NCBI GenBank assembly: GCA_001643675.2
Contig: LSRY02000004.1
Coordinates: 1,426,001 to 1,490,000 of the forward strand
Length of the DNA: 64,000 nucleotides
Direction of reading: 5' to 3'
From: Monocercomonoides exilis PA203
Taxonomy: Eukaryota; Protista; Preaxostyla
Shown here piece by piece: positions 1 through 64,000 of the stretch (the first letter of the stretch is position 1; every line of letters begins with the position of its first letter). The translations under genes were made by a program, and so were the position numbers. Below the pieces are notes generated by a model. That model ran no database searches, was not told where the DNA came from, and saw nothing but the letters and a program-made list of their open reading frames with translations.

Positions 1-75
1 TGTCTTCATTTTTTCTTTGATAAATACTTGTGTGTTTATGTTTTTGATTCATTTGTTGTGTGACGTATAAATTAG

Positions 76-1603
76 CATCTGAGATGGACGAAGAAGAGCC
101 GCAGCAAGACCCAGCGTGGCAGCACCTGCAATTTGTGTATGAAATCCTCTTCCGTTTTGTGCTGTCGAACGAGGTTGACCCGAAAGTAGCCATCAAATAC
201 TTCACCACCGACTTCATTTCATCCATCATTGACTTGTTTGATTCTGACGATCCGAGAGAGCGAGATGGGCTGAAATCGACGCTGCACCGGATATATTCCC
301 GCTTCTGGCCGCGCCGCCCGTTCATCCGCACAGCCATCTCACACAAGTTCCACAGACTGATTGACGATCAGATCCCGTTCAATGGCATTGCCGAGCTGTT
401 GGAGATTTTGGGTTCAATCATCCACGGCTTCGGGGTGCCGGTGAAACAGGAGCATCGACTGTTCCTGCAGCACACGTTGCTTCCGCTGCACAAGGCGTAT
501 GTTTTGAAGTGGAAGCAGTTTTTTATTTTAATTTTGATATGAAACATAAATTTTTAGTTGGTTTTGATGATATTTTGATTGCGAAGCAAGAATTGGATAT
601 TGGAGAGCATTTTATTTTATTTTATTGTTATGATTTTTTTTTTAAATGGCATCATTATTTCATTCAATATATTTTCTTTCTCTAAATAATCATTCAACAC
701 CATCTATTCATTCTTATGCAATTGCTCATTCACAGCCCTCGTATTGCCACATTCCACATGCAGCTGTCTAACTGTATGATTCTCTTCATCGAAAAGGAGC
801 CGCAGCTGTCTCGTCTGATCATCTCTTCCTTAATTCACTTCTGGCCGAAGACGAATTCGCCCAAGCAGATCCTGTTCCTTGCGGAGATGGAAGACATTTT
901 GGACTCTCTTTCACTGGAAGACCTTCACCCGCTCACGCCCATCCTGTTCAAGAAGATCGCAGAGTGCATCCAATCGCCTCATTTCCAGGTGGCTGAGCGA
1001 GCTTTGTCTCTGCTGTCAAATGAATACATCCTGCAGCTTATCTCGCAGACGCGGCAGTCGACGATCCCTGTCTTGTTCATGGCTCTGTACACCAACACAA
1101 AACAGCACTGGAACAACTCGGTGATTTCTCTGACGTTCTCTGCATTGAAGCTGCTGATGGAGATGGACTCGAAGCTGTTTTCGCAGTGTGCTACTTCATT
1201 CAAAAAGAAGAATGAGATGGAGCACACACAGAGAGTGACACGCGATGCGAAGTGGGAAGTGGCAGAGCGGATCGCAAAGAGGAGGAGAGAAGAAGGAGGA
1301 AGTGGTGGTGGAGCTAGTGGAGCAAATGCAGTTGCTTTTGGGGCGAGTGGAGAAAGAGGAGAAAGAGGAGACAGGTTGAATGGGAGTATGAATTGGGCAA
1401 GGTCTGCGAGGGACGGGAGAGGAGAAGAGAGAGAAATGAATTCGGCAGCTGATACGATTGGAATGAGTGCGCAGAGCGTCAGAGCAGCGGCAGTTGCGAT
1501 GAAAGAGAAAGAGAGAGAAGAAAGGGCAGCACGAGAAGATGCGGCAGGAGATGGAATGGGCAAGGCAGATGCGTTGCAATATGGTGTGATTGAAAGGAGA
1601 TGA
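76..1603 (+). CDS. Protein phosphatase 2A regulatory subunit B56/B' family (5' part outside the window; exon 76-496, then exon from 736)
   Basis: B56 motifs WQHLQFVYEILFRF, LFDSDDPRERDGLKSTLHRIY, NGIAELLEILGSIIHGF, FWPKTNSPKQILFL, SPHFQVAERAL, HWN. GT..AG intron 497-735 restores HKAPRIA in frame. May splice further into 1811-3306 (see findings). Confidence 0.93.
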
Positions 1604-1810
1604 AAGGATGGAGAACACCTTTTTTTTTTTTGTTGGATATGGTGTTTCATTCCTTGAATGAAGAAATTTGTACTTTTATTATTATTATTCTTATTATATT
1701 AAAACATTCGTTTTTTTATTTTCCTTTTCCTTTATTGTTTTGCGTATTTTATTCCTCCTCATTTATCAAATAATTTTTTTTTTTTTTGAATGTATTTCTG
1801 ATTAATGCAG

Positions 1811-3306
1811 CGAACAAAGAAAAAGAAGGCACTTCACTCATTAATCCGTCGCATCCGGCATTATCTTCAAACTTAGGAATGCCATCACTTGGATCAGCAT
1901 CTTCATTATCAGCTGGCGGCTCGCAAATCAATCCATCCGCTTCTTCGAATATGTTGGCATCTTCTCCTTCTCCTTCCCCTGCCTCTTCTCCTTCTTCGTC
2001 ACTTTCTTCATTGACACAAGTCAATCCAAGCCCAACCTCGTCGCTCACCAGCATTGGTTCATCTAATGCGAATGCTGGCGAGATTTCACGGCGCAATCTT
2101 ATGCCATCGTCGTCTGCAGCACCAAACACACTGCACCCTTCGCAATCTTCATCCACTCCACCCACTTTCTCTCGCTTGACATTGCGTTCTGCTTCTTCTT
2201 CATCTGCTTCATCTATTTCTTCAACTTCGCTTCAATCCTCATCATCAATTCCATCGACTTCATCTTCTTCTTCCCAATTGTCATCTTCTTCCTCTCCTTC
2301 TTCTTCTTCTTCTTCCAGCACTTCTTCTCTTCAATCATCCAATCCGTCGCTCACCCGCATCCGCTCCAACCGCCAGGGCTCGCCTTCCTCGCCGCCGTAT
2401 TCGCTTTCTGAGCGCTATGCAGACAGCTCCCACCGCACTTCATCGACATCGCCACTGTCTGCCATGTCTTCCACTTCTCAGTCAGCAAACGCCTCGTCCT
2501 CTGCTTCAGCTCAGCCTTCGTCTTTGTCACACTCATCAGTCAGTATGAATGCTTCTTTCTCTGCTTCCTCAAACCCGTCCGCGTCTTCTTCTAATTCTTC
2601 AAATTCTTCTTCAGCCATTGCGTCGTCTGCAGCACACCATCACCACCATCACCACCACTCGCCAATAACATCTTCCTCTTCCTCTTCCTCCTCTTCTTCT
2701 TCACATTCTCCTTCTCCTGCTTCTCACGCTGGTGGTATCAACCCAGGTGGAAGCAATGCAGCAAGCAACACAGCTGGCATGCCCTCAACAGCTTATACGA
2801 CTGCCCCTCTTTCTTCGATGCCTTCTTCTGCTTCTGCTTCAGGCTTCATGCCATCGTCCATGGCTCCTTCATTCATTCGTCACTCGTCCTCGCCTGCTTC
2901 CACATATTCGATGGCGACTGCGCCTATTTCTGTGACTCAGACATCGTCTCCTCGAACTTCTTATAATAAATCAACCTCCTCGTTGGGGTCTTCTTCTTCA
3001 TCATCATTAACTTCTTCTTCTGGTGGTGGTGGTGCTATTCCGCTTTCTCACTCCTTCTCTTCCACTCGTCCTTCGTCTGGCCCTTCAACGCGTCCACCGC
3101 ACTCTTCTTCTTCATTCCTTGGAAGCGGAGCTGGAGGCGGAGGAGCAGGCTACGGAGGCGGGCGCTCAACTGGGATGTCGTATTCTCAGTCTGCACAATC
3201 AGGATCTTCTATTCCTTCTTCTTCCTCCTCCTCTTCTTCTTCTTCTTCCACTTCTAATTCGACTTCTGCAAGTTCTCGGGGTGTTCGAACGATAGGAAGG
3301 AAGTGA
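1811..3306 (+). CDS. Ser/Pro/His-rich low-complexity exon, probably the last exon of the B56 gene
   Basis: ~500-codon open frame preceded by a pyrimidine tract and CAG (1808-1810); phase-compatible with a GTGTGA donor at 1584. Confidence 0.6.
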
Positions 3307-4712
3307 TATGAGATTGAAATTAAAAAGAGAAGAGAGAAATAAATGCGTTTGAAGAGAAAGCGTAAATGATTGGAATGGAAGAAAATGTTGATAGTTGAAT
3401 GATATTGCGCAAAATGAAAGTTGGTTAAAAAGCATGTCATTTTACACATTTCTTTTTTGTTTTTGATTTTTTTTTTTTTTGTGACTCATGAATGATGTTC
3501 TTTGAAACAAATGTTAGAAATGTCGTGCAGTTCATTCATTGTTTGTTTTCTTTTTATCTTCTCGAAGGAATTATGAAATAAAATTAGAATAGCTTTCGAT
3601 TTTAATCTTCATTTTCTTTTTATTATTTCCGCAATAATGTGGCAATTCACTTCAAAAGTTGATATTTGATTAAAGACACTACATCAAAAAAAATGGCAAA
3701 TGGGTATGATACGACCAGTAAAAATTCATATCATAACGATTTCATTTTCATATTCCTATCAGATAATTCAATACTATAATGAAGATAAAGTCGATTTTTA
3801 TCATCAATTTTGATTGTAAAAGAAACTTATTATTTTTTCAATTTTTGAATTATGGCAAAAAATTATATTCACATTCAAGCCGTAATATATTTATGAACGA
3901 AGTAAAAATGAAATTTCTTTTAGGGTTAACCCTAATTCATAGAGTTCTGTTGTTAAATTACGTTAATAGGAAAAAAAACCAAAAAGAAAACATGATTAAA
4001 TTAAATGATGGGTTTGATCAAAGATTTTTATCTCAATAAGATTTTTATCTTTGGTAGAAAATTAAATTATTGAATAGAATTTAATGACTGAACTTTATTA
4101 ATGAGTTCGTTAAGCCCAGTTTCGATACAGTTTTGTGTGTTTTCAAGAAAAAAATCATCACTAGCCGAATAATCCCCTTTTGCAAAAAAAATCAGTGAAG
4201 AATTTTGTTTGTATTATTTTTGGAGAAATACAAAAAGAAATAAAAAACAATTGAGTGAATATTTTTAATTCCATTCTGATCAATTCGTTCAACATTAAAA
4301 CTCCTTTAATTGTCATTAAAAATTGATATATGACTCAAAATAAATAATTAATAAATCACTAGAAGTGAGAATGAAACTCTAAAAAAACTATTGTGAAAGA
4401 AATCACTTTTCTATAAATAAATTTCATTCTTATCTATTTAACAATAAAATTTTGTGCTTTTTCTTCCTAATTGACAATTGTAAACAATAAAACATCAAAT
4501 AAATGAAAAGCACAAGAAACGAAAGCACACAAATAACAAGGTTTTATTATGAAAAAGGCACAGAAATTTTCAACCCTGAAAAAAACAACAAACTATTATC
4601 AAGACTTCTACAGAAATCTAAAATTCAAAAAACATAATAATATGTAACACTATTACAATAAAACAAATAGCAAGATAATTTAATAGCGAAATAAAAAAAT
4701 TACTAAAAAATT

Positions 4713-7700
4713 TCATTCTTCGAGATAAGGTTCCTGCGAATCCGAAGGAATTTCAATCTGTTTTGTTTCTGAACCATAGTCAAAAATGCTACCTGAAAGA
4801 AATTGGTTCGCTTTTCCTTTCTCTCTGCTGTCTGAAGCATCTGAATTTATTGAACTTAAAAGAGGCTTCTTTTCTCCATATTCAGTGAGCAGAAGCTTCC
4901 TTTTCAACCGCTTTCGTAAGAAAATCATTGCTACAGTGAAACAAACACCGATCATAACGATAACAGTAGATACCGTAATCACAATTATCATTATTGTTCT
5001 GTTTGTTCCGCTGAGTTCTTTTCCTTCAATTACGCACAATGGAACAGTTGTCATTTTATGATTGAGTGTAACCTCGTCCAAAAACTTTAACACAACGTAT
5101 ACATTTGATTCATCAGTACGCTCCACAACATCAAGAGGAAATATTGCAGAAACTGCATTTTCGTGGCTGCAGCTCAGTTCGCGGCTCTCCGCTATTTCGA
5201 TGAGCTCGTTTGTGACCTTCCCTGCATTTGTCTTGTTTGCAAGTAATTTCATCAAAAGACCACAATTTACAAGGCATTTTCCTGTGAGTGTAACTTCACA
5301 GTATTTTCCTTTCGTATTCGTTGTCACATCTTTTGGCTGTGGAGTGAACATACTTGACATCAAATCCAGAGGAAAGTCATAAAGTGCGCAGTTGTTTTTT
5401 TCTATCCAAAAGTTCTTTATTGATTGTATCTCCTTCTCTTCATCTTCGCTGTTTCTGTTCCACTGATTGACCTTTTTTCCTTCAGTGTAATCTTCTGAGC
5501 CCGTTTGGTTTTTGTCTTGTAAAAGCTGAATCACACCTATACGTTCCACTATCTTTGATTCGTCTATTCTGCATCTGACGTTATGAGCTACACTAAGAAA
5601 CGAACCTATTCCAACAGAATTCCCTTTCAAAGAAGCAGCATCAATTACCAAATAGCTGTTTTCTGTATAAATAGCTCCTTCTTGCTTTGTTCTGAAAGTC
5701 GTGTTGCTCAAAAATGCATAGCTGTCAACGAAACTTATGAAAGAGCTGTTCCATGTGCATACGTCATTTTCTGTGTTTTCCTGTACTTCTCCTGTTGAAG
5801 AAAATGTATCTACAAAAGCAAAGCTGCAGTTTTGAATTTGAACACTGCCACAGTTGCTGGCAGCCAAAAAGAAGCCATTTCCGGGCATATAAGAACTGAT
5901 GGAGACGTTTGTGCCAATGAACTGTAGAGGTATAAGAATTGAAATTGAAGATTGTGCAGCATGTGGCTCAGTGTGAGAGGACAAGAATGAGGAAGAAAAC
6001 GTTTGACGAAATGTAGATAAATTTGAGGAAGATGAAAAGGAAGAAGAGAATGAAGTGGGTTTTGAAATGAATTTATTTTCATTTTTTTCAAAGGTATTTT
6101 GTTCCTTTGTTGAAAACACAATCAACGATTTTTGATCATTGACAGAAATGTCACTCAAGCTGCATTCCTTCAGACTCACATTCGTTTTATATTTGTCTTC
6201 AAGCTGAGAGCAATCAATAAAAAATGAGTTTTTGTTAAACAGAACCTTATTAACGTTCACCAATTCACATATCAGTGATCCTACATCAATCTTGAACAAG
6301 GTAGGAATAGTCATCTCTTGTTTTGCAGAAGTGATGATGCAGTGCTCAACAGTAAATGTACTTTCTTCATTGATCAGGAAAATAAATTTTACAGGCAAGT
6401 CAGCATTGATCTTTACATTCGTGTTACTCAGCGAGCACTTTCCTTTGATAGTAATATCAGCATCTGTTAATCCATCGCCTTCTCTCTGCCCTGTTGGTTG
6501 TTCCAATGCCTCGTTTTGATCTACAGTTTGCTGGGTGTTTTCAAGCAGAAGTCCAGCGTCATCTGTTTCTCCTCTCACGCAGAGCGACACCCACGAAACA
6601 GAAATGAAAAGTGAAGCCTCGCCAATAACATGGAGTATGAGTTGCTCTTCTTCATGTTTGAGTTTTTGTTTATTTCTAGCAAATTTTGAATTGCTGTGAG
6701 TGTAATCAAACAAATGTAGGGGAGTCAATGCTGTTGAAGAGACTAAATGAGTCATTGCATAATTCACTGTGTGACATGGAATGGCTTCCTTTCCACAAAA
6801 AAAGATGTCCAAGCCACCGGCTTGTTTGGCGGCTTCACGCTTTGTATTACCTAAAGACATGTGGGATGAATATGAATTAGATAACGAAATTAGCTCGGAC
6901 TGTTGTTTTGTCGATTCTTTTAATCCGTTAACATAAATGGATGTACTTCGATATGCAACAAAATTCAGATAGTCAACAATTTTTCTGTCTTCTTCGCTTT
7001 CAGCTCCAATAGAATTTTCCTCTTTCCAAAAAGCGTTACGGAAATTTATCCCAATTTTCTGTGATTCTTCTTTGTTTGAAATGCTAGGGCATTTTAAAAA
7101 AATATCACGTCCAATTGTTGCACGGTTCCGAAATACATCAACCTCTTTGAAGGCAAATGGAAATTTGAGAAAATTGAACTCCAAAAATATAGCACCCCCT
7201 TTCGTCATATCAATGGAAAGTTTATCGTTTATTCCGTTGTCGCTGAAAGAACAGTTTGAGAATAAAAGTTCAGAATTTTCTTCTTCCTCTTCGGTTTCAA
7301 CTCCTTTTGAGTTGATATTGCGCCAGCAAACACATCCACCCCAAGGACTAGATCCATCCGAACATGTAAACTGGTTTAATGTGGAATTACTTATTTCCAG
7401 CCTCTGTTGTAAGCTCCCAGTTCTTCGAAGAAAACGTCCTTCCAAAATTTCATCTGCATCATTTGCAAGATAGTTGTTAATTTTTCTCTTGCCATTTTTG
7501 CTTTTGAATGAAAAATTCGAAATCAATACATTTTCCTGAAATTGTCCATAATTTTTCCTAACTTGAAAATTTTCTTTAAAAGACATTGCAATAACATCGC
7601 TTTTAAAATGGACTTTATCTATCACAATATTTCTTAATTGAATCGACTGGGCATAAAAAGATATTCCAAAGATAGGAGCAGAAATCAAGGTGTCCTCTCC

Positions 7701-10700
7701 TTGAATGAGTACATTATTGAGTAGTAGACCTCCTAATTCAACATGAAAGAGCACATAGTCTATAGACTGTTTGTCTGTCATAGGGGCGAACGAAATTTCT
7801 ATATCTTTGATCAGAGAAAAGCCTCCTATGATGTCGATGCAATACATCGTATCTCCTTTCATTCTGCGCAGAATAAAGTTTACATTTGCGATGTCAGAGC
7901 TTTCATTAAAAGTGATGATACTATGCAAGGTGCCGCTAAATTCAGGACTCACCTCAATCTTCCCAACTATCCCCATCCCGCTGGACGAACAAATGGATGT
8001 CGATGTCAAGATTTGTGGTGTTGTTAGATACACCAAATCAATAACACATGCTGTACGAGGCACCACAAGATGCTCCCAGCCATATATCAATGTTCGGCAT
8101 GGGAGTTCTCGCGTACCGCAGCGCGTGAAGTCTGTGCCACGCGAAGAAGAAAAAAATATTGTTTGGTTGTTGTACGGTGAAAGTAACTCCCACACATCGA
8201 TTCCTGTTTTATAGTTCAAATCATCAAAGCATCCAATTTGCACTTCTTTGGTTGACTGATAAACGAAAGTAAATATTGTTTGGATATTTATATCCAACAG
8301 GGAAGATGTAAAAAATACCATATCTCTGCATTGCTTTGCTGAATTATTCATAAATGTTATTTGATCAAAAATAGAAGTGGCTCCTTTTTCCAATCTCACT
8401 TTCAATGCACCAGCATATTCTTTAGCAGAACACGATATAAATGAGCTATTTGTGATCACAAAACCAGCACGTTCGTTCAAATTGATTGCCAAAAAGCCGC
8501 CTGACTTATAGGAAGTTCTCGTCAAGTTAGCTGTAACGTTCCGCAGGGTCAGAGAACCTGGATAGGAAATTGAAGATTCATAAAAGATGGGTTTACTTAA
8601 ACTGGAACAAATGTTTTGAAAAACACTGTCGAGAACGCTAACTGAAGCAAGGCCATTGGATTTCACAAGAGAACTGAACGGGTCAAACAGTAAATCCAAA
8701 AAAGCGCTTCCAACGATCGAGATTCTCACTTGATTCAAAAGTGCAAAAAAATAAAAATAATTGTCGGAATTTGCACGACTTTTTTCATTATTGCAGCTTA
8801 ATCCTTCTTCTAAATTAGTAGATCTGCAATAATCGTTTTCACACTTTACGATTACATGATCCAACAAAATAGTTGAAGAATTAAAAGGGTCATTGACCTT
8901 AATTATTGAATCATATTTGTAAGTCACATTCTTTGGCAACAACATAGTAAGGTTTTCCAATATAAATTTTACTGCTGAAAGACCAAAAAACGAATTAGTA
9001 AATCCTCCTTCATTTTGGCAGTCAAAAACAATTGTTCCACCATTATTTCCATTAATTTCCAAATCTATTGAATCTATATTGCACATTCCATTTGTGGATG
9101 TTTTGGCATTTGATGGAACAGTAAGCATCAAATTTTCATTCTCAAAAACATGCTCCAAAGCTTGAGGTATCGTCTGGCACGGCTGTTGTGGTGAAGATCC
9201 GCAAGCAGCACTGTACTGAGAAGCAGAGTTCAATTCGATAATGCGCTGAGCAGTTTCAAATGAATTTCTCAGATAAATATTTTTATCTTGTTCGCTTCGC
9301 AATGTTTGAACAACTGCATATATACTGTGCTGAGTTGTTTTGCATAACGAAAAGAACTTGAGTCCATCATCATAATCAGATTCACTCATTATAAAAACGT
9401 CCCGCGCGATTAAAGTTCCTCGATTAATAGCGAAATAGCTTGCATACACACAATAAGGAAGGTCATCAGACAATCTCTTTTTAGCCCTCAAAAAATTAAG
9501 GTTAACAATGTCGAAGTAAATAGCTCCTCCACTCTTGGCCCGGCAGCCAGAAAAATCGCACTCAAGCACAAATGTTTTCTCCATATCATTTTTTATCAAA
9601 AGGCCGCCTCCTCTTCCTTGTGATGTGCAGTCAAAAAATGTGCTTTGCATGCACAATGGCTTGTCTCCTCCGAAGCGTTTGCTCAGCTCCACATTCTGCT
9701 CTGCCTGTTTCCAAATGTCTTTGTTTTCAGGCAAATTTGTACATTCAATGTTTGATAAAATGTCGTCATTTTGATTGGTGAGAATTTGATCTTTGTGCAA
9801 ATGGTCTTTTCTCTTGAATCTTTCAGTCATTTTCTGTTCGTAAACAACACATGCATCACCAAATGAATTGCAATAAAGAAATATGCATTGTTTTATAGTT
9901 GGTTGTTGTGTGCTTATTATATGAACAGCTCCAGCACCTATGAAATTATTATGATTCGAATTCTTGAATGTTATAAAGCGAAATGTGCTGTTTTCAAGTG
10001 TTAAAGCTATATTTCCTTCAGCATATATAGCTCCTCCAGATCCAACTTGACTCATACAATCTTCAAAATAGCACCATTTTACAACGAGAGTAATCGTATC
10101 CTCAACTTGTGCTTCTAAAAAGATGCACTGTCCGGATTCAATACCCTCTGAATGATACCATTCGCATGAATCAAAGATAAACTCCTTATCGTCAGAAGGA
10201 TCGAGCAAAGTTCTTTCGAGTGTTTTGTTTGAGTAATGTTTATTTGCCCTTCGTGAGCACGAAACGTGTGATGAATTAACATTATTTAGCAAACACATAT
10301 CAGCATAGATCAAAGGGATTATTGTACTATCATACACTCCACATACATGGTCGAATGCACAACCCATAATTTTACAATTACAAGAGCATATTCCCAGTTC
10401 GTTGTTGTTCAGGGATTGTTTTGCACTAACATTGAAAAAGGTGGAGCTATGCAGCTCCAATGATGATCCAATCGTTGATGGGGAAAAGAAAGTTGATGAC
10501 ATTGAAACAGAGCCAAATGACGAAGACGATATAATAACTAATTGCGAAGGATTTGAGACTGAAATTTTTGTTCTCAGTGATATTAATGAATTTATTTCCA
10601 CAGATTTTGAGCTGCACGTCAATGAAATGTTCTCAAGTTGCAAGAAACTTCCTGCTTGAATAAATGGGAAGTTTGCCCTGCAACCTCCAGAATATGCTAC

Positions 10701-11090
10701 GCAACTAATCATTGAGACATTTGAAAAATCATCTTGCTGGAGCGTGATGTCTTCACAACTGAAAACAATGCACACTCGTTTAATTGAGATTGTCGAGTTT
10801 GAAATTCTTGAAATCGTTCGTAAATAGCTCATTTCGTTAAACACATTTATATCCCAATCTCTGGAATTGTTTAATTTCATTGCCGCATTATCGGGGGTTT
10901 GTTGCATGTAAAACAAACTACTATTTTTAATTCGATCAGAATTTAATGTTGTGATTTGCTTTGGTACACTATTCAAGCGAAATATATCAGTGAATTGAGT
11001 GGCTGATTCATACTGTAATTCCGTGCAATTCATCTGAGCAAATAAATTTAAAATAAATACGCATTCCATAAATAGACAAAAAATGGTCAT
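4713..11090 (-). CDS. 2125-aa intronless type I membrane/surface protein, probable beta-helix (pectin-lyase-like) repeats
   Basis: Hydrophobic N-terminus, C-terminal TM (IMIIVITVSTVIVMIGVCFTVAMIFL then RKRLKRK), repeated GGAIY/GGAIF and FxxC/FxxN motifs, three CG-x4/5-PC-x-T motifs. Confidence 0.75.
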   Translation of the reverse strand: MTIFCLFMECVFILNLFAQMNCTELQYESATQFTDIFRLNSVPKQITTLNSDRIKNSSLFYMQQTPDNAAMKLNNSRDWDINVFNEMSYLRTISRISNSTISIKRVCIVFSCEDITLQQDDFSNVSMISCVAYSGGCRANFPFIQAGSFLQLENISLTCSSKSVEINSLISLRTKISVSNPSQLVIISSSSFGSVSMSSTFFSPSTIGSSLELHSSTFFNVSAKQSLNNNELGICSCNCKIMGCAFDHVCGVYDSTIIPLIYADMCLLNNVNSSHVSCSRRANKHYSNKTLERTLLDPSDDKEFIFDSCEWYHSEGIESGQCIFLEAQVEDTITLVVKWCYFEDCMSQVGSGGAIYAEGNIALTLENSTFRFITFKNSNHNNFIGAGAVHIISTQQPTIKQCIFLYCNSFGDACVVYEQKMTERFKRKDHLHKDQILTNQNDDILSNIECTNLPENKDIWKQAEQNVELSKRFGGDKPLCMQSTFFDCTSQGRGGGLLIKNDMEKTFVLECDFSGCRAKSGGAIYFDIVNLNFLRAKKRLSDDLPYCVYASYFAINRGTLIARDVFIMSESDYDDGLKFFSLCKTTQHSIYAVVQTLRSEQDKNIYLRNSFETAQRIIELNSASQYSAACGSSPQQPCQTIPQALEHVFENENLMLTVPSNAKTSTNGMCNIDSIDLEINGNNGGTIVFDCQNEGGFTNSFFGLSAVKFILENLTMLLPKNVTYKYDSIIKVNDPFNSSTILLDHVIVKCENDYCRSTNLEEGLSCNNEKSRANSDNYFYFFALLNQVRISIVGSAFLDLLFDPFSSLVKSNGLASVSVLDSVFQNICSSLSKPIFYESSISYPGSLTLRNVTANLTRTSYKSGGFLAINLNERAGFVITNSSFISCSAKEYAGALKVRLEKGATSIFDQITFMNNSAKQCRDMVFFTSSLLDINIQTIFTFVYQSTKEVQIGCFDDLNYKTGIDVWELLSPYNNQTIFFSSSRGTDFTRCGTRELPCRTLIYGWEHLVVPRTACVIDLVYLTTPQILTSTSICSSSGMGIVGKIEVSPEFSGTLHSIITFNESSDIANVNFILRRMKGDTMYCIDIIGGFSLIKDIEISFAPMTDKQSIDYVLFHVELGGLLLNNVLIQGEDTLISAPIFGISFYAQSIQLRNIVIDKVHFKSDVIAMSFKENFQVRKNYGQFQENVLISNFSFKSKNGKRKINNYLANDADEILEGRFLRRTGSLQQRLEISNSTLNQFTCSDGSSPWGGCVCWRNINSKGVETEEEEENSELLFSNCSFSDNGINDKLSIDMTKGGAIFLEFNFLKFPFAFKEVDVFRNRATIGRDIFLKCPSISNKEESQKIGINFRNAFWKEENSIGAESEEDRKIVDYLNFVAYRSTSIYVNGLKESTKQQSELISLSNSYSSHMSLGNTKREAAKQAGGLDIFFCGKEAIPCHTVNYAMTHLVSSTALTPLHLFDYTHSNSKFARNKQKLKHEEEQLILHVIGEASLFISVSWVSLCVRGETDDAGLLLENTQQTVDQNEALEQPTGQREGDGLTDADITIKGKCSLSNTNVKINADLPVKFIFLINEESTFTVEHCIITSAKQEMTIPTLFKIDVGSLICELVNVNKVLFNKNSFFIDCSQLEDKYKTNVSLKECSLSDISVNDQKSLIVFSTKEQNTFEKNENKFISKPTSFSSSFSSSSNLSTFRQTFSSSFLSSHTEPHAAQSSISILIPLQFIGTNVSISSYMPGNGFFLAASNCGSVQIQNCSFAFVDTFSSTGEVQENTENDVCTWNSSFISFVDSYAFLSNTTFRTKQEGAIYTENSYLVIDAASLKGNSVGIGSFLSVAHNVRCRIDESKIVERIGVIQLLQDKNQTGSEDYTEGKKVNQWNRNSEDEEKEIQSIKNFWIEKNNCALYDFPLDLMSSMFTPQPKDVTTNTKGKYCEVTLTGKCLVNCGLLMKLLANKTNAGKVTNELIEIAESRELSCSHENAVSAIFPLDVVERTDESNVYVVLKFLDEVTLNHKMTTVPLCVIEGKELSGTNRTIMIIVITVSTVIVMIGVCFTVAMIFLRKRLKRKLLLTEYGEKKPLLSSINSDASDSREKGKANQFLSGSIFDYGSETKQIEIPSDSQEPYLEE

Positions 11091-11955
11091 TTCGTGAGCA
11101 TTAAAACAAAAAAGAATCGATGTTAATCTTTGAGCTTATTTGATTCCATAATAATGGGTATTTTTTCAATGTTGATGTTTGCTTGAAACTCACTAAATTG
11201 CAATATTCATATGTTCATTTTATTTAGAACTGTTTTTCAGTTCATTTATTGGACAAATATTGATTTTCAGTTATCCAAAAAAAAAAAATGATGAAAATGA
11301 ATCTTAACTATTTGATAGACAAATGAAAGTTATGAAAAGCGAACTGACGGTAAATGACAAAGGAAATGCCTGGAAATTAATTCTTATCTAAAAGCGAAAT
11401 TAATTGAAATCGTCGTTTAAAAGTTGTCACAAATTTCTTTTGTCAAATCAATTTATACTCAACAATTTGATGGAACGAGGTTTTCAGCAATTGAGTTGTT
11501 TATTTTCTCAGTGAAGAAAAGAAAAAATTTTTCTGATGTTGTATTTTCAATTGTTAAAATCAATATTTATCGATTCGAAACAATTTTATTAAAATAAATT
11601 AGCGAAATAAATCGTAAAGATAGAATGAAGTCTCGAATTTCACAATGTTGTTATCTTTTAAAATGAAAGTTTCACTAATGCATTTATCTTTTGAATTGAA
11701 TGAAGGAGAAATTTCTCTTTAGGTGCTACCAAAAAATTATAATTCATCATTCATTCCTGATTTGGTTTTTTTGTTATTATCTATGACATTTTCGTTTTTA
11801 TTTTTTTTATTCATATATATTTTTTTAATTTATATATATATATATTGTTTAAATTATGCAAATTTTCTTATAAGTTATTTGTTGTTTTATTATCAAAAAA
11901 AATCTTTCATATTTGAAATCATTTCATTTCACATTGAACTCAAAAAGATAAACAT

Positions 11956-12452
11956 GGGTGATTATTTTTGTAATCATAACTTTTTTCGGGATGCCGAATA
12001 TTTCTTCGTGGAATGGAATTAGCAAAATTTTTCTGATTCATATGGGTCATTCTTTTTGAAAAGTCGCAAAAGTTTAATTTTCAAATAAATCAAAAAATTC
12101 ATATTTTGCTCAAATTCTCGTTACCGCTCATGAATCTTCTTAACTATTCATGAAATGGCATTGTCAAGTTATAGATTCCATGTTAGTGAAGTTTGGTTTG
12201 TGTTAACAAAAATTTGAGCAAAATATGAATTTTTTGATTTATTTGAAAATTAAACTTTTGCGACTTTTCAAAAAGAATGACCCATATGTGAAGTTTCAAA
12301 AATTTTGCAATAAGCCAATGTCTGAGATAAATGCAATACAAAAATATTTATCAATTGTATTTCACTTTTTCAGCGCGCAATTATAACATTGGAAACAAAT
12401 TCTCAAATCGAAAATTTTGATTGAAAATATATGATTTCCAAAAGAATCACCC
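11956..12452. mobile_element. MITE family A (~253 bp net), interrupted by a family B MITE
   Basis: Ends GGGTGATTATTTTTG...AAAAGAATCACCC, flanked by direct ACAT (11952-55, 12453-56). Confidence 0.8.
12044..12283. mobile_element. MITE family B (240 bp, 73-bp TIRs)
   Basis: 12044-12116 is the reverse complement of 12211-12283; ATAT TSD; diverged second copy at 32488-32726. Confidence 0.92.
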
Positions 12453-13510
12453 ACATAAAATTATTAATAAAAATATCAGTAACATAAACGAGAAACATTT
12501 TTATGGTTTTGATAATTGACTATTGATTATCCAAAAAGTCAGTTTTCTGGTCAAATAATTTTGTAGAATGAAAAAACGATTCTTTGTAATATCATGTTTT
12601 TTCCGTTGTGTGAAACATTTCCATGTTTTGAGTTATTGATAAGAGATTTTTCATAGATAGGAAAAGCACTTTGATACAGTTTTCCTAACTGCTATTTGGA
12701 AAAAAAAGATGAGATAACAAAATGAATAATTTCATTCTCAAAAACATTTGTTTGATTTCTGAAAACGAGACACTTATCCTTTGTTCAATATTTCTCATGG
12801 AATATAAATTCCGTGAGTGATAATTTAAGAAATCAGATTAATTTCTGTCAAAAATTTCGGTCTCTCATTTTTTTTGAACATTGGAAAATGGCGCTGAAAA
12901 GTGATTACTAAATTTTGTATCTCCTCCGCTATTTTTTCGAATCTGACTTAAACTTTTGTTATTATTGTGATGTATTTTGCTTTTGGATGAGAATAACATA
13001 AAAAATAAGGACAAATCTTCTGGTAGTCAACACAAGGAAAAAAGTTATGATATCAAAAATTATCATCAATATTTGAACAGTAATTTAAAAATAAATATTT
13101 GTCAAATTTCAAATAATTTTTGAATGATTCATTTTGTTAACAATTCAGGTGAAAATGAAAAAACAATATTTGAATCAAATTTTCATTTCGACTCTCCTAA
13201 ATTAACCAGCAAGGAAATAATAACATTGTCAAGGATTTGTTTTTATGAAGGTGAGTATTTGAAAGAGGGAACAGACATTCGAAAATAATTTGAATTGAAA
13301 ACTCCATTTGTGAATTATTCTAAAGGAATTTATCAAAAACTATTTGTCAAACAAATAAATGTTTGAGAAATTCATTTTAAAGCAAAAGCTTTGGAGAACA
13401 ATTGTCATAATGAAATTATATCTTTCAGATTCCAAAACTGAATATATTTTTTTTATTCAGTTCTTTTGAACGAGGGAATGATTTCAAATAGGCTGTTGGA
13501 GATTACAAAT

Positions 13511-13768
13511 GGGTAATTATTTTTGAAATCATATCTTTTTTCGGGGTGTTGATTTTTCTAAAATTGTTGGTTTTTTGAAAGAAAATTTTGATTCAAAATA
13601 GGAAAAGCATGAAAATTGTTTTTTAAAACAAATGGTTTTTCCGAATCAAAGATTAAAATGTATTCAACAAGCCTTTTCTCTTTTCAATTTTTGTTTATTG
13701 ATATTCAAGAAATATTTATCTCACCGAAATTTTTGAATGAAATAATATGATTTCAAAAATTTACACCC
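13511..13768. mobile_element. MITE family A, intact copy (258 bp)
   Basis: GGGTAATTATTTTTGAAATCATAT...ATATGATTTCAAAAATTTACACCC with AAAT TSD; its reverse complement aligns with 33523-33632 joined to 53831-53976. Confidence 0.88.
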
Positions 13769-14251
13769 AAATTTCATTTTTTTGTTGTATTGTTGTATTT
13801 TTTCTCTTTAAAATGTTTTATTAAAAAAATATAAATCCTTCCAAATCATCACTTAGAATTTTATTCAAAAAAACACGATTGCGAAATGAATAGAAAGTTT
13901 AAACATAAAGGAATTGTTCAACTGCTTCAAACAATAAGAATGCCAGTAAACAAAAACAAGAAAATGGAGAAAGAAGCGAGTCAAGATATTTCAAAAGGAT
14001 AAAAATGCATTATGTCCCAATTACATACATAACATGCTCCCAAAGTTTCAGAAAATGACAACTTGCACATATTTCACAAATACGTCGAGACAATGGAAAA
14101 GGAAAAGAAAGAAAAATGAAAAAAAGTTCAAAAGGAATGAATAAGATAATCATTAATTGACCAAGAAAAGACCTATTGCTAAAAGAAACATAAAATACGC
14201 TGCAATTCAATGTGAAAAAATAGATGGAAATTAGCTCAAAAGAAACAACAT

Positions 14252-15790
14252 TTACAATTTCTTGATTTCCTCCAGAAGAAGACCTTTTTCTTCAATAAAC
14301 TGCTTATCTTCGGCTGTAAAAAAAGAATTATTGAAGCATTATACAAACATACACAAAATATAAAAATATCATTTTTTTCAGAAAAAAAATAAAATAAAAT
14401 AAAATAAAATAAGAAAAAAATTGAAAATAAAATATATGATGAAAGGTAATTTTCCACTTCTCTTTCTCAGCATTTCAAGCCACACTTCTATCATTCTGAA
14501 ACTCTGTCAGAAAAGGAATGAGCTTCTCTTTGTTCTTTCTAAGCACTTCCACAATTTGCTCAGGCTTCTCAGGGTTCATCACGAAGACCTTGAAAACATG
14601 GAAAGCTTCAAACTGAATGGCCTTTGACGGGTCTCGGAGCAACGTCATTATTCTACGCAGGTTGGCCGTGTCTCCAATGTAACGCATCATTGTGAAATAG
14701 TTTGGACGATCAAAGAGCAAATCAGAAAGGAGCTACAAATCAATCGCGAAAGTGCAATTGGGAAATAAACAAAGAAATGATTATTGTTTTTAGTGATGTT
14801 GTAAACAAAGTTAGAATTATTTTTTATATTTTTTAAAGAAAATATTTGAAAAAAAATTCAATTTTTTGATTAAATTTTACATGAAAGAACAACAAAAAAT
14901 AATAACGTTAAGATTCATAAAAAATGAAAACTTAATAAACCTTAACACTCTGTCTACGCGTCGCATAGTTTGCAGAACTTAGAAGGGCTGCATAATTGTC
15001 AAAAAACTTATCAATGAAAATTATAAATGTTTCAAAAATGAATTCCGTTTATCAAATAGCAGCATACAGAATTATAATGCGTTTGCAAATACTCTGAAAC
15101 CATCTGTTTATGTCGAGTCAAAATATCCTATTAAAGAGTAAAAAATATATTCAAATAAACAAGTCCATCATTATCAAATTATAACCTTAAATGATGTGAA
15201 TGCGTCACTTGCCAATTCAAAATTTTCCAATTCAACATAACGAAAGAGATAAGAAAACTCTGGCATTTCTATTGCAAGTTTTGCAAGAGCCTGGGAGCGA
15301 ATGCATTCACGAAACATAGATCCTAGAGAAAGTGCAATTTTGGATTTCTGAAAATCAACAAGCATTACACGGATAATTTCTGGATGTTCCAAAATATGCC
15401 TAATTACAAGTTCATTTGTTGGCTCTCTGTGCACAAGTGCATTAAATACAGTTGTGCAGTTCTTTCTCGCCTAAATAAAACATGATTTATTGTAAAAAAA
15501 TTCTTAAAAACAGTAAATACTTCAAATTCTAGTGATTCCAAATATGTCATCATTAATGTTAGCGTATCTGTTGTTATTATTTCATTGACAATTTGTGGTA
15601 ACGCATCTTTACTTGGTTCATTTTCAGCATCACCATAAAGGAGAATTTTCAATGAATTTATTGCTTTAGCGCTATCTTTCACTCCCTTTTCAACAGCTTT
15701 TGCGTCTTTGTTTGCTGCAATTAAATGTAGTGCAGTCGAAAGAGATTTAACGTAATCTGCAGGCTTTGGTCGGAAACCTAGAAAACTCAT
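14252..15790 (-). CDS. MO25: MO25/CAB39/Hym1 family scaffold protein (multi-exon)
   Basis: LKILLYGD, LEFE.RK, GSMFRECIR, FELASDAFTSFK, NYATRRQ, SKAIQFEAFHVFKVFVMNP, last exon EDKQFIEEK..LLEEIKKL*. Confidence 0.92.
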
Positions 15791-15934
15791 TATTTCAAAG
15801 ACTAAATTAAAGGGTGCAAATTCAATTTTTCAACTTTCATATCATGTATATTATTCAACACATACAATTAACAAAACACTCAAAAAAACAAGAAAGAAAT
15901 ATTCGTCAGTGGGTATATTGATCTTGATAAATAA

Positions 15935-16678
15935 ATGAGAAAACTCGTTTGCAAACTGATGATTTATCGAAAATTTTTATGACAATACATTATGTTATAC
16001 ACTTTAAAATATTTTTTTAAACTTGTAGAAATTTCATGAGCAGAAATTGCTGAAGAAAGTTAAATTTGCACCAGAATGGCAAAAAGGAAGTAATCTTCGA
16101 GAAGTTAAAATACTTCGCAGATACCACATTCAAAAAAGAGAAGATTACACACGATATAATAGAATTTGTGGATTAATTACAAGCTTTGTTGCACGCTTAA
16201 AGAAGTTGACTGAAGATGATCCTGTACGCATTGATTTGACTGGAGCTTTACTTGAAAAATGGTACACTTTTATTATTTATAGATTGAAGTTGATTTTCAA
16301 ATTATTTTTTTACAGCTATAACCTTGGCCTTATTAAAACAAAAAAAAGCCTTGTTCAAATTGAAACACTGTCTGCATCAAAATTTTGCAGAAGAAGACTC
16401 CCGGTCGTTATGGTCAGAAATCATATGGCCCAGAATTTAACAGAGGCAACAGCATTTGTTGAACAAGGACGTGTGTAAATACAATTTTGAATATCTTTCA
16501 TTTAATATAAAAATTTATTTCAGATATTCGAGTTGGACTTGACATAATTCGCGATCCATCATTTTTGCTAACAAGGCAAATGGAGGACTATTTAACTTGG
16601 GCTGACAAATCTTCAATTAAACAAAAGATTAAAGCATTCAATGGAGATGTAGATGATTTTGAATTACTTGGTGAATAA
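15935..16678 (+). CDS. IMP3: U3 snoRNP protein IMP3 (S4 domain), 4 exons
   Basis: 12-nt first exon MRKL spliced to KFHEQKLLKKV; RYHIQKREDY..YN, FCRRRLPVVM, FVEQGH/IRVG, TRQMEDYLTW, DDFELL. Confidence 0.93.
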
Positions 16679-16774
16679 ACACACTTCACATTTCATCGTT
16701 TCTCATTTCACTTCACTTCGTTAAATTAATAAACAATAAATGGATATTTATGTCATGATTAAAAACATTAACAA

Positions 16775-19117
16775 TTATAAAGACAGTTTTTCGAAGTTTA
16801 TCAATCTTTCGGCAAATGGCATTAATTCATGAGCTCTAAATCTTCCCAATTTTCCTTTTGCACAAGCAACTTCTGCATAAGCCTTCACAGCATCCGGTGC
16901 AAGAAAATCAGCAACAGGACTGAGATTTTCAGGAACAGCTGAACTTGAAGATTTTCTTGGAACAAGAACGACGGAACCTTCTTCCTTTGTGATACCTCCA
17001 GTTTCTCGGAAGTCTGGCTCGTGCTCTTCGACAACTGGAACAGAAGGCGAAGAAGAAGAAGAAGAAGAAGAAGATGCGGCAGAATCATCATCATCATGCC
17101 ATTCGTCTTCTGTGTGGAAGAGATATTTTGAATAATCGAATGGTTCTTTCCAACCATCTTTTTCTCTATCTAATTCTTTGTTCTTTCTGACTGCCTTGTA
17201 GCGCCTTTTAAAGTGATCGAGATGGCATATCAGAAGAGGAGGAGGCTCACACGAATGATCTTTCACACAAATTGGTGTAGAATGATCTGCTGTAAGCTGA
17301 AGAATCAACTGAAATAAGAAGAAATAAACATCAACCAATTGCCACATTTTACAAAAACAACAAAAAAATAAACACAGATTTGAACAAAACAAAATAATAA
17401 TAATAATGGAAAAAAGTAAAGTTTTGAGCGTAAGCAAAAAAGTAAGCCACAGCTGATTACCTCGTGACTACTTCCTTTGCCTTCGTCTGGCTCATCTCCT
17501 CCACACAGCCTCTCAAGCAGTATGCCAATCATCCTGTCGACGCGCTCGATGATTTCCTTCCGCAGAACAGGCCTCCCGTCGTGTCCCGTGTCGTCTGTCG
17601 CTTTGATGTGGCAGAAGCAGTAATTGTACGGAGTCACTGTGAAGGAAAAACATTCACAAGAATTGTATTATTGTTTTTATTAATTGGACAGTCCAAATGA
17701 ATAAAGTCAATTATAATCACGAAGATTTGTAAAGAAAACCTTCAATCATTTTAGCAAAGAATTCTGCTTTTTTCTGAAAATCTGTGAAATAATCACCAGT
17801 TGCACCTGGGCAAGTGTACACATCTGGGTATATTAACAATTAATAATGTAATTCAACGTCGATTATGAAAATACAAACCCATTTGAGCGGTCAGTGCAAC
17901 GCCAGCCACAATTGCTGTGGGTGCAATCACAAAAGGCTTTATAGTCGGACGAAGCTCAGAAAATGGAGGGATCTTTCCGAATGCAATGAAAAAAATATAT
18001 TGTTATCATCAAAATGTCAATAAACAGAAAACTGAAAATATCACTTCTAATGAAAAGAGACGTACGGTTATTTGGATCCCAGGCCCACGAAGTGATATGA
18101 GATTTGCGAGATTTTTATTTTGCTTCTTGCGCTCTTCATTCACTGGATGCTGTGAAAGGATTTCATAAATGGTATCTGACAATTCATTAATAATCTGAAA
18201 TCAAAAAAAATTACAATTCTCTTTTCAACATAATAGTTTTGTCAAACTTCGGAAGTACGTTTTGCTTCCGGGGTATCATCTAATGGACGAGAACGAAGCA
18301 ACGGTTTGCTAAAGCAGCACAAAATAATTCTAAAAAATAATAGTAAATATCACTTTTTTCATACTAATCAACAAGCGGATCGGTTCCTGTGACATTTCCG
18401 CTCATTCCTGGAGCTCTAATGCGGATCGCACAACGATGCTCCGTTAAATACTTGCAAGTTACTTGAACTTCCGGAAACTTTTTCAATGTTCTTTGAAGAA
18501 CAACTTTCATTATGAAATTGTGAAAAAAAAAATACAAACATTCCATTAATGGACTTTGCAAGAAGTGGTCCTATTACTTCCATAGATCTATCTGCTCTTC
18601 TTGTAATTACCATATTTGTTGGTTTGTCATAAGTGCAAAAATTTGACTTAAAAGATATATATTAATTTATTTTTAGATAAAAAATTGCTTTTTCCAACTT
18701 TAAATGCAATATCACCAGGATGCATATCAAGACCTCCTCCAAGCGCTTCAAATGCTCCTCGGCCACGATAAATACTATTGGGCGCAGAGTTAAAAAACAT
18801 GAACAATATTAAAAATTTTCAAACCCTCTTGGTTGATACCCAAAGATAAGCATATGAGCAGTGTCAGACCCGCACGCAAACCCTGGCTCCAAAGAATCCA
18901 TCAGACCAGTGACGCCACATTCTTGTGAATATTCATTAAAGAATTCAATTATCAAATAATATTTTTTTTATCGTATGATAATACCTGCTAATGCATCTAA
19001 AAATGGGGTGTGTGCCGTTTCCAATGGTGTTTTATATCGAAATGCTTGGCAAGATAAATCGCCAACACCATCTACAACAATTGAAACAATTTTTCTTTTC
19101 CTTGTTTTTGTCTCCAT
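16775..19117 (-). CDS. Cofactor-independent phosphoglycerate mutase, ApgM (archaeal) type, multi-exon
   Basis: VVDGVGD, TPLETAHTPFLD, ACGSDTAHM, YRGRGAFEALG, EHRC, HIKATDDTGHDG, TADHSTP..KDHS metal-binding motifs. Confidence 0.9.
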
Positions 19118-19185
19118 AAAAATCTTTTGGATATAGATCAAAAATTATTAAAAAGAGAAAAATAAAGAAAATTTCAAAATATTTA

Positions 19186-21432
19186 TTACAAATGAGGTGG
19201 CGAAAACATTGCTTCTTCAAATGATTTTTGTGGAGAATGTGTTGATTCATCGGTTTTCTCCAAATGAGTATCCATCAATATTGTAGTTGAAGAATCATTT
19301 GCAAATGGCTTTGGAGGCGAATATGTATTAAAAGTGGGGGTTTTCGAATTATCAAACGAATGCCAATGTTGCATTGCAGGCATTCCAAGTGGTGCTGCAC
19401 CAGTTTGAAGTAGACTTGTTGTCGTAAGAGGCATCGGTAAAGAAGAAGTTAGAGAACTTGTAGTTAATGGCTTTGAGGATGTAAGTGAATGAGAAGGTGA
19501 AAGTGTGCGAGGAACATGAGGATAAGGATCCAAAGTCAGCGTTGTCAGAGGCTGAAATGAAGGACTAGTAGACTTGGAAAAGAAAGAGGTGGTCAATGAA
19601 GTGGGCTCAGAAAACACAGATGTTGTGAGTATTCGTTCGTGAGGTGAGCTAAATGCAGAAGGAGGAGTCGGAGGAGAAGGTGCAGCGTACGTCTGAAAAG
19701 GCGAATTTTCCTTTTCGTCGTCTTCCACTTCTGCATTAACCAATGAATTGTCTTCTTCATGCGAAGACTCTTCGCTTCCGTTCTCCTCTTCCATCTTCCT
19801 CTCCTCGCTCCATTTTCTGCTTTGTGTCTCGCTTTCTGCATCAGATGGAGATAATTGATTATCTTCACTGGCACTCTCCATCTCCTCTTCAAATTCAAAC
19901 TCACTCGAGCTGATTTCGCTTGAATCATCAGCTCCTTCTTCTCCTTCTTGCTTCTCTGGGTGCTGTTTGTCCTTCTTCACGGTCATTCTTCTCTTTGCTG
20001 ATAACATTCTTTCTCGTTTTTTAATGATTGACTTAATATCCACTTTTGGAAGCTTGAGCACATTATTGCCAGCTGGTTTTGATGATGATAAAATCTTTGC
20101 TGAAGTCGCGTTGTATGTTTTGCCACGTGCTAAGATGGGCATCAGAAGTTCTTTGTTAAACGGAAACGTCGGCAGATGGTAGCACGGCTGCTGAATCTGG
20201 AATGATGTGTTCGCTTCTGAGAGCTGGAGAGAAGAAATTCTCTCTTGCACATCTTCGCATTGTGAATTAGAAGAAGGCAGATGGATTTCCTGAAATCCTG
20301 ATGTTAATGAAAGTTTTGGAGTGGACACAGAATTAGAATCAGAGCAATCTGCTTTTTGATCTGTTTCATTTTCGATTTTATCAAAGAATGCTTTCAGACG
20401 CTTTTGTGCTGATTGGATCGTTGAATAGTCTGTCCGTCGCAAAAGAAAAGGCAAAGGCGTCTGCGAAACAACTGCTGTTTTGAGAGGCAGTACAGTTTTT
20501 ACTTGTTTAATAAGTGAAGAAGACTCTTGAGATGAAGAATGTGAAGCTGATGCCTCAATAAATTGCAAAAGTTCACTGTCATATTTCGTACCATTATTAC
20601 AATTGAGATTTGAACTTTGAGATTCGCCGTGCTGATTTGAAGAAAGATTCGTTCTGTCTGACGAATGCTTTTCGTTGTGCGTGATATTATACATTTGCAC
20701 TAATTGACTAATAGAAGGACCCAAAAAAGGATGATCACGATATAGAATAGCCTCTCTTGTGAAGATAGATGCCAAAGATTGCATTGATTTCTTCACTTCC
20801 ATATCCGCAGCAGTCATCGATACATGTTCATCTAATATCATTTGCTCTCTTTTCCGTTGATAAAGTAACTTCCTCTTTTCTTTTGTGGACTGATAATATT
20901 CCTCATCTAAAATCAAAGACTTTCGTTGTTGAAAAAGTTGGTCTTCCATCTCGTGTAGTTGTTTGTTGTTAAATTCTTGCTCTTCCAATTTTTGTTTGTG
21001 AAAACGCTTTTCTTTCATTCTTTTTGCCATTGTCACACGATTAAGTTCCCATAAAGATTGAAGAGCATTATCCAAGAATATATAGCTAGAATCTTCATTA
21101 CTTGAATTAATATTGCCATTTTTTCTCTGAGCTTCATCTTCATGATCAGTTGAACGACTGGTCTCAAATGATATGTTGATACTTGGATGAAATGCACCTC
21201 GTGTAACCTTAACAGAAGCATCTGGAAGCAGAAGATCAGTAGATTTAATATTCTTTAATGGCTTATGTGTTGATGGTTCATCTTCTAATGGTCCAAACTT
21301 TTCCAAATGAGCTGAAGATAAAGATTTATTCCAATCGCCTAAGAGTAAAGAAAAAATAATCAATAAATTATAAAGATATTTTTACATAAATTTACACAAA
21401 CTAAATAGTGTTTCAGATATATCATTTCCCAT
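19186..21432 (-). CDS. Hypothetical protein with coiled-coil, acidic and Ser/Thr/Pro-rich regions
   Basis: 725-codon ORF plus a probable short first exon from ATG 21432; no recognised domain. Confidence 0.65.
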
Positions 21433-21504
21433 GAAATCTTCTATTTAAAGCGATTTTGAAAAAAAATCTGAGAATTTAATAAAATACTATGGAACAGATC
21501 AAAA

Positions 21505-24500
21505 ATGACTTTAGATTCACAACAGCTTGCAGAGATAAAATCTCAGAATTTCGATCCAGAAAAATGTATTTTGCTATTTTTATTTGTTGGTCATTAATGA
21601 CTTTTTAAAATAGATGTGCTCTCTTTTCTGAAGACTGTTAATTCACTTGAAGATATTCCAGAGCATTTGCAAGATTTGAACACTGCATTTCGCAACAAAA
21701 CAGAGAAGCTTAGTGGCGCAATGCATTCTCGATATGCGACATTTATCGATGCTTCTCTTCAATTTACAGGTACGTTTGATTATTTCCAATATTTCATTTT
21801 TTATCTTTTAATAGGAATGGAAACGCAATTAAATCAAGTCAGTCTGAAAATCAATGACCTTAAGACCTCTTTAAAACATATGAGGGAAATTGCAGAGACA
21901 TACGTTTCAGGTTTGGAGAATTTGGTATATATTTTAATTAATTTATTTATTTTTCCTATGTGATTGAATAGATGAAAATTCAAAAGATAAGCAAGAGCCT
22001 TCACTTCACATACCACCACCACCTCACTATGATGCTTCTTTTGCAGAAAACTGGGAAGACCAGATGGATATATTTATTCAAACCAGACAATTTGACAAAG
22101 CGATTGCAGTTCTAAATTCAAAAGCAGATATTGTTAATCCTGCAATTGTAAGTCGATGGAAAGATATTCTTGGAGATGCTTTAAGTGAGGATGTTGAAAA
22201 GCTTACAAGCGGCGGAGAATTAAATCAAGTTTTGACATGGCTGATGGATCTTGGGCGGAAAGAGCAAGCAATAGTATTATTTTTTGAGCATCGTTCATGG
22301 ATGATCAAAACGATGAAAGCCGCAATTAAGTTTCAAGGAGACATTGTCACGTACATAAAGGAGCTATCTGTCTCATTTTTCACTTCGCTTGTGAAGGGCG
22401 TTGAACAGTTTGTCCTGATGTTCCGGGATTTGGGGAGGATGGGAGACTATATTGCTTGGGCGCTGAACAGCGTGATGAATTTCTGCGATACATTCCGAAT
22501 GCAAGTATTATCCAGTGGGTCTTTGCGGTGCATTGGCGAGTCAATGAAGACTGCGCTGAGCGAGGCTGAGCGTGCGGAGCTAAGTGGATTGCCGTTTGTA
22601 GCGTTTGTGGAAAAGAGATTCCGCGAGGACATTAAGGAAGCCATGGCAAGCTGGGATGTCGAAAGACTGTTTGCGCAGCTCATTGAGGAGGATGCCTCGA
22701 ACGGGTGGATTCCGCGCGAGCTGACAATGGCACAGCTGACAGAAAGTGTGCAGACGCAGTCGAATGATAGGAATCATATGCTTGTGGAAGAGGCTGACGA
22801 AAGAGAAATGTTAGGAGGAGTACGAAGCGAAATGGAAAGTGGAGGAAATTTTGTAAGCGAAGACGGTCGCAAAATGGACATTGGAGATGGGGACGCTGGA
22901 TTTGAGGTGGAGCTTGTTGGAATGGGAGATGTGGAAGAAACATACGGGCAGTCATCCACTCCAACGAATTTCACAAAGATCGGGTCTGCTTCAAGGGTCG
23001 ATGGAGGAGATGGTAACGAAGGGCCCGAAGAGCTTGTCGGAGGACTCAGTGAAGAACAAGGCAATTCCAGAGAGGATGTCGTGGGCAAAGTCAGAAGCAC
23101 CATTCGAGGCGCAGAGAAAAAACCGGATCAGACTTATCGCATTTTACGTTGCGGGCAACATTTTTTCTCTTCAATGACTGGTTATCTTCAAGAAGTGAAG
23201 CTGATAACAGCTGTTGACGTGTGCATATGGGAGCATTTTTTTATTTTTTTGAAAAGGAAAGAGAAAACAAAAACGGGTTAAAAAAGACTTTTTTTAAATT
23301 TTGTGTTTCTTTTTTTTTGAAAATTTCTATTTTGATGATTCTTAATTCCTATTCAATATAAACTTGTTGATTCAGGTACAATCTGAAGTTTTGCGATGGG
23401 TGCTTTCGCTTTTCAATGTGTTCTTTTCGCTGCTTACAAAGAAAGCTGAGTTGACCTTTGTTTATCAATCAGAGCGCCAGTTTGTGTCTTTGCTGTCGAC
23501 AATGACAGTTATCGTGTCAAACGTTGTGGATCCGCTTATTGGCGATGCAGCGCTGGACGGGAACAATGAAATTCTGTTGCTGTCAAAGAAACTGCATCAA
23601 GTAATTGACACTTTCACTTCGCGCTTCCAAGTGACGTATGCTGTGATGCTATTGAAGTATACGCTTACGTTAAATCAAATAGATTATTCAAAGGTTTGTC
23701 TTATAACATTTGTTCTGCGCAGTCAAAAAAAGTATTGTAACTGAATTTATTTTTGTTGTACTTTGTTTGTTTAAAAAAATTTAAATGCTTTCCAAACATA
23801 TTCATTCACTTTTATCTGCAAACAATCCATAGCGTGCATTCAACAAAGAAGATCCACAATTTCCTTCCACTCCGTTTTTGTCGCTTGCCAGTCGAATTGA
23901 GTCATTGACAGCTGTTTCTCGCTCAACTTTTCCGTTTCAGCATCCAAAATTGATTGTATCTGATTGCATTATGCACATTGTGAGGCTTCTTGGAAGGCTG
24001 AATGTTGAAGGGCAGCCTGAGGAGTTTGACAAGGAATCTCCGCTTTTGATCACACGAATTGGGTCAGGAGGTTTGATTATATTGGAATTGTAGTTTATTT
24101 CTTTTTTCATTTTCTTTTTTCATTCATTTATTTATTTCATTATTTTTTTGCTTCTAACAATTATTTTTTATATTCAACATTTAATTTTTTGCTAATTTTT
24201 TGCTGATAATAAATAGGCCTTCATCAGCTTTTGGTTGATATTTGCTTTTTGAAAAGAGCATTTAGAATCTTTCAAAATGAAGAAATAACTGGATATTTTG
24301 AGAAAGTGTGAACAATTTCATATTGCCTTTTTGAGGGTTTTTTATATCACCTGTTTTATTTCTGTATTCTCAATTGAATCATTCCACAAAACACGTTTTT
24401 TATTTAAAGTTAATAAATAGGATTAAACGAATTTATGAAGAGATGAATCGACTTCCAAGTGAAAACCAGCAAGTGATGGTTTGAATCATTTTTCAAAAAG

Positions 24501-24691
24501 AATGCTTTAAGTTTTTTAACTCAAATTTTCTTCTTTTCGTCAATTTTTGTTGTGCTTTTTTGAATTTTTCACTAATTCTCTGTTTATTGATGATTGGATT
24601 TTTATAGGAAACCTCTCAATACGAAGAACTTGGAGATTATGCTTTTATGAACTGCGCAGACAAACTTGATGCTTTGCTTTATCAAACTTGA
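21505..24691 (+). CDS. Exocyst subunit Exo84/EXOC8-like (Vps51-type N-terminus), multi-exon
   Basis: NFDPEKYV...RYATFIDAS..FTGMETQL; FDKAI, WLMDLGR..QAIVLFFEHRS, FQGDIVTYIKELS..FF, YIAWA..F...F..QV match the Exo84 pattern. 3' end approximate. Confidence 0.7.
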
Positions 24692-25402
24692 AAGCGAGTC
24701 GATTTTTTGTAATTCTTTTAATACTTGAAATCAATGGAATTTCCTTCATCATCTAATTTCCATTTGTGATAAATGTTTTAGCTTTTCGTGTCCGTTTTGT
24801 TGATATTTTTAATTTAAATTTCATATTTTTAGTTGTTACATTAAAGTGAAATAATTTCAAAGGAAAATGCAACAGGGCAAAGCATATTTAGCTTTTTCGA
24901 AAGATGAAGAAAGCAGCAAAATCACACTATTGTTTTTCATTTTAGAATTTCAAATCATCATCAAAAATGTGATTTCTTAAGTCCAAAAAACTCATTTTCC
25001 ATCCTTTAGTGAACCATGCAAAGCAAAACTTCTAATTGTTTCATTTCTTGCCAATGCGACGAAAATCTTCAAAACATGTTGATTTTTAAAAAAATATAAC
25101 AATTAAAACTGTTTGGTTCTTCAAAAACAACACAAATGGCATAGATATCGAAATGAAGTGAACTGATGAATTGAAAAATTCATCTTCAATCAAAAAAATA
25201 AAAAAAAAGCTAATGAAAGCAAATCGTTACTAAAAAAGCAAATCTGGTTAGATCATTTATTGATAGCTTCTTTTGCTAACAAATTCAGTTAAGCCATCAA
25301 AACGATACAATGAAGCTTTTATCACATAACAGATCGATTATTCTTTGATAAGAATAACTCGAAATCTTCGGCTAATCATTAATTGCAGTAATTTCATCAT
25401 TC

Positions 25403-27512
25403 TCATCTTCCATTGCTGCGAGATGCAGAACGAGCCGATGATAATTTCTTCTTTCTCTTTTTCATTGAAAGTGGTACAGTCTGCTGGGTAGATGACGACT
25501 CCTGCTCTGTTTTGCTTTCAATCTTTTCATTTTTCTCATTTTTCTCATTCTTATTGGTTTTGTTATGTTCTTTGTCTTCTTTAACGTTTTCTCCCTTTGC
25601 TTCGTTCTCGTTCGCTTTCTTCTTTTTCATTGCTTCCTCATAAAGCTGCTTTTCATGGAGGAGGTTTGTCCTTCGCTCTTCTTCCATGCGAATCATCTCA
25701 TCCAAATCAAACGTCTCCATCTGCTTTTCTTCTCCCTTCGATTTCTTCTCGTTGTGACTTGCTTTATCTTCACTACTCACTTCTCTTGCAACCTGTGCAT
25801 TCTTCTGATGGTTTCCCTGTTCTTTTTCGATAGCATTTTCAACAGTATCTTTCTTTCTTGCGGTGGAATTTTCAGCTTTTTCAGAAGCAGACCGAGTTCC
25901 GTTTTCTTCTTCCTCTCTCTTTTTGACTGCCTTCATCAGCTCTTCTTTCGCAGCTTCCAGTTCTCTATTCCGTTCTGCCCGCTTTTGCCTCGTCTGCTCC
26001 TTTCTCATTCGCATCTCCTCCTCTTCCTTGTCGTCTCTGTATATCCTCACATACTTTCGCTGTTTTTTGCCATCGCTTTGCTTCGTACCAGACTCCAAGT
26101 ACTCTTTCTTGCGAGGAGAAGCCGTCTTAATCCTCAGCCGGATCTTTCGTGTCTCTGCTTCATAGTTCGCCCACTGTGTGTTCCGTATGTTCTGCGACGT
26201 GATTAGCTCCTTCGACACTCTCTTCTGGCTCTCTTGCTTCGCAATCTCATTGTCTCTTTTCTGCTGCATTTCTTCCTCTTTGATTCGGTTCCGTTCTTTT
26301 TCTTTCTCCTCTTCTCTTCTTCTTGCTCTCTCTTTCTTAATCCATTCTTCCGTTTTTCCTTCTTCTTCCCTTCTTCTTTCCTCCATTTTTTCCTCTTCTC
26401 GTTCTCTTTCCAACTTTCTCTTGGCTTTTTCACTGAAATCCCAAAATGTCCGCTGCACAGATGAGTTCATCACCATCTTCTTCAATCTGTCCCTCTCTGC
26501 TTTATCTATCCCTGTCGTATAGTGGATGCCCAACGGCGACTCGCCATAGAAAACACGCTCGTCTCTTACCGATTCGCATTTGGAGCACAAAGCATCCACA
26601 TCATGAAAATAGTCTTTTGGACGTGATCCCAAGGGCTTTGGTCGGCTAAATGAATAAAAATAACCGCCAATAGCATGTTTTCAATCAATGAAAGACAAAA
26701 TTTTGAATAGTTTATTAATTTACAAAACAGAAACAAATTTACTCCTCAAACTCATAAAATCGAATATAGTTGTGTGACCACATGAACAATACAGGGAGTC
26801 TTTCAAGATCATCACTTGTCCACAGAACAACATCTTCGTCTTTTGGAAGCCTGTGTAAAACAAAAAGATTTTGAATTTGAAAGTTTATTAATTTTTGTGA
26901 TAATTTCTTTGGTTCTTTTATGCTTAACAATTATACCATTGAATCAACTTTTTTCCGTCTACAGTCATGTTTGTCAATGCCCATGTTCTATGATCCATTA
27001 AATAATTCCTTCTGATCTTTGGCATGTGTGTTTCAAATTCCTGACAACATTTTGCACAATTCCCTGACTATTTTTTTACAAGTGAAAGATTAAAAACCAC
27101 AAAAAAAGAATAAAAACAAGAAAATAAAAATGAAAATCAGGTACCAAATCAAGGCAAACCTCATTTATATGTGCAGCTGTAAATAACCCAGTAGTGAGGT
27201 TAACTGTTGTGATTATCACCCCGTTTCCGTCAAAAAACTCTTTTATTCATTTAACGTTATACAAAACAAAAGAACAATTCAAATATTTATGCATACCTTT
27301 TATCAAGCGTAAGGCTTGCTTTTCCCAATCGAGTTCTATAAAACCTTCGTCCCATTCGTTATCAAGGGCTATAATTAGAACATTAACATTTTTCGCATAT
27401 AACGAACAAGCAAACCAGAATAAATGTATACGCGTCCTTCAAAACTATCTGGAAGCAGTCTTGCTATAATGCTCTCGGAATTACTTATAAGTAACAGAAG
27501 AAAAATAATCAT
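25403..27512 (-). CDS. Hypothetical protein: signal-peptide-like N-terminus, small Cys-containing domain, long charged coiled-coil tail (multi-exon)
   Basis: MIIFLLLLISNSES start, short exons (GNCAKCCQEF.., LPKDEDVVLW..) and a 409-codon E/K/R-rich last exon. Confidence 0.55.
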
Positions 27513-27675
27513 CCAACATTCAATGATCACTTCTTTGTTTCTTTTTGTTGTTATTTCAATTGAATGAACTGTTTTACAAACAACTCGTTATCATTCTGGA
27601 AATAATGATAAAAAAAGAATATGAAACCCATAAGTAATTCATTAACATTTTGTTTGTGGCTTTTACATTTGCCCA

Positions 27676-28500
<825 letters not shown>

Positions 28501-29089
28501 AATCATTCATACTTTCTTTTTTTAAAATTCCATAAATCATGAAAAGGCTGTTATTTATTGTGGATGCGTTAACATTTCGTCATTAGCTTATGTTTAATTT
28601 TCAGTTTTCGTAAAGTCGGTGTTTTTGGGTTATGCAAAAACATTAAAATGACTTTTGCATTGCTGCTTCTGACTTGACGTTGTGAAATTCATTTCTTAAT
28701 AATTTTTTCTATTTTTTATGTTTATATTTATCATTTCAACATAACATTTATTTATTCATTCTCTAAATATCGTTTAAACTCTCATTTCAGATGAGTTGTC
28801 TAATTGTCGCTGTTCTGAAATTTTCTTAGTTTTGTTTCAAATTTCTAATAAATTAAATCATTCTTTTGAGTTATAACACATTGTTAAAAATCCTAATACT
28901 TGAAAAAAGAAAAAACTTAATTAAAATGTAATGATAACTGAAAAAAGTCATAAAGAAAAATAGAAACTCAAAAATATCATTAAAATACACATAAAAAGCC
29001 AATTTCATAATAATAACAACCAAAGACAAGAATAATGAGGACCAAGGTGTTTTATCTCTCGTTTGTGTGTGGCAACTCATCTTTTCAAG

Positions 29090-31438
29090 TCATTTGGTCA
29101 ACTCATAAATTGGGAAAATCCAACTTTCTTTCCCTTTCTTCTCCATTGCAGCTAGAAAGTTGTCAATGGACTCGTAAAAAGTCTTGACCCTCTCTTGAAG
29201 CACAAGATGGAGGGTAAAACTCTCCTTTTGCGCTTTTCTATCTCTTCTCGAACGGGATTCACCAGCACGTTGATAGTCTCCTTCCTCTTCGCTCGATTCC
29301 TCGTCTGCATCATACTCAGCAAAATCAGCATCACCGTCTTTTTCACCAAATGAGGAAGAACGGTATCCAGATTGCTTCGAATATCTTGTCTTCGACATTC
29401 CATTAGAAGCACCAAGACGAGATTTCACATAGCCAAATTTCGCTTCTGCACCCATTTCGCTGTCAGACTGCTCAAAATAACAAGGAAACAAGTCTGACTC
29501 ATACTCACGGCATTCTCTTTCTGTCTTCCCAGAAAGCATCCCAAGCACATCGAACTTCACAAAGCGTGAGGGGCATTTCCCTTGTCTGCGCTCGCTTTCA
29601 CCTCGTTTTTGCTCAGGCATCGCCGAAAGCACAAACAGAAGATGGATGATGCAAAGAGGGTTGAGCTCAATCAGCTGCGATTTGGTCAACGTTCCTGAGG
29701 AAGATGATGACGCAGCAGAAGGAGACGACACTGAAGAAGCAGCAGAAGCTTCATATGGAAAAGCAGATTGCGAAACAGCATCAAACGAGCAATCCTTTGA
29801 ATCCCAGAACGGCGATGCTGAATCAATTGGCGACATTTTTGGTCGCTTTGCCCCCACATTAATAAAAGATTGTCCTTCAGCCGCGTCAAATGCAAATGAA
29901 CCATCCTTCTGCTCCATCATGCTTCTGCTAGCCTTTGCAGGCACCTCCCATCCACTTTCAGAGTTGTTTTTCTCAAATCCGTCATTTTCAGCAGTAAGAA
30001 AAGGCAGCGTCAGCTCCTTCACATTTTTCAAGGTGCCAATAATTTTCAAGGAGCTCTGGTTTCGACGGGGAAGCTTTCCTCCTCCTCTCTGCTCGTCATC
30101 TGGAAGCATTTCATCCAACTCTGCTGAAATGCACCGCATATCTGGCTTTCGAGGATCCCCTGTGATGTTTGGCAGGCGCTGACAGAGAGAAACGTGCTTG
30201 TGCGTGATGAAAAAAGTAAGAGACTGGACTGAATGTGGCTTAATGTTCAGCTGATACACGTGAAAGATAGAAGTTAGCAGCGTTCGGCTTGGTGCAGGCG
30301 ACAGCTGCTGCGAAACGCAAGGTGATGCTGATCCTGGAACACCTGTGCACTGATCTACACTTCCAATCATTGAATTTTTATCGTTGAACAATGCACATCT
30401 TTTCTCAAAATTGGATGAACAATTCAAATCTCCGTATTTTAGATCGTTAATTGAAACTTTGCTTCCTTTCAATTTTAATCCAACTCTTTTCCAAAGATCA
30501 ACGTCCCACTTTTCTGTTTTTTGCGCGTCTCTTAGCAACAACTGAATGTTCAAAAACCCAGGCTGAAAAGTCATCTTTGCTTCGTTCATTTCAAACTGAA
30601 GTCCAGAAGGTAATATAAGTCCAGAAACTCGAAGGGACGTATGAGTGTTTGCTTTTAGAAGTTTGGATCTTTGAGTAATTGGCTCGTAATTCTTGAGTCG
30701 AGGCACATTTTTACTTTGTGCTTGCGAATCTTTCTGTAATTGAGAAGTGTCTCTTTCAACTTTATTATCCAATAAGTCAATACGGTTCATTTCAACTGGT
30801 AGTGACAAAGGATTTTCTTTCGATTCTGGAGACGAAATAATAACTTGTTGAGGAAGAGGAGATTGATTCGAGTGTAATGAAAATGGAGACATTCGCGCAA
30901 GCTGAGGAGGAAGCGGTATTTGACGGGGTTGAGAAGAAGAAACGGACACTGGAGAAGTCGAAGATTGTAGAAGTGACATCAATGGGGGAACAGTTTTTGA
31001 TTCCTCTGGCTGTTCAGTGTTTGATACAAAAGAAACGCCTGTGATAGGTCTAGACACTTCAGACAAGAGGGGAATGAGCTCATCTTCACTTCCCGCAGAT
31101 GCAAGAGTGGGTACCGTAAACACAGGTGTTCTTGATCTGTCATTTTCAAGTAAATCCATATTCAAGTCATAATGCAAATATTCGCCGCCACATTCTTTAT
31201 AAATTGAATTGGAATTACAAGTTGAAGTTGCAGGAAGATGATGTTGAGTCCATTCAATTTGCTTTGCCAGATGATTTTTTTCAACTGGTGGATATCCATT
31301 TAAAGAAGTATCCATCTCACAAGCCAAAGAAGACATTAATTCATCATAAGATACCTCATTAAATTGGAAAAAATCATCTGGCTGCAAAACTCCATCTTGT
31401 TTAAATTCGTCTAAACCATCAAAAGGCCAAATAGTCAT
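29090..31438 (-). CDS. Hypothetical 782-aa protein (intronless)
   Basis: Long ORF with ATG start and normal composition; no recognised domain. Confidence 0.75.
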   Translation of the reverse strand: MTIWPFDGLDEFKQDGVLQPDDFFQFNEVSYDELMSSLACEMDTSLNGYPPVEKNHLAKQIEWTQHHLPATSTCNSNSIYKECGGEYLHYDLNMDLLENDRSRTPVFTVPTLASAGSEDELIPLLSEVSRPITGVSFVSNTEQPEESKTVPPLMSLLQSSTSPVSVSSSQPRQIPLPPQLARMSPFSLHSNQSPLPQQVIISSPESKENPLSLPVEMNRIDLLDNKVERDTSQLQKDSQAQSKNVPRLKNYEPITQRSKLLKANTHTSLRVSGLILPSGLQFEMNEAKMTFQPGFLNIQLLLRDAQKTEKWDVDLWKRVGLKLKGSKVSINDLKYGDLNCSSNFEKRCALFNDKNSMIGSVDQCTGVPGSASPCVSQQLSPAPSRTLLTSIFHVYQLNIKPHSVQSLTFFITHKHVSLCQRLPNITGDPRKPDMRCISAELDEMLPDDEQRGGGKLPRRNQSSLKIIGTLKNVKELTLPFLTAENDGFEKNNSESGWEVPAKASRSMMEQKDGSFAFDAAEGQSFINVGAKRPKMSPIDSASPFWDSKDCSFDAVSQSAFPYEASAASSVSSPSAASSSSSGTLTKSQLIELNPLCIIHLLFVLSAMPEQKRGESERRQGKCPSRFVKFDVLGMLSGKTERECREYESDLFPCYFEQSDSEMGAEAKFGYVKSRLGASNGMSKTRYSKQSGYRSSSFGEKDGDADFAEYDADEESSEEEGDYQRAGESRSRRDRKAQKESFTLHLVLQERVKTFYESIDNFLAAMEKKGKESWIFPIYELTK

Positions 31439-31782
31439 TCAAGTTATAAACAGTGTCAGCGTTGCTTTTATTATGGTAATATTAATTTTTTGCTGAAATT
31501 AATTTTAATGGGATAAGAACAGTTTTTATTTTTTGAAATATTGTTATCGTTTGCCTATTTTAATTCCTGATAATCTTATTCAATTTTTTTGTTCTTCGAG
31601 ATTTTTTTTAATGAAGTTATTGACAAAAAACTGAAATTTTCCGATAATATAGAACACAATTCAATCAAGAATGTTTCTTTTCATTGAAAACAACATTCAA
31701 TTTTATGGTTCTTCAATCTTTCTAACTCACATTTACGTTTTTCTTTGTTCGGACTATTTTTGAAAATTATCATTGATTATTT

Positions 31783-32050
31783 GGGGGAAAATACGGATTT
31801 TCAAGCTTCTTTTGCTCTTGGTATTGAAAAACTGCTTCACTCATAACTTTATTTCGCTTTCTCAGATTTCAGAATAAATTTGATTTTCATATCTGAAAAC
31901 AGGCATCATTGAAATTATAACATGAAGTTTTGTGCCATTCTGCGAATGTCAAAAAATGGACCCTATTTTATTGTGTTTTTTGTACTAAGAAAATCATTGA
32001 AATGTGGATAACATTTCAATGAAAATGCCTGAAGTTAAATGTTTTTCCCC
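31783..32050. mobile_element. MITE family C (268 bp)
   Basis: GGGGGAAAATAC...GTTTTTCCCC with ATTT TSD; homologous to 32260-32769. Confidence 0.8.
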
Positions 32051-32259
32051 ATTTATCTTTGATAATAACAGGTTAAACATTAATTCTCTATTATATATTT
32101 TTTTATTTTATTCAATTTCCTTGAAGAGAAGAAAAATGGAATGATTTGTTCCAAACTTTTTCTGAAATCGAATTATAGTTTGTCTCACATTCTTTTGTAT
32201 TATTTTTTATAGAAATTTGGCATTTGCATGATTTAAAGTTGCAATTTAATAAATAATGT

Positions 32260-32769
32260 GGGGGAAAATACGGACTTTCAAGCTTTTTTGCACAAAGCAA
32301 TAAATAGTTGTTTCGCTCATAACTTTATGAATCTTTCTCAGATTAGAAAATAAATTGGGTTTTCATATCTGCAAACAGGGATATATAATTGCGTAACATA
32401 ATGTTTTGTGACATCACATGTATTTCAAAAAATGAACCCAATTTATTTGTATTTTTTGTTCAGAAAAAGTTAATAAAAAGTGCATATGGGTAATTCTTTT
32501 TGAAAAGTCTCAAATGTTTATTTTTCAAATAAATCAAAATATTCATTTTTGGCTCAAATTTTCGTTTCCACTTACGAATCTTCTAAAGTATTCATGAAAT
32601 GGCATTATCCAGAAATAGATTCCATTTTGGTGAAATTTTGTGCATGTTACAAAAATTTGAGTTAAATATGAAATTTTTGATTTATTTGAAAAATAAACAT
32701 TTGCGACTTTTCAAAAAGAATTACACATATTTTTTCAAAGAAAATCTCTGAAGTCTAATATTTTGTCCC
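32260..32769. mobile_element. MITE family C, interrupted by a family B MITE
   Basis: GGGGGAAAATACGG...TTTTGTCCC with ATGT TSD; 267 bp once the nested element and one TSD copy are removed. Confidence 0.8.
32488..32726. mobile_element. MITE family B, second copy
   Basis: Colinear with 12044-12283; imperfect long TIRs; ATAT TSD. Confidence 0.88.
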
Positions 32770-33447
32770 ATGTTTTTGTAAAGTTATTATTTAATCTCTC
32801 AAATTTATTCGAGAATCAATACATTATTGTTGACATATTCACTTTTTTTATTTCACCTCAATTTTTTTTTATAAAGACTCATATTTCTCGACAAGTTTCT
32901 AAATCTTTATAATCATAATTCATGCAGTCACACATCAGCATCTTGTACATCTGTCCGTTAATAAAATTTTAATATTTATGTTGTCATTATGAAGAAATAG
33001 ATCAAAATATTTCAATTCACACATATCATTGTAAAATTATTCACAGTGGATGAACAAATTGAAATCAAAAAATTCAAATAAATTAGATTATTTTTTAAAA
33101 TAGCGAAAGTTCTCAGACATAATGTTGTGATATCAGTGATATCTGTTTACAGACATGAAAATCTTATATTTTTTTAGAAATCGGAAATAGTTTTTGAAAG
33201 CATGAGATAAACAAAGATCTATCAATTTGTGCCTAAAAAAATTTGAAAGCTCGCATTAACGATTAATTGAATTAAGAAAATAAAAGTGAATAGTTAACAA
33301 TATCTGATTCACTGAAGTCAATTCAACACAAAGAAAAAATTGTACAAAAATTTGAAATTTTTTAATGTGACTTTTCCTTGAAGAAGATATAATAGAAAAA
33401 TTGTTTATTTTGAAAGAAGTTTCAATGGCGATAACAACAAAATGTTT

Positions 33448-33448
33448 T

Positions 33449-33479
<31 letters not shown>

Positions 33480-33491
33480 AACAACAACAAC

Positions 33492-33522
<31 letters not shown>
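33448..33522. repeat. Compound microsatellite (CA)n(CAA)n(TA)n; the TA run resumes at 53977
   Basis: Seen directly; the split MITE sits inside the (TA)n tract. Confidence 0.9.
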
Positions 33523-34389
33523 GGGTGATTATTTTTGAAATCATATTTCTTCATTCAAAAATTTCGGCGCAAAAATATTTCTTGAATATCAACAAAAGAA
33601 CGATGAAAAGTGAAAAGCCTTATTGAACACATGGGTGATTTTTTTTGATATCATAAAAAAAGATCAAAAAATGAAAAAATTAATTCTATTGTGGTAATTT
33701 TTGATCAATGAGTCAAATTGATTTTTATTAAGTATTTAGCTTTTATTTCTGTCATATATATTTGTTTTATTCATTAATGAGAAAAAAGACATACCTTTTT
33801 GATGTTTTTGTGGAAAAGAATTTTTTTGATCAAGTGAAATAAAAATGAACCAAAAACTAATAAATAAAACTTCAAAAAAAAAAAAAAATAGAAGTTTCAA
33901 GATTTACTGAACAATACCGATAATTGGAAAATAATATTTAAAGAACTTTAAAAAATGCAACAAATTTGGAATTTTTATTTTTCCGTTGAAAAAGCAATGT
34001 GCTTTTCATTAATCTATCTGAAACCTCATCAAAATATTCCAGTATCTGCTGATCAGCCCAACAGACTAAGTAAATATCGTTTCAAAAAATAAATGAGTTA
34101 CAATAATTAATGATAACAACTTACATAAACTCTTCTTTTTCTCTTAATTCTTCATATTACATTTCCATTCAGATTCTTTCTTATCCTCCATTCATTTTTC
34201 TTCAGTTTCTGCTCTCCTTCATCTTAATTCCTTATTTGAAAATGCAACTCATATTGTCTTCTTTTATCTCCAACACTTTTATCTCCAATAATCTCATGGC
34301 ATCCTTTTATCTCTTCTTTCACGAAAAAATAACTTGTAAAGCTTTTTCTGTTATTTCTTTTTGTACAATTTCTTTTCTTTCTTCTTCTT

Positions 34390-37300
34390 TCAGCCAACTC
34401 CCTCTTCCTCAACCACATCTTCATCACCAGTCTCACTTTTCACAACCCCAGCATATTCCACCTCACTTCCCTCACAGTACCCCTTCTCCTTCAACTCCTT
34501 CAACATCTCCAACTGTTTCATTAGCAGCGTCATCTTGGAATACAGAAACAAGCAAACTTCCTCACGTGACATGTTTTCTTTGACGTAAAGATCAGCCAGT
34601 TCTGTGTGATCGAAGAGGTGAACGAAGGAAGAAAAAGAAGGAAGAAGAAGAAAAAGAAGGAAGAAGAAGAAAAAGAAGGAAGAGTAAGAGATAGAGGAAG
34701 AGTAAGAGGAAGAAGAAGAAGAGTAAGAGGAAGAAGAAGAAGAGTAAGAGGAAGAAGAAGAGAAGAAGAAGGGCGATGCTGCAACCTCTGTGCAGAGAGC
34801 CTTCTTCTTGCAGTGGTTGGTGTCTGTGCAGGAGAATCGAGTGGAGACGAAGGAGAATACGACAGAAGCACACGGACAGGCGCAGAAGGCGTTGAATTCA
34901 ATGAATTAGACAGGGAAGTGCGGTCAGATGGAGGCAGAGAGGAGGTGGATGTGATGTTTGTGTTGATGTGATTGTCAGATGAATGCGATGTGAAGGAAGA
35001 GCAGCTGCTGGCTGAGAGCTCAATCGCTCCTGCTGATTGTAAGTGTGGGGTGGTGCTTCTCAAATGAGATGATGATGATGATGATGATGAAGAGAAAGAA
35101 TTTGAATAAGAAGAAGAAGAAGAAACAACCGAAGAAGCAGTTGAAATGACTGTTTGTGGTTCATTTATTTCTTGTTCTTGTTTCTCTCTTTCTGCTTCTG
35201 CTCCTGTTTTCTTCACCCCATTTCCTTCTTCTTTGAACTTGGCACTCTCCTTCGCTTTTTCCTCCTCCATCATTCGATACACCCTCAGCTCATTCATCCT
35301 CTTCTGCTTCATCCGTTCCTCTCGAACTTCTTCTTCTTCCTCCTCTTCTTCTTCTCCTCCTCTTCCTTCTTCTCCTCCTTCCTCATTCGCCTTCTCCTTC
35401 TCCTTCTCCTTCTCCTTCTCCTTCTCCCTGTTCCTTCCTCTCTCGTTGTTCATCATCATGCCCCATCGTCTCTTCTCCTTCTTCTTCCCCACAACTTTCT
35501 CTGCATAGCTGTCAAACCGGTAAACTTCCACCAGCTCCTGCTTCCTCTGCGGTATGTGCTCAACTCGTGCCTGCTCAGCATCATCATTCACGTGGTCTCC
35601 TTGAATGAGTGAGAAATCGAGTGGAAGAGGTGGAATATACTCAAGGGGTTGTTTGGATCCTTCAACTGAAGAGGAAAAAGAAGAGGAAAAAGAAGAGGAA
35701 AAAGAAGAGGAAGAAGAAGAGGAAGAAGAAGTCTTTGAAATATCTGCTTGTATCGTCACTTTGGTCGGCACCAAACTTGATCTTGTGTTTGCGTGCAAAC
35801 CTTCTCCATGACTGTTGTTCTGCTGCTGATGAGCACGATAAGAGGAAGAGGTGGAAGAAGAAGAAGAAGAAGGATACTGCTGGCTTGACTGCCCAGCTAA
35901 TCTGCGTGACTTGGTGAGTGACTGTGCTGTAGATGAAGGGCGAGGTGGATATGCATGCAGAGCAACTGTGGTGGTGGTTGTGGCAGAGGAGCCAGAAGAG
36001 ACAGAACTGGAGTTGTAAGGGTGTATTGAAAAAGAAGTGATAGAAGAAGCAGGAGAAGAAGAAGAAGAGGAGGAGGAGGAAGCTGAATACAATCTGGCAG
36101 ACTCCACACGTGTGGGCGACAGATACACCCTGTCTCCGTTCTGCAGCTGGGCTGGTGAGTTGATTGTGCTGTACCTGCCATTCACACCAGGAGAAATAGC
36201 AGAAGCATTCGAAGAAGAAGAAGAATAAGAAGAGGAAGAAGAAGAAGAAGATGATGATGAATTCATTGTTCCTATTGAAGTCCTTCGAGCGTTCCTTGAC
36301 GACGCAAAAGTGCTCCCAGCGCGGGACGAGCCAGGGGGAACAGCTGCAGACGAAGGCTGATAGAAAGAAGGTGTGGAGACAGCAGGCAAAGCGTGTGTTT
36401 GTGTGTCGCAGAACGTGGTGGCTGGAAAAGAAGGCTGGCGACACGCACTCGAAAGCGATTTAGGCACAGTTCTGTCACCATCATTGGATTTTTCTCTTTC
36501 TCTTTCATTTTCTCTTTCTCTCTTTCTTTCTCTTGAAGAATCATTACTTCTCCCTCTTTTCCCCACTGCGTATCGGAACGACCGCTCCATCACAACCACT
36601 GCCCCATCAGCTGCATTTGTGTCTGTCTGTAGTTGTTCATTCACCTCTTCCTCTTCTCCTTCTCTTCCTTCCCTTTCTCCTTCTCATTCTTCTTCCTCTC
36701 TAACATCTGCATTAAACTCCCCTTCCTTTCCTCTTTCACCAAATCCTTCATGTGCCCCTGTCAAGTTGTGCATCATTAGATTCGCCTTCGACGACGAAAA
36801 CCGCAGCGCCGGTGACAAAATCGGTGGATAGCTCTCTTGTTGCTCTGTCTGCTCTGACTGCTCGGCTGCTTCATTTGAATTCTCGTTCACTCCAATTCGA
36901 CGGTCACTGAAAAGCGGCTCTTCATCAAAGCTATCTTTTGAACCATTTGTCTGATAGCGCGGAAAGCCAGATTCGAATCTCTCTCTGTCGTGAGAATTGT
37001 ATTCAATTTCGTCTTGCTCGTTTTCATGTTTTTCTTTCCTTCCCTCTCTCTGTTCCCCTCCTTCTCTTTCTTCTCCTTCTCCTTCCTCCTTCTTATTTTT
37101 CCTCATCTCCCTCAATTCTCTCTCTTTTCTCAAATATGCAATCTGTTCACTCATCGACATCAAATGAAATGGCTTCGGCTGGTTTGTCTCTCCTTGTGTG
37201 TTTTGCTTAGTCCCATTATTTACAGAGGAAGAAGCAGAAGTCGAAGAAGTAGATGAAGATGAAGAAGTTGTATTTGAAGAAGATGCTGTTTGTGCTGCTG

Positions 37301-37427
37301 CTCCAAACGCCGAAGATGTGCCACCTCCGCTCTGCTCCGCCTGTAGCCCCAGCGCCTCAATCCCTCTTTCTCCTCTAAACCTCCTCACCAGCCCCCCCCC
37401 CCCCCCCCCTCTCTCTCTCTCTCTCAT
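34390..37427 (-). pseudogene. Decayed Ser/Glu-rich host-like gene in the left arm
   Basis: ORFs 36684-37427 and 34530-36644 are in the same frame, separated by a single TGA (36684-86); the 3' end shifts into a poly-Leu reading of poly-Ser DNA, indicating a frameshift. Limits approximate. Confidence 0.6.
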
Positions 37428-38490
37428 TCACACTTCTCACTATTCCCAATGAGCTGCAACAAATATCTGCTTGTGAATCCACTCACAAAATGAAGAGGAA
37501 ACAGCGCATCGAGGCAAGCAGGAAGAACACAAAGTGGTATAACATTCAATCAATGAGGGGAAAAAAGTGAGAAGGCATAGAGAAGAAATGATGAAAGAAG
37601 ATCGATGATTGATGAGAAGCATTTTGTATGTGCTCTGATTGCATGCATCTGACGCAAATGAAAAGAATGGAGGCAACTCATTCGCCAGGCAGTGCATCTC
37701 GAGATTGCAATTGAAGAGATGGGTATATAACAGAGAAGATGCAGATATCCGGAAAGAAGAAGAGGAGGAGGAATTGCAGCAGAAGATATGTTTGATAGCC
37801 AAATGTGTGCTGCACAAACAGAAACGCCAAATTATCAACGTCAAGCTTGCTGTTTGCAAAAATTACAAATTGTTTCAAGAGCAAAATCCGAGTGAAGTTG
37901 GACAGAATGTTGTTCGACTGCCAACAAATATTTGATAATTGGATTTCTCGTTGTTGGCGTTTTTCCTTTCTTTTGAAGCAAAAGCGGTATCAGAAATAGA
38001 TTTTCGTTGCTTTCCATGTCTGCCCAGCACAGTCCGAGAAATAGGAAAGCCTTATAAATAAAACTGATATTTTGGGGTTCTCCTTTTTTCCCTTGAATTG
38101 TGGCTATTTTTTGTGATAAATATCCTTCTCTTGATGTTGCCAGCCACTTTCCTTTTCCAAAAATATCACAAACTGTTCCCCCTGCCTTATGCTTCCAAAA
38201 TGCTACATAATTTTGTGCAGATTTTGTCCTTCGCAGAATTCCATCCATAAATCTTCATTCAATAAAATAACAATTGAATTTGTATTCATCTCTTGTTCCA
38301 AATAAAAATCATGTATCTTGCGTAACTTCCTTTATATCCCAATTGCTATATAATAATATGTTCTATTCTCATCGTAATGCTCTCCAACGTGAAGATTTGC
38401 TATTTGACAGACAAGAAAAGTTCCTTTTCTTTGAAAAGGAAGCAAACAGAGCAGTTTTCCAATATAATGAAAAAATTGTAATATTATCAT

Positions 38491-38959
38491 AAACATTAAA
38501 AAATAGAAAGTATTAGCAAACCCGCAAAAAGTTGGAAAAGCAAGTGGTTTTAAAAAAATGAAAGAAACAAAACTCCAGCTTTAATCAGAACCATATCTTT
38601 TTGAATTTTTGAATATTTATTAAAAAAAAAACAAATATCAGAAAATTTTTGATTTTTTGTTTAATAGTTATTTATGTGATAAGAGTTAGAAAAATGTTTT
38701 TTCTGAATTTTAAAAACTTGTATTCATGGAAAAAACTTCTGTTTTCCGCTTCAAACAATGAAGATGACAGAAGGATCAGAATCTCGATGCCACTTTTTTT
38801 TGTTCAAAATGGTTTATTTCATCGATTTAACTTCATCTATAACCAAAAAACTGCTTTTTGAAATCTGCAATTTTCGCCCTTTAGCGCGTAATTTTTTGAT
38901 CTTTTTGCCCTCGAAAAAAATAAAATATAGGGTCGGATCCTTTTTTTCATTCAAAATTG
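38491..38959 (+). repeat. Left copy of the 469-bp internal inverted repeat
   Basis: Reverse complement of 46483-46951; the spurious ORFs in both copies translate identically over the repeat. Confidence 0.95.
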
Positions 38960-39350
38960 ACAATGTTGAGAATAGTCGAATTTATAAAATTTGTAATTTA
39001 AAAATCGTAAACGGACAGTTAGCTTATAGAATTTCCGATATTAAATTTTATTTATTTTTTTAATAGCAATGTTAATGTTATTGATGTTTTCATATTTTTC
39101 ATTTTTTATTTTTATTTTAAATTATGATATGTTTTTTTGTAATTTTGAAGGATTTGTCATTTCATGAGAAATTTGTAATTCAAATAAAAAATATTTCATT
39201 CATTTTAAATGCTTTCTTGAGAAAACTGTTAAAAACAAACTGAAAATATCAAGAGAGGGAGTGAGAAAATTGAAAAAAGAAAAATTCTAAAATAAAAATC
39301 GTTAGGAAAAAAAAAGTAAAAATTAAAGCAAAAATAAACAAAGAACAAAA

Positions 39351-41245
39351 TCATTCAATCATTTGGTTTATTCTATAAAAACAAATTGCACCATTCCATC
39401 CTTCATTTGCCATTGCTTTCCAATATGCTTCATTGAAATGGGAATTCACCTGAGATATAACTCCATCATTGCACTCCAGCAGACTAAGCTCCCCAGTCGA
39501 TTCATCTCTTCCATCAACAACAACTGCTATAAAATGACCAATAGGCAAAGGTTTCATCGAATGAAGGACATATCCAATGAAATTGTAATCAATCCTAGGA
39601 AAGAAAGAAAACTCATGTTTCAGTTGATTTGTTGCACATGACGTCACCACCATCGATTTCGGAGTGGATCCACTTCCATGAAATGTGATAGTTTTGGGCG
39701 GTTGCATAACAGGGGAGTTTTCCTTTGAGCTATGATAAATTGCAAGGATTTTTGGGAACCTGTCAATTTGTGTCCAATACAAAAATGAAGTCTTGCACCC
39801 ACAATAAGCATCAACACATGGTTCCTCAGTTGATAACTGATCTGTTGCAGACAATGACAAATTTAACCCCTTCACAATCGATGGATGCATGATGGTGAAA
39901 TAAAACGAAGGATTTTGGTTATGAACACGAACATGAGAACACTTCACACACAGTTTGAATGAAGATTGCTTCACTGTGAAGTCTTTCTTGACATTGCACC
40001 CCTCCAAAAATGCATCGTTCAGAATTGCTTCATATGCCGTTGTGACCCCTAATGGATCAGATTTGCTCCCACCATGTTTTTGCACAAAATTCATAAATGC
40101 TGGAGTTCCCCACACTTTGTTTGTCACAGTTCTCCCTCTGATTGCACTGAAAAGTCTTCTGAAAATATACACTCCTCCACGTCTTTTTTTGATATCATAT
40201 TGCACTCCAAACGATGCCAGACATTGACAAATAGAAGCTAAAGCACATGATGATCCAAAATTTTTCAACTCCCTCCCACAATTCACCAACACCTGAACAT
40301 ATGAACGTGATTCTTTTGGTAAAGGATGAGCTGGAAATAGAAACGAAGGAGGAAATTGAAAAAAGCTACTCATTTGTGGAACTGTTGAAAGAACAGAATA
40401 AGGATTTCCTAATGCTTCCATTGAAGACTGTTGCTTCAAAGCAACAAACAAAAAAATAAACAAATAATTATTGATTTGCCTGTAAAATTGAATCAGGCAA
40501 TTTTTGAAAAAAAAAAAAAAAACAAACCTCTATTTCCATTTTCATTCCTCCTCCTTTAATATCTGAACATTTTTTATCTTTGCTCATTTTTAAACATTCA
40601 TCGCTCTCCGTTTCTTCATCGTCGCTTTCTTCTTCTTCAGACATTTGATCAACCACTTCATCTTCGTCTGAAGATATTACACTGTAACTTGATGAAGAAG
40701 ATTGCTTCCGAAAAATTGATTGAATTGAATTCTCTTCCTTTTTATCCTTCAAACATTCACCCAAACAGTTGATCTTGTAATTGAAATCTTGTATCAGTTC
40801 TTGCTGAGAAAACCACTCAGTCAGACACAGCAGCATTTTTTCTTGGATATACGGGTTCGATTCATTGAACGGGAGCTTCAATTTTTGGACAATCTTATGT
40901 AATGGTGCTTTTTTATATACAAATAATAAAAAAATAAAAACATAATAAATATCAAAATAAAAAATTATTAATTACAAAAAACAAAGAAAATAAAGGAAAA
41001 ACAAAAAGCAAACATCCATAATTTTTCATCAGATTATTCATTAGCGAGTTTCCGGGGATCGATTTGATAAAAAATTCGAAGAGGACTTTATTTGCATGAT
41101 CAACTGACATTTTTCTGAAAAAGTTCGATAGCATGTCCACATCATTCATTATGCTTTGTTTTCTCATGCTTGTGTGCGCACGGGAAAATCGAGAACCAGA
41201 CAACCTCCCACTTGACATTATGAATTTCCTTTTATTGGGTTTCAT
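39351..41245 (-). CDS. Transposon accessory protein (~562 aa): transposase-like N-terminal domain plus USP (peptidase C19) domain, no DDD domain
   Basis: Exons 41245-41014, 40907-40528, ~40427-39351 (GT-AG, in frame); Cys box LKNFGSSCALASICQCL, CxxC fingers, His box GHFIAVV...ECNDG. Confidence 0.82.
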
Positions 41246-41394
41246 CAGATTTTCACTAAAAATTTCAATTTGAAATATTTAATTCACATTTATAATAAAA
41301 AAAAATTATAAACTCTCTGGCTTTGGAAAAAAATCCAAAATCCTTTCATTCATCGAGAAAAAAATAAATTCAATTTTTTCTGTTTGAAAATTAA

Positions 41395-41600
41395 AAACAA
41401 TGACGATCACAAAATGACAATATTATCATGTGTCTGATTTATGCCGGAAATGATAAATAACGACATATGTACTTTATTTATTGGAAAAAAACTGTTTTCT
41501 GCTCCTTGCACTTTCCCCCCTTTAGCACTTTTTTTTTGATCTTTTTGACTCCTTCGAATTTTGAATTATGGATCTGATTCTTTTTTCATTGAAGAACAAT
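41395..41600 (+). repeat. Diverged third copy of the inner part of the 469-bp repeat, between the two divergent genes
   Basis: AAACAATGACGATCAC...CCTTTAGCACTTTTTTTTTGATCTTTTTGAC...GATTCTTTTTTCATT aligns with ~38753-38960. Confidence 0.7.
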
Positions 41601-41899
41601 ATTATATATATTTTTAAGAACTTTTTATGTGAGAATGATATTTTTCATAAGACAAGAATATTTATGTGATGAATTTTTCAATAAACCTTCAATTTAAGAA
41701 TACTTAAATTTTTCCAATTTTTTTCTGATAAGAAATTTTTAAAATTTTTTTCTATAATTCAAATCATGTTAAAAAATTTTTTTAACAATTTTGGGTATAG
41801 TCAAATAATGAAAAAATAACAATACAAATTTTTTTAAATTAAAAAAAATTTATTTAGAATAATTGTGATTTACCATAAGAAAACATTTATTAGAGAAAA

Positions 41900-44209
41900 A
41901 TGTCGTTTTCTAAACGCGAATCGACATTAAATTCTCGATGCAATGTTCTATGGCAAGAAATAAAGCGCATCGGCGGAAATGACGTGGATTCGTTGCTTGC
42001 CTATTTGTTTTACACTTACAGGCAATCATCTTCAGTAATTAATGATTTACTGAAGTCTTTGAATGGTTTGGTTTTTTATTTTTTTGTATTGTGTTAAAAA
42101 TGTTATTTTGACTCTCGATTATTTTTTTCATTTGTATTTGTTTATTATTTATTTTTTTTGAAACAGAATATCACATAAAGCTGCTGGAAGACCTGTCTGT
42201 GGTGTACAACAACGCTCCATTGCACACTCAGACAACAATGCTGCAGGCGTTGTCTCGAAACACATCATTATCCGATTTACAGGACTATGGATATGATGTC
42301 ACAGAAGGAAAATTTATTTATGCGAAGCAAACGCTCAAAAAGAACCAAGGATTTATCATTCCTCCACAAAAACCTCATCTTCCGTCTTGCAAAAGTGGTT
42401 TGTTTTTATTTGAATTTTTTTTTTTGAATAATTTTCTCTGTTTATTTTAGGCTTAAATGAACAGGATTGGGAAAAGGGCAACAACTGGATGTTAGCCCAT
42501 TCAACTGAAGCCTCCACTTCGCTTCAGTCAGCAAAGAAAAAGCAGCGAACTGAGCCAGATTACGCAAGATTTATTGATGAAGCAGCTTGGGAAGAAGAAA
42601 TAATTACGGAAAATTCTTCTTCAAATAAAAAACAATCTTCTTCTTCTTCAACATCATCTCAACAAAATAAAAATTCAAAAACCATTTCAGAAAAAAATTC
42701 TTCTTCTTCAAATTCTTCTCCATCTCAAGCTGTTGATGCCCCTGTCAGTACTCCAATTAGGAGAGAAAGGGGTACAACAAAGAATCAAAATAAAAATTCA
42801 AATCACAAACGTCATTCTTCTCCATCTCCAATACCAATTCACAAAATATTCAAATCAAAAACTTCTTCTTCACAAATTTCAATTACAAAAAAATTGAAAG
42901 AAAAAATAAATTCTTCATCATTTCAAAATGATAATGTGTTTGTGAGTGAGCAATTAGTTGATTATGCCACTTCACCCACATTAATTCCACCTCAAGCATT
43001 TCAAACTCTTTTTTCTTCATTTTCTAAAGAGAATGACACTTCAACAGTTCAACAACAAAGCATTCAATCTACAAATAATGAAATATCTATTCAAAACAAT
43101 TCTTCAAAAAATATTTCAAAAAAGAATGCTAAAGAAAATTCAACAAAAAATCATTCTCATTCTCAATCTTCTTCAAATTCATTTAATACTTCGAAAACAT
43201 CATCACAAATAGCAAAAGGATTGCCAAACTTAGGCAACACATGCTATTTGGCTTCTCTTCTTCAATGTTTCTCTTCAATAACTATTCAAAAACCATCTTT
43301 ATTCAAAAAACAAACATCTTTGAAGAACACTCCTTCGCGTGTTGTAAGTGTTTGTCATCAATTGGCTAAAGATGGAACGTCAGTGCGTTCATGGATCCCA
43401 TCTCTTATTGACAAATGGGAAGATTTCTGCAACTATGGCAGCAGACAGCAACAAAATGTTGCTGAGGCGTTTGAAAATCTTCACCGACTTCTTCAAAAAG
43501 ATGAGTTGATAAGCAAGGATTCCTTCAATCCAGTAATCATCACTCATTTCAAATGCCAAAAATGCCAACAAATCACATCACATTTCAATGAATTTTGTAG
43601 CAATATTGTTATCAATTCTTCATCAACGCAACATGGATTATCTTCTCTCTTTGCAACTGAAGTTTTGGAAGGAAAGAATAGTGTCTATTGTGATGCATGC
43701 AAGGAAAAATGCTGTGCTGCGAGATGGGAGGAAATGGCTGCATTTCCAGAGGTGCTAGCCCTCTGTCATGAATGTACTGATTCTGCTAGTTCAGCACCTT
43801 CGAGAACATTACTAATGGAAACAGACAGAGTCAATCAACGCACGTTTTGCAAAGGGTTTTCTTCTAAAGATATTCAACATCTTCAAAAAGATAATCAAGA
43901 AACCATCATATATCATTTTTCTGGACAAATACTATTCAAACGTTTGAATCAAAATAATGGACACTACATTGCTGTTGTAAAAAGGAAAAATGGACATGAT
44001 ATCAAATGGAATGTTTGCAATGATGCTGATATGACAGAATTTGATAATGATAAATGGAATTCATCATGGAAAGATATTTACGCTCAGGGTTACACTCCTT
44101 CTCTTTCTTTCTACACAAAAGAAAAAACAAAACCAACACTATCTGCTATTCAATTTGGTGGTTCTTCTTCTTCTTCAGAAACATCAAATTTAAACACTTT
44201 AAATAACAT

Positions 44210-44253
<44 letters not shown>

Positions 44254-45614
44254 TCATCACTCCACTTCATCCAACAACTTCCATTCCACAACTATCATCA
44301 TCAATTACATCTTTTTATGGATTGGAAGCTTTGAAAGAAAAAAGAAAGAAAATGGGTATCTTTTCTCCCAACGAGAAAAGATTGATCTTCAAGCCCAAGA
44401 CGAAATTATGGAAAGAGTTTACAGAAGAAACAAATATTAAAGTTTCATTATCTCACTTCTACAAACTCACCACCAACTTCTCCAAAGCAAAAAGGCGCAC
44501 AGATCTCTGTGGCATGTGTGAGAAGTTGAACTATTTGGAGAATAAACTCAAATCTTCACAAAACAAAAATGGACTTTCTTCTGCTGAGTTTCACACTCTG
44601 AAACTTCTTCGACAACATCGTCTTGTTGCAGAAATGCAACGAAAACATTATCAATCAACTGTTGATAATCTGAAAGAGGGAGAAGCAGTCTTCGTCTTCG
44701 ACTTCAAAGAGAAGTGGAAACTGCCAATCCGAAAGAACCAACTTCAACAAGAGTTCTTTAACTATCAACAAGTTTCTCAATTCACAATCATCTCACTTCA
44801 AAAAATAAATAATCAACAAATAAAAAGAACATTCAACTTCTTCTCCGACTGCCTCTCAAATGATCACAGATTTGTTATTGAGTGTCTGGAATCTGTGGTC
44901 AAAAGACACTTCTTCGCAGACACTCACACTTTTAAGTTCTTCTGCGATTCAGGTCCACACAACCGAAATCGCTTCCTTCTTCACTTCATCCTCTCCAAAC
45001 AATCCAAACTTCTCAAAAAGAAAAATACTCAACTCAACTTCTTCGCTGAGCACCACGGAAAAAATATTTGTGATAGTGAATTTGGTGCGTTAGTGAATGC
45101 AATCGACAACAATCTTTCGACAGAACACATCACCACACTTCATGACTTAATCAACTTCTTCGAAAACAATATGAATAATTCGACATCAGCTTCTTCAACT
45201 TCACAATCGAACAACTTCTCAACATCATCAAACTCTTCACCATCTTCAACATCTGTCAATGACTCTGTGCATGAGAGGTACTTTGAAGAATATGAACCAT
45301 CTCAACAAATCTCGTGGCCATCATTGTCAGTTCCCCACATGAAAGATTACTTGTATTTTGAGCGCAAGGGCTCATTTGTCTGTGCTTCGGCTGTTGGATA
45401 TCTTCCTCAACGCTCTCTGGTTGCCCTCGAATCTTCGACAATGAAAGAAAAGGTTCAACGAACAAGGAAGTCATTTCACTCTGATATCACATCATCAAAC
45501 TCTTCTCTTCTTTCTCAATCTTCTCAAGATCTTCTTTCAAGGAGATTTGAGCTTCTTCTCGACTCTTCTTCTTTTAATGAATCTCAAAATTGTTCTTTTG
45601 GTGTCCCCTATTAA
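41900..45614 (+). CDS. Sola2-like DDD transposase with inserted USP deubiquitinase domain (~1186 aa, 3 exons)
   Basis: Exons 41900-42065, 42167-42397, 42451-45614 (3561 nt). USP: GLPNLGNTCYLASLLQCF, QQNVAE, CQKC/CDAC, GHYIAVVK..W..CND. Transposase: RTDLCGMCE..H, DFKEK (D 44700), SDCLSND, FFCDSG..NRN (D 44946), FFAEHHGKNICD (D 45072). Confidence 0.88.
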
Positions 45615-45623
45615 GAAACTAGT

Positions 45624-45751
45624 TGTTGTGTATGCTTAGCTGGCACTCTATCGGAAGGGTGCTGGACATGACTGTTCGTATTAGATATTGCAGCCTTCGG
45701 GCTGCAATATCCGGACCTGGATACGACGAACAGCCTCCCAGGTGCACAACA
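45624..45751 (+). ncRNA. Candidate structured RNA element directly after the transposase stop
   Basis: 12-bp perfect stem GATATTGCAGCC-TTCG-GGCTGCAATATC (45684-45711) nested in CTGTTCGT/ACGAACAG and TGTTGTGTA/TGCACAACA stems. Confidence 0.5.
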
Positions 45752-46482
45752 GTTAGAATCCGATTGTTTTCTTGTGCTTTTTGTCCCTATAATGTCCCTA
45801 TAATTAAATTGGTTATTGTCCCGCTTATATTTGTATTAATCGAGATTCATAAATAGAGAGAGTTGTGAGGGAATTCATTGATCTTTGAGTGAGGTTTTTG
45901 GAAGGGAGAGTTGTTGAGAGTGTGAAGTGATGTTTTATTATTGTGTCTGTCTTTTTTCTTTGTTGAATTTGATCTTTTTGAGTCAAAGTGAGAGAAATAT
46001 CAGAAAGGGGAGAGTGGATGGAAAACAGATGGAAAATAGACAAGTTTGTTTTTGAACCTTTAATATAAGTATTCTTTTTTGTTTGGAATTGTCTTTGATA
46101 CCATGAATTTGTTGAAATAGTGCTATTTCTTCTTATATTTTTCATTGTTCAAAATTGTTGATATTTAGTTGATATTTGGTGATTGTTTTATGATTATGTG
46201 ACAGAATTGTGTTTTTTTGAAAGTTATTGAATTTGATTAGAAAATTTCTAACTGTTTTCAATTTTTTAAATGATTAATATCATGAAGTACTTTTTGTTTT
46301 TTTATGTCATTTTGATTGGTGGATGATTGTTATTTTTTGACGTATTTTTTTTCATTTCACTCATTTTTCTATGATTTTCAGTAAAACTCAATTACAAAAA
46401 TGAAACACATTTTTGAAACGACCACTCATCTAATCATTCAGTAATGCATGAAAAATGAAAAAATATGACACATATTCAACAA

Positions 46483-46951
46483 CAATTTTGAATGAAAAAA
46501 AGGATCCGACCCTATATTTTATTTTTTTCGAGGGCAAAAAGATCAAAAAATTACGCGCTAAAGGGCGAAAATTGCAGATTTCAAAAAGCAGTTTTTTGGT
46601 TATAGATGAAGTTAAATCGATGAAATAAACCATTTTGAACAAAAAAAAGTGGCATCGAGATTCTGATCCTTCTGTCATCTTCATTGTTTGAAGCGGAAAA
46701 CAGAAGTTTTTTCCATGAATACAAGTTTTTAAAATTCAGAAAAAACATTTTTCTAACTCTTATCACATAAATAACTATTAAACAAAAAATCAAAAATTTT
46801 CTGATATTTGTTTTTTTTTTAATAAATATTCAAAAATTCAAAAAGATATGGTTCTGATTAAAGCTGGAGTTTTGTTTCTTTCATTTTTTTAAAACCACTT
46901 GCTTTTCCAACTTTTTGCGGGTTTGCTAATACTTTCTATTTTTTAATGTTT
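46483..46951 (-). repeat. Right copy of the 469-bp internal inverted repeat
   Basis: Reverse complement of 38491-38959. Confidence 0.95.
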
Positions 46952-47649
46952 GTAGTAATGCTATTATTTCTCAAATATATTTTTTATTTACCACTTTTTT
47001 TAAAAAATATGTCAAAATATATTCAAAATCTTTTTATTTTATATTTGTTTGTCAGTAATATCTGATTCTTATAATGTTGGCCTGTATATATCTTGCATTG
47101 TAGTTTCTATTGAAATGGTTTTTAAAAATAAAGAATTTCATCAGATTCTGCTTTCAACCGAACATATTTTCTGGCGCTGATTGAGTTCACTCTGCTGCTC
47201 GTACACCAACAAGAAGAATGAAATATCATGCATTCATTCATCTTATTGGCGAGTTGCATCAATGATTGAAACAGTGGCATTTTTTTTTAATGTGAAAGTG
47301 CTTTCACAGCGCGTTGTGGCTAATGCAATGAGACGGGGAATTCAATTGTTTGTCGGCTGGAGACAGCAGTGGAAGAGCAAGAAAGGTAAAAGAATGCTCA
47401 TGTTTTATGCAGGACAAGGGAGATTTGTTTTGTAGAAACAGAACTGCAGAGAAAGGAAACGAACGAGAACTAAAGATGGAGGTAAGATAAAGGAATGAGA
47501 AGCAAGAGAGGTAGAATAGAAAATAAGAAAGGTTATTTTGTTCAATCTATTTAATTCAATCTTCTTTTTTTTTTTCAATTTTGAACTTAATAATTATAAT
47601 TTCAAGATCCTTGCATGATTTTTTATTATTTTTTCTCTGATTCAGATAC

Positions 47650-50600
47650 AGATAACATTCTCACATGGCTTTTTTTGACGAAGCAGATGCGTCAGTTGAA
47701 TATGCTAGTCTCAGAATTGCGAGCAGAAAACAGATGGTGCGGCGTTGGTGTGCGTCCATTTGGTTGGTGATGGGCTGAAACATGGGGTGCCGAGAGTTGA
47801 TAGTCGAAGTACAAAGTGCAGTAGTCGATTGGGCTGTTTGAGTGGAAGATGCAGGAGCATCGGCAGAACCTGGCGCGGATGCGGGAGTTTGATAAGCCAC
47901 GAAAGACATAGCGGACAGCTGGAGCAGCAGAAGTGGTGTCGCCGACGCTGCTACTGCTGAAGCCGCGGGGGGAGTTCTATAAGGAATCGGAGCTTTCGTG
48001 CGTGACTGCGGTGCATAAGAAGAAAATTATCTGGGAAGATAACAAAGTGTTAGTGAAGCTGCTTGAGTGCAAGAAGTGTGAGCCTTGTGAAGTTGTGTTA
48101 AAGATACGGGAGACATGACGGGAGCTGAACTGAAAGATGGGAGATAAGAATGTGAAGAGGATGGAGGTGGAGATGAGCAAGAGGATGATTGCGAGTCAGT
48201 CGATGGAAGAGAGAAAGTGGAAGAGAGAGAAGAAAAAGAAGGAGATGAAGACAATGAGAACTGCAACAAGATGGAGGATGAGAGAGAAGAACGAAATTTT
48301 GTTCAGCGGAGATAACATAGAAGGGAAATTGACGTCGCCAATTGAGAGAGAAAGAGAAAGAGGAAATAGAATTGAACACGAGGGTTCTTTATAGACAGAG
48401 AAAGATGGCATTTCCAAAAGCAAAGTCGATAGAATGATACATTTGGAGTCATTTGATGGAGGCAGAACATCTCTCGTTATTCCTTCCTGCGAAGAATGGC
48501 TGCTGTCAGGAAAAGTTGTGGCAGACGAAGAGTTTTTGAGTTCCATTCAACAAATGAGGGAGACAGAAGTGGCAGGGGCAAATGCTATGAGAAGGAACAG
48601 AAGAGGAGATGGGTCATTTTGTGTTGAAGACGAAGAGGAAGAAGAGAGAAGGAAAAACGAGCTGAGTGTACTGAACGGGAGTGAGTCTGAAGCATCAATA
48701 TCGACTTCGAAGAAAAGCATACGTGCTTGTGATACGTCTTCAGTGATTTTATCATTATCATCTTCAATGCCTTCTTCCTCTTCTCGGAGAAGCAAGACGT
48801 TTTTCCGCGATCCAAAGGATGAATCCAAAATGACAGCGAAAAGGAAGAAATGCAGCAAGGATGACATGGTTCTGTTCCAAGAAGACGAAGATTATTACTT
48901 CTGGTCAAAGAACACAACTGCAAACAAATCATTAAGCCCATCTATTTCTCAATCACAGGCATCGTCTTCATCTTCCCCTCAGATTTCTTCATGATTTCTC
49001 CACAATGTGCCAGCAAACACACAAAGGCTCCACGAAGCAACCTTCTTGTGATGATGGAAGGGATGAAGAGGAGGAAAGAGGAGAAGAAGAACACAGATTC
49101 TCTTTCGCTATGCTCATCACTGACACCTGAAAGGATACTGACTCTGATTTCAGCTAATGATATTGCGCCTGCAGATGACAAGTGGTTTGAGGAGAAAGAG
49201 AAAGATGTGGATGTAGTGAAAGGAGCAATAAACGAAGGCGAGAATGAAATTTGACGAAAGATTGAGGCGAATAAAAGAAAGGAAGTTGAGAGAAGAAAGA
49301 GAAAGAGAAGCAGAAAGAATGAACAACTTGCCTTTTAACCAGCAAAATGCTATTAACACAACGTTAAATGGACCAAATCAGACTCTTCAGTCAACGCTCC
49401 AATCAACTTGATCAGCATCCTTCTCTTCTTCTCCTTCCTCCTCTTCCTTATCATCATCTTATCATCTTCTCTATCCTCACATATTCCATCTAATTTCAAT
49501 CTTGTTGCCAATGCTTTGTCTTTTTCACATCAATCACTTTTCCCCCTCTTTCAATGTGATCTTTTCTCCTTCTTCCACCTACATTCAAACTCCCACTTAT
49601 CAAATGAAGCATCCCGTTTCAATGCCCACTTTGCTTTCCTGAGCCAAAATTGACGGCTAATCCAAACCACATCGAACGAATTGAGTTGGAGAAAGCGATA
49701 TAGCCGAAGATGGAGAAGATGCAGAAGAATGAGGCAGAGAAGGATACAAAGGAGCAGCTGGAGGAAGAGAAGGAAAACTCGGAGAAAGATCAGGAAAAGC
49801 TCGAAGACGAGCAGAAGAAGGCGCTGGAGCAGGCTGAGAAGAAGCGGGAGGCATTTGCCTCGTATCTGAAGAAGAAGAAGATTGAGAGAAGCGAATCGAA
49901 TTTCAAAAGTGGAGCAAAGCAGAGGAAGGTGCGGATGAAGGAGAATGTTGAATCGCTTTCTTGTTGTTTGGATGATGAAGGAGCTGTCGATTCGAGATGA
50001 TCTGTATTTTGACAGACAGGCTGTTCTATTTGGAAGCTTTGGAGATGTGTTTCCCAATAAAAGCACATTTTCAGCTGCAGAAGAAGGAAAAGATAGTATT
50101 TCTGAAAACTTATCTTCTTCAAAAGAACAACAAAAGAAGAAGAAAAAGAAGAACAAGAAGAAAATTGCATTTAAATAGAACAAAAACATTCGGAGCAAAA
50201 GCGAAGCGAAAATGCGAAGGCGTTTTTCGATGTTTAATTTGAGAGATTATTTTGCTTCTTCTTCTGCTCCTTTGCAGAAAAGCATGCTATTTGATGAATG
50301 TCTTGTGAAATACAAAGAAAATTTGCAAGCACATCAAAAAAAGCGTGAAAGAAGCTTCTTCTTCTTCTTTTCCTCTTTGGATTCTTCTGCTAATAGTGGT
50401 GAAGCTGAAGTTTCGCAGCCTTATTTGCCATTTCCAAGTACATCTGCTTCTTCTTCTTCTTCTTCTTCTTCTTTAAAGCCTCACTCACATTCTCATTCCT
50501 CAAAGTCATCCATTCAAAACCCAGCTCATCAACAACTACCTTATCACCTTCCTCAACAGCTGTACCAACTGCTTCATCATCATCACCTTCTTCTTCAACT

Positions 50601-53040
50601 TCTTCTATTTCGTCTTATTCATCAGCCTTTCAAAATACTTCTGTTATAAAACAATTTTTTTATCCCCTCCAGCCACTTGCACAGACACACAAGAAGCACA
50701 GCAGCCACACACTCAAACCGATCTCTATTGCGCATCCACATTCAACCCTCTCGCAAAATGCTTCTGAAATCAAAAGACAGAAGAAGAAGTTAACAGTAAG
50801 TCAGAAGCGAAACTCATCTCTTTCGTCTTCTTCTGCAAAGACTCAACTGACTATTTCAACATTTTCTGCGCATTCATACGCAGTTACATATTCTTCTTCT
50901 TTGTTTTCTTCCTCTTCCTCTTCTTCTGTTTCTCAAGAACCACCTTGTTCGCCCCGCCCCACCTTTCCTTAATTTCTCCACCACTGAGTCGGCTGTGCTG
51001 AGGCTTGCGGGCAGAGAAGCACGATGGAAGACAGCGTGTTGCTGCTGCCCATTGATGGATGAGGCGTAGAGAAGCTTGTGTGCGATGGAGAAGAGGGGAT
51101 TTTGGCTCGCATACTGAAATATCCGCAGGAGCTGAGGTTTGGTGAGAAAGGAATGAAGGCACTGGAAGACAGAGAGGATGAGATCTGGGCAAGGATGATG
51201 AGAGAGAAAGAGAAAAGGAAGAAGGAAAGAATGGAAAAGGAAAAGAGAGGAAGAAAAGAGAAAGAAAAGAAGAAGAGGATGATAAATCCAGAAATAAGCT
51301 AAATACAAACACAGAAGCAAGTAATGTTGAAATTAACTCACAAACGTTGCCTTCATCTTCTCCTTCGTAGTCATCATCTTCTTCTTTATATTCTTCAACA
51401 AAAAGTATTTAAGAACAGAATGTGAATGCACACACAACAAATGCAGCTGATGATGCTTTTCTTCAACCTCCTCTGAATATTCCTCCTCCTCCTCCTCTTT
51501 CCACTCAAGCTCAATTCAATGCCTCTGCTCTCTTCTCAACTACTTCTTCCATACTCCCCTATGCACCTCTTCTTCTTCTTCTTTTTCTTCTTCTTATCCT
51601 TCCTCTTCCTCTTCTTCGTATTCCCTTTTTCTGCTTTCTCTTCCCCATCCTCTTATTTTCCCTTCACAACTCGATTCATCTTCATCGTCTCCTTCTCCTT
51701 CTTCCCCTTCTTATCTCTCTTTCTCTCAGAGTTAAGAATGACAGATTTCAAGGTGTGTCTTTTCATCTGTTTCTTCCTTAACACGAAAGCCTGAAAGCAT
51801 TGATACGAAAGGCAGAGGAGAGAGATGATTGTTAATTCAGCGCCGAGTGAATCAACAGTTGAGGAGCCACTAAGATGTGCCAGGAAAAATGACTCCGCCT
51901 CCTCATTTGAACGAGGCGATCTTGAGTGCTCTAACAGATCAAGCAGATGAGGTTGCAGCTGGCAGTGAGGGAAAATAAACAAATGGAAAGGCTTTAACTG
52001 GTGAGCTGGAAGCTGTCGGCATGCACACTCCAACAGAGCTGAGCGAGCGAGATGGCAGTGAAGACGAAATGAATCGTGCTGAAGAAGCTTATTGACTGAT
52101 AAAACACAGCGAGATGAGAATGACAACACTGAAACCTCCAAAGGCGAGATCCGTGTCGATGAGATGCTCGATGGAGCAGCTGGAGCCATCGTCGAGCAGG
52201 AGCAGATGCTGGCAGCACTGAGGACGGAGAGGTTGGTGTCGGAGGGGAAGAGGGAGGAAGCGGGGAGAGCACGAAGAGCAGGGCATGTGAAGTGGAAGGA
52301 ATAAACAGATATGTTGGAGGGGCGAAGGGTTCTTCAACAAGAACAAATGAGGGTGGGGTTGAGGCGGACGAGCTGGTCAGCCGCGGAAAAGAGGAAGGAG
52401 TACACAGCTAGTTATCCGTCGAGGAGGGAGAAGAGGGAAGAGTGGGCTGATCCAGAGGGAGTTTTCTATTGAGCGGCAGATGCAGAGTACAACAGTGGAA
52501 AGGGAGATGCAGGTCTCAAGCAGGTAGCTGCACTGGCAGGCAGAGGTTCAGGTGTCCTGCTCGACGAACATTTAGTAGGCGCGTAAGAATGTGATTAAGG
52601 GGAGGAGTCGGCATCGATGTTGGGGTCTGTGGGAGGAGTGGAAGGCGAAGTGGAGGTTGAAAATGAGAGTGGGAGGTGGGGGCCGGCTGTGGTCAGCACG
52701 AATCCGCTGAGCTCATCGATGGCAAACACCACGCAACCCAAGCCATGTGTCTGTGCCTGGCCTCGCAACCTCCTCTGGACTCGCTGCGATCTTTGCACGA
52801 CCCCCGTCTTCGCTCCCCTTCTCCCCACCCCTGCCATCTTCTCACACCTGCTGCACTCCACCACGCTGATGCTCCCAGTGCACATGGTCTGTGAAAACAA
52901 CGTGCTCGCCACTTCTTCCAGTGTTTCGAACTTGCACAGTATCAGCCTCCAAGAGCTGATTGTTATCAGCCCGAAAATAATCATCTCTACTTTCTAAAAT
53001 CACCCTTTGCATTCTCATTCAGGGTTGAAACTGAACCAAG
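47650..53040 (+). pseudogene. Heavily decayed host-like gene (charged and Ser-rich blocks) in the right arm
   Basis: Coding-like GC content and GAA/TCT-rich blocks, but only short ORFs (<=186 aa on +) in shifting frames with many stops. Limits approximate. Confidence 0.6.
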
Positions 53041-54189
53041 CAAGGCTGATGAAAAATGCAAAAAAAATTATTCACATATCTGTCCAGCTTTAAAAGTGAT
53101 TTTCGAAGAGGAAGAAATAGCACAGAGAAATATATTCAGAAAAATAATTGAATGGAATGTTCACCAAGCAAATTAGGCAATGCTAAAAAGAAAAACAGAT
53201 GATAAAAAAGATGAGATCATTATATTTGTGGGCTTTTTAAGTGGAAAAAGTAGATAATTTTGTATTTCTTTTTATTTTTTTTAATATTTTCTTTGTAAAT
53301 TTTTTAAAAAACTTTGATCAATTTGACAAAATAATTTCTTTTAAGTATTGTTTATTTCCAAGCAAATATCAACTTCTAATTGTTGCATATCTGATAAATA
53401 TCTTGTTTAACTATTATATTTTTCATTTGTGTTTTTGAAAATTGTTTGTTTTCAACAAAAGTTTTATGATCTTCAGAATTAATTTTAAAATTTCTTTGTA
53501 ATAACTCATAAAACTAATTTTCATATTAAAAAATTATTGATTTCATATAGTTATTATTGTTATCATGTTGTATTAACGATTAGGCAAGTATCTTGTTCTT
53601 TTTATTGAATTCTTTATATTTTTGAATAATTTTTTATGTTTTTTTCAAAATATGAAATAAAAACAATTTGAAATGAATTAAAATCAAAAAATAAGCAATA
53701 ACAACTATATACAAAGCAATATTTTTGCATGATCATCATTTTTATTTTTCTTTTTTAAGCAACCCTTAATGAAAATTTTTTATGATCAAACGTCGGAATT
53801 TTTTATGATATCAAAAAAAATCACCCACATTTAAATCTTCAATTCGGTAAAAACATTTGTTTCAAAATCAATTATCATGCTTTTTCTCTTTTGTATTAAA
53901 ATTTTCTTTCAAAAAACCAACAATCATTGAAAAGTTAACACCCCGAAAAAAGATATGATTTCAAAAATAATCACCCATATATATATATATATATATATCT
54001 CAATATTGGTTTTGCTGTTCGACCGACATGCATATTTTTATTTTCACTTGTCGCAAAGGCCTTCTTTTAACAGATGAATTTGATTGTGAAAAAGGTAATA
54101 GAAAACAATCCTTTTTTTTTCACTGTTTATGACTCTAATGAAAAATCAATAAAGTATGGTTTTGATCATAATCAAATCTAGATATTTCA

Positions 54190-55143
54190 ATGGCTATCAA
54201 GCGTATTCAAAAAGTTTGTTCGAAATTTAAGTATCAACAAAATGACATTAACATATTTATTTTGATTTATAGGAATTAACAGAACTTCAAAATGATCCTC
54301 CTTTGGGATGTAGCGGAGGTCCAATTAGGGATACTGACATCTTTAACTGGCAAGGTTTCTTTTTGTAATGCAAAGTTCATAATTTTGCATTTTTATTTAA
54401 ATAAAATGAAAATTTATTAACAACAAATCAGCAACAATTTGCGGTCCAGTTTGTCGCTTTTTGTTTATTGATTATATTCCATTCATGATTTTACCATCTC
54501 CATTGTACACAATTCAATTTCATGCACTATAATTTCCAACTGAATTTTAATTTTTATTCATTAGGAAGGAACCCCTTACGAAGGAGGAGTGTTTTATTTG
54601 GATGTGAAATTCCCAACCGGTCTGTTTAAAATATAAATTGTATATATGTATATAAAAATTGCCCTTTGCACGCATATTTCTTTTTTTTTTTTTTTGAACA
54701 ATTATAGATTATCCATTCAAGGTAATTTTTTAAAATTTAATTTTTTTACAATATTGAGTAAAAAATTTAATATTTGTGCAAGCCTCCACAAGTTAAATTT
54801 AGAACTAAAATTTATCATCCAAACGTTAATCCAGAAGGAGGAATTTGCCTTGACATTCTCAAAACAGACTGGGCCCCAAGCATGTCCATCTCAAAAGGTA
54901 TATTTTAGATTTTGGATTAAATGAAAATATTTGGAATCTTCTTTTCATTCAGTTCTTCTTGCTGTCCAGGTTCTTCTCACAGATCCCGATCCAAGTATGA
55001 ATCAGTTTCATTGTGATTTCTTTTATCATTTTAAATTTCATTTAGATCAACCATTTGCACCTGAAATCGCTGAAGTAATGCGCACAGATAAAAAGAAATT
55101 TGAAGAAACGGCAAGAGAATGGACAAAACAATATGCCTCATAA
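54190..55143 (+). CDS. Ubiquitin-conjugating enzyme E2 (Ubc4/5-like), 8 exons
   Basis: MAIKRIQK|[14 protein letters not shown]|ATICGP|[13 protein letters not shown]|DYPFK|[28 protein letters not shown]|..DPDP|..[10 protein letters not shown]. Confidence 0.93.
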
Positions 55144-55521
55144 GCAGATAATATAGCTTCCCTTTCTTCACATAATTTATGTATCTTTACATTTTTTCTT
55201 AAATCGTTTTTAAATACATTTTCGCTCCATTTTTCAAATATTTATTTAATAAATTGTAAAAAGACTTTATTATTTATCATTTTTCAAACGAACTCTCCCG
55301 TACTTTTCAAGTTTATTTAATTACTGTTGTTTTATTGTTGCTATAAGCTGATATGGCACCATTTCCCCCCACGCTTTTACCGTTTTAATAAAGCATTCAC
55401 AAATTAATAGTAAAATTATTGTTAATTTACAAAATGTTGACTCTTTAAAAAAAAACTCTCCCTTATTCCAAAATAGTTTTATTTTCTATAACTTTTAAAA
55501 ATGATTTAGTGAGTTAAAATA

Positions 55522-56328
55522 TCATCTTTTCTTCTTTCCCTTTCCAGTAGATCTGCTTTGTCCTTCTTTTTGAGTTTTATTATTTTCTGATGAGTTTGCT
55601 TCTTGATCCTTTTTCTGTTTTTCTTCATCAATTTTACTTTGAATCGCTTTTGAAGTATGATTCCAAATTTCCCTTTTTGTAGACGCCTTCATTGTATATG
55701 AATTTTCGCCATCGTTGTAATATTCTATGCCTCTTTCATCAACTCTTAAAGAGGAAAAATTATGAAAAGACGATCAAAAATTCTACATACATAAATCCAA
55801 GAGTTTTTTGATATAAATGCTTTGCTGCCATATTTGATTCACGTACGTTCAATATAACATGATCTGAGTTATATATTTCTCCCATGGATCTCTCTGAATG
55901 TATGTCAAACATGATGAAATATTTGTTACTTTCATAAAATAATACAAACCTGCCATCTTCATCAATGTTGTTGCAAGACCCAATTTTCTATAAGTTCTTA
56001 ATACAGATACAGATGTTATATGTCCATGCGGAATATCCTTTGCATTTCCTTTTTCTTCCCTAAAAATAGAAAATATTTTGTAAAAATTTGTTTTTCATTA
56101 AAGTTTCAAATTTTAGTCAACAGAGCTTGGTTAAGTGCGCTCACACATTTGAGACATGACATATCCACAAATTTTTTGTTTTCCAGGAACTTCAGCGACT
56201 TCAAGCATTTCCGGGCTGGCAAGATAATGAAACAGATAATAACGATAACTGTAATTCTCCGCCAAGTTTTTCAAATTACAATTTTGCATTTCCAGCAGAT
56301 CTGAAAACATTGCTCTTCTGCAATTCAT
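55522..56328 (-). CDS. NAA10: N-terminal acetyltransferase NatA catalytic subunit (Ard1/NAA10-like), multi-exon
   Basis: MQNCNL.NLAENY..RYYLFH, GYV, PHGHITSVSVLRTYRKLGLAT, LNVRESN.AA.HLY..TLGF, YYNDGE. Confidence 0.9.
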
Positions 56329-57011
56329 TATAAAGATGTTACTACTTTATTTTTGAGAAGAATAACAAAGATATAATTGTCTTTATATGGGTATCTTTGA
56401 TCTTGTTCGAATGGTATATTTAAATTTTATTTTTCAAATTTTTTTTTTCTTTTTCTTTTTCTTTTCTTTTTCTTTTCTATTCTATTCTTTTCTTTTTTTG
56501 CTTCTTATCGCTGTTTATTCAACAACAAAATCATTTCAAATTATTTAACAATTGCGTTTATTAAAAAATTCTGATTTATTGTGGATAAAAAATACAAGAT
56601 ATTTTCTATGACTCAAGTTTTACAAACGTCACACATTATCAAATTAATAATTCAAAAAATTAACCCTGGTTAAAAGTGAAGAGATGCGCAAAATTATTTG
56701 ATTTGAATAATTAAAAAATTTCACAAACTTCATTTTGAAACCCCATAAATAAAACAAGATAATTGATTGAGGAAATATCAGCTTTGTTGTGTCTGTATTT
56801 AAACAAACACTAAAACATAAATAAGAACTAACTTTCTACCTGAAACAAAACAAAATAAATAAAATAAATAAAATAAAATATTCAAAACGAAAACTTAGCG
56901 CAATTCTATTTTTTCATACAGATCAAACTGACAAAAATAAAATCACAAAATATACAAAAAATTAAAAAAAAAATATATTCTTTGTCACATCAATAACAAT
57001 CAATGACATCT

Positions 57012-60000
57012 TCAAGGGAGCAAAGCAAGCACTTTCCACTCATTCAGCGAAACAGCTTCGATGCAACTCTGAAAATCAGAGTCTGACAGCCCAAATTTCC
57101 TGCCACTCTGCTCCCATCGATCTTCCCTCTGGCTCATCTTCAGCTTCACAGCAGAATCCAGCTCAAAATCAGCTGTGCCTGTGTATCGCTCACACAAGAC
57201 ATCATCATCGTCTGGAAACACAATCTCTTCTTCTTCTTCTTCTTCTTCCTCCTCCTCCTCTTCTTCTTCTTCCTCCTCTTCTTCTTCCTCCTCTATAAAC
57301 CCATCAACACTTGAAAGCGAATCATTTCCGCTTTTTCCCTCTTTATTGTTTTTCTTTGCCCTGTCTGTTTTTCTGCTTCTTCTCCTCTCTTCAGCAGGAG
57401 TCAACGTGCTGTGTATTTGGTGAGGGACTATCCATTTTGCAGCAACCGGATCAAAAATCGGTACAAGCTTCTGTTTTTGTTTCTGTTTCTGTTTCTGTTT
57501 TTGTTTTTTTGATTTCGATTTTTTAGAATTTTGTTGAGTTTTCGTGATATTTTTGTCATCTGAAGTCAAATTGCCTGACATAAGTTTCACAGCGTTGTTT
57601 TGATTCGCATTGACTTCGTTTCCTTGGCTGTTATTAACATCAAATGCTGTGCCTTCTTTGGATTCTTGTCCAATTCCATTGTTGCCATCTCTATCTCCAT
57701 CAACTTTATCATCATCATCATTATCCTCCTCTTCATCTTCTTCCTCATCATCATCATCAGGAAAAGCTTCATCTGCTTCATCTGCGTCTTCCCCACCCAT
57801 TCCCTCTGCACTCTCATTCACCTCCAACACTACAGACAGCCCTCTCCTTTGCCTCTGCTTTTGCCTCAACGCCTCAAAATCAATCACAATTTCATCATCT
57901 CCAAACAGATCGTCAAAATCGTCGTCGCCTTCGTTCTCTGAGAAGTTCGCTCTGTCTTCTTCTTCTTCTCCTCTTCTTCCTTCTTCTTCTCTTTCTCTTC
58001 CTTCTCTGTAGCCTTCTTCATTGCCTTCACCTGCTAATTCTCTTGCTTCTGCTCCTGCTTCATCATCACCTTCAAAATCACTCACAAACCCATCTTCAAC
58101 ATCTTCATCTTCATCTTTTCCATTTCCATTTCCATTTTCTTTTCCACTTCTTATTCCATTCTGCTTCTGCAATGCTCCTTCCCTCCCATTCGCCCCGTCC
58201 CCCATCCCACTACGAGCCGTCCTGCCTCCATTCAACGGCGAATGCGATCTGCTAAACGACACATTCGCGAAAAATTCATCATCATCATCATTGTCATCAT
58301 CATCTTCATCATCATTTCTTTCAATGAATTTTGAAATATCCACATTCGCCCCACTGTTTCCGTGTGAAGCAGAGTTGTTTCTGAGATGAGAAGAGGTCTT
58401 TTTGATTGTCCTGTCCTTCTGTGTGTCTTCGCTCCATGCTGCAAGTGTCTTCAGAATAACAGACTGAGGCTGAAATGCTAAAGGAGCATCAGGAAAGAGA
58501 GGGATTGCTGCAGAAGTGGCTGAAGTGGCAGAGGAAGAATTGGAGTTGGAATTTGAATAAGAGGAAGAGGAAGAAGAAAAAGAACGGGAAGTGGAAGAGG
58601 AAGAGGAAGGAGAGTGAGAGAAAGAGGACGAAGAAGAGGAAGAAGAAGGAGATGTGGAAGCAGAAGGAAAAGCAGATGATGAAGCAGATTTGGATGATCT
58701 GGAAGAGGAAGAGGAAGAAGAAGAAAAAGGCGATCCACCAAAGCCAGTAGCCGAACCAGGAGCAGAAATTGGAGAAGTCACCATCATACGTGAGGAAGAG
58801 GAAGATGATGAAGAAGAGACAGGCGTTGAAAACAGCGCAGAAGAAACAGAATGGAACGGCCTGCCAGAATAAGGCGAGTCAGAGAAAAGTGAAGTGGGTA
58901 CAGAAGCAGCAGAAGAAACAGAAGAAGCCGAAGAAAGAGAGATTTTCTCAAAAGAGTCGTTGTGCTTGTTCATTTCATCCGCACTGCAGAAGAGAGAGTT
59001 TGAGCTGATGTGGCGATGACCTTTCTTCCTCTTCTTTCTGTTGCTGATGCTGTTATTATTATTATTGTTATTGAGAGGGAATGAAGTGAAGGAAGACAAA
59101 GAAATATGCGATTTGTGGGAGGCATGAGATGCATGTGAAATGTGGGAATTTTTGGAATTATGAGAATTATGAGAAATATGTGAAGTGCGTGAGGCAGAAG
59201 ATTCTTGAGAGACAAGAGAAGAAAGAGAGGCAGCTGAGTCAGAAGAGCAGAGAGAGCGAGAAGAATTGTGTGTGGCAACAAGATCTTCTGAAGCAGCAGT
59301 ACAAGAAGAAGAAGAAGGAGGAGGAGGAAAAGTGATATTGTGTGGGGATGAAGTGGAAGAGGCAGCAAGAGAAGAAGAGAGAGAAGAAGAGAGGGAAGAA
59401 GAGAGAGAAGCTGTCTGAGTAACCAGAGGAGGAGGGGCTGGCGACACCCGTTTGGAGAGCGGAGAAAGAGGAGAAGGAGGGAGGTGTGTGTGTGAAGCAC
59501 TGGATTTTGCAGACAAAGAAGCAGGCGAGCGGGGAGGAGTGGCAGAGAGGGAGGAGAGAAGCGAGCTGGGGGAGTCAAGATTGATGGAGCGCATAGAAGA
59601 GGAAAGGGCAGCAGACAGACGCATTGGAGCTTCAGTGCTGGGGGAAGAAGGGAGAGAGGCGCTGGCTGGGAGTGTGTGTTTGGGGGATCTGTTATCATCA
59701 TTGCTTGATGAATGAGAAAAGGATTGTGGCTGAAATTGCATTTGCTGCATTTGTTGTTGCTGATTCTGTTGTTGTTGTTGATATCCCTTTCTCCTCTCTG
59801 AAGACGAGCCGAACGATGCTTGCGAGTGATTCGAGCGGGACGTGGCAGAGGAAGGCAAAGAGGCTGAATCAGCGCCGCTCAGCTTCGAAGACTCTCTTTC
59901 CGCTGCATTCATCGCCTGGCCGATGTTCTGGCAGATGTCTGAGACTGCACGCATGTTTAACGTGAAGGCCCAGGACGGAGGGATGTGGGAGGAGACGCGG

Positions 60001-61587
60001 GTGCGGAGGATCTGGCGGGCTGAGAGAGAAGAAGGGGTGGACGGGGCAAGGGTGGTGGTGGAGGAGTTTGTAGACGAAGAATTGGAAGAGGAGGAGGAAG
60101 AAGAGGAAGAAGAGGAGGAAGGCAATAAAGGGTTCTTGGTCTTTCTTGGCAGAGTAACACCAGATGAGATCAAGACATCTCTATTGACACCAACTGCCTC
60201 GTCTTCTGATGATGATACGTCTTCCTCAGTGTATTCATCACTTCCTTCTCCTCCTTCTCCTTCTTCTTCTTTTTCTTCTTGTCTTTTGTCGCTTCCATTC
60301 TCTTTATCATTTTGTGGTTGTTGTTGCAAATTCTTCTTCTCTTTCTTCTCTTTCCTCTTCCTCCTCTTCTTCTTCAGCGTCTCCGCCCCGTCCTCTGCAG
60401 TAGCAGCAGTCATTCTCAGCACTGCCTCTTTGATCTGCATTGTTTCATAGTCCATTTCTTCTTCCTCGTCTTGCTCAGCTCTTCCACGGGCAGTTACTGC
60501 ACCAGACGGATGGATCAGCACAGAAGCATTGGAGAGGAGGGCAGAGGGAGAGGAGATGGAGGAGATGGAGGAAGAAGGAATTGGGGTTGTAATGGAGGAA
60601 GAAGGAGAGGAAGGAGAGGAAGAGGAAGAAGAAGAAGATGATGATGAAGATGAAGCCTTAATTGATGGCACATGGAATCTAGTTTTAGCAGAATCATGAA
60701 TGGGAGAAACAATTGCCTCTATTTGCTTAGACTTCGTGGTTGAAGAAAGGGGAGCAACTGCTAACAATTCATTGTCAGAGCCAAGAAAAGAACCATCACT
60801 CGATTTTGACTCAGATGCTTGAATATATTTGGCTTCTGGGCTTTTGAGGGAAGATGAGTTAAAGTTTGGTTCTGTGAAGTTATTGTTCATATTGCTTGTG
60901 TCTGGACAGTTGTGTGAATGCTTCTTTTTCCCTTTTTTGTTCATATCCCTTTGAAGAATGTTGATTGATTCTGCGTTATCAATGAAAACTTCTGAGTTTT
61001 CCCCTTCTTTTCTGTCAATTTTTCCTTCTTTCATGTCAATTTCATTACAAACACTTTCTTTTTTATCTTCTTTTCTTTCTTTTGCTCTTTCTTCTTTGAC
61101 TTCGTCAGCTTCATTCTCACTATCTCCAAAGAAATCATCAGACATCTCATCAAATTCGTCTCCACTTGTTTCTTCTCTTTCTCTTTCTCTTTCTCCTTCT
61201 TCTCCTTCTCCTTCTCCTTCTCCTTCTTCTCCTTCTCCTTCTCTCCTCCCTTCTTCACCCTTGCTTTCCACACTCGATTCATCTTCATCTTCATCATCTT
61301 CATCGCTATCATCATAATCATAATCAGAATCAGAATCAAAATCATTATCATCATCATCATCATCACTTCCCCTTCTCTTGTTATTCCTTCCTTTTCCTTT
61401 TCCTTTTCCTTTCCCCTTTGTTCGCTTCGGCTTCTCCATAAAGCGCAGAAGATCAGGGCGAATAGCTAAAACAGATTGCTGTGCTCTTTTGATGACATCT
61501 TCAGAAGAGAAAGCAGAAGAGAAAGCAGAATCAGAACTGAAAGAAGAAGATAAAGCAGCAATGGAGGTTGGGGTTTGGATGAGGGGA

Positions 61588-61620
<33 letters not shown>

Positions 61621-64000
61621 TAAGGATAAGAAGACGATGAAGTGGAAGAGGAAGAGGAAGAAGAAGGAGGAATGAAAGAGGCAGGAAGAGAGGGAGAAGG
61701 GATGTTGTGTGTTGAGAGAGAGATTTGTGAAGAACGAGGAGAAAGTGAATTGTTGGGTGTATGAATGGAAGTGTTGCTGGAGAAAGAAGAAATGGAAGAA
61801 GAAGAAGAAGAAGAAGGCATTGTTGGAAACAGCGCATGAGGTGAGTCAGAGGAAATGGAAGAAGAGGAGAAGAGGGAAGCAGAGGAAGGAGAAATCGGAG
61901 GAGGAGAACGAGAAGAAGATGGAATGTTCAGAGAAGCATGTTTTTGGCCATCAATCACAAGAATCTGTCCATAAGCGACTGGAGCACGCTGAGAGGGGAG
62001 AGAACTGGGGGCTGAATGAATGAATGGATAAATAAATAAATAAATGGATGGATGAATGGATGGAAGAGAGGAAGGAAGAATTGTGGATGATATTTTTATA
62101 ATTAAATAGAAAGAGAAGGAAAGTTAATATGAGGGCGAGAAAAAGAGAGTATAGAGAAAGAAATAATGATTACGAAAATTAAAAAGAAAGAAAGAAAGAA
62201 AGAAAGAAAACATACGTGAGAAGTACATTGACTGTGATCGTCGTGAAAGCTTTGGAAATGGTTTGTGTGGTTTAGCTGAAGCATCATCACCAGCTCCATC
62301 TGAAAGAGAGAGGGAGAAATTAGATGAACCAGAAGAAGAAGAGGAGGAAGAGGAGGAAGAGGAGGAAGAAGAAGAGGAAGAAGAAGAGGAAGAATTTGGA
62401 GAAGAGGAAGAGTAAGAAGAAGAATTTAAGGAAGAAGAAGAAGCAGAAGAAGAGACGGAGTGAGAAGGGAAAGCAGAAGAGATCATATCGAGACGAAGAG
62501 GAGGCAGGTTAAGTTTGCGAGGAAGAGAAGATTTTTGAGGGAGAGGAGAAGGAGAAGAGGAAGAAGAGGAAGAAGAGGAAGAAGAGGAAGAGGAAGAAGA
62601 GGAAGAAGAAGAGGAAGAAGAGGAAGAGGAAGAAGAAGTGAAACCAATGTTTGATGAAGAAGAGCTTGCAGATGACGTATTTGACTGAAATGCTGAAGAG
62701 GAGTTGGAAAGAGAAGCAGAAAAGGGAGGAGAAGGAGAAGGAGTAGGAGAAAGAGAAGGAGAAGGAGAAAGAGAAGGAGCAGGAGATTGCATAAGTGAAG
62801 TAGACGAATCGAAAACAGAGTTTGAATCAACCATGTCATCATCATCATCATCTTTATCATCATCATCATCGCTGTCACTTTCAACAAAACGAGAAAGATC
62901 TGGTTTGACTTCGTTTCCCTTTGGTAAAGATGAAATGGCATTGAAATTTGAAGTTCTTGTAATTTTCTTTGAAGCTTCATCATTTTTTCTATTTATTTTT
63001 GATGTTTCTTCTTTTGAACTTTTCACTTTATCATTTGAATCACTGAAGGATTGAACAGGAACTGTGCTATTTTCAATGCTAAAATTCTCCTTCTCTTCTT
63101 TCTCTTCCTCCTTCTCCTCAGTTTTCTTCCCCTTCTTCTTCTTCTTCTTCTTCCCTCTTTCTCCTTCCTCCTTCTCTTCTGCATTTGCATTCACACCTTT
63201 TTCCTCATCTTTTAATGTGATGCTCTTTCCAAACACAAACATTCCACTCTTCATCATTTCTGGTGTTATCAACATCTTTTGCATCTTTTGAATCTTTTGC
63301 TCTTTTTGCTCTTTTTGTATTTTCTGAGGCTTTTTCAGCTTTTCTTTCTGCTTTTGATGAGACTGTTGTGTTTCATTTGAGATGGAAACGGATTTCTGAT
63401 TGAGTGAAGGATTGGAGAGGGATAATGGTGCAAAGAGAGAAGCATAGGAGGGAGTGGAAGAAGAAGAAGAAGAAGAAGAAGAAGAAGAAGAAGAAGAAGA
63501 AGAAGAAGAAGAAGAAGAAGAAGAAGAAGAAGAAGAAGAAGAAGAAGAAGAAGAAGAAGAAGAAGAAGAAGAAGAAGAAGAAGAAGAAGAAGAAACAGAA
63601 GAAGTGAAAGAGGAAGAGGAAGAAGATGCTGAAGCATCACAATTCCGATTATCTTTTGATGCAACAGCAGCTGAATAAGAGCTGTCATCATAAGCAGAAG
63701 AAGGATACACATCAGAAGAAGGTCTTCTTTGATTCTGCATTCTTTGACATTCACATTCACCTTCACAGCTAATCTTAGTGGAATTGAGGTTGTTTTCTTG
63801 TTTCTCGTCTTTGAAATGGATTATTGCGTTTGCTTTGTTTTTTATTCCACTGTTATTATTATTGTTGTTACTGCTGGTGATGTCGTTATCTCCCCATGAA
63901 GAATCGTCATCATCATCAAATACATCTTCGTCTTCTTCATCTTCATCATTATCTTTATTTTTATTATTGTCATAAGTATCACAATTATTATCTTCATCTT
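57012..64000 (-). CDS. Very large Ser/acidic low-complexity protein, 5' end outside the window; possible Byr4/Bfa1-like C-terminus
   Basis: Frame open from the window end to a GTATGT donor at 62215; phase-1 intron 62215-62012; last exon to 57012. Confidence 0.75.
63457..63594. repeat. Pure (GAA)n tract encoding poly-Ser on the minus strand
   Basis: About 46 uninterrupted GAA units seen directly. Confidence 0.95.

Follow-up and report, generated by a model that had tools for sequence, protein, structure and literature searches.

Sola2 transposons with cargo in the range of 10-15 kb, CACTA elements of 16-20 kb and the capture of UCH domains by Helitron-like elements are already known. The cargo-bearing Sola2 elements were described in Dictyostelids, where DFa-1/2/3 and PPa-1/4/5 carry Fanzor and measure 10.3-15.3 kb (PMC3627910), the enlarged CACTA elements occur in Chondrus crispus (reviewed in PMC6431247), and Helitron-like elements captured OTU, UCH or Ulp1 domains (PMC11417382). 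The repeats of Monocercomonoides exilis are mostly unclassified (PMC8767320). We analyzed a 64-kb window from the genome of this mitochondrion-less protist (the whole stretch of DNA under study) which contains an element of 20,194 bp at positions 33633-53826, and we regard this element as very probably an autonomous Sola2 cut-and-paste transposon with a USP-bearing transposase and passenger arms. Neither this family nor a USP inside a DDE transposase was described in the literature that we searched.

The M. exilis family resembles the Dictyostelid Sola2-Fanzor elements in its transposase motif series, short TIRs, AT-rich AWWT 4-bp duplications and possession of cargo, and in both cases families keep one part in common whereas the other arm is replaced. 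The M. exilis elements are however longer (17-24 kb against 10-15 kb) and more numerous (about 100 autonomous-type copies against 2-12), and unlike their Dictyostelid counterparts they have a USP in the transposase, an invertible central core and cargo on two sides, and no Fanzor. A reading made from the sequence alone, before this analysis (the sequence-only reading), had taken Sola2 elements to be normally a few kb long and this one to be unusually large; the size of 20.2 kb stands, whereas a large Sola2 with cargo has its precedent in the Dictyostelid elements (PMC3627910).

Pack-MULEs and the C. crispus CACTA elements are likewise TIR elements swollen with gene fragments or extra frames, with CACTA being close in size, but they belong to other transposase superfamilies and have duplications of another length; in addition, Pack-MULEs are non-autonomous whereas the M. 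exilis elements keep an intact transposase (PMC6431247). The likeness to Helitron-like elements lies in a transposon that stably carries a ubiquitin- or SUMO-removing protease, UCH included, with a role that is predicted in both, although Helitron-like elements are rolling-circle transposons and the M. exilis USP sits between the N-terminal region and the DDD catalytic core. Polintons/Mavericks are similar in their 15-25 kb, their TIRs, a DDE enzyme and a cysteine protease (PMC6431247), whereas the element described here has a 4-bp duplication and an integrase of Sola2 type and not of retroviral type. Assignment to the Polintons/Mavericks was rejected, with no Pfam match to polymerase B, packaging ATPase or capsid found in the long frames of the element.

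Ends, target duplication and insertion site

The two TIRs (33633-33660 on the forward strand and 53799-53826 on the reverse strand) are identical at all 28 positions, begin with GGG and end with CCC, and are flanked on each side by ACAT. None of 100 shuffled controls had two such end matches. The left TIR is followed by a left-type subterminal region extending to about 34070, which is common to all family members with 75-84% identity, and the right TIR is preceded by a right-type subterminal region starting at about 53290. The two ends, one of left type and one of right type, enclose a DDD transposase gene, and a 4-bp AT-rich target was duplicated on insertion.

The flanks are the two halves of one MITE, both on the forward strand. 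The left half (33523-33632) ends in the first ACAT (33629-33632), and the second ACAT (53827-53830) is followed by the right half, the two together occupying 53827-53976. When joined, 33523-33632 and 53831-53976 give 256 bp that align without a gap across the junction to the reverse complement of 13511-13768 (258 bp). The latter is an intact reverse-strand copy of the MITE with AAAT on both flanks and a single ACAT at the junction point, and it serves as a paralogous empty site. Twelve further unbroken MITE copies were found in the genome with the 36-bp empty junction (at most three mismatches), eleven of them with a single ACAT, so that the target is defined independently. At the right junction a short-read contig of single-copy depth shows no differences, reaching only 11 bases into the element, and none of the read-level pieces covers the element in full. 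Both the perfect TIRs bordered twice by ACAT and the split MITE with its empty site inside the window had been proposed by the sequence-only reading, and both were confirmed on re-reading.

The TIR of the split MITE itself (33523-33544 and 53955-53976) is identical to that of the giant element at 20 of 22 positions, and copies of this MITE have AWWT duplications; because of these two features it is classed, from sequence, as a Sola2-type MITE. In principle, the composite as a whole could be mobilized by the outer ends of this MITE. A further MITE (11956-12452), which has related TIRs and a duplicated ACAT, is split by a foldback element of 250-290 bp (12022-12308), which recurs at 32483-32730. 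Ordinary host genes are also present in the window at 22064-23281 and 16775-17437, with matches to the Exo84 C-terminal domain and, weakly, to a metalloenzyme.

The family in the genome

The M. exilis genome assembly (82.3 Mb, 101 contigs) was searched for further members. A total of 396 matches to the TIR were found with up to two mismatches, against none for the reversed control. The transposase core is encoded at no fewer than 99 places with 82-100% identity, and in 46 transposase copies the frame is open over at least 1,050 aa without a stop. For the 36 transposase copies on contigs 1-24, an inward TIR was observed among the TIR matches listed within 30 kb in 29 cases, mostly at 7-14 kb.

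Element sizes are mostly 17-24 kb. We read five more copies of full size (19,759, 19,494, 21,148, 21,974 and 16,960 bp), all with the same ends and core as the window element and each with its own 4-bp duplication; further full-length copies with different duplications, which had been named earlier as the check on this element, therefore exist. A perfect AWWT duplication was present in eight of nine fetched copies, and AWWT precedes 84 of the first 100 perfect TIRs as compared to about 7% expected from base composition by our own estimate. AWWT is the preference of the family, and the ACAT of the window copy is a minority target.

A sister copy of 20,468 bp on contig C58 (1530736-1551203) is collinear with the window element over the left end, left arm, both genes, right arm and right end with 92-98% identity; like the inverted sisters and the C11 loci described below, it is known by coordinates and identity alone. 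A deletion derivative of 6.9 kb (C20:68757-75618) has lost the middle, with about 37108 joined to about 50443. Because of this collinear sister and this derivative, the whole 20-kb unit appears to have moved and spread. The same two copies link the TIRs to the interior, which counters the possibility raised earlier that each end belongs to an independent short element.

Many members are short and non-autonomous, and some are arranged head to head in pairs; a 31-kb TIR pair on C34 was rejected as a giant since it consists of two short elements. A 35-kb pair on C24 is a candidate giant. An intact Tc1/mariner transposase of 342 aa (Pfam) lies nested in the C24 copy close to one of its ends (copy position 495-1523), adding about 1.2 kb. 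A non-autonomous member with a large insert (C7:1458081-1470859) has a first frame with no Pfam match and a second frame that ends like a hAT dimerization domain when judged by eye. Members nested in or adjoining each other produce composite TIR pairs on C18, C9 and C38:127984. Many transposase or USP copies lie less than 30 kb from a contig start (C50, C91, C78, C45, C10, C24, C56 and others), reflecting either subtelomeric enrichment or assembly breaks at repeats.

The transposase and its assignment to Sola2

The transposase gene (41900-45614, forward strand) is open and encodes about 1,190 aa in three predicted exons (41900-42065, 42167-42397 and 42451-45614), a structure mapped from the MONOS_11334 model. 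Both small exons were found to be under purifying selection in five other copies. The CxxC-H motif and the RNase H-like catalytic core occupy 44320-45200 on the same strand, with aspartates at 44700, 44946 and 45072 that are invariant in an alignment of 64 homologs. The motifs TD-CxxC...H, DFKE, (W/C)-x-D-x-G-x-H and HGK-x-x-CD are all present, and a by-eye comparison plus alignment shows that their order and spacing agree with those of Sola2_DFa-2 and Sola2_PPa-1 (PMC3627910). A total of 643 relatives of the core were found, among them Streblomastix and Blattamonas proteins. As modelled (pLDDT 83), it folds like DDE transposases, RNase H-like with an acidic triad, and the IstA and Hermes transposases are its best PDB matches.

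Sola2 ends reportedly follow the GRG...CYC rule attributed to Bao et al. in 2009, and the 28-bp GGG...CCC ends of the window element fit it. The DFa-2 element begins with GAG. Sola3 elements have TTAA targets and long TIRs, and this class was ruled out as the targets here are AWWT, the TIRs are 28 bp long and the 499-bp internal repeats have no duplication. Judged from its sequence, the element is a Sola2 by every feature tested (motifs, AWWT 4-bp duplication and short TIRs), and the identity proposed at the outset was upheld by the motif series, the AT-rich 4-bp duplication, the GGG/CCC ends and the DDD triad. A hairpin after the transposase stop folds barely better than its shuffles (z -1.45). 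A USP-free relative of 587 aa with 40% identity was found in a JGI metagenome, where a TIR-like end similar to those of the present family lies about 440 bp past the stop (contig 2455-2480) and is followed by AATT; this locus is a possible compact relative. In Blattamonas the homolog is a protein of 1,578 aa with no Pfam domain, and it sits in an element of 9.2 kb with imperfect TIRs of 48 bp (contig 9749-18925).

Two USP genes of unequal standing

Pfam UCH matches were found in two window genes (E 8e-11 and 2e-6), both past the curated cut-off. The first is the transposase, in which the USP (peptidase C19) domain lies at 43215-44123 on the forward strand, with Cys at 43242, His at 43962 and Asp at 44022, and has USP15 and USP21 as its best PDB matches. 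With a profile built on the 64 homologs, exon 2 (E 1.7e-6) and the core are matched in turn, separated by an insert of about 600 residues that holds the USP. These 64 outside homologs, including MONOS_18616 which represents a second Sola2 family in M. exilis, contain no UCH domain, and close relatives of the USP occur in M. exilis only.

All six full-size copies read have the USP inside the transposase. Across them the catalytic Cys, His and Asp and both zinc-ligand CxxC pairs are invariant at synonymous distances of up to 1.4, and no indel is found in 303 codons. The dN/dS of the USP is 0.14-0.31 as compared to 0.03-0.05 for the transposase core, and at about 0.2 it indicates that the USP is maintained by selection. 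Synonymous divergence is also higher in the USP (0.4-1.4 versus 0.4-0.5 in the core), which suggests sequence exchange within the transposase gene. A distant USP match at C80:1108780-1109706, about 13 kb away from a copy of the transposase, is part of a 5,878-codon open frame, and several other distant matches are in frames of 900-1,400 codons.

The second gene (39351-41245, reverse strand; predicted exons 41245-41014, 40907-40528 and 40433-39351) is divergently oriented to the transposase and consists of a transposase 5' part and a USP with no DDD core. The USPs of the two genes are 23% identical. The two models were compared one exon at a time, and the first two exons align with no or almost no gaps, at scores reached by 13 of 2,000 and 2 of 5,000 shuffles; BLASTP with single exons of the second gene against the transposase was not significant, and a profile match of the second gene to the transposase homologs has an E-value of 0.002. 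The exon alignments that beat the shuffles, together with the profile match, identify the second gene as a truncated paralog of the transposase. It is found with at least 64% identity in about 15 elements and is missing in the five other full-size copies read, and further copies have more distant USP genes at 8-14 kb from the transposase. The two protease-bearing genes of the sequence-only reading are thus real as two UCH/USP domains and are not equivalent, with one being inside the transposase and the other a subfamily-limited paralog.

Internal repeats and orientation of the core

The 499-bp internal inverted repeats that had been noted beforehand (38461-38959 on the forward and 46483-46981 on the reverse strand) were recovered with 98% identity, and they have neither a target duplication nor a GGG end. 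They enclose a core of 8.5 kb that holds both genes. A remnant of the inner end of the repeat (41486-41593, forward strand, 72%) lies upstream of the transposase. In eleven close sisters the core is oriented as in the window five times (C36, C58, C59, C80 and C91) and reversed six times (C15, C23, C28, C44, C50 and C93), which points to inversion of the core, and the switch falls within the 499-bp repeat. C80 has the right-arm type of the reversed copies, from which its core differs in orientation. The six reversed copies may reflect either one inherited inversion or several.

In C12 the core is reversed between another repeat of 597 bp, and four copies have the core flanked by a third repeat, which is decayed. 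The window element, C12 and the C1a type have mutually unrelated repeats; since unrelated repeats occur at the same place with no duplications, the comparison argues that repair produced them repeatedly and that they do not mark the ends of a nested element. Module ends fall in purine/pyrimidine tracts more often than random arm positions do (p = 0.0005), to which the stopping of BLAST at simple repeats may contribute.

Cargo arms

The left arm (34100-38460, reverse strand) contains a Ser/Glu-rich frame of 965 codons (37427-34533) with an in-frame TGA at 36686-36684, plus fragments, and the right arm (46982-53300) contains broken-up low-complexity frames on both strands and is modular between copies. 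Together the arms make up about 11 kb with a GC content of 39-54% and broken frames, and Pfam gave no match for the window cargo frames of either arm. Only the ends and the core are common to the window element and five distant copies, in which left and right arms assort independently; the left arm is exchangeable between subfamilies, consistent with an exchange of modules. Between copies the arm frames mostly show stops, frameshifts and dN/dS of 0.44-1.15, with one cargo frame in other copies at 0.33 on few changes. We infer that the arms are passengers under little constraint, and mostly decaying.

Two loci on C11 are 88-89% identical to the left-arm frame and have neither the element's left end nor a perfect TIR nearby, which makes them candidate donors. 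No donor gene for the cargo was identified in genome and protein comparisons, and the sole protein match of the arms is MONOS_17072, which is probably the C58 sister copy. The proposal of about 11 kb of decayed host-like DNA therefore holds for the decay, while a host-like origin is plausible with no donor gene found. A weak PDEase_I match (E 8.5e-4, below the cut-off) in the right arm of another subfamily (copy position 2992-3540) is a possible lead to a donor gene.

Proposed mechanism and alternative explanations

In the mechanism that we propose, the transposase would pair the 28-bp ends whatever lies between them, and because such pairing ignores the intervening content the interior could grow; excision by end pairing is taken from general knowledge of cut-and-paste elements. 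Gain of copies and swapping of arms would occur via excision-gap repair and ectopic recombination among the many copies, with switching often at GAA/TCT tracts, and would yield arm exchange and deletion derivatives. The same recombination would flip the core between the internal inverted repeats. The second gene would have arisen long ago by duplication of the 5' part of the transposase; it would be dispensable and serve as an extra source of USP in one subfamily.

The USP is probably an active deubiquitinase that helps transposition in cis as part of the transposase. It might strip degradation or inactivation marks off the transposase itself, or it might act at the donor and target sites by taking ubiquitin off chromatin or repair proteins; we hold both options tentatively and give them equal weight. 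Its activity on ubiquitin is predicted, its substrate is a guess, and the role in cis on the transposase or nearby chromatin is one that we infer and offer for testing.

Two short elements of independent origin, or else an assembly error, could have joined the ends around host DNA, as short members are common and a head-to-head pair exists on C34. This is extremely improbable given the identical duplication on both sides with contiguous MITE halves, the pairing of one left-type with one right-type end, the full-length sister on another contig and the right junction in a short-read contig at single-copy depth (although with 11 bases inside the element only). The nearly identical repeats enclosing both genes would fit a core that is a long-TIR transposon of its own, nested in a non-autonomous element of 11.7 kb. 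We consider such nesting very unlikely and largely refuted, since the borders of the repeats lack a duplication and a GGG end, the window, C12 and C1a-type repeats are unrelated, the repeated stretch reaches 1-1.3 kb further outward in other copies and the core lies midway between the outer TIRs across subfamilies.

More room is left for the arms being old accessory genes of the element, diverged and decaying, instead of captured host DNA. Nearly all arm matches fall in other family members, and the only protein match is the probable sister copy; on the other hand, arms of separate subfamilies are unrelated even in a translated search except for one short segment, and the C11 copies have neither the left end of this element nor a perfect TIR close by, so that we judge this origin to be the less likely one without dismissing it. 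It is rather improbable that the USP plays no part in transposition, as a tolerated passenger or folded spacer, or that it serves the host. Its absence from the outside homologs and from the Sola2 family of MONOS_18616 and its roughly fivefold faster evolution than the core would agree with this, but the invariant catalytic residues and zinc ligands, the 303 indel-free codons in six copies and the second USP gene staying open in several sisters speak against it. A USP-bearing autonomous Sola2 with passenger arms is the explanation that we retain.

Implications

The family accounts for about 2 Mb or more of the genome by our estimate (about 100 copies of 20 kb), including many MONOS genes annotated as hypothetical. 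Ubiquitin- or SUMO-removing proteases are carried by many unrelated transposons for a reason that nobody has shown, and since this genome holds dozens of open transposase copies with an intact, selected USP as well as a relative that is free of it, the question is testable by one point mutant. A plain DDD transposase that repeatedly moves about 20 kb is relevant to large-cargo vectors. At its widest, and as a speculation that we think is unlikely to hold in full, the family may represent a modular giant DDE transposon that needs its built-in deubiquitinase in cis against ubiquitin-based host control and whose recurrently invertible, exchangeable core pairs the enzyme with different arms, which would make it a eukaryotic cargo shuttle with no viral genes.
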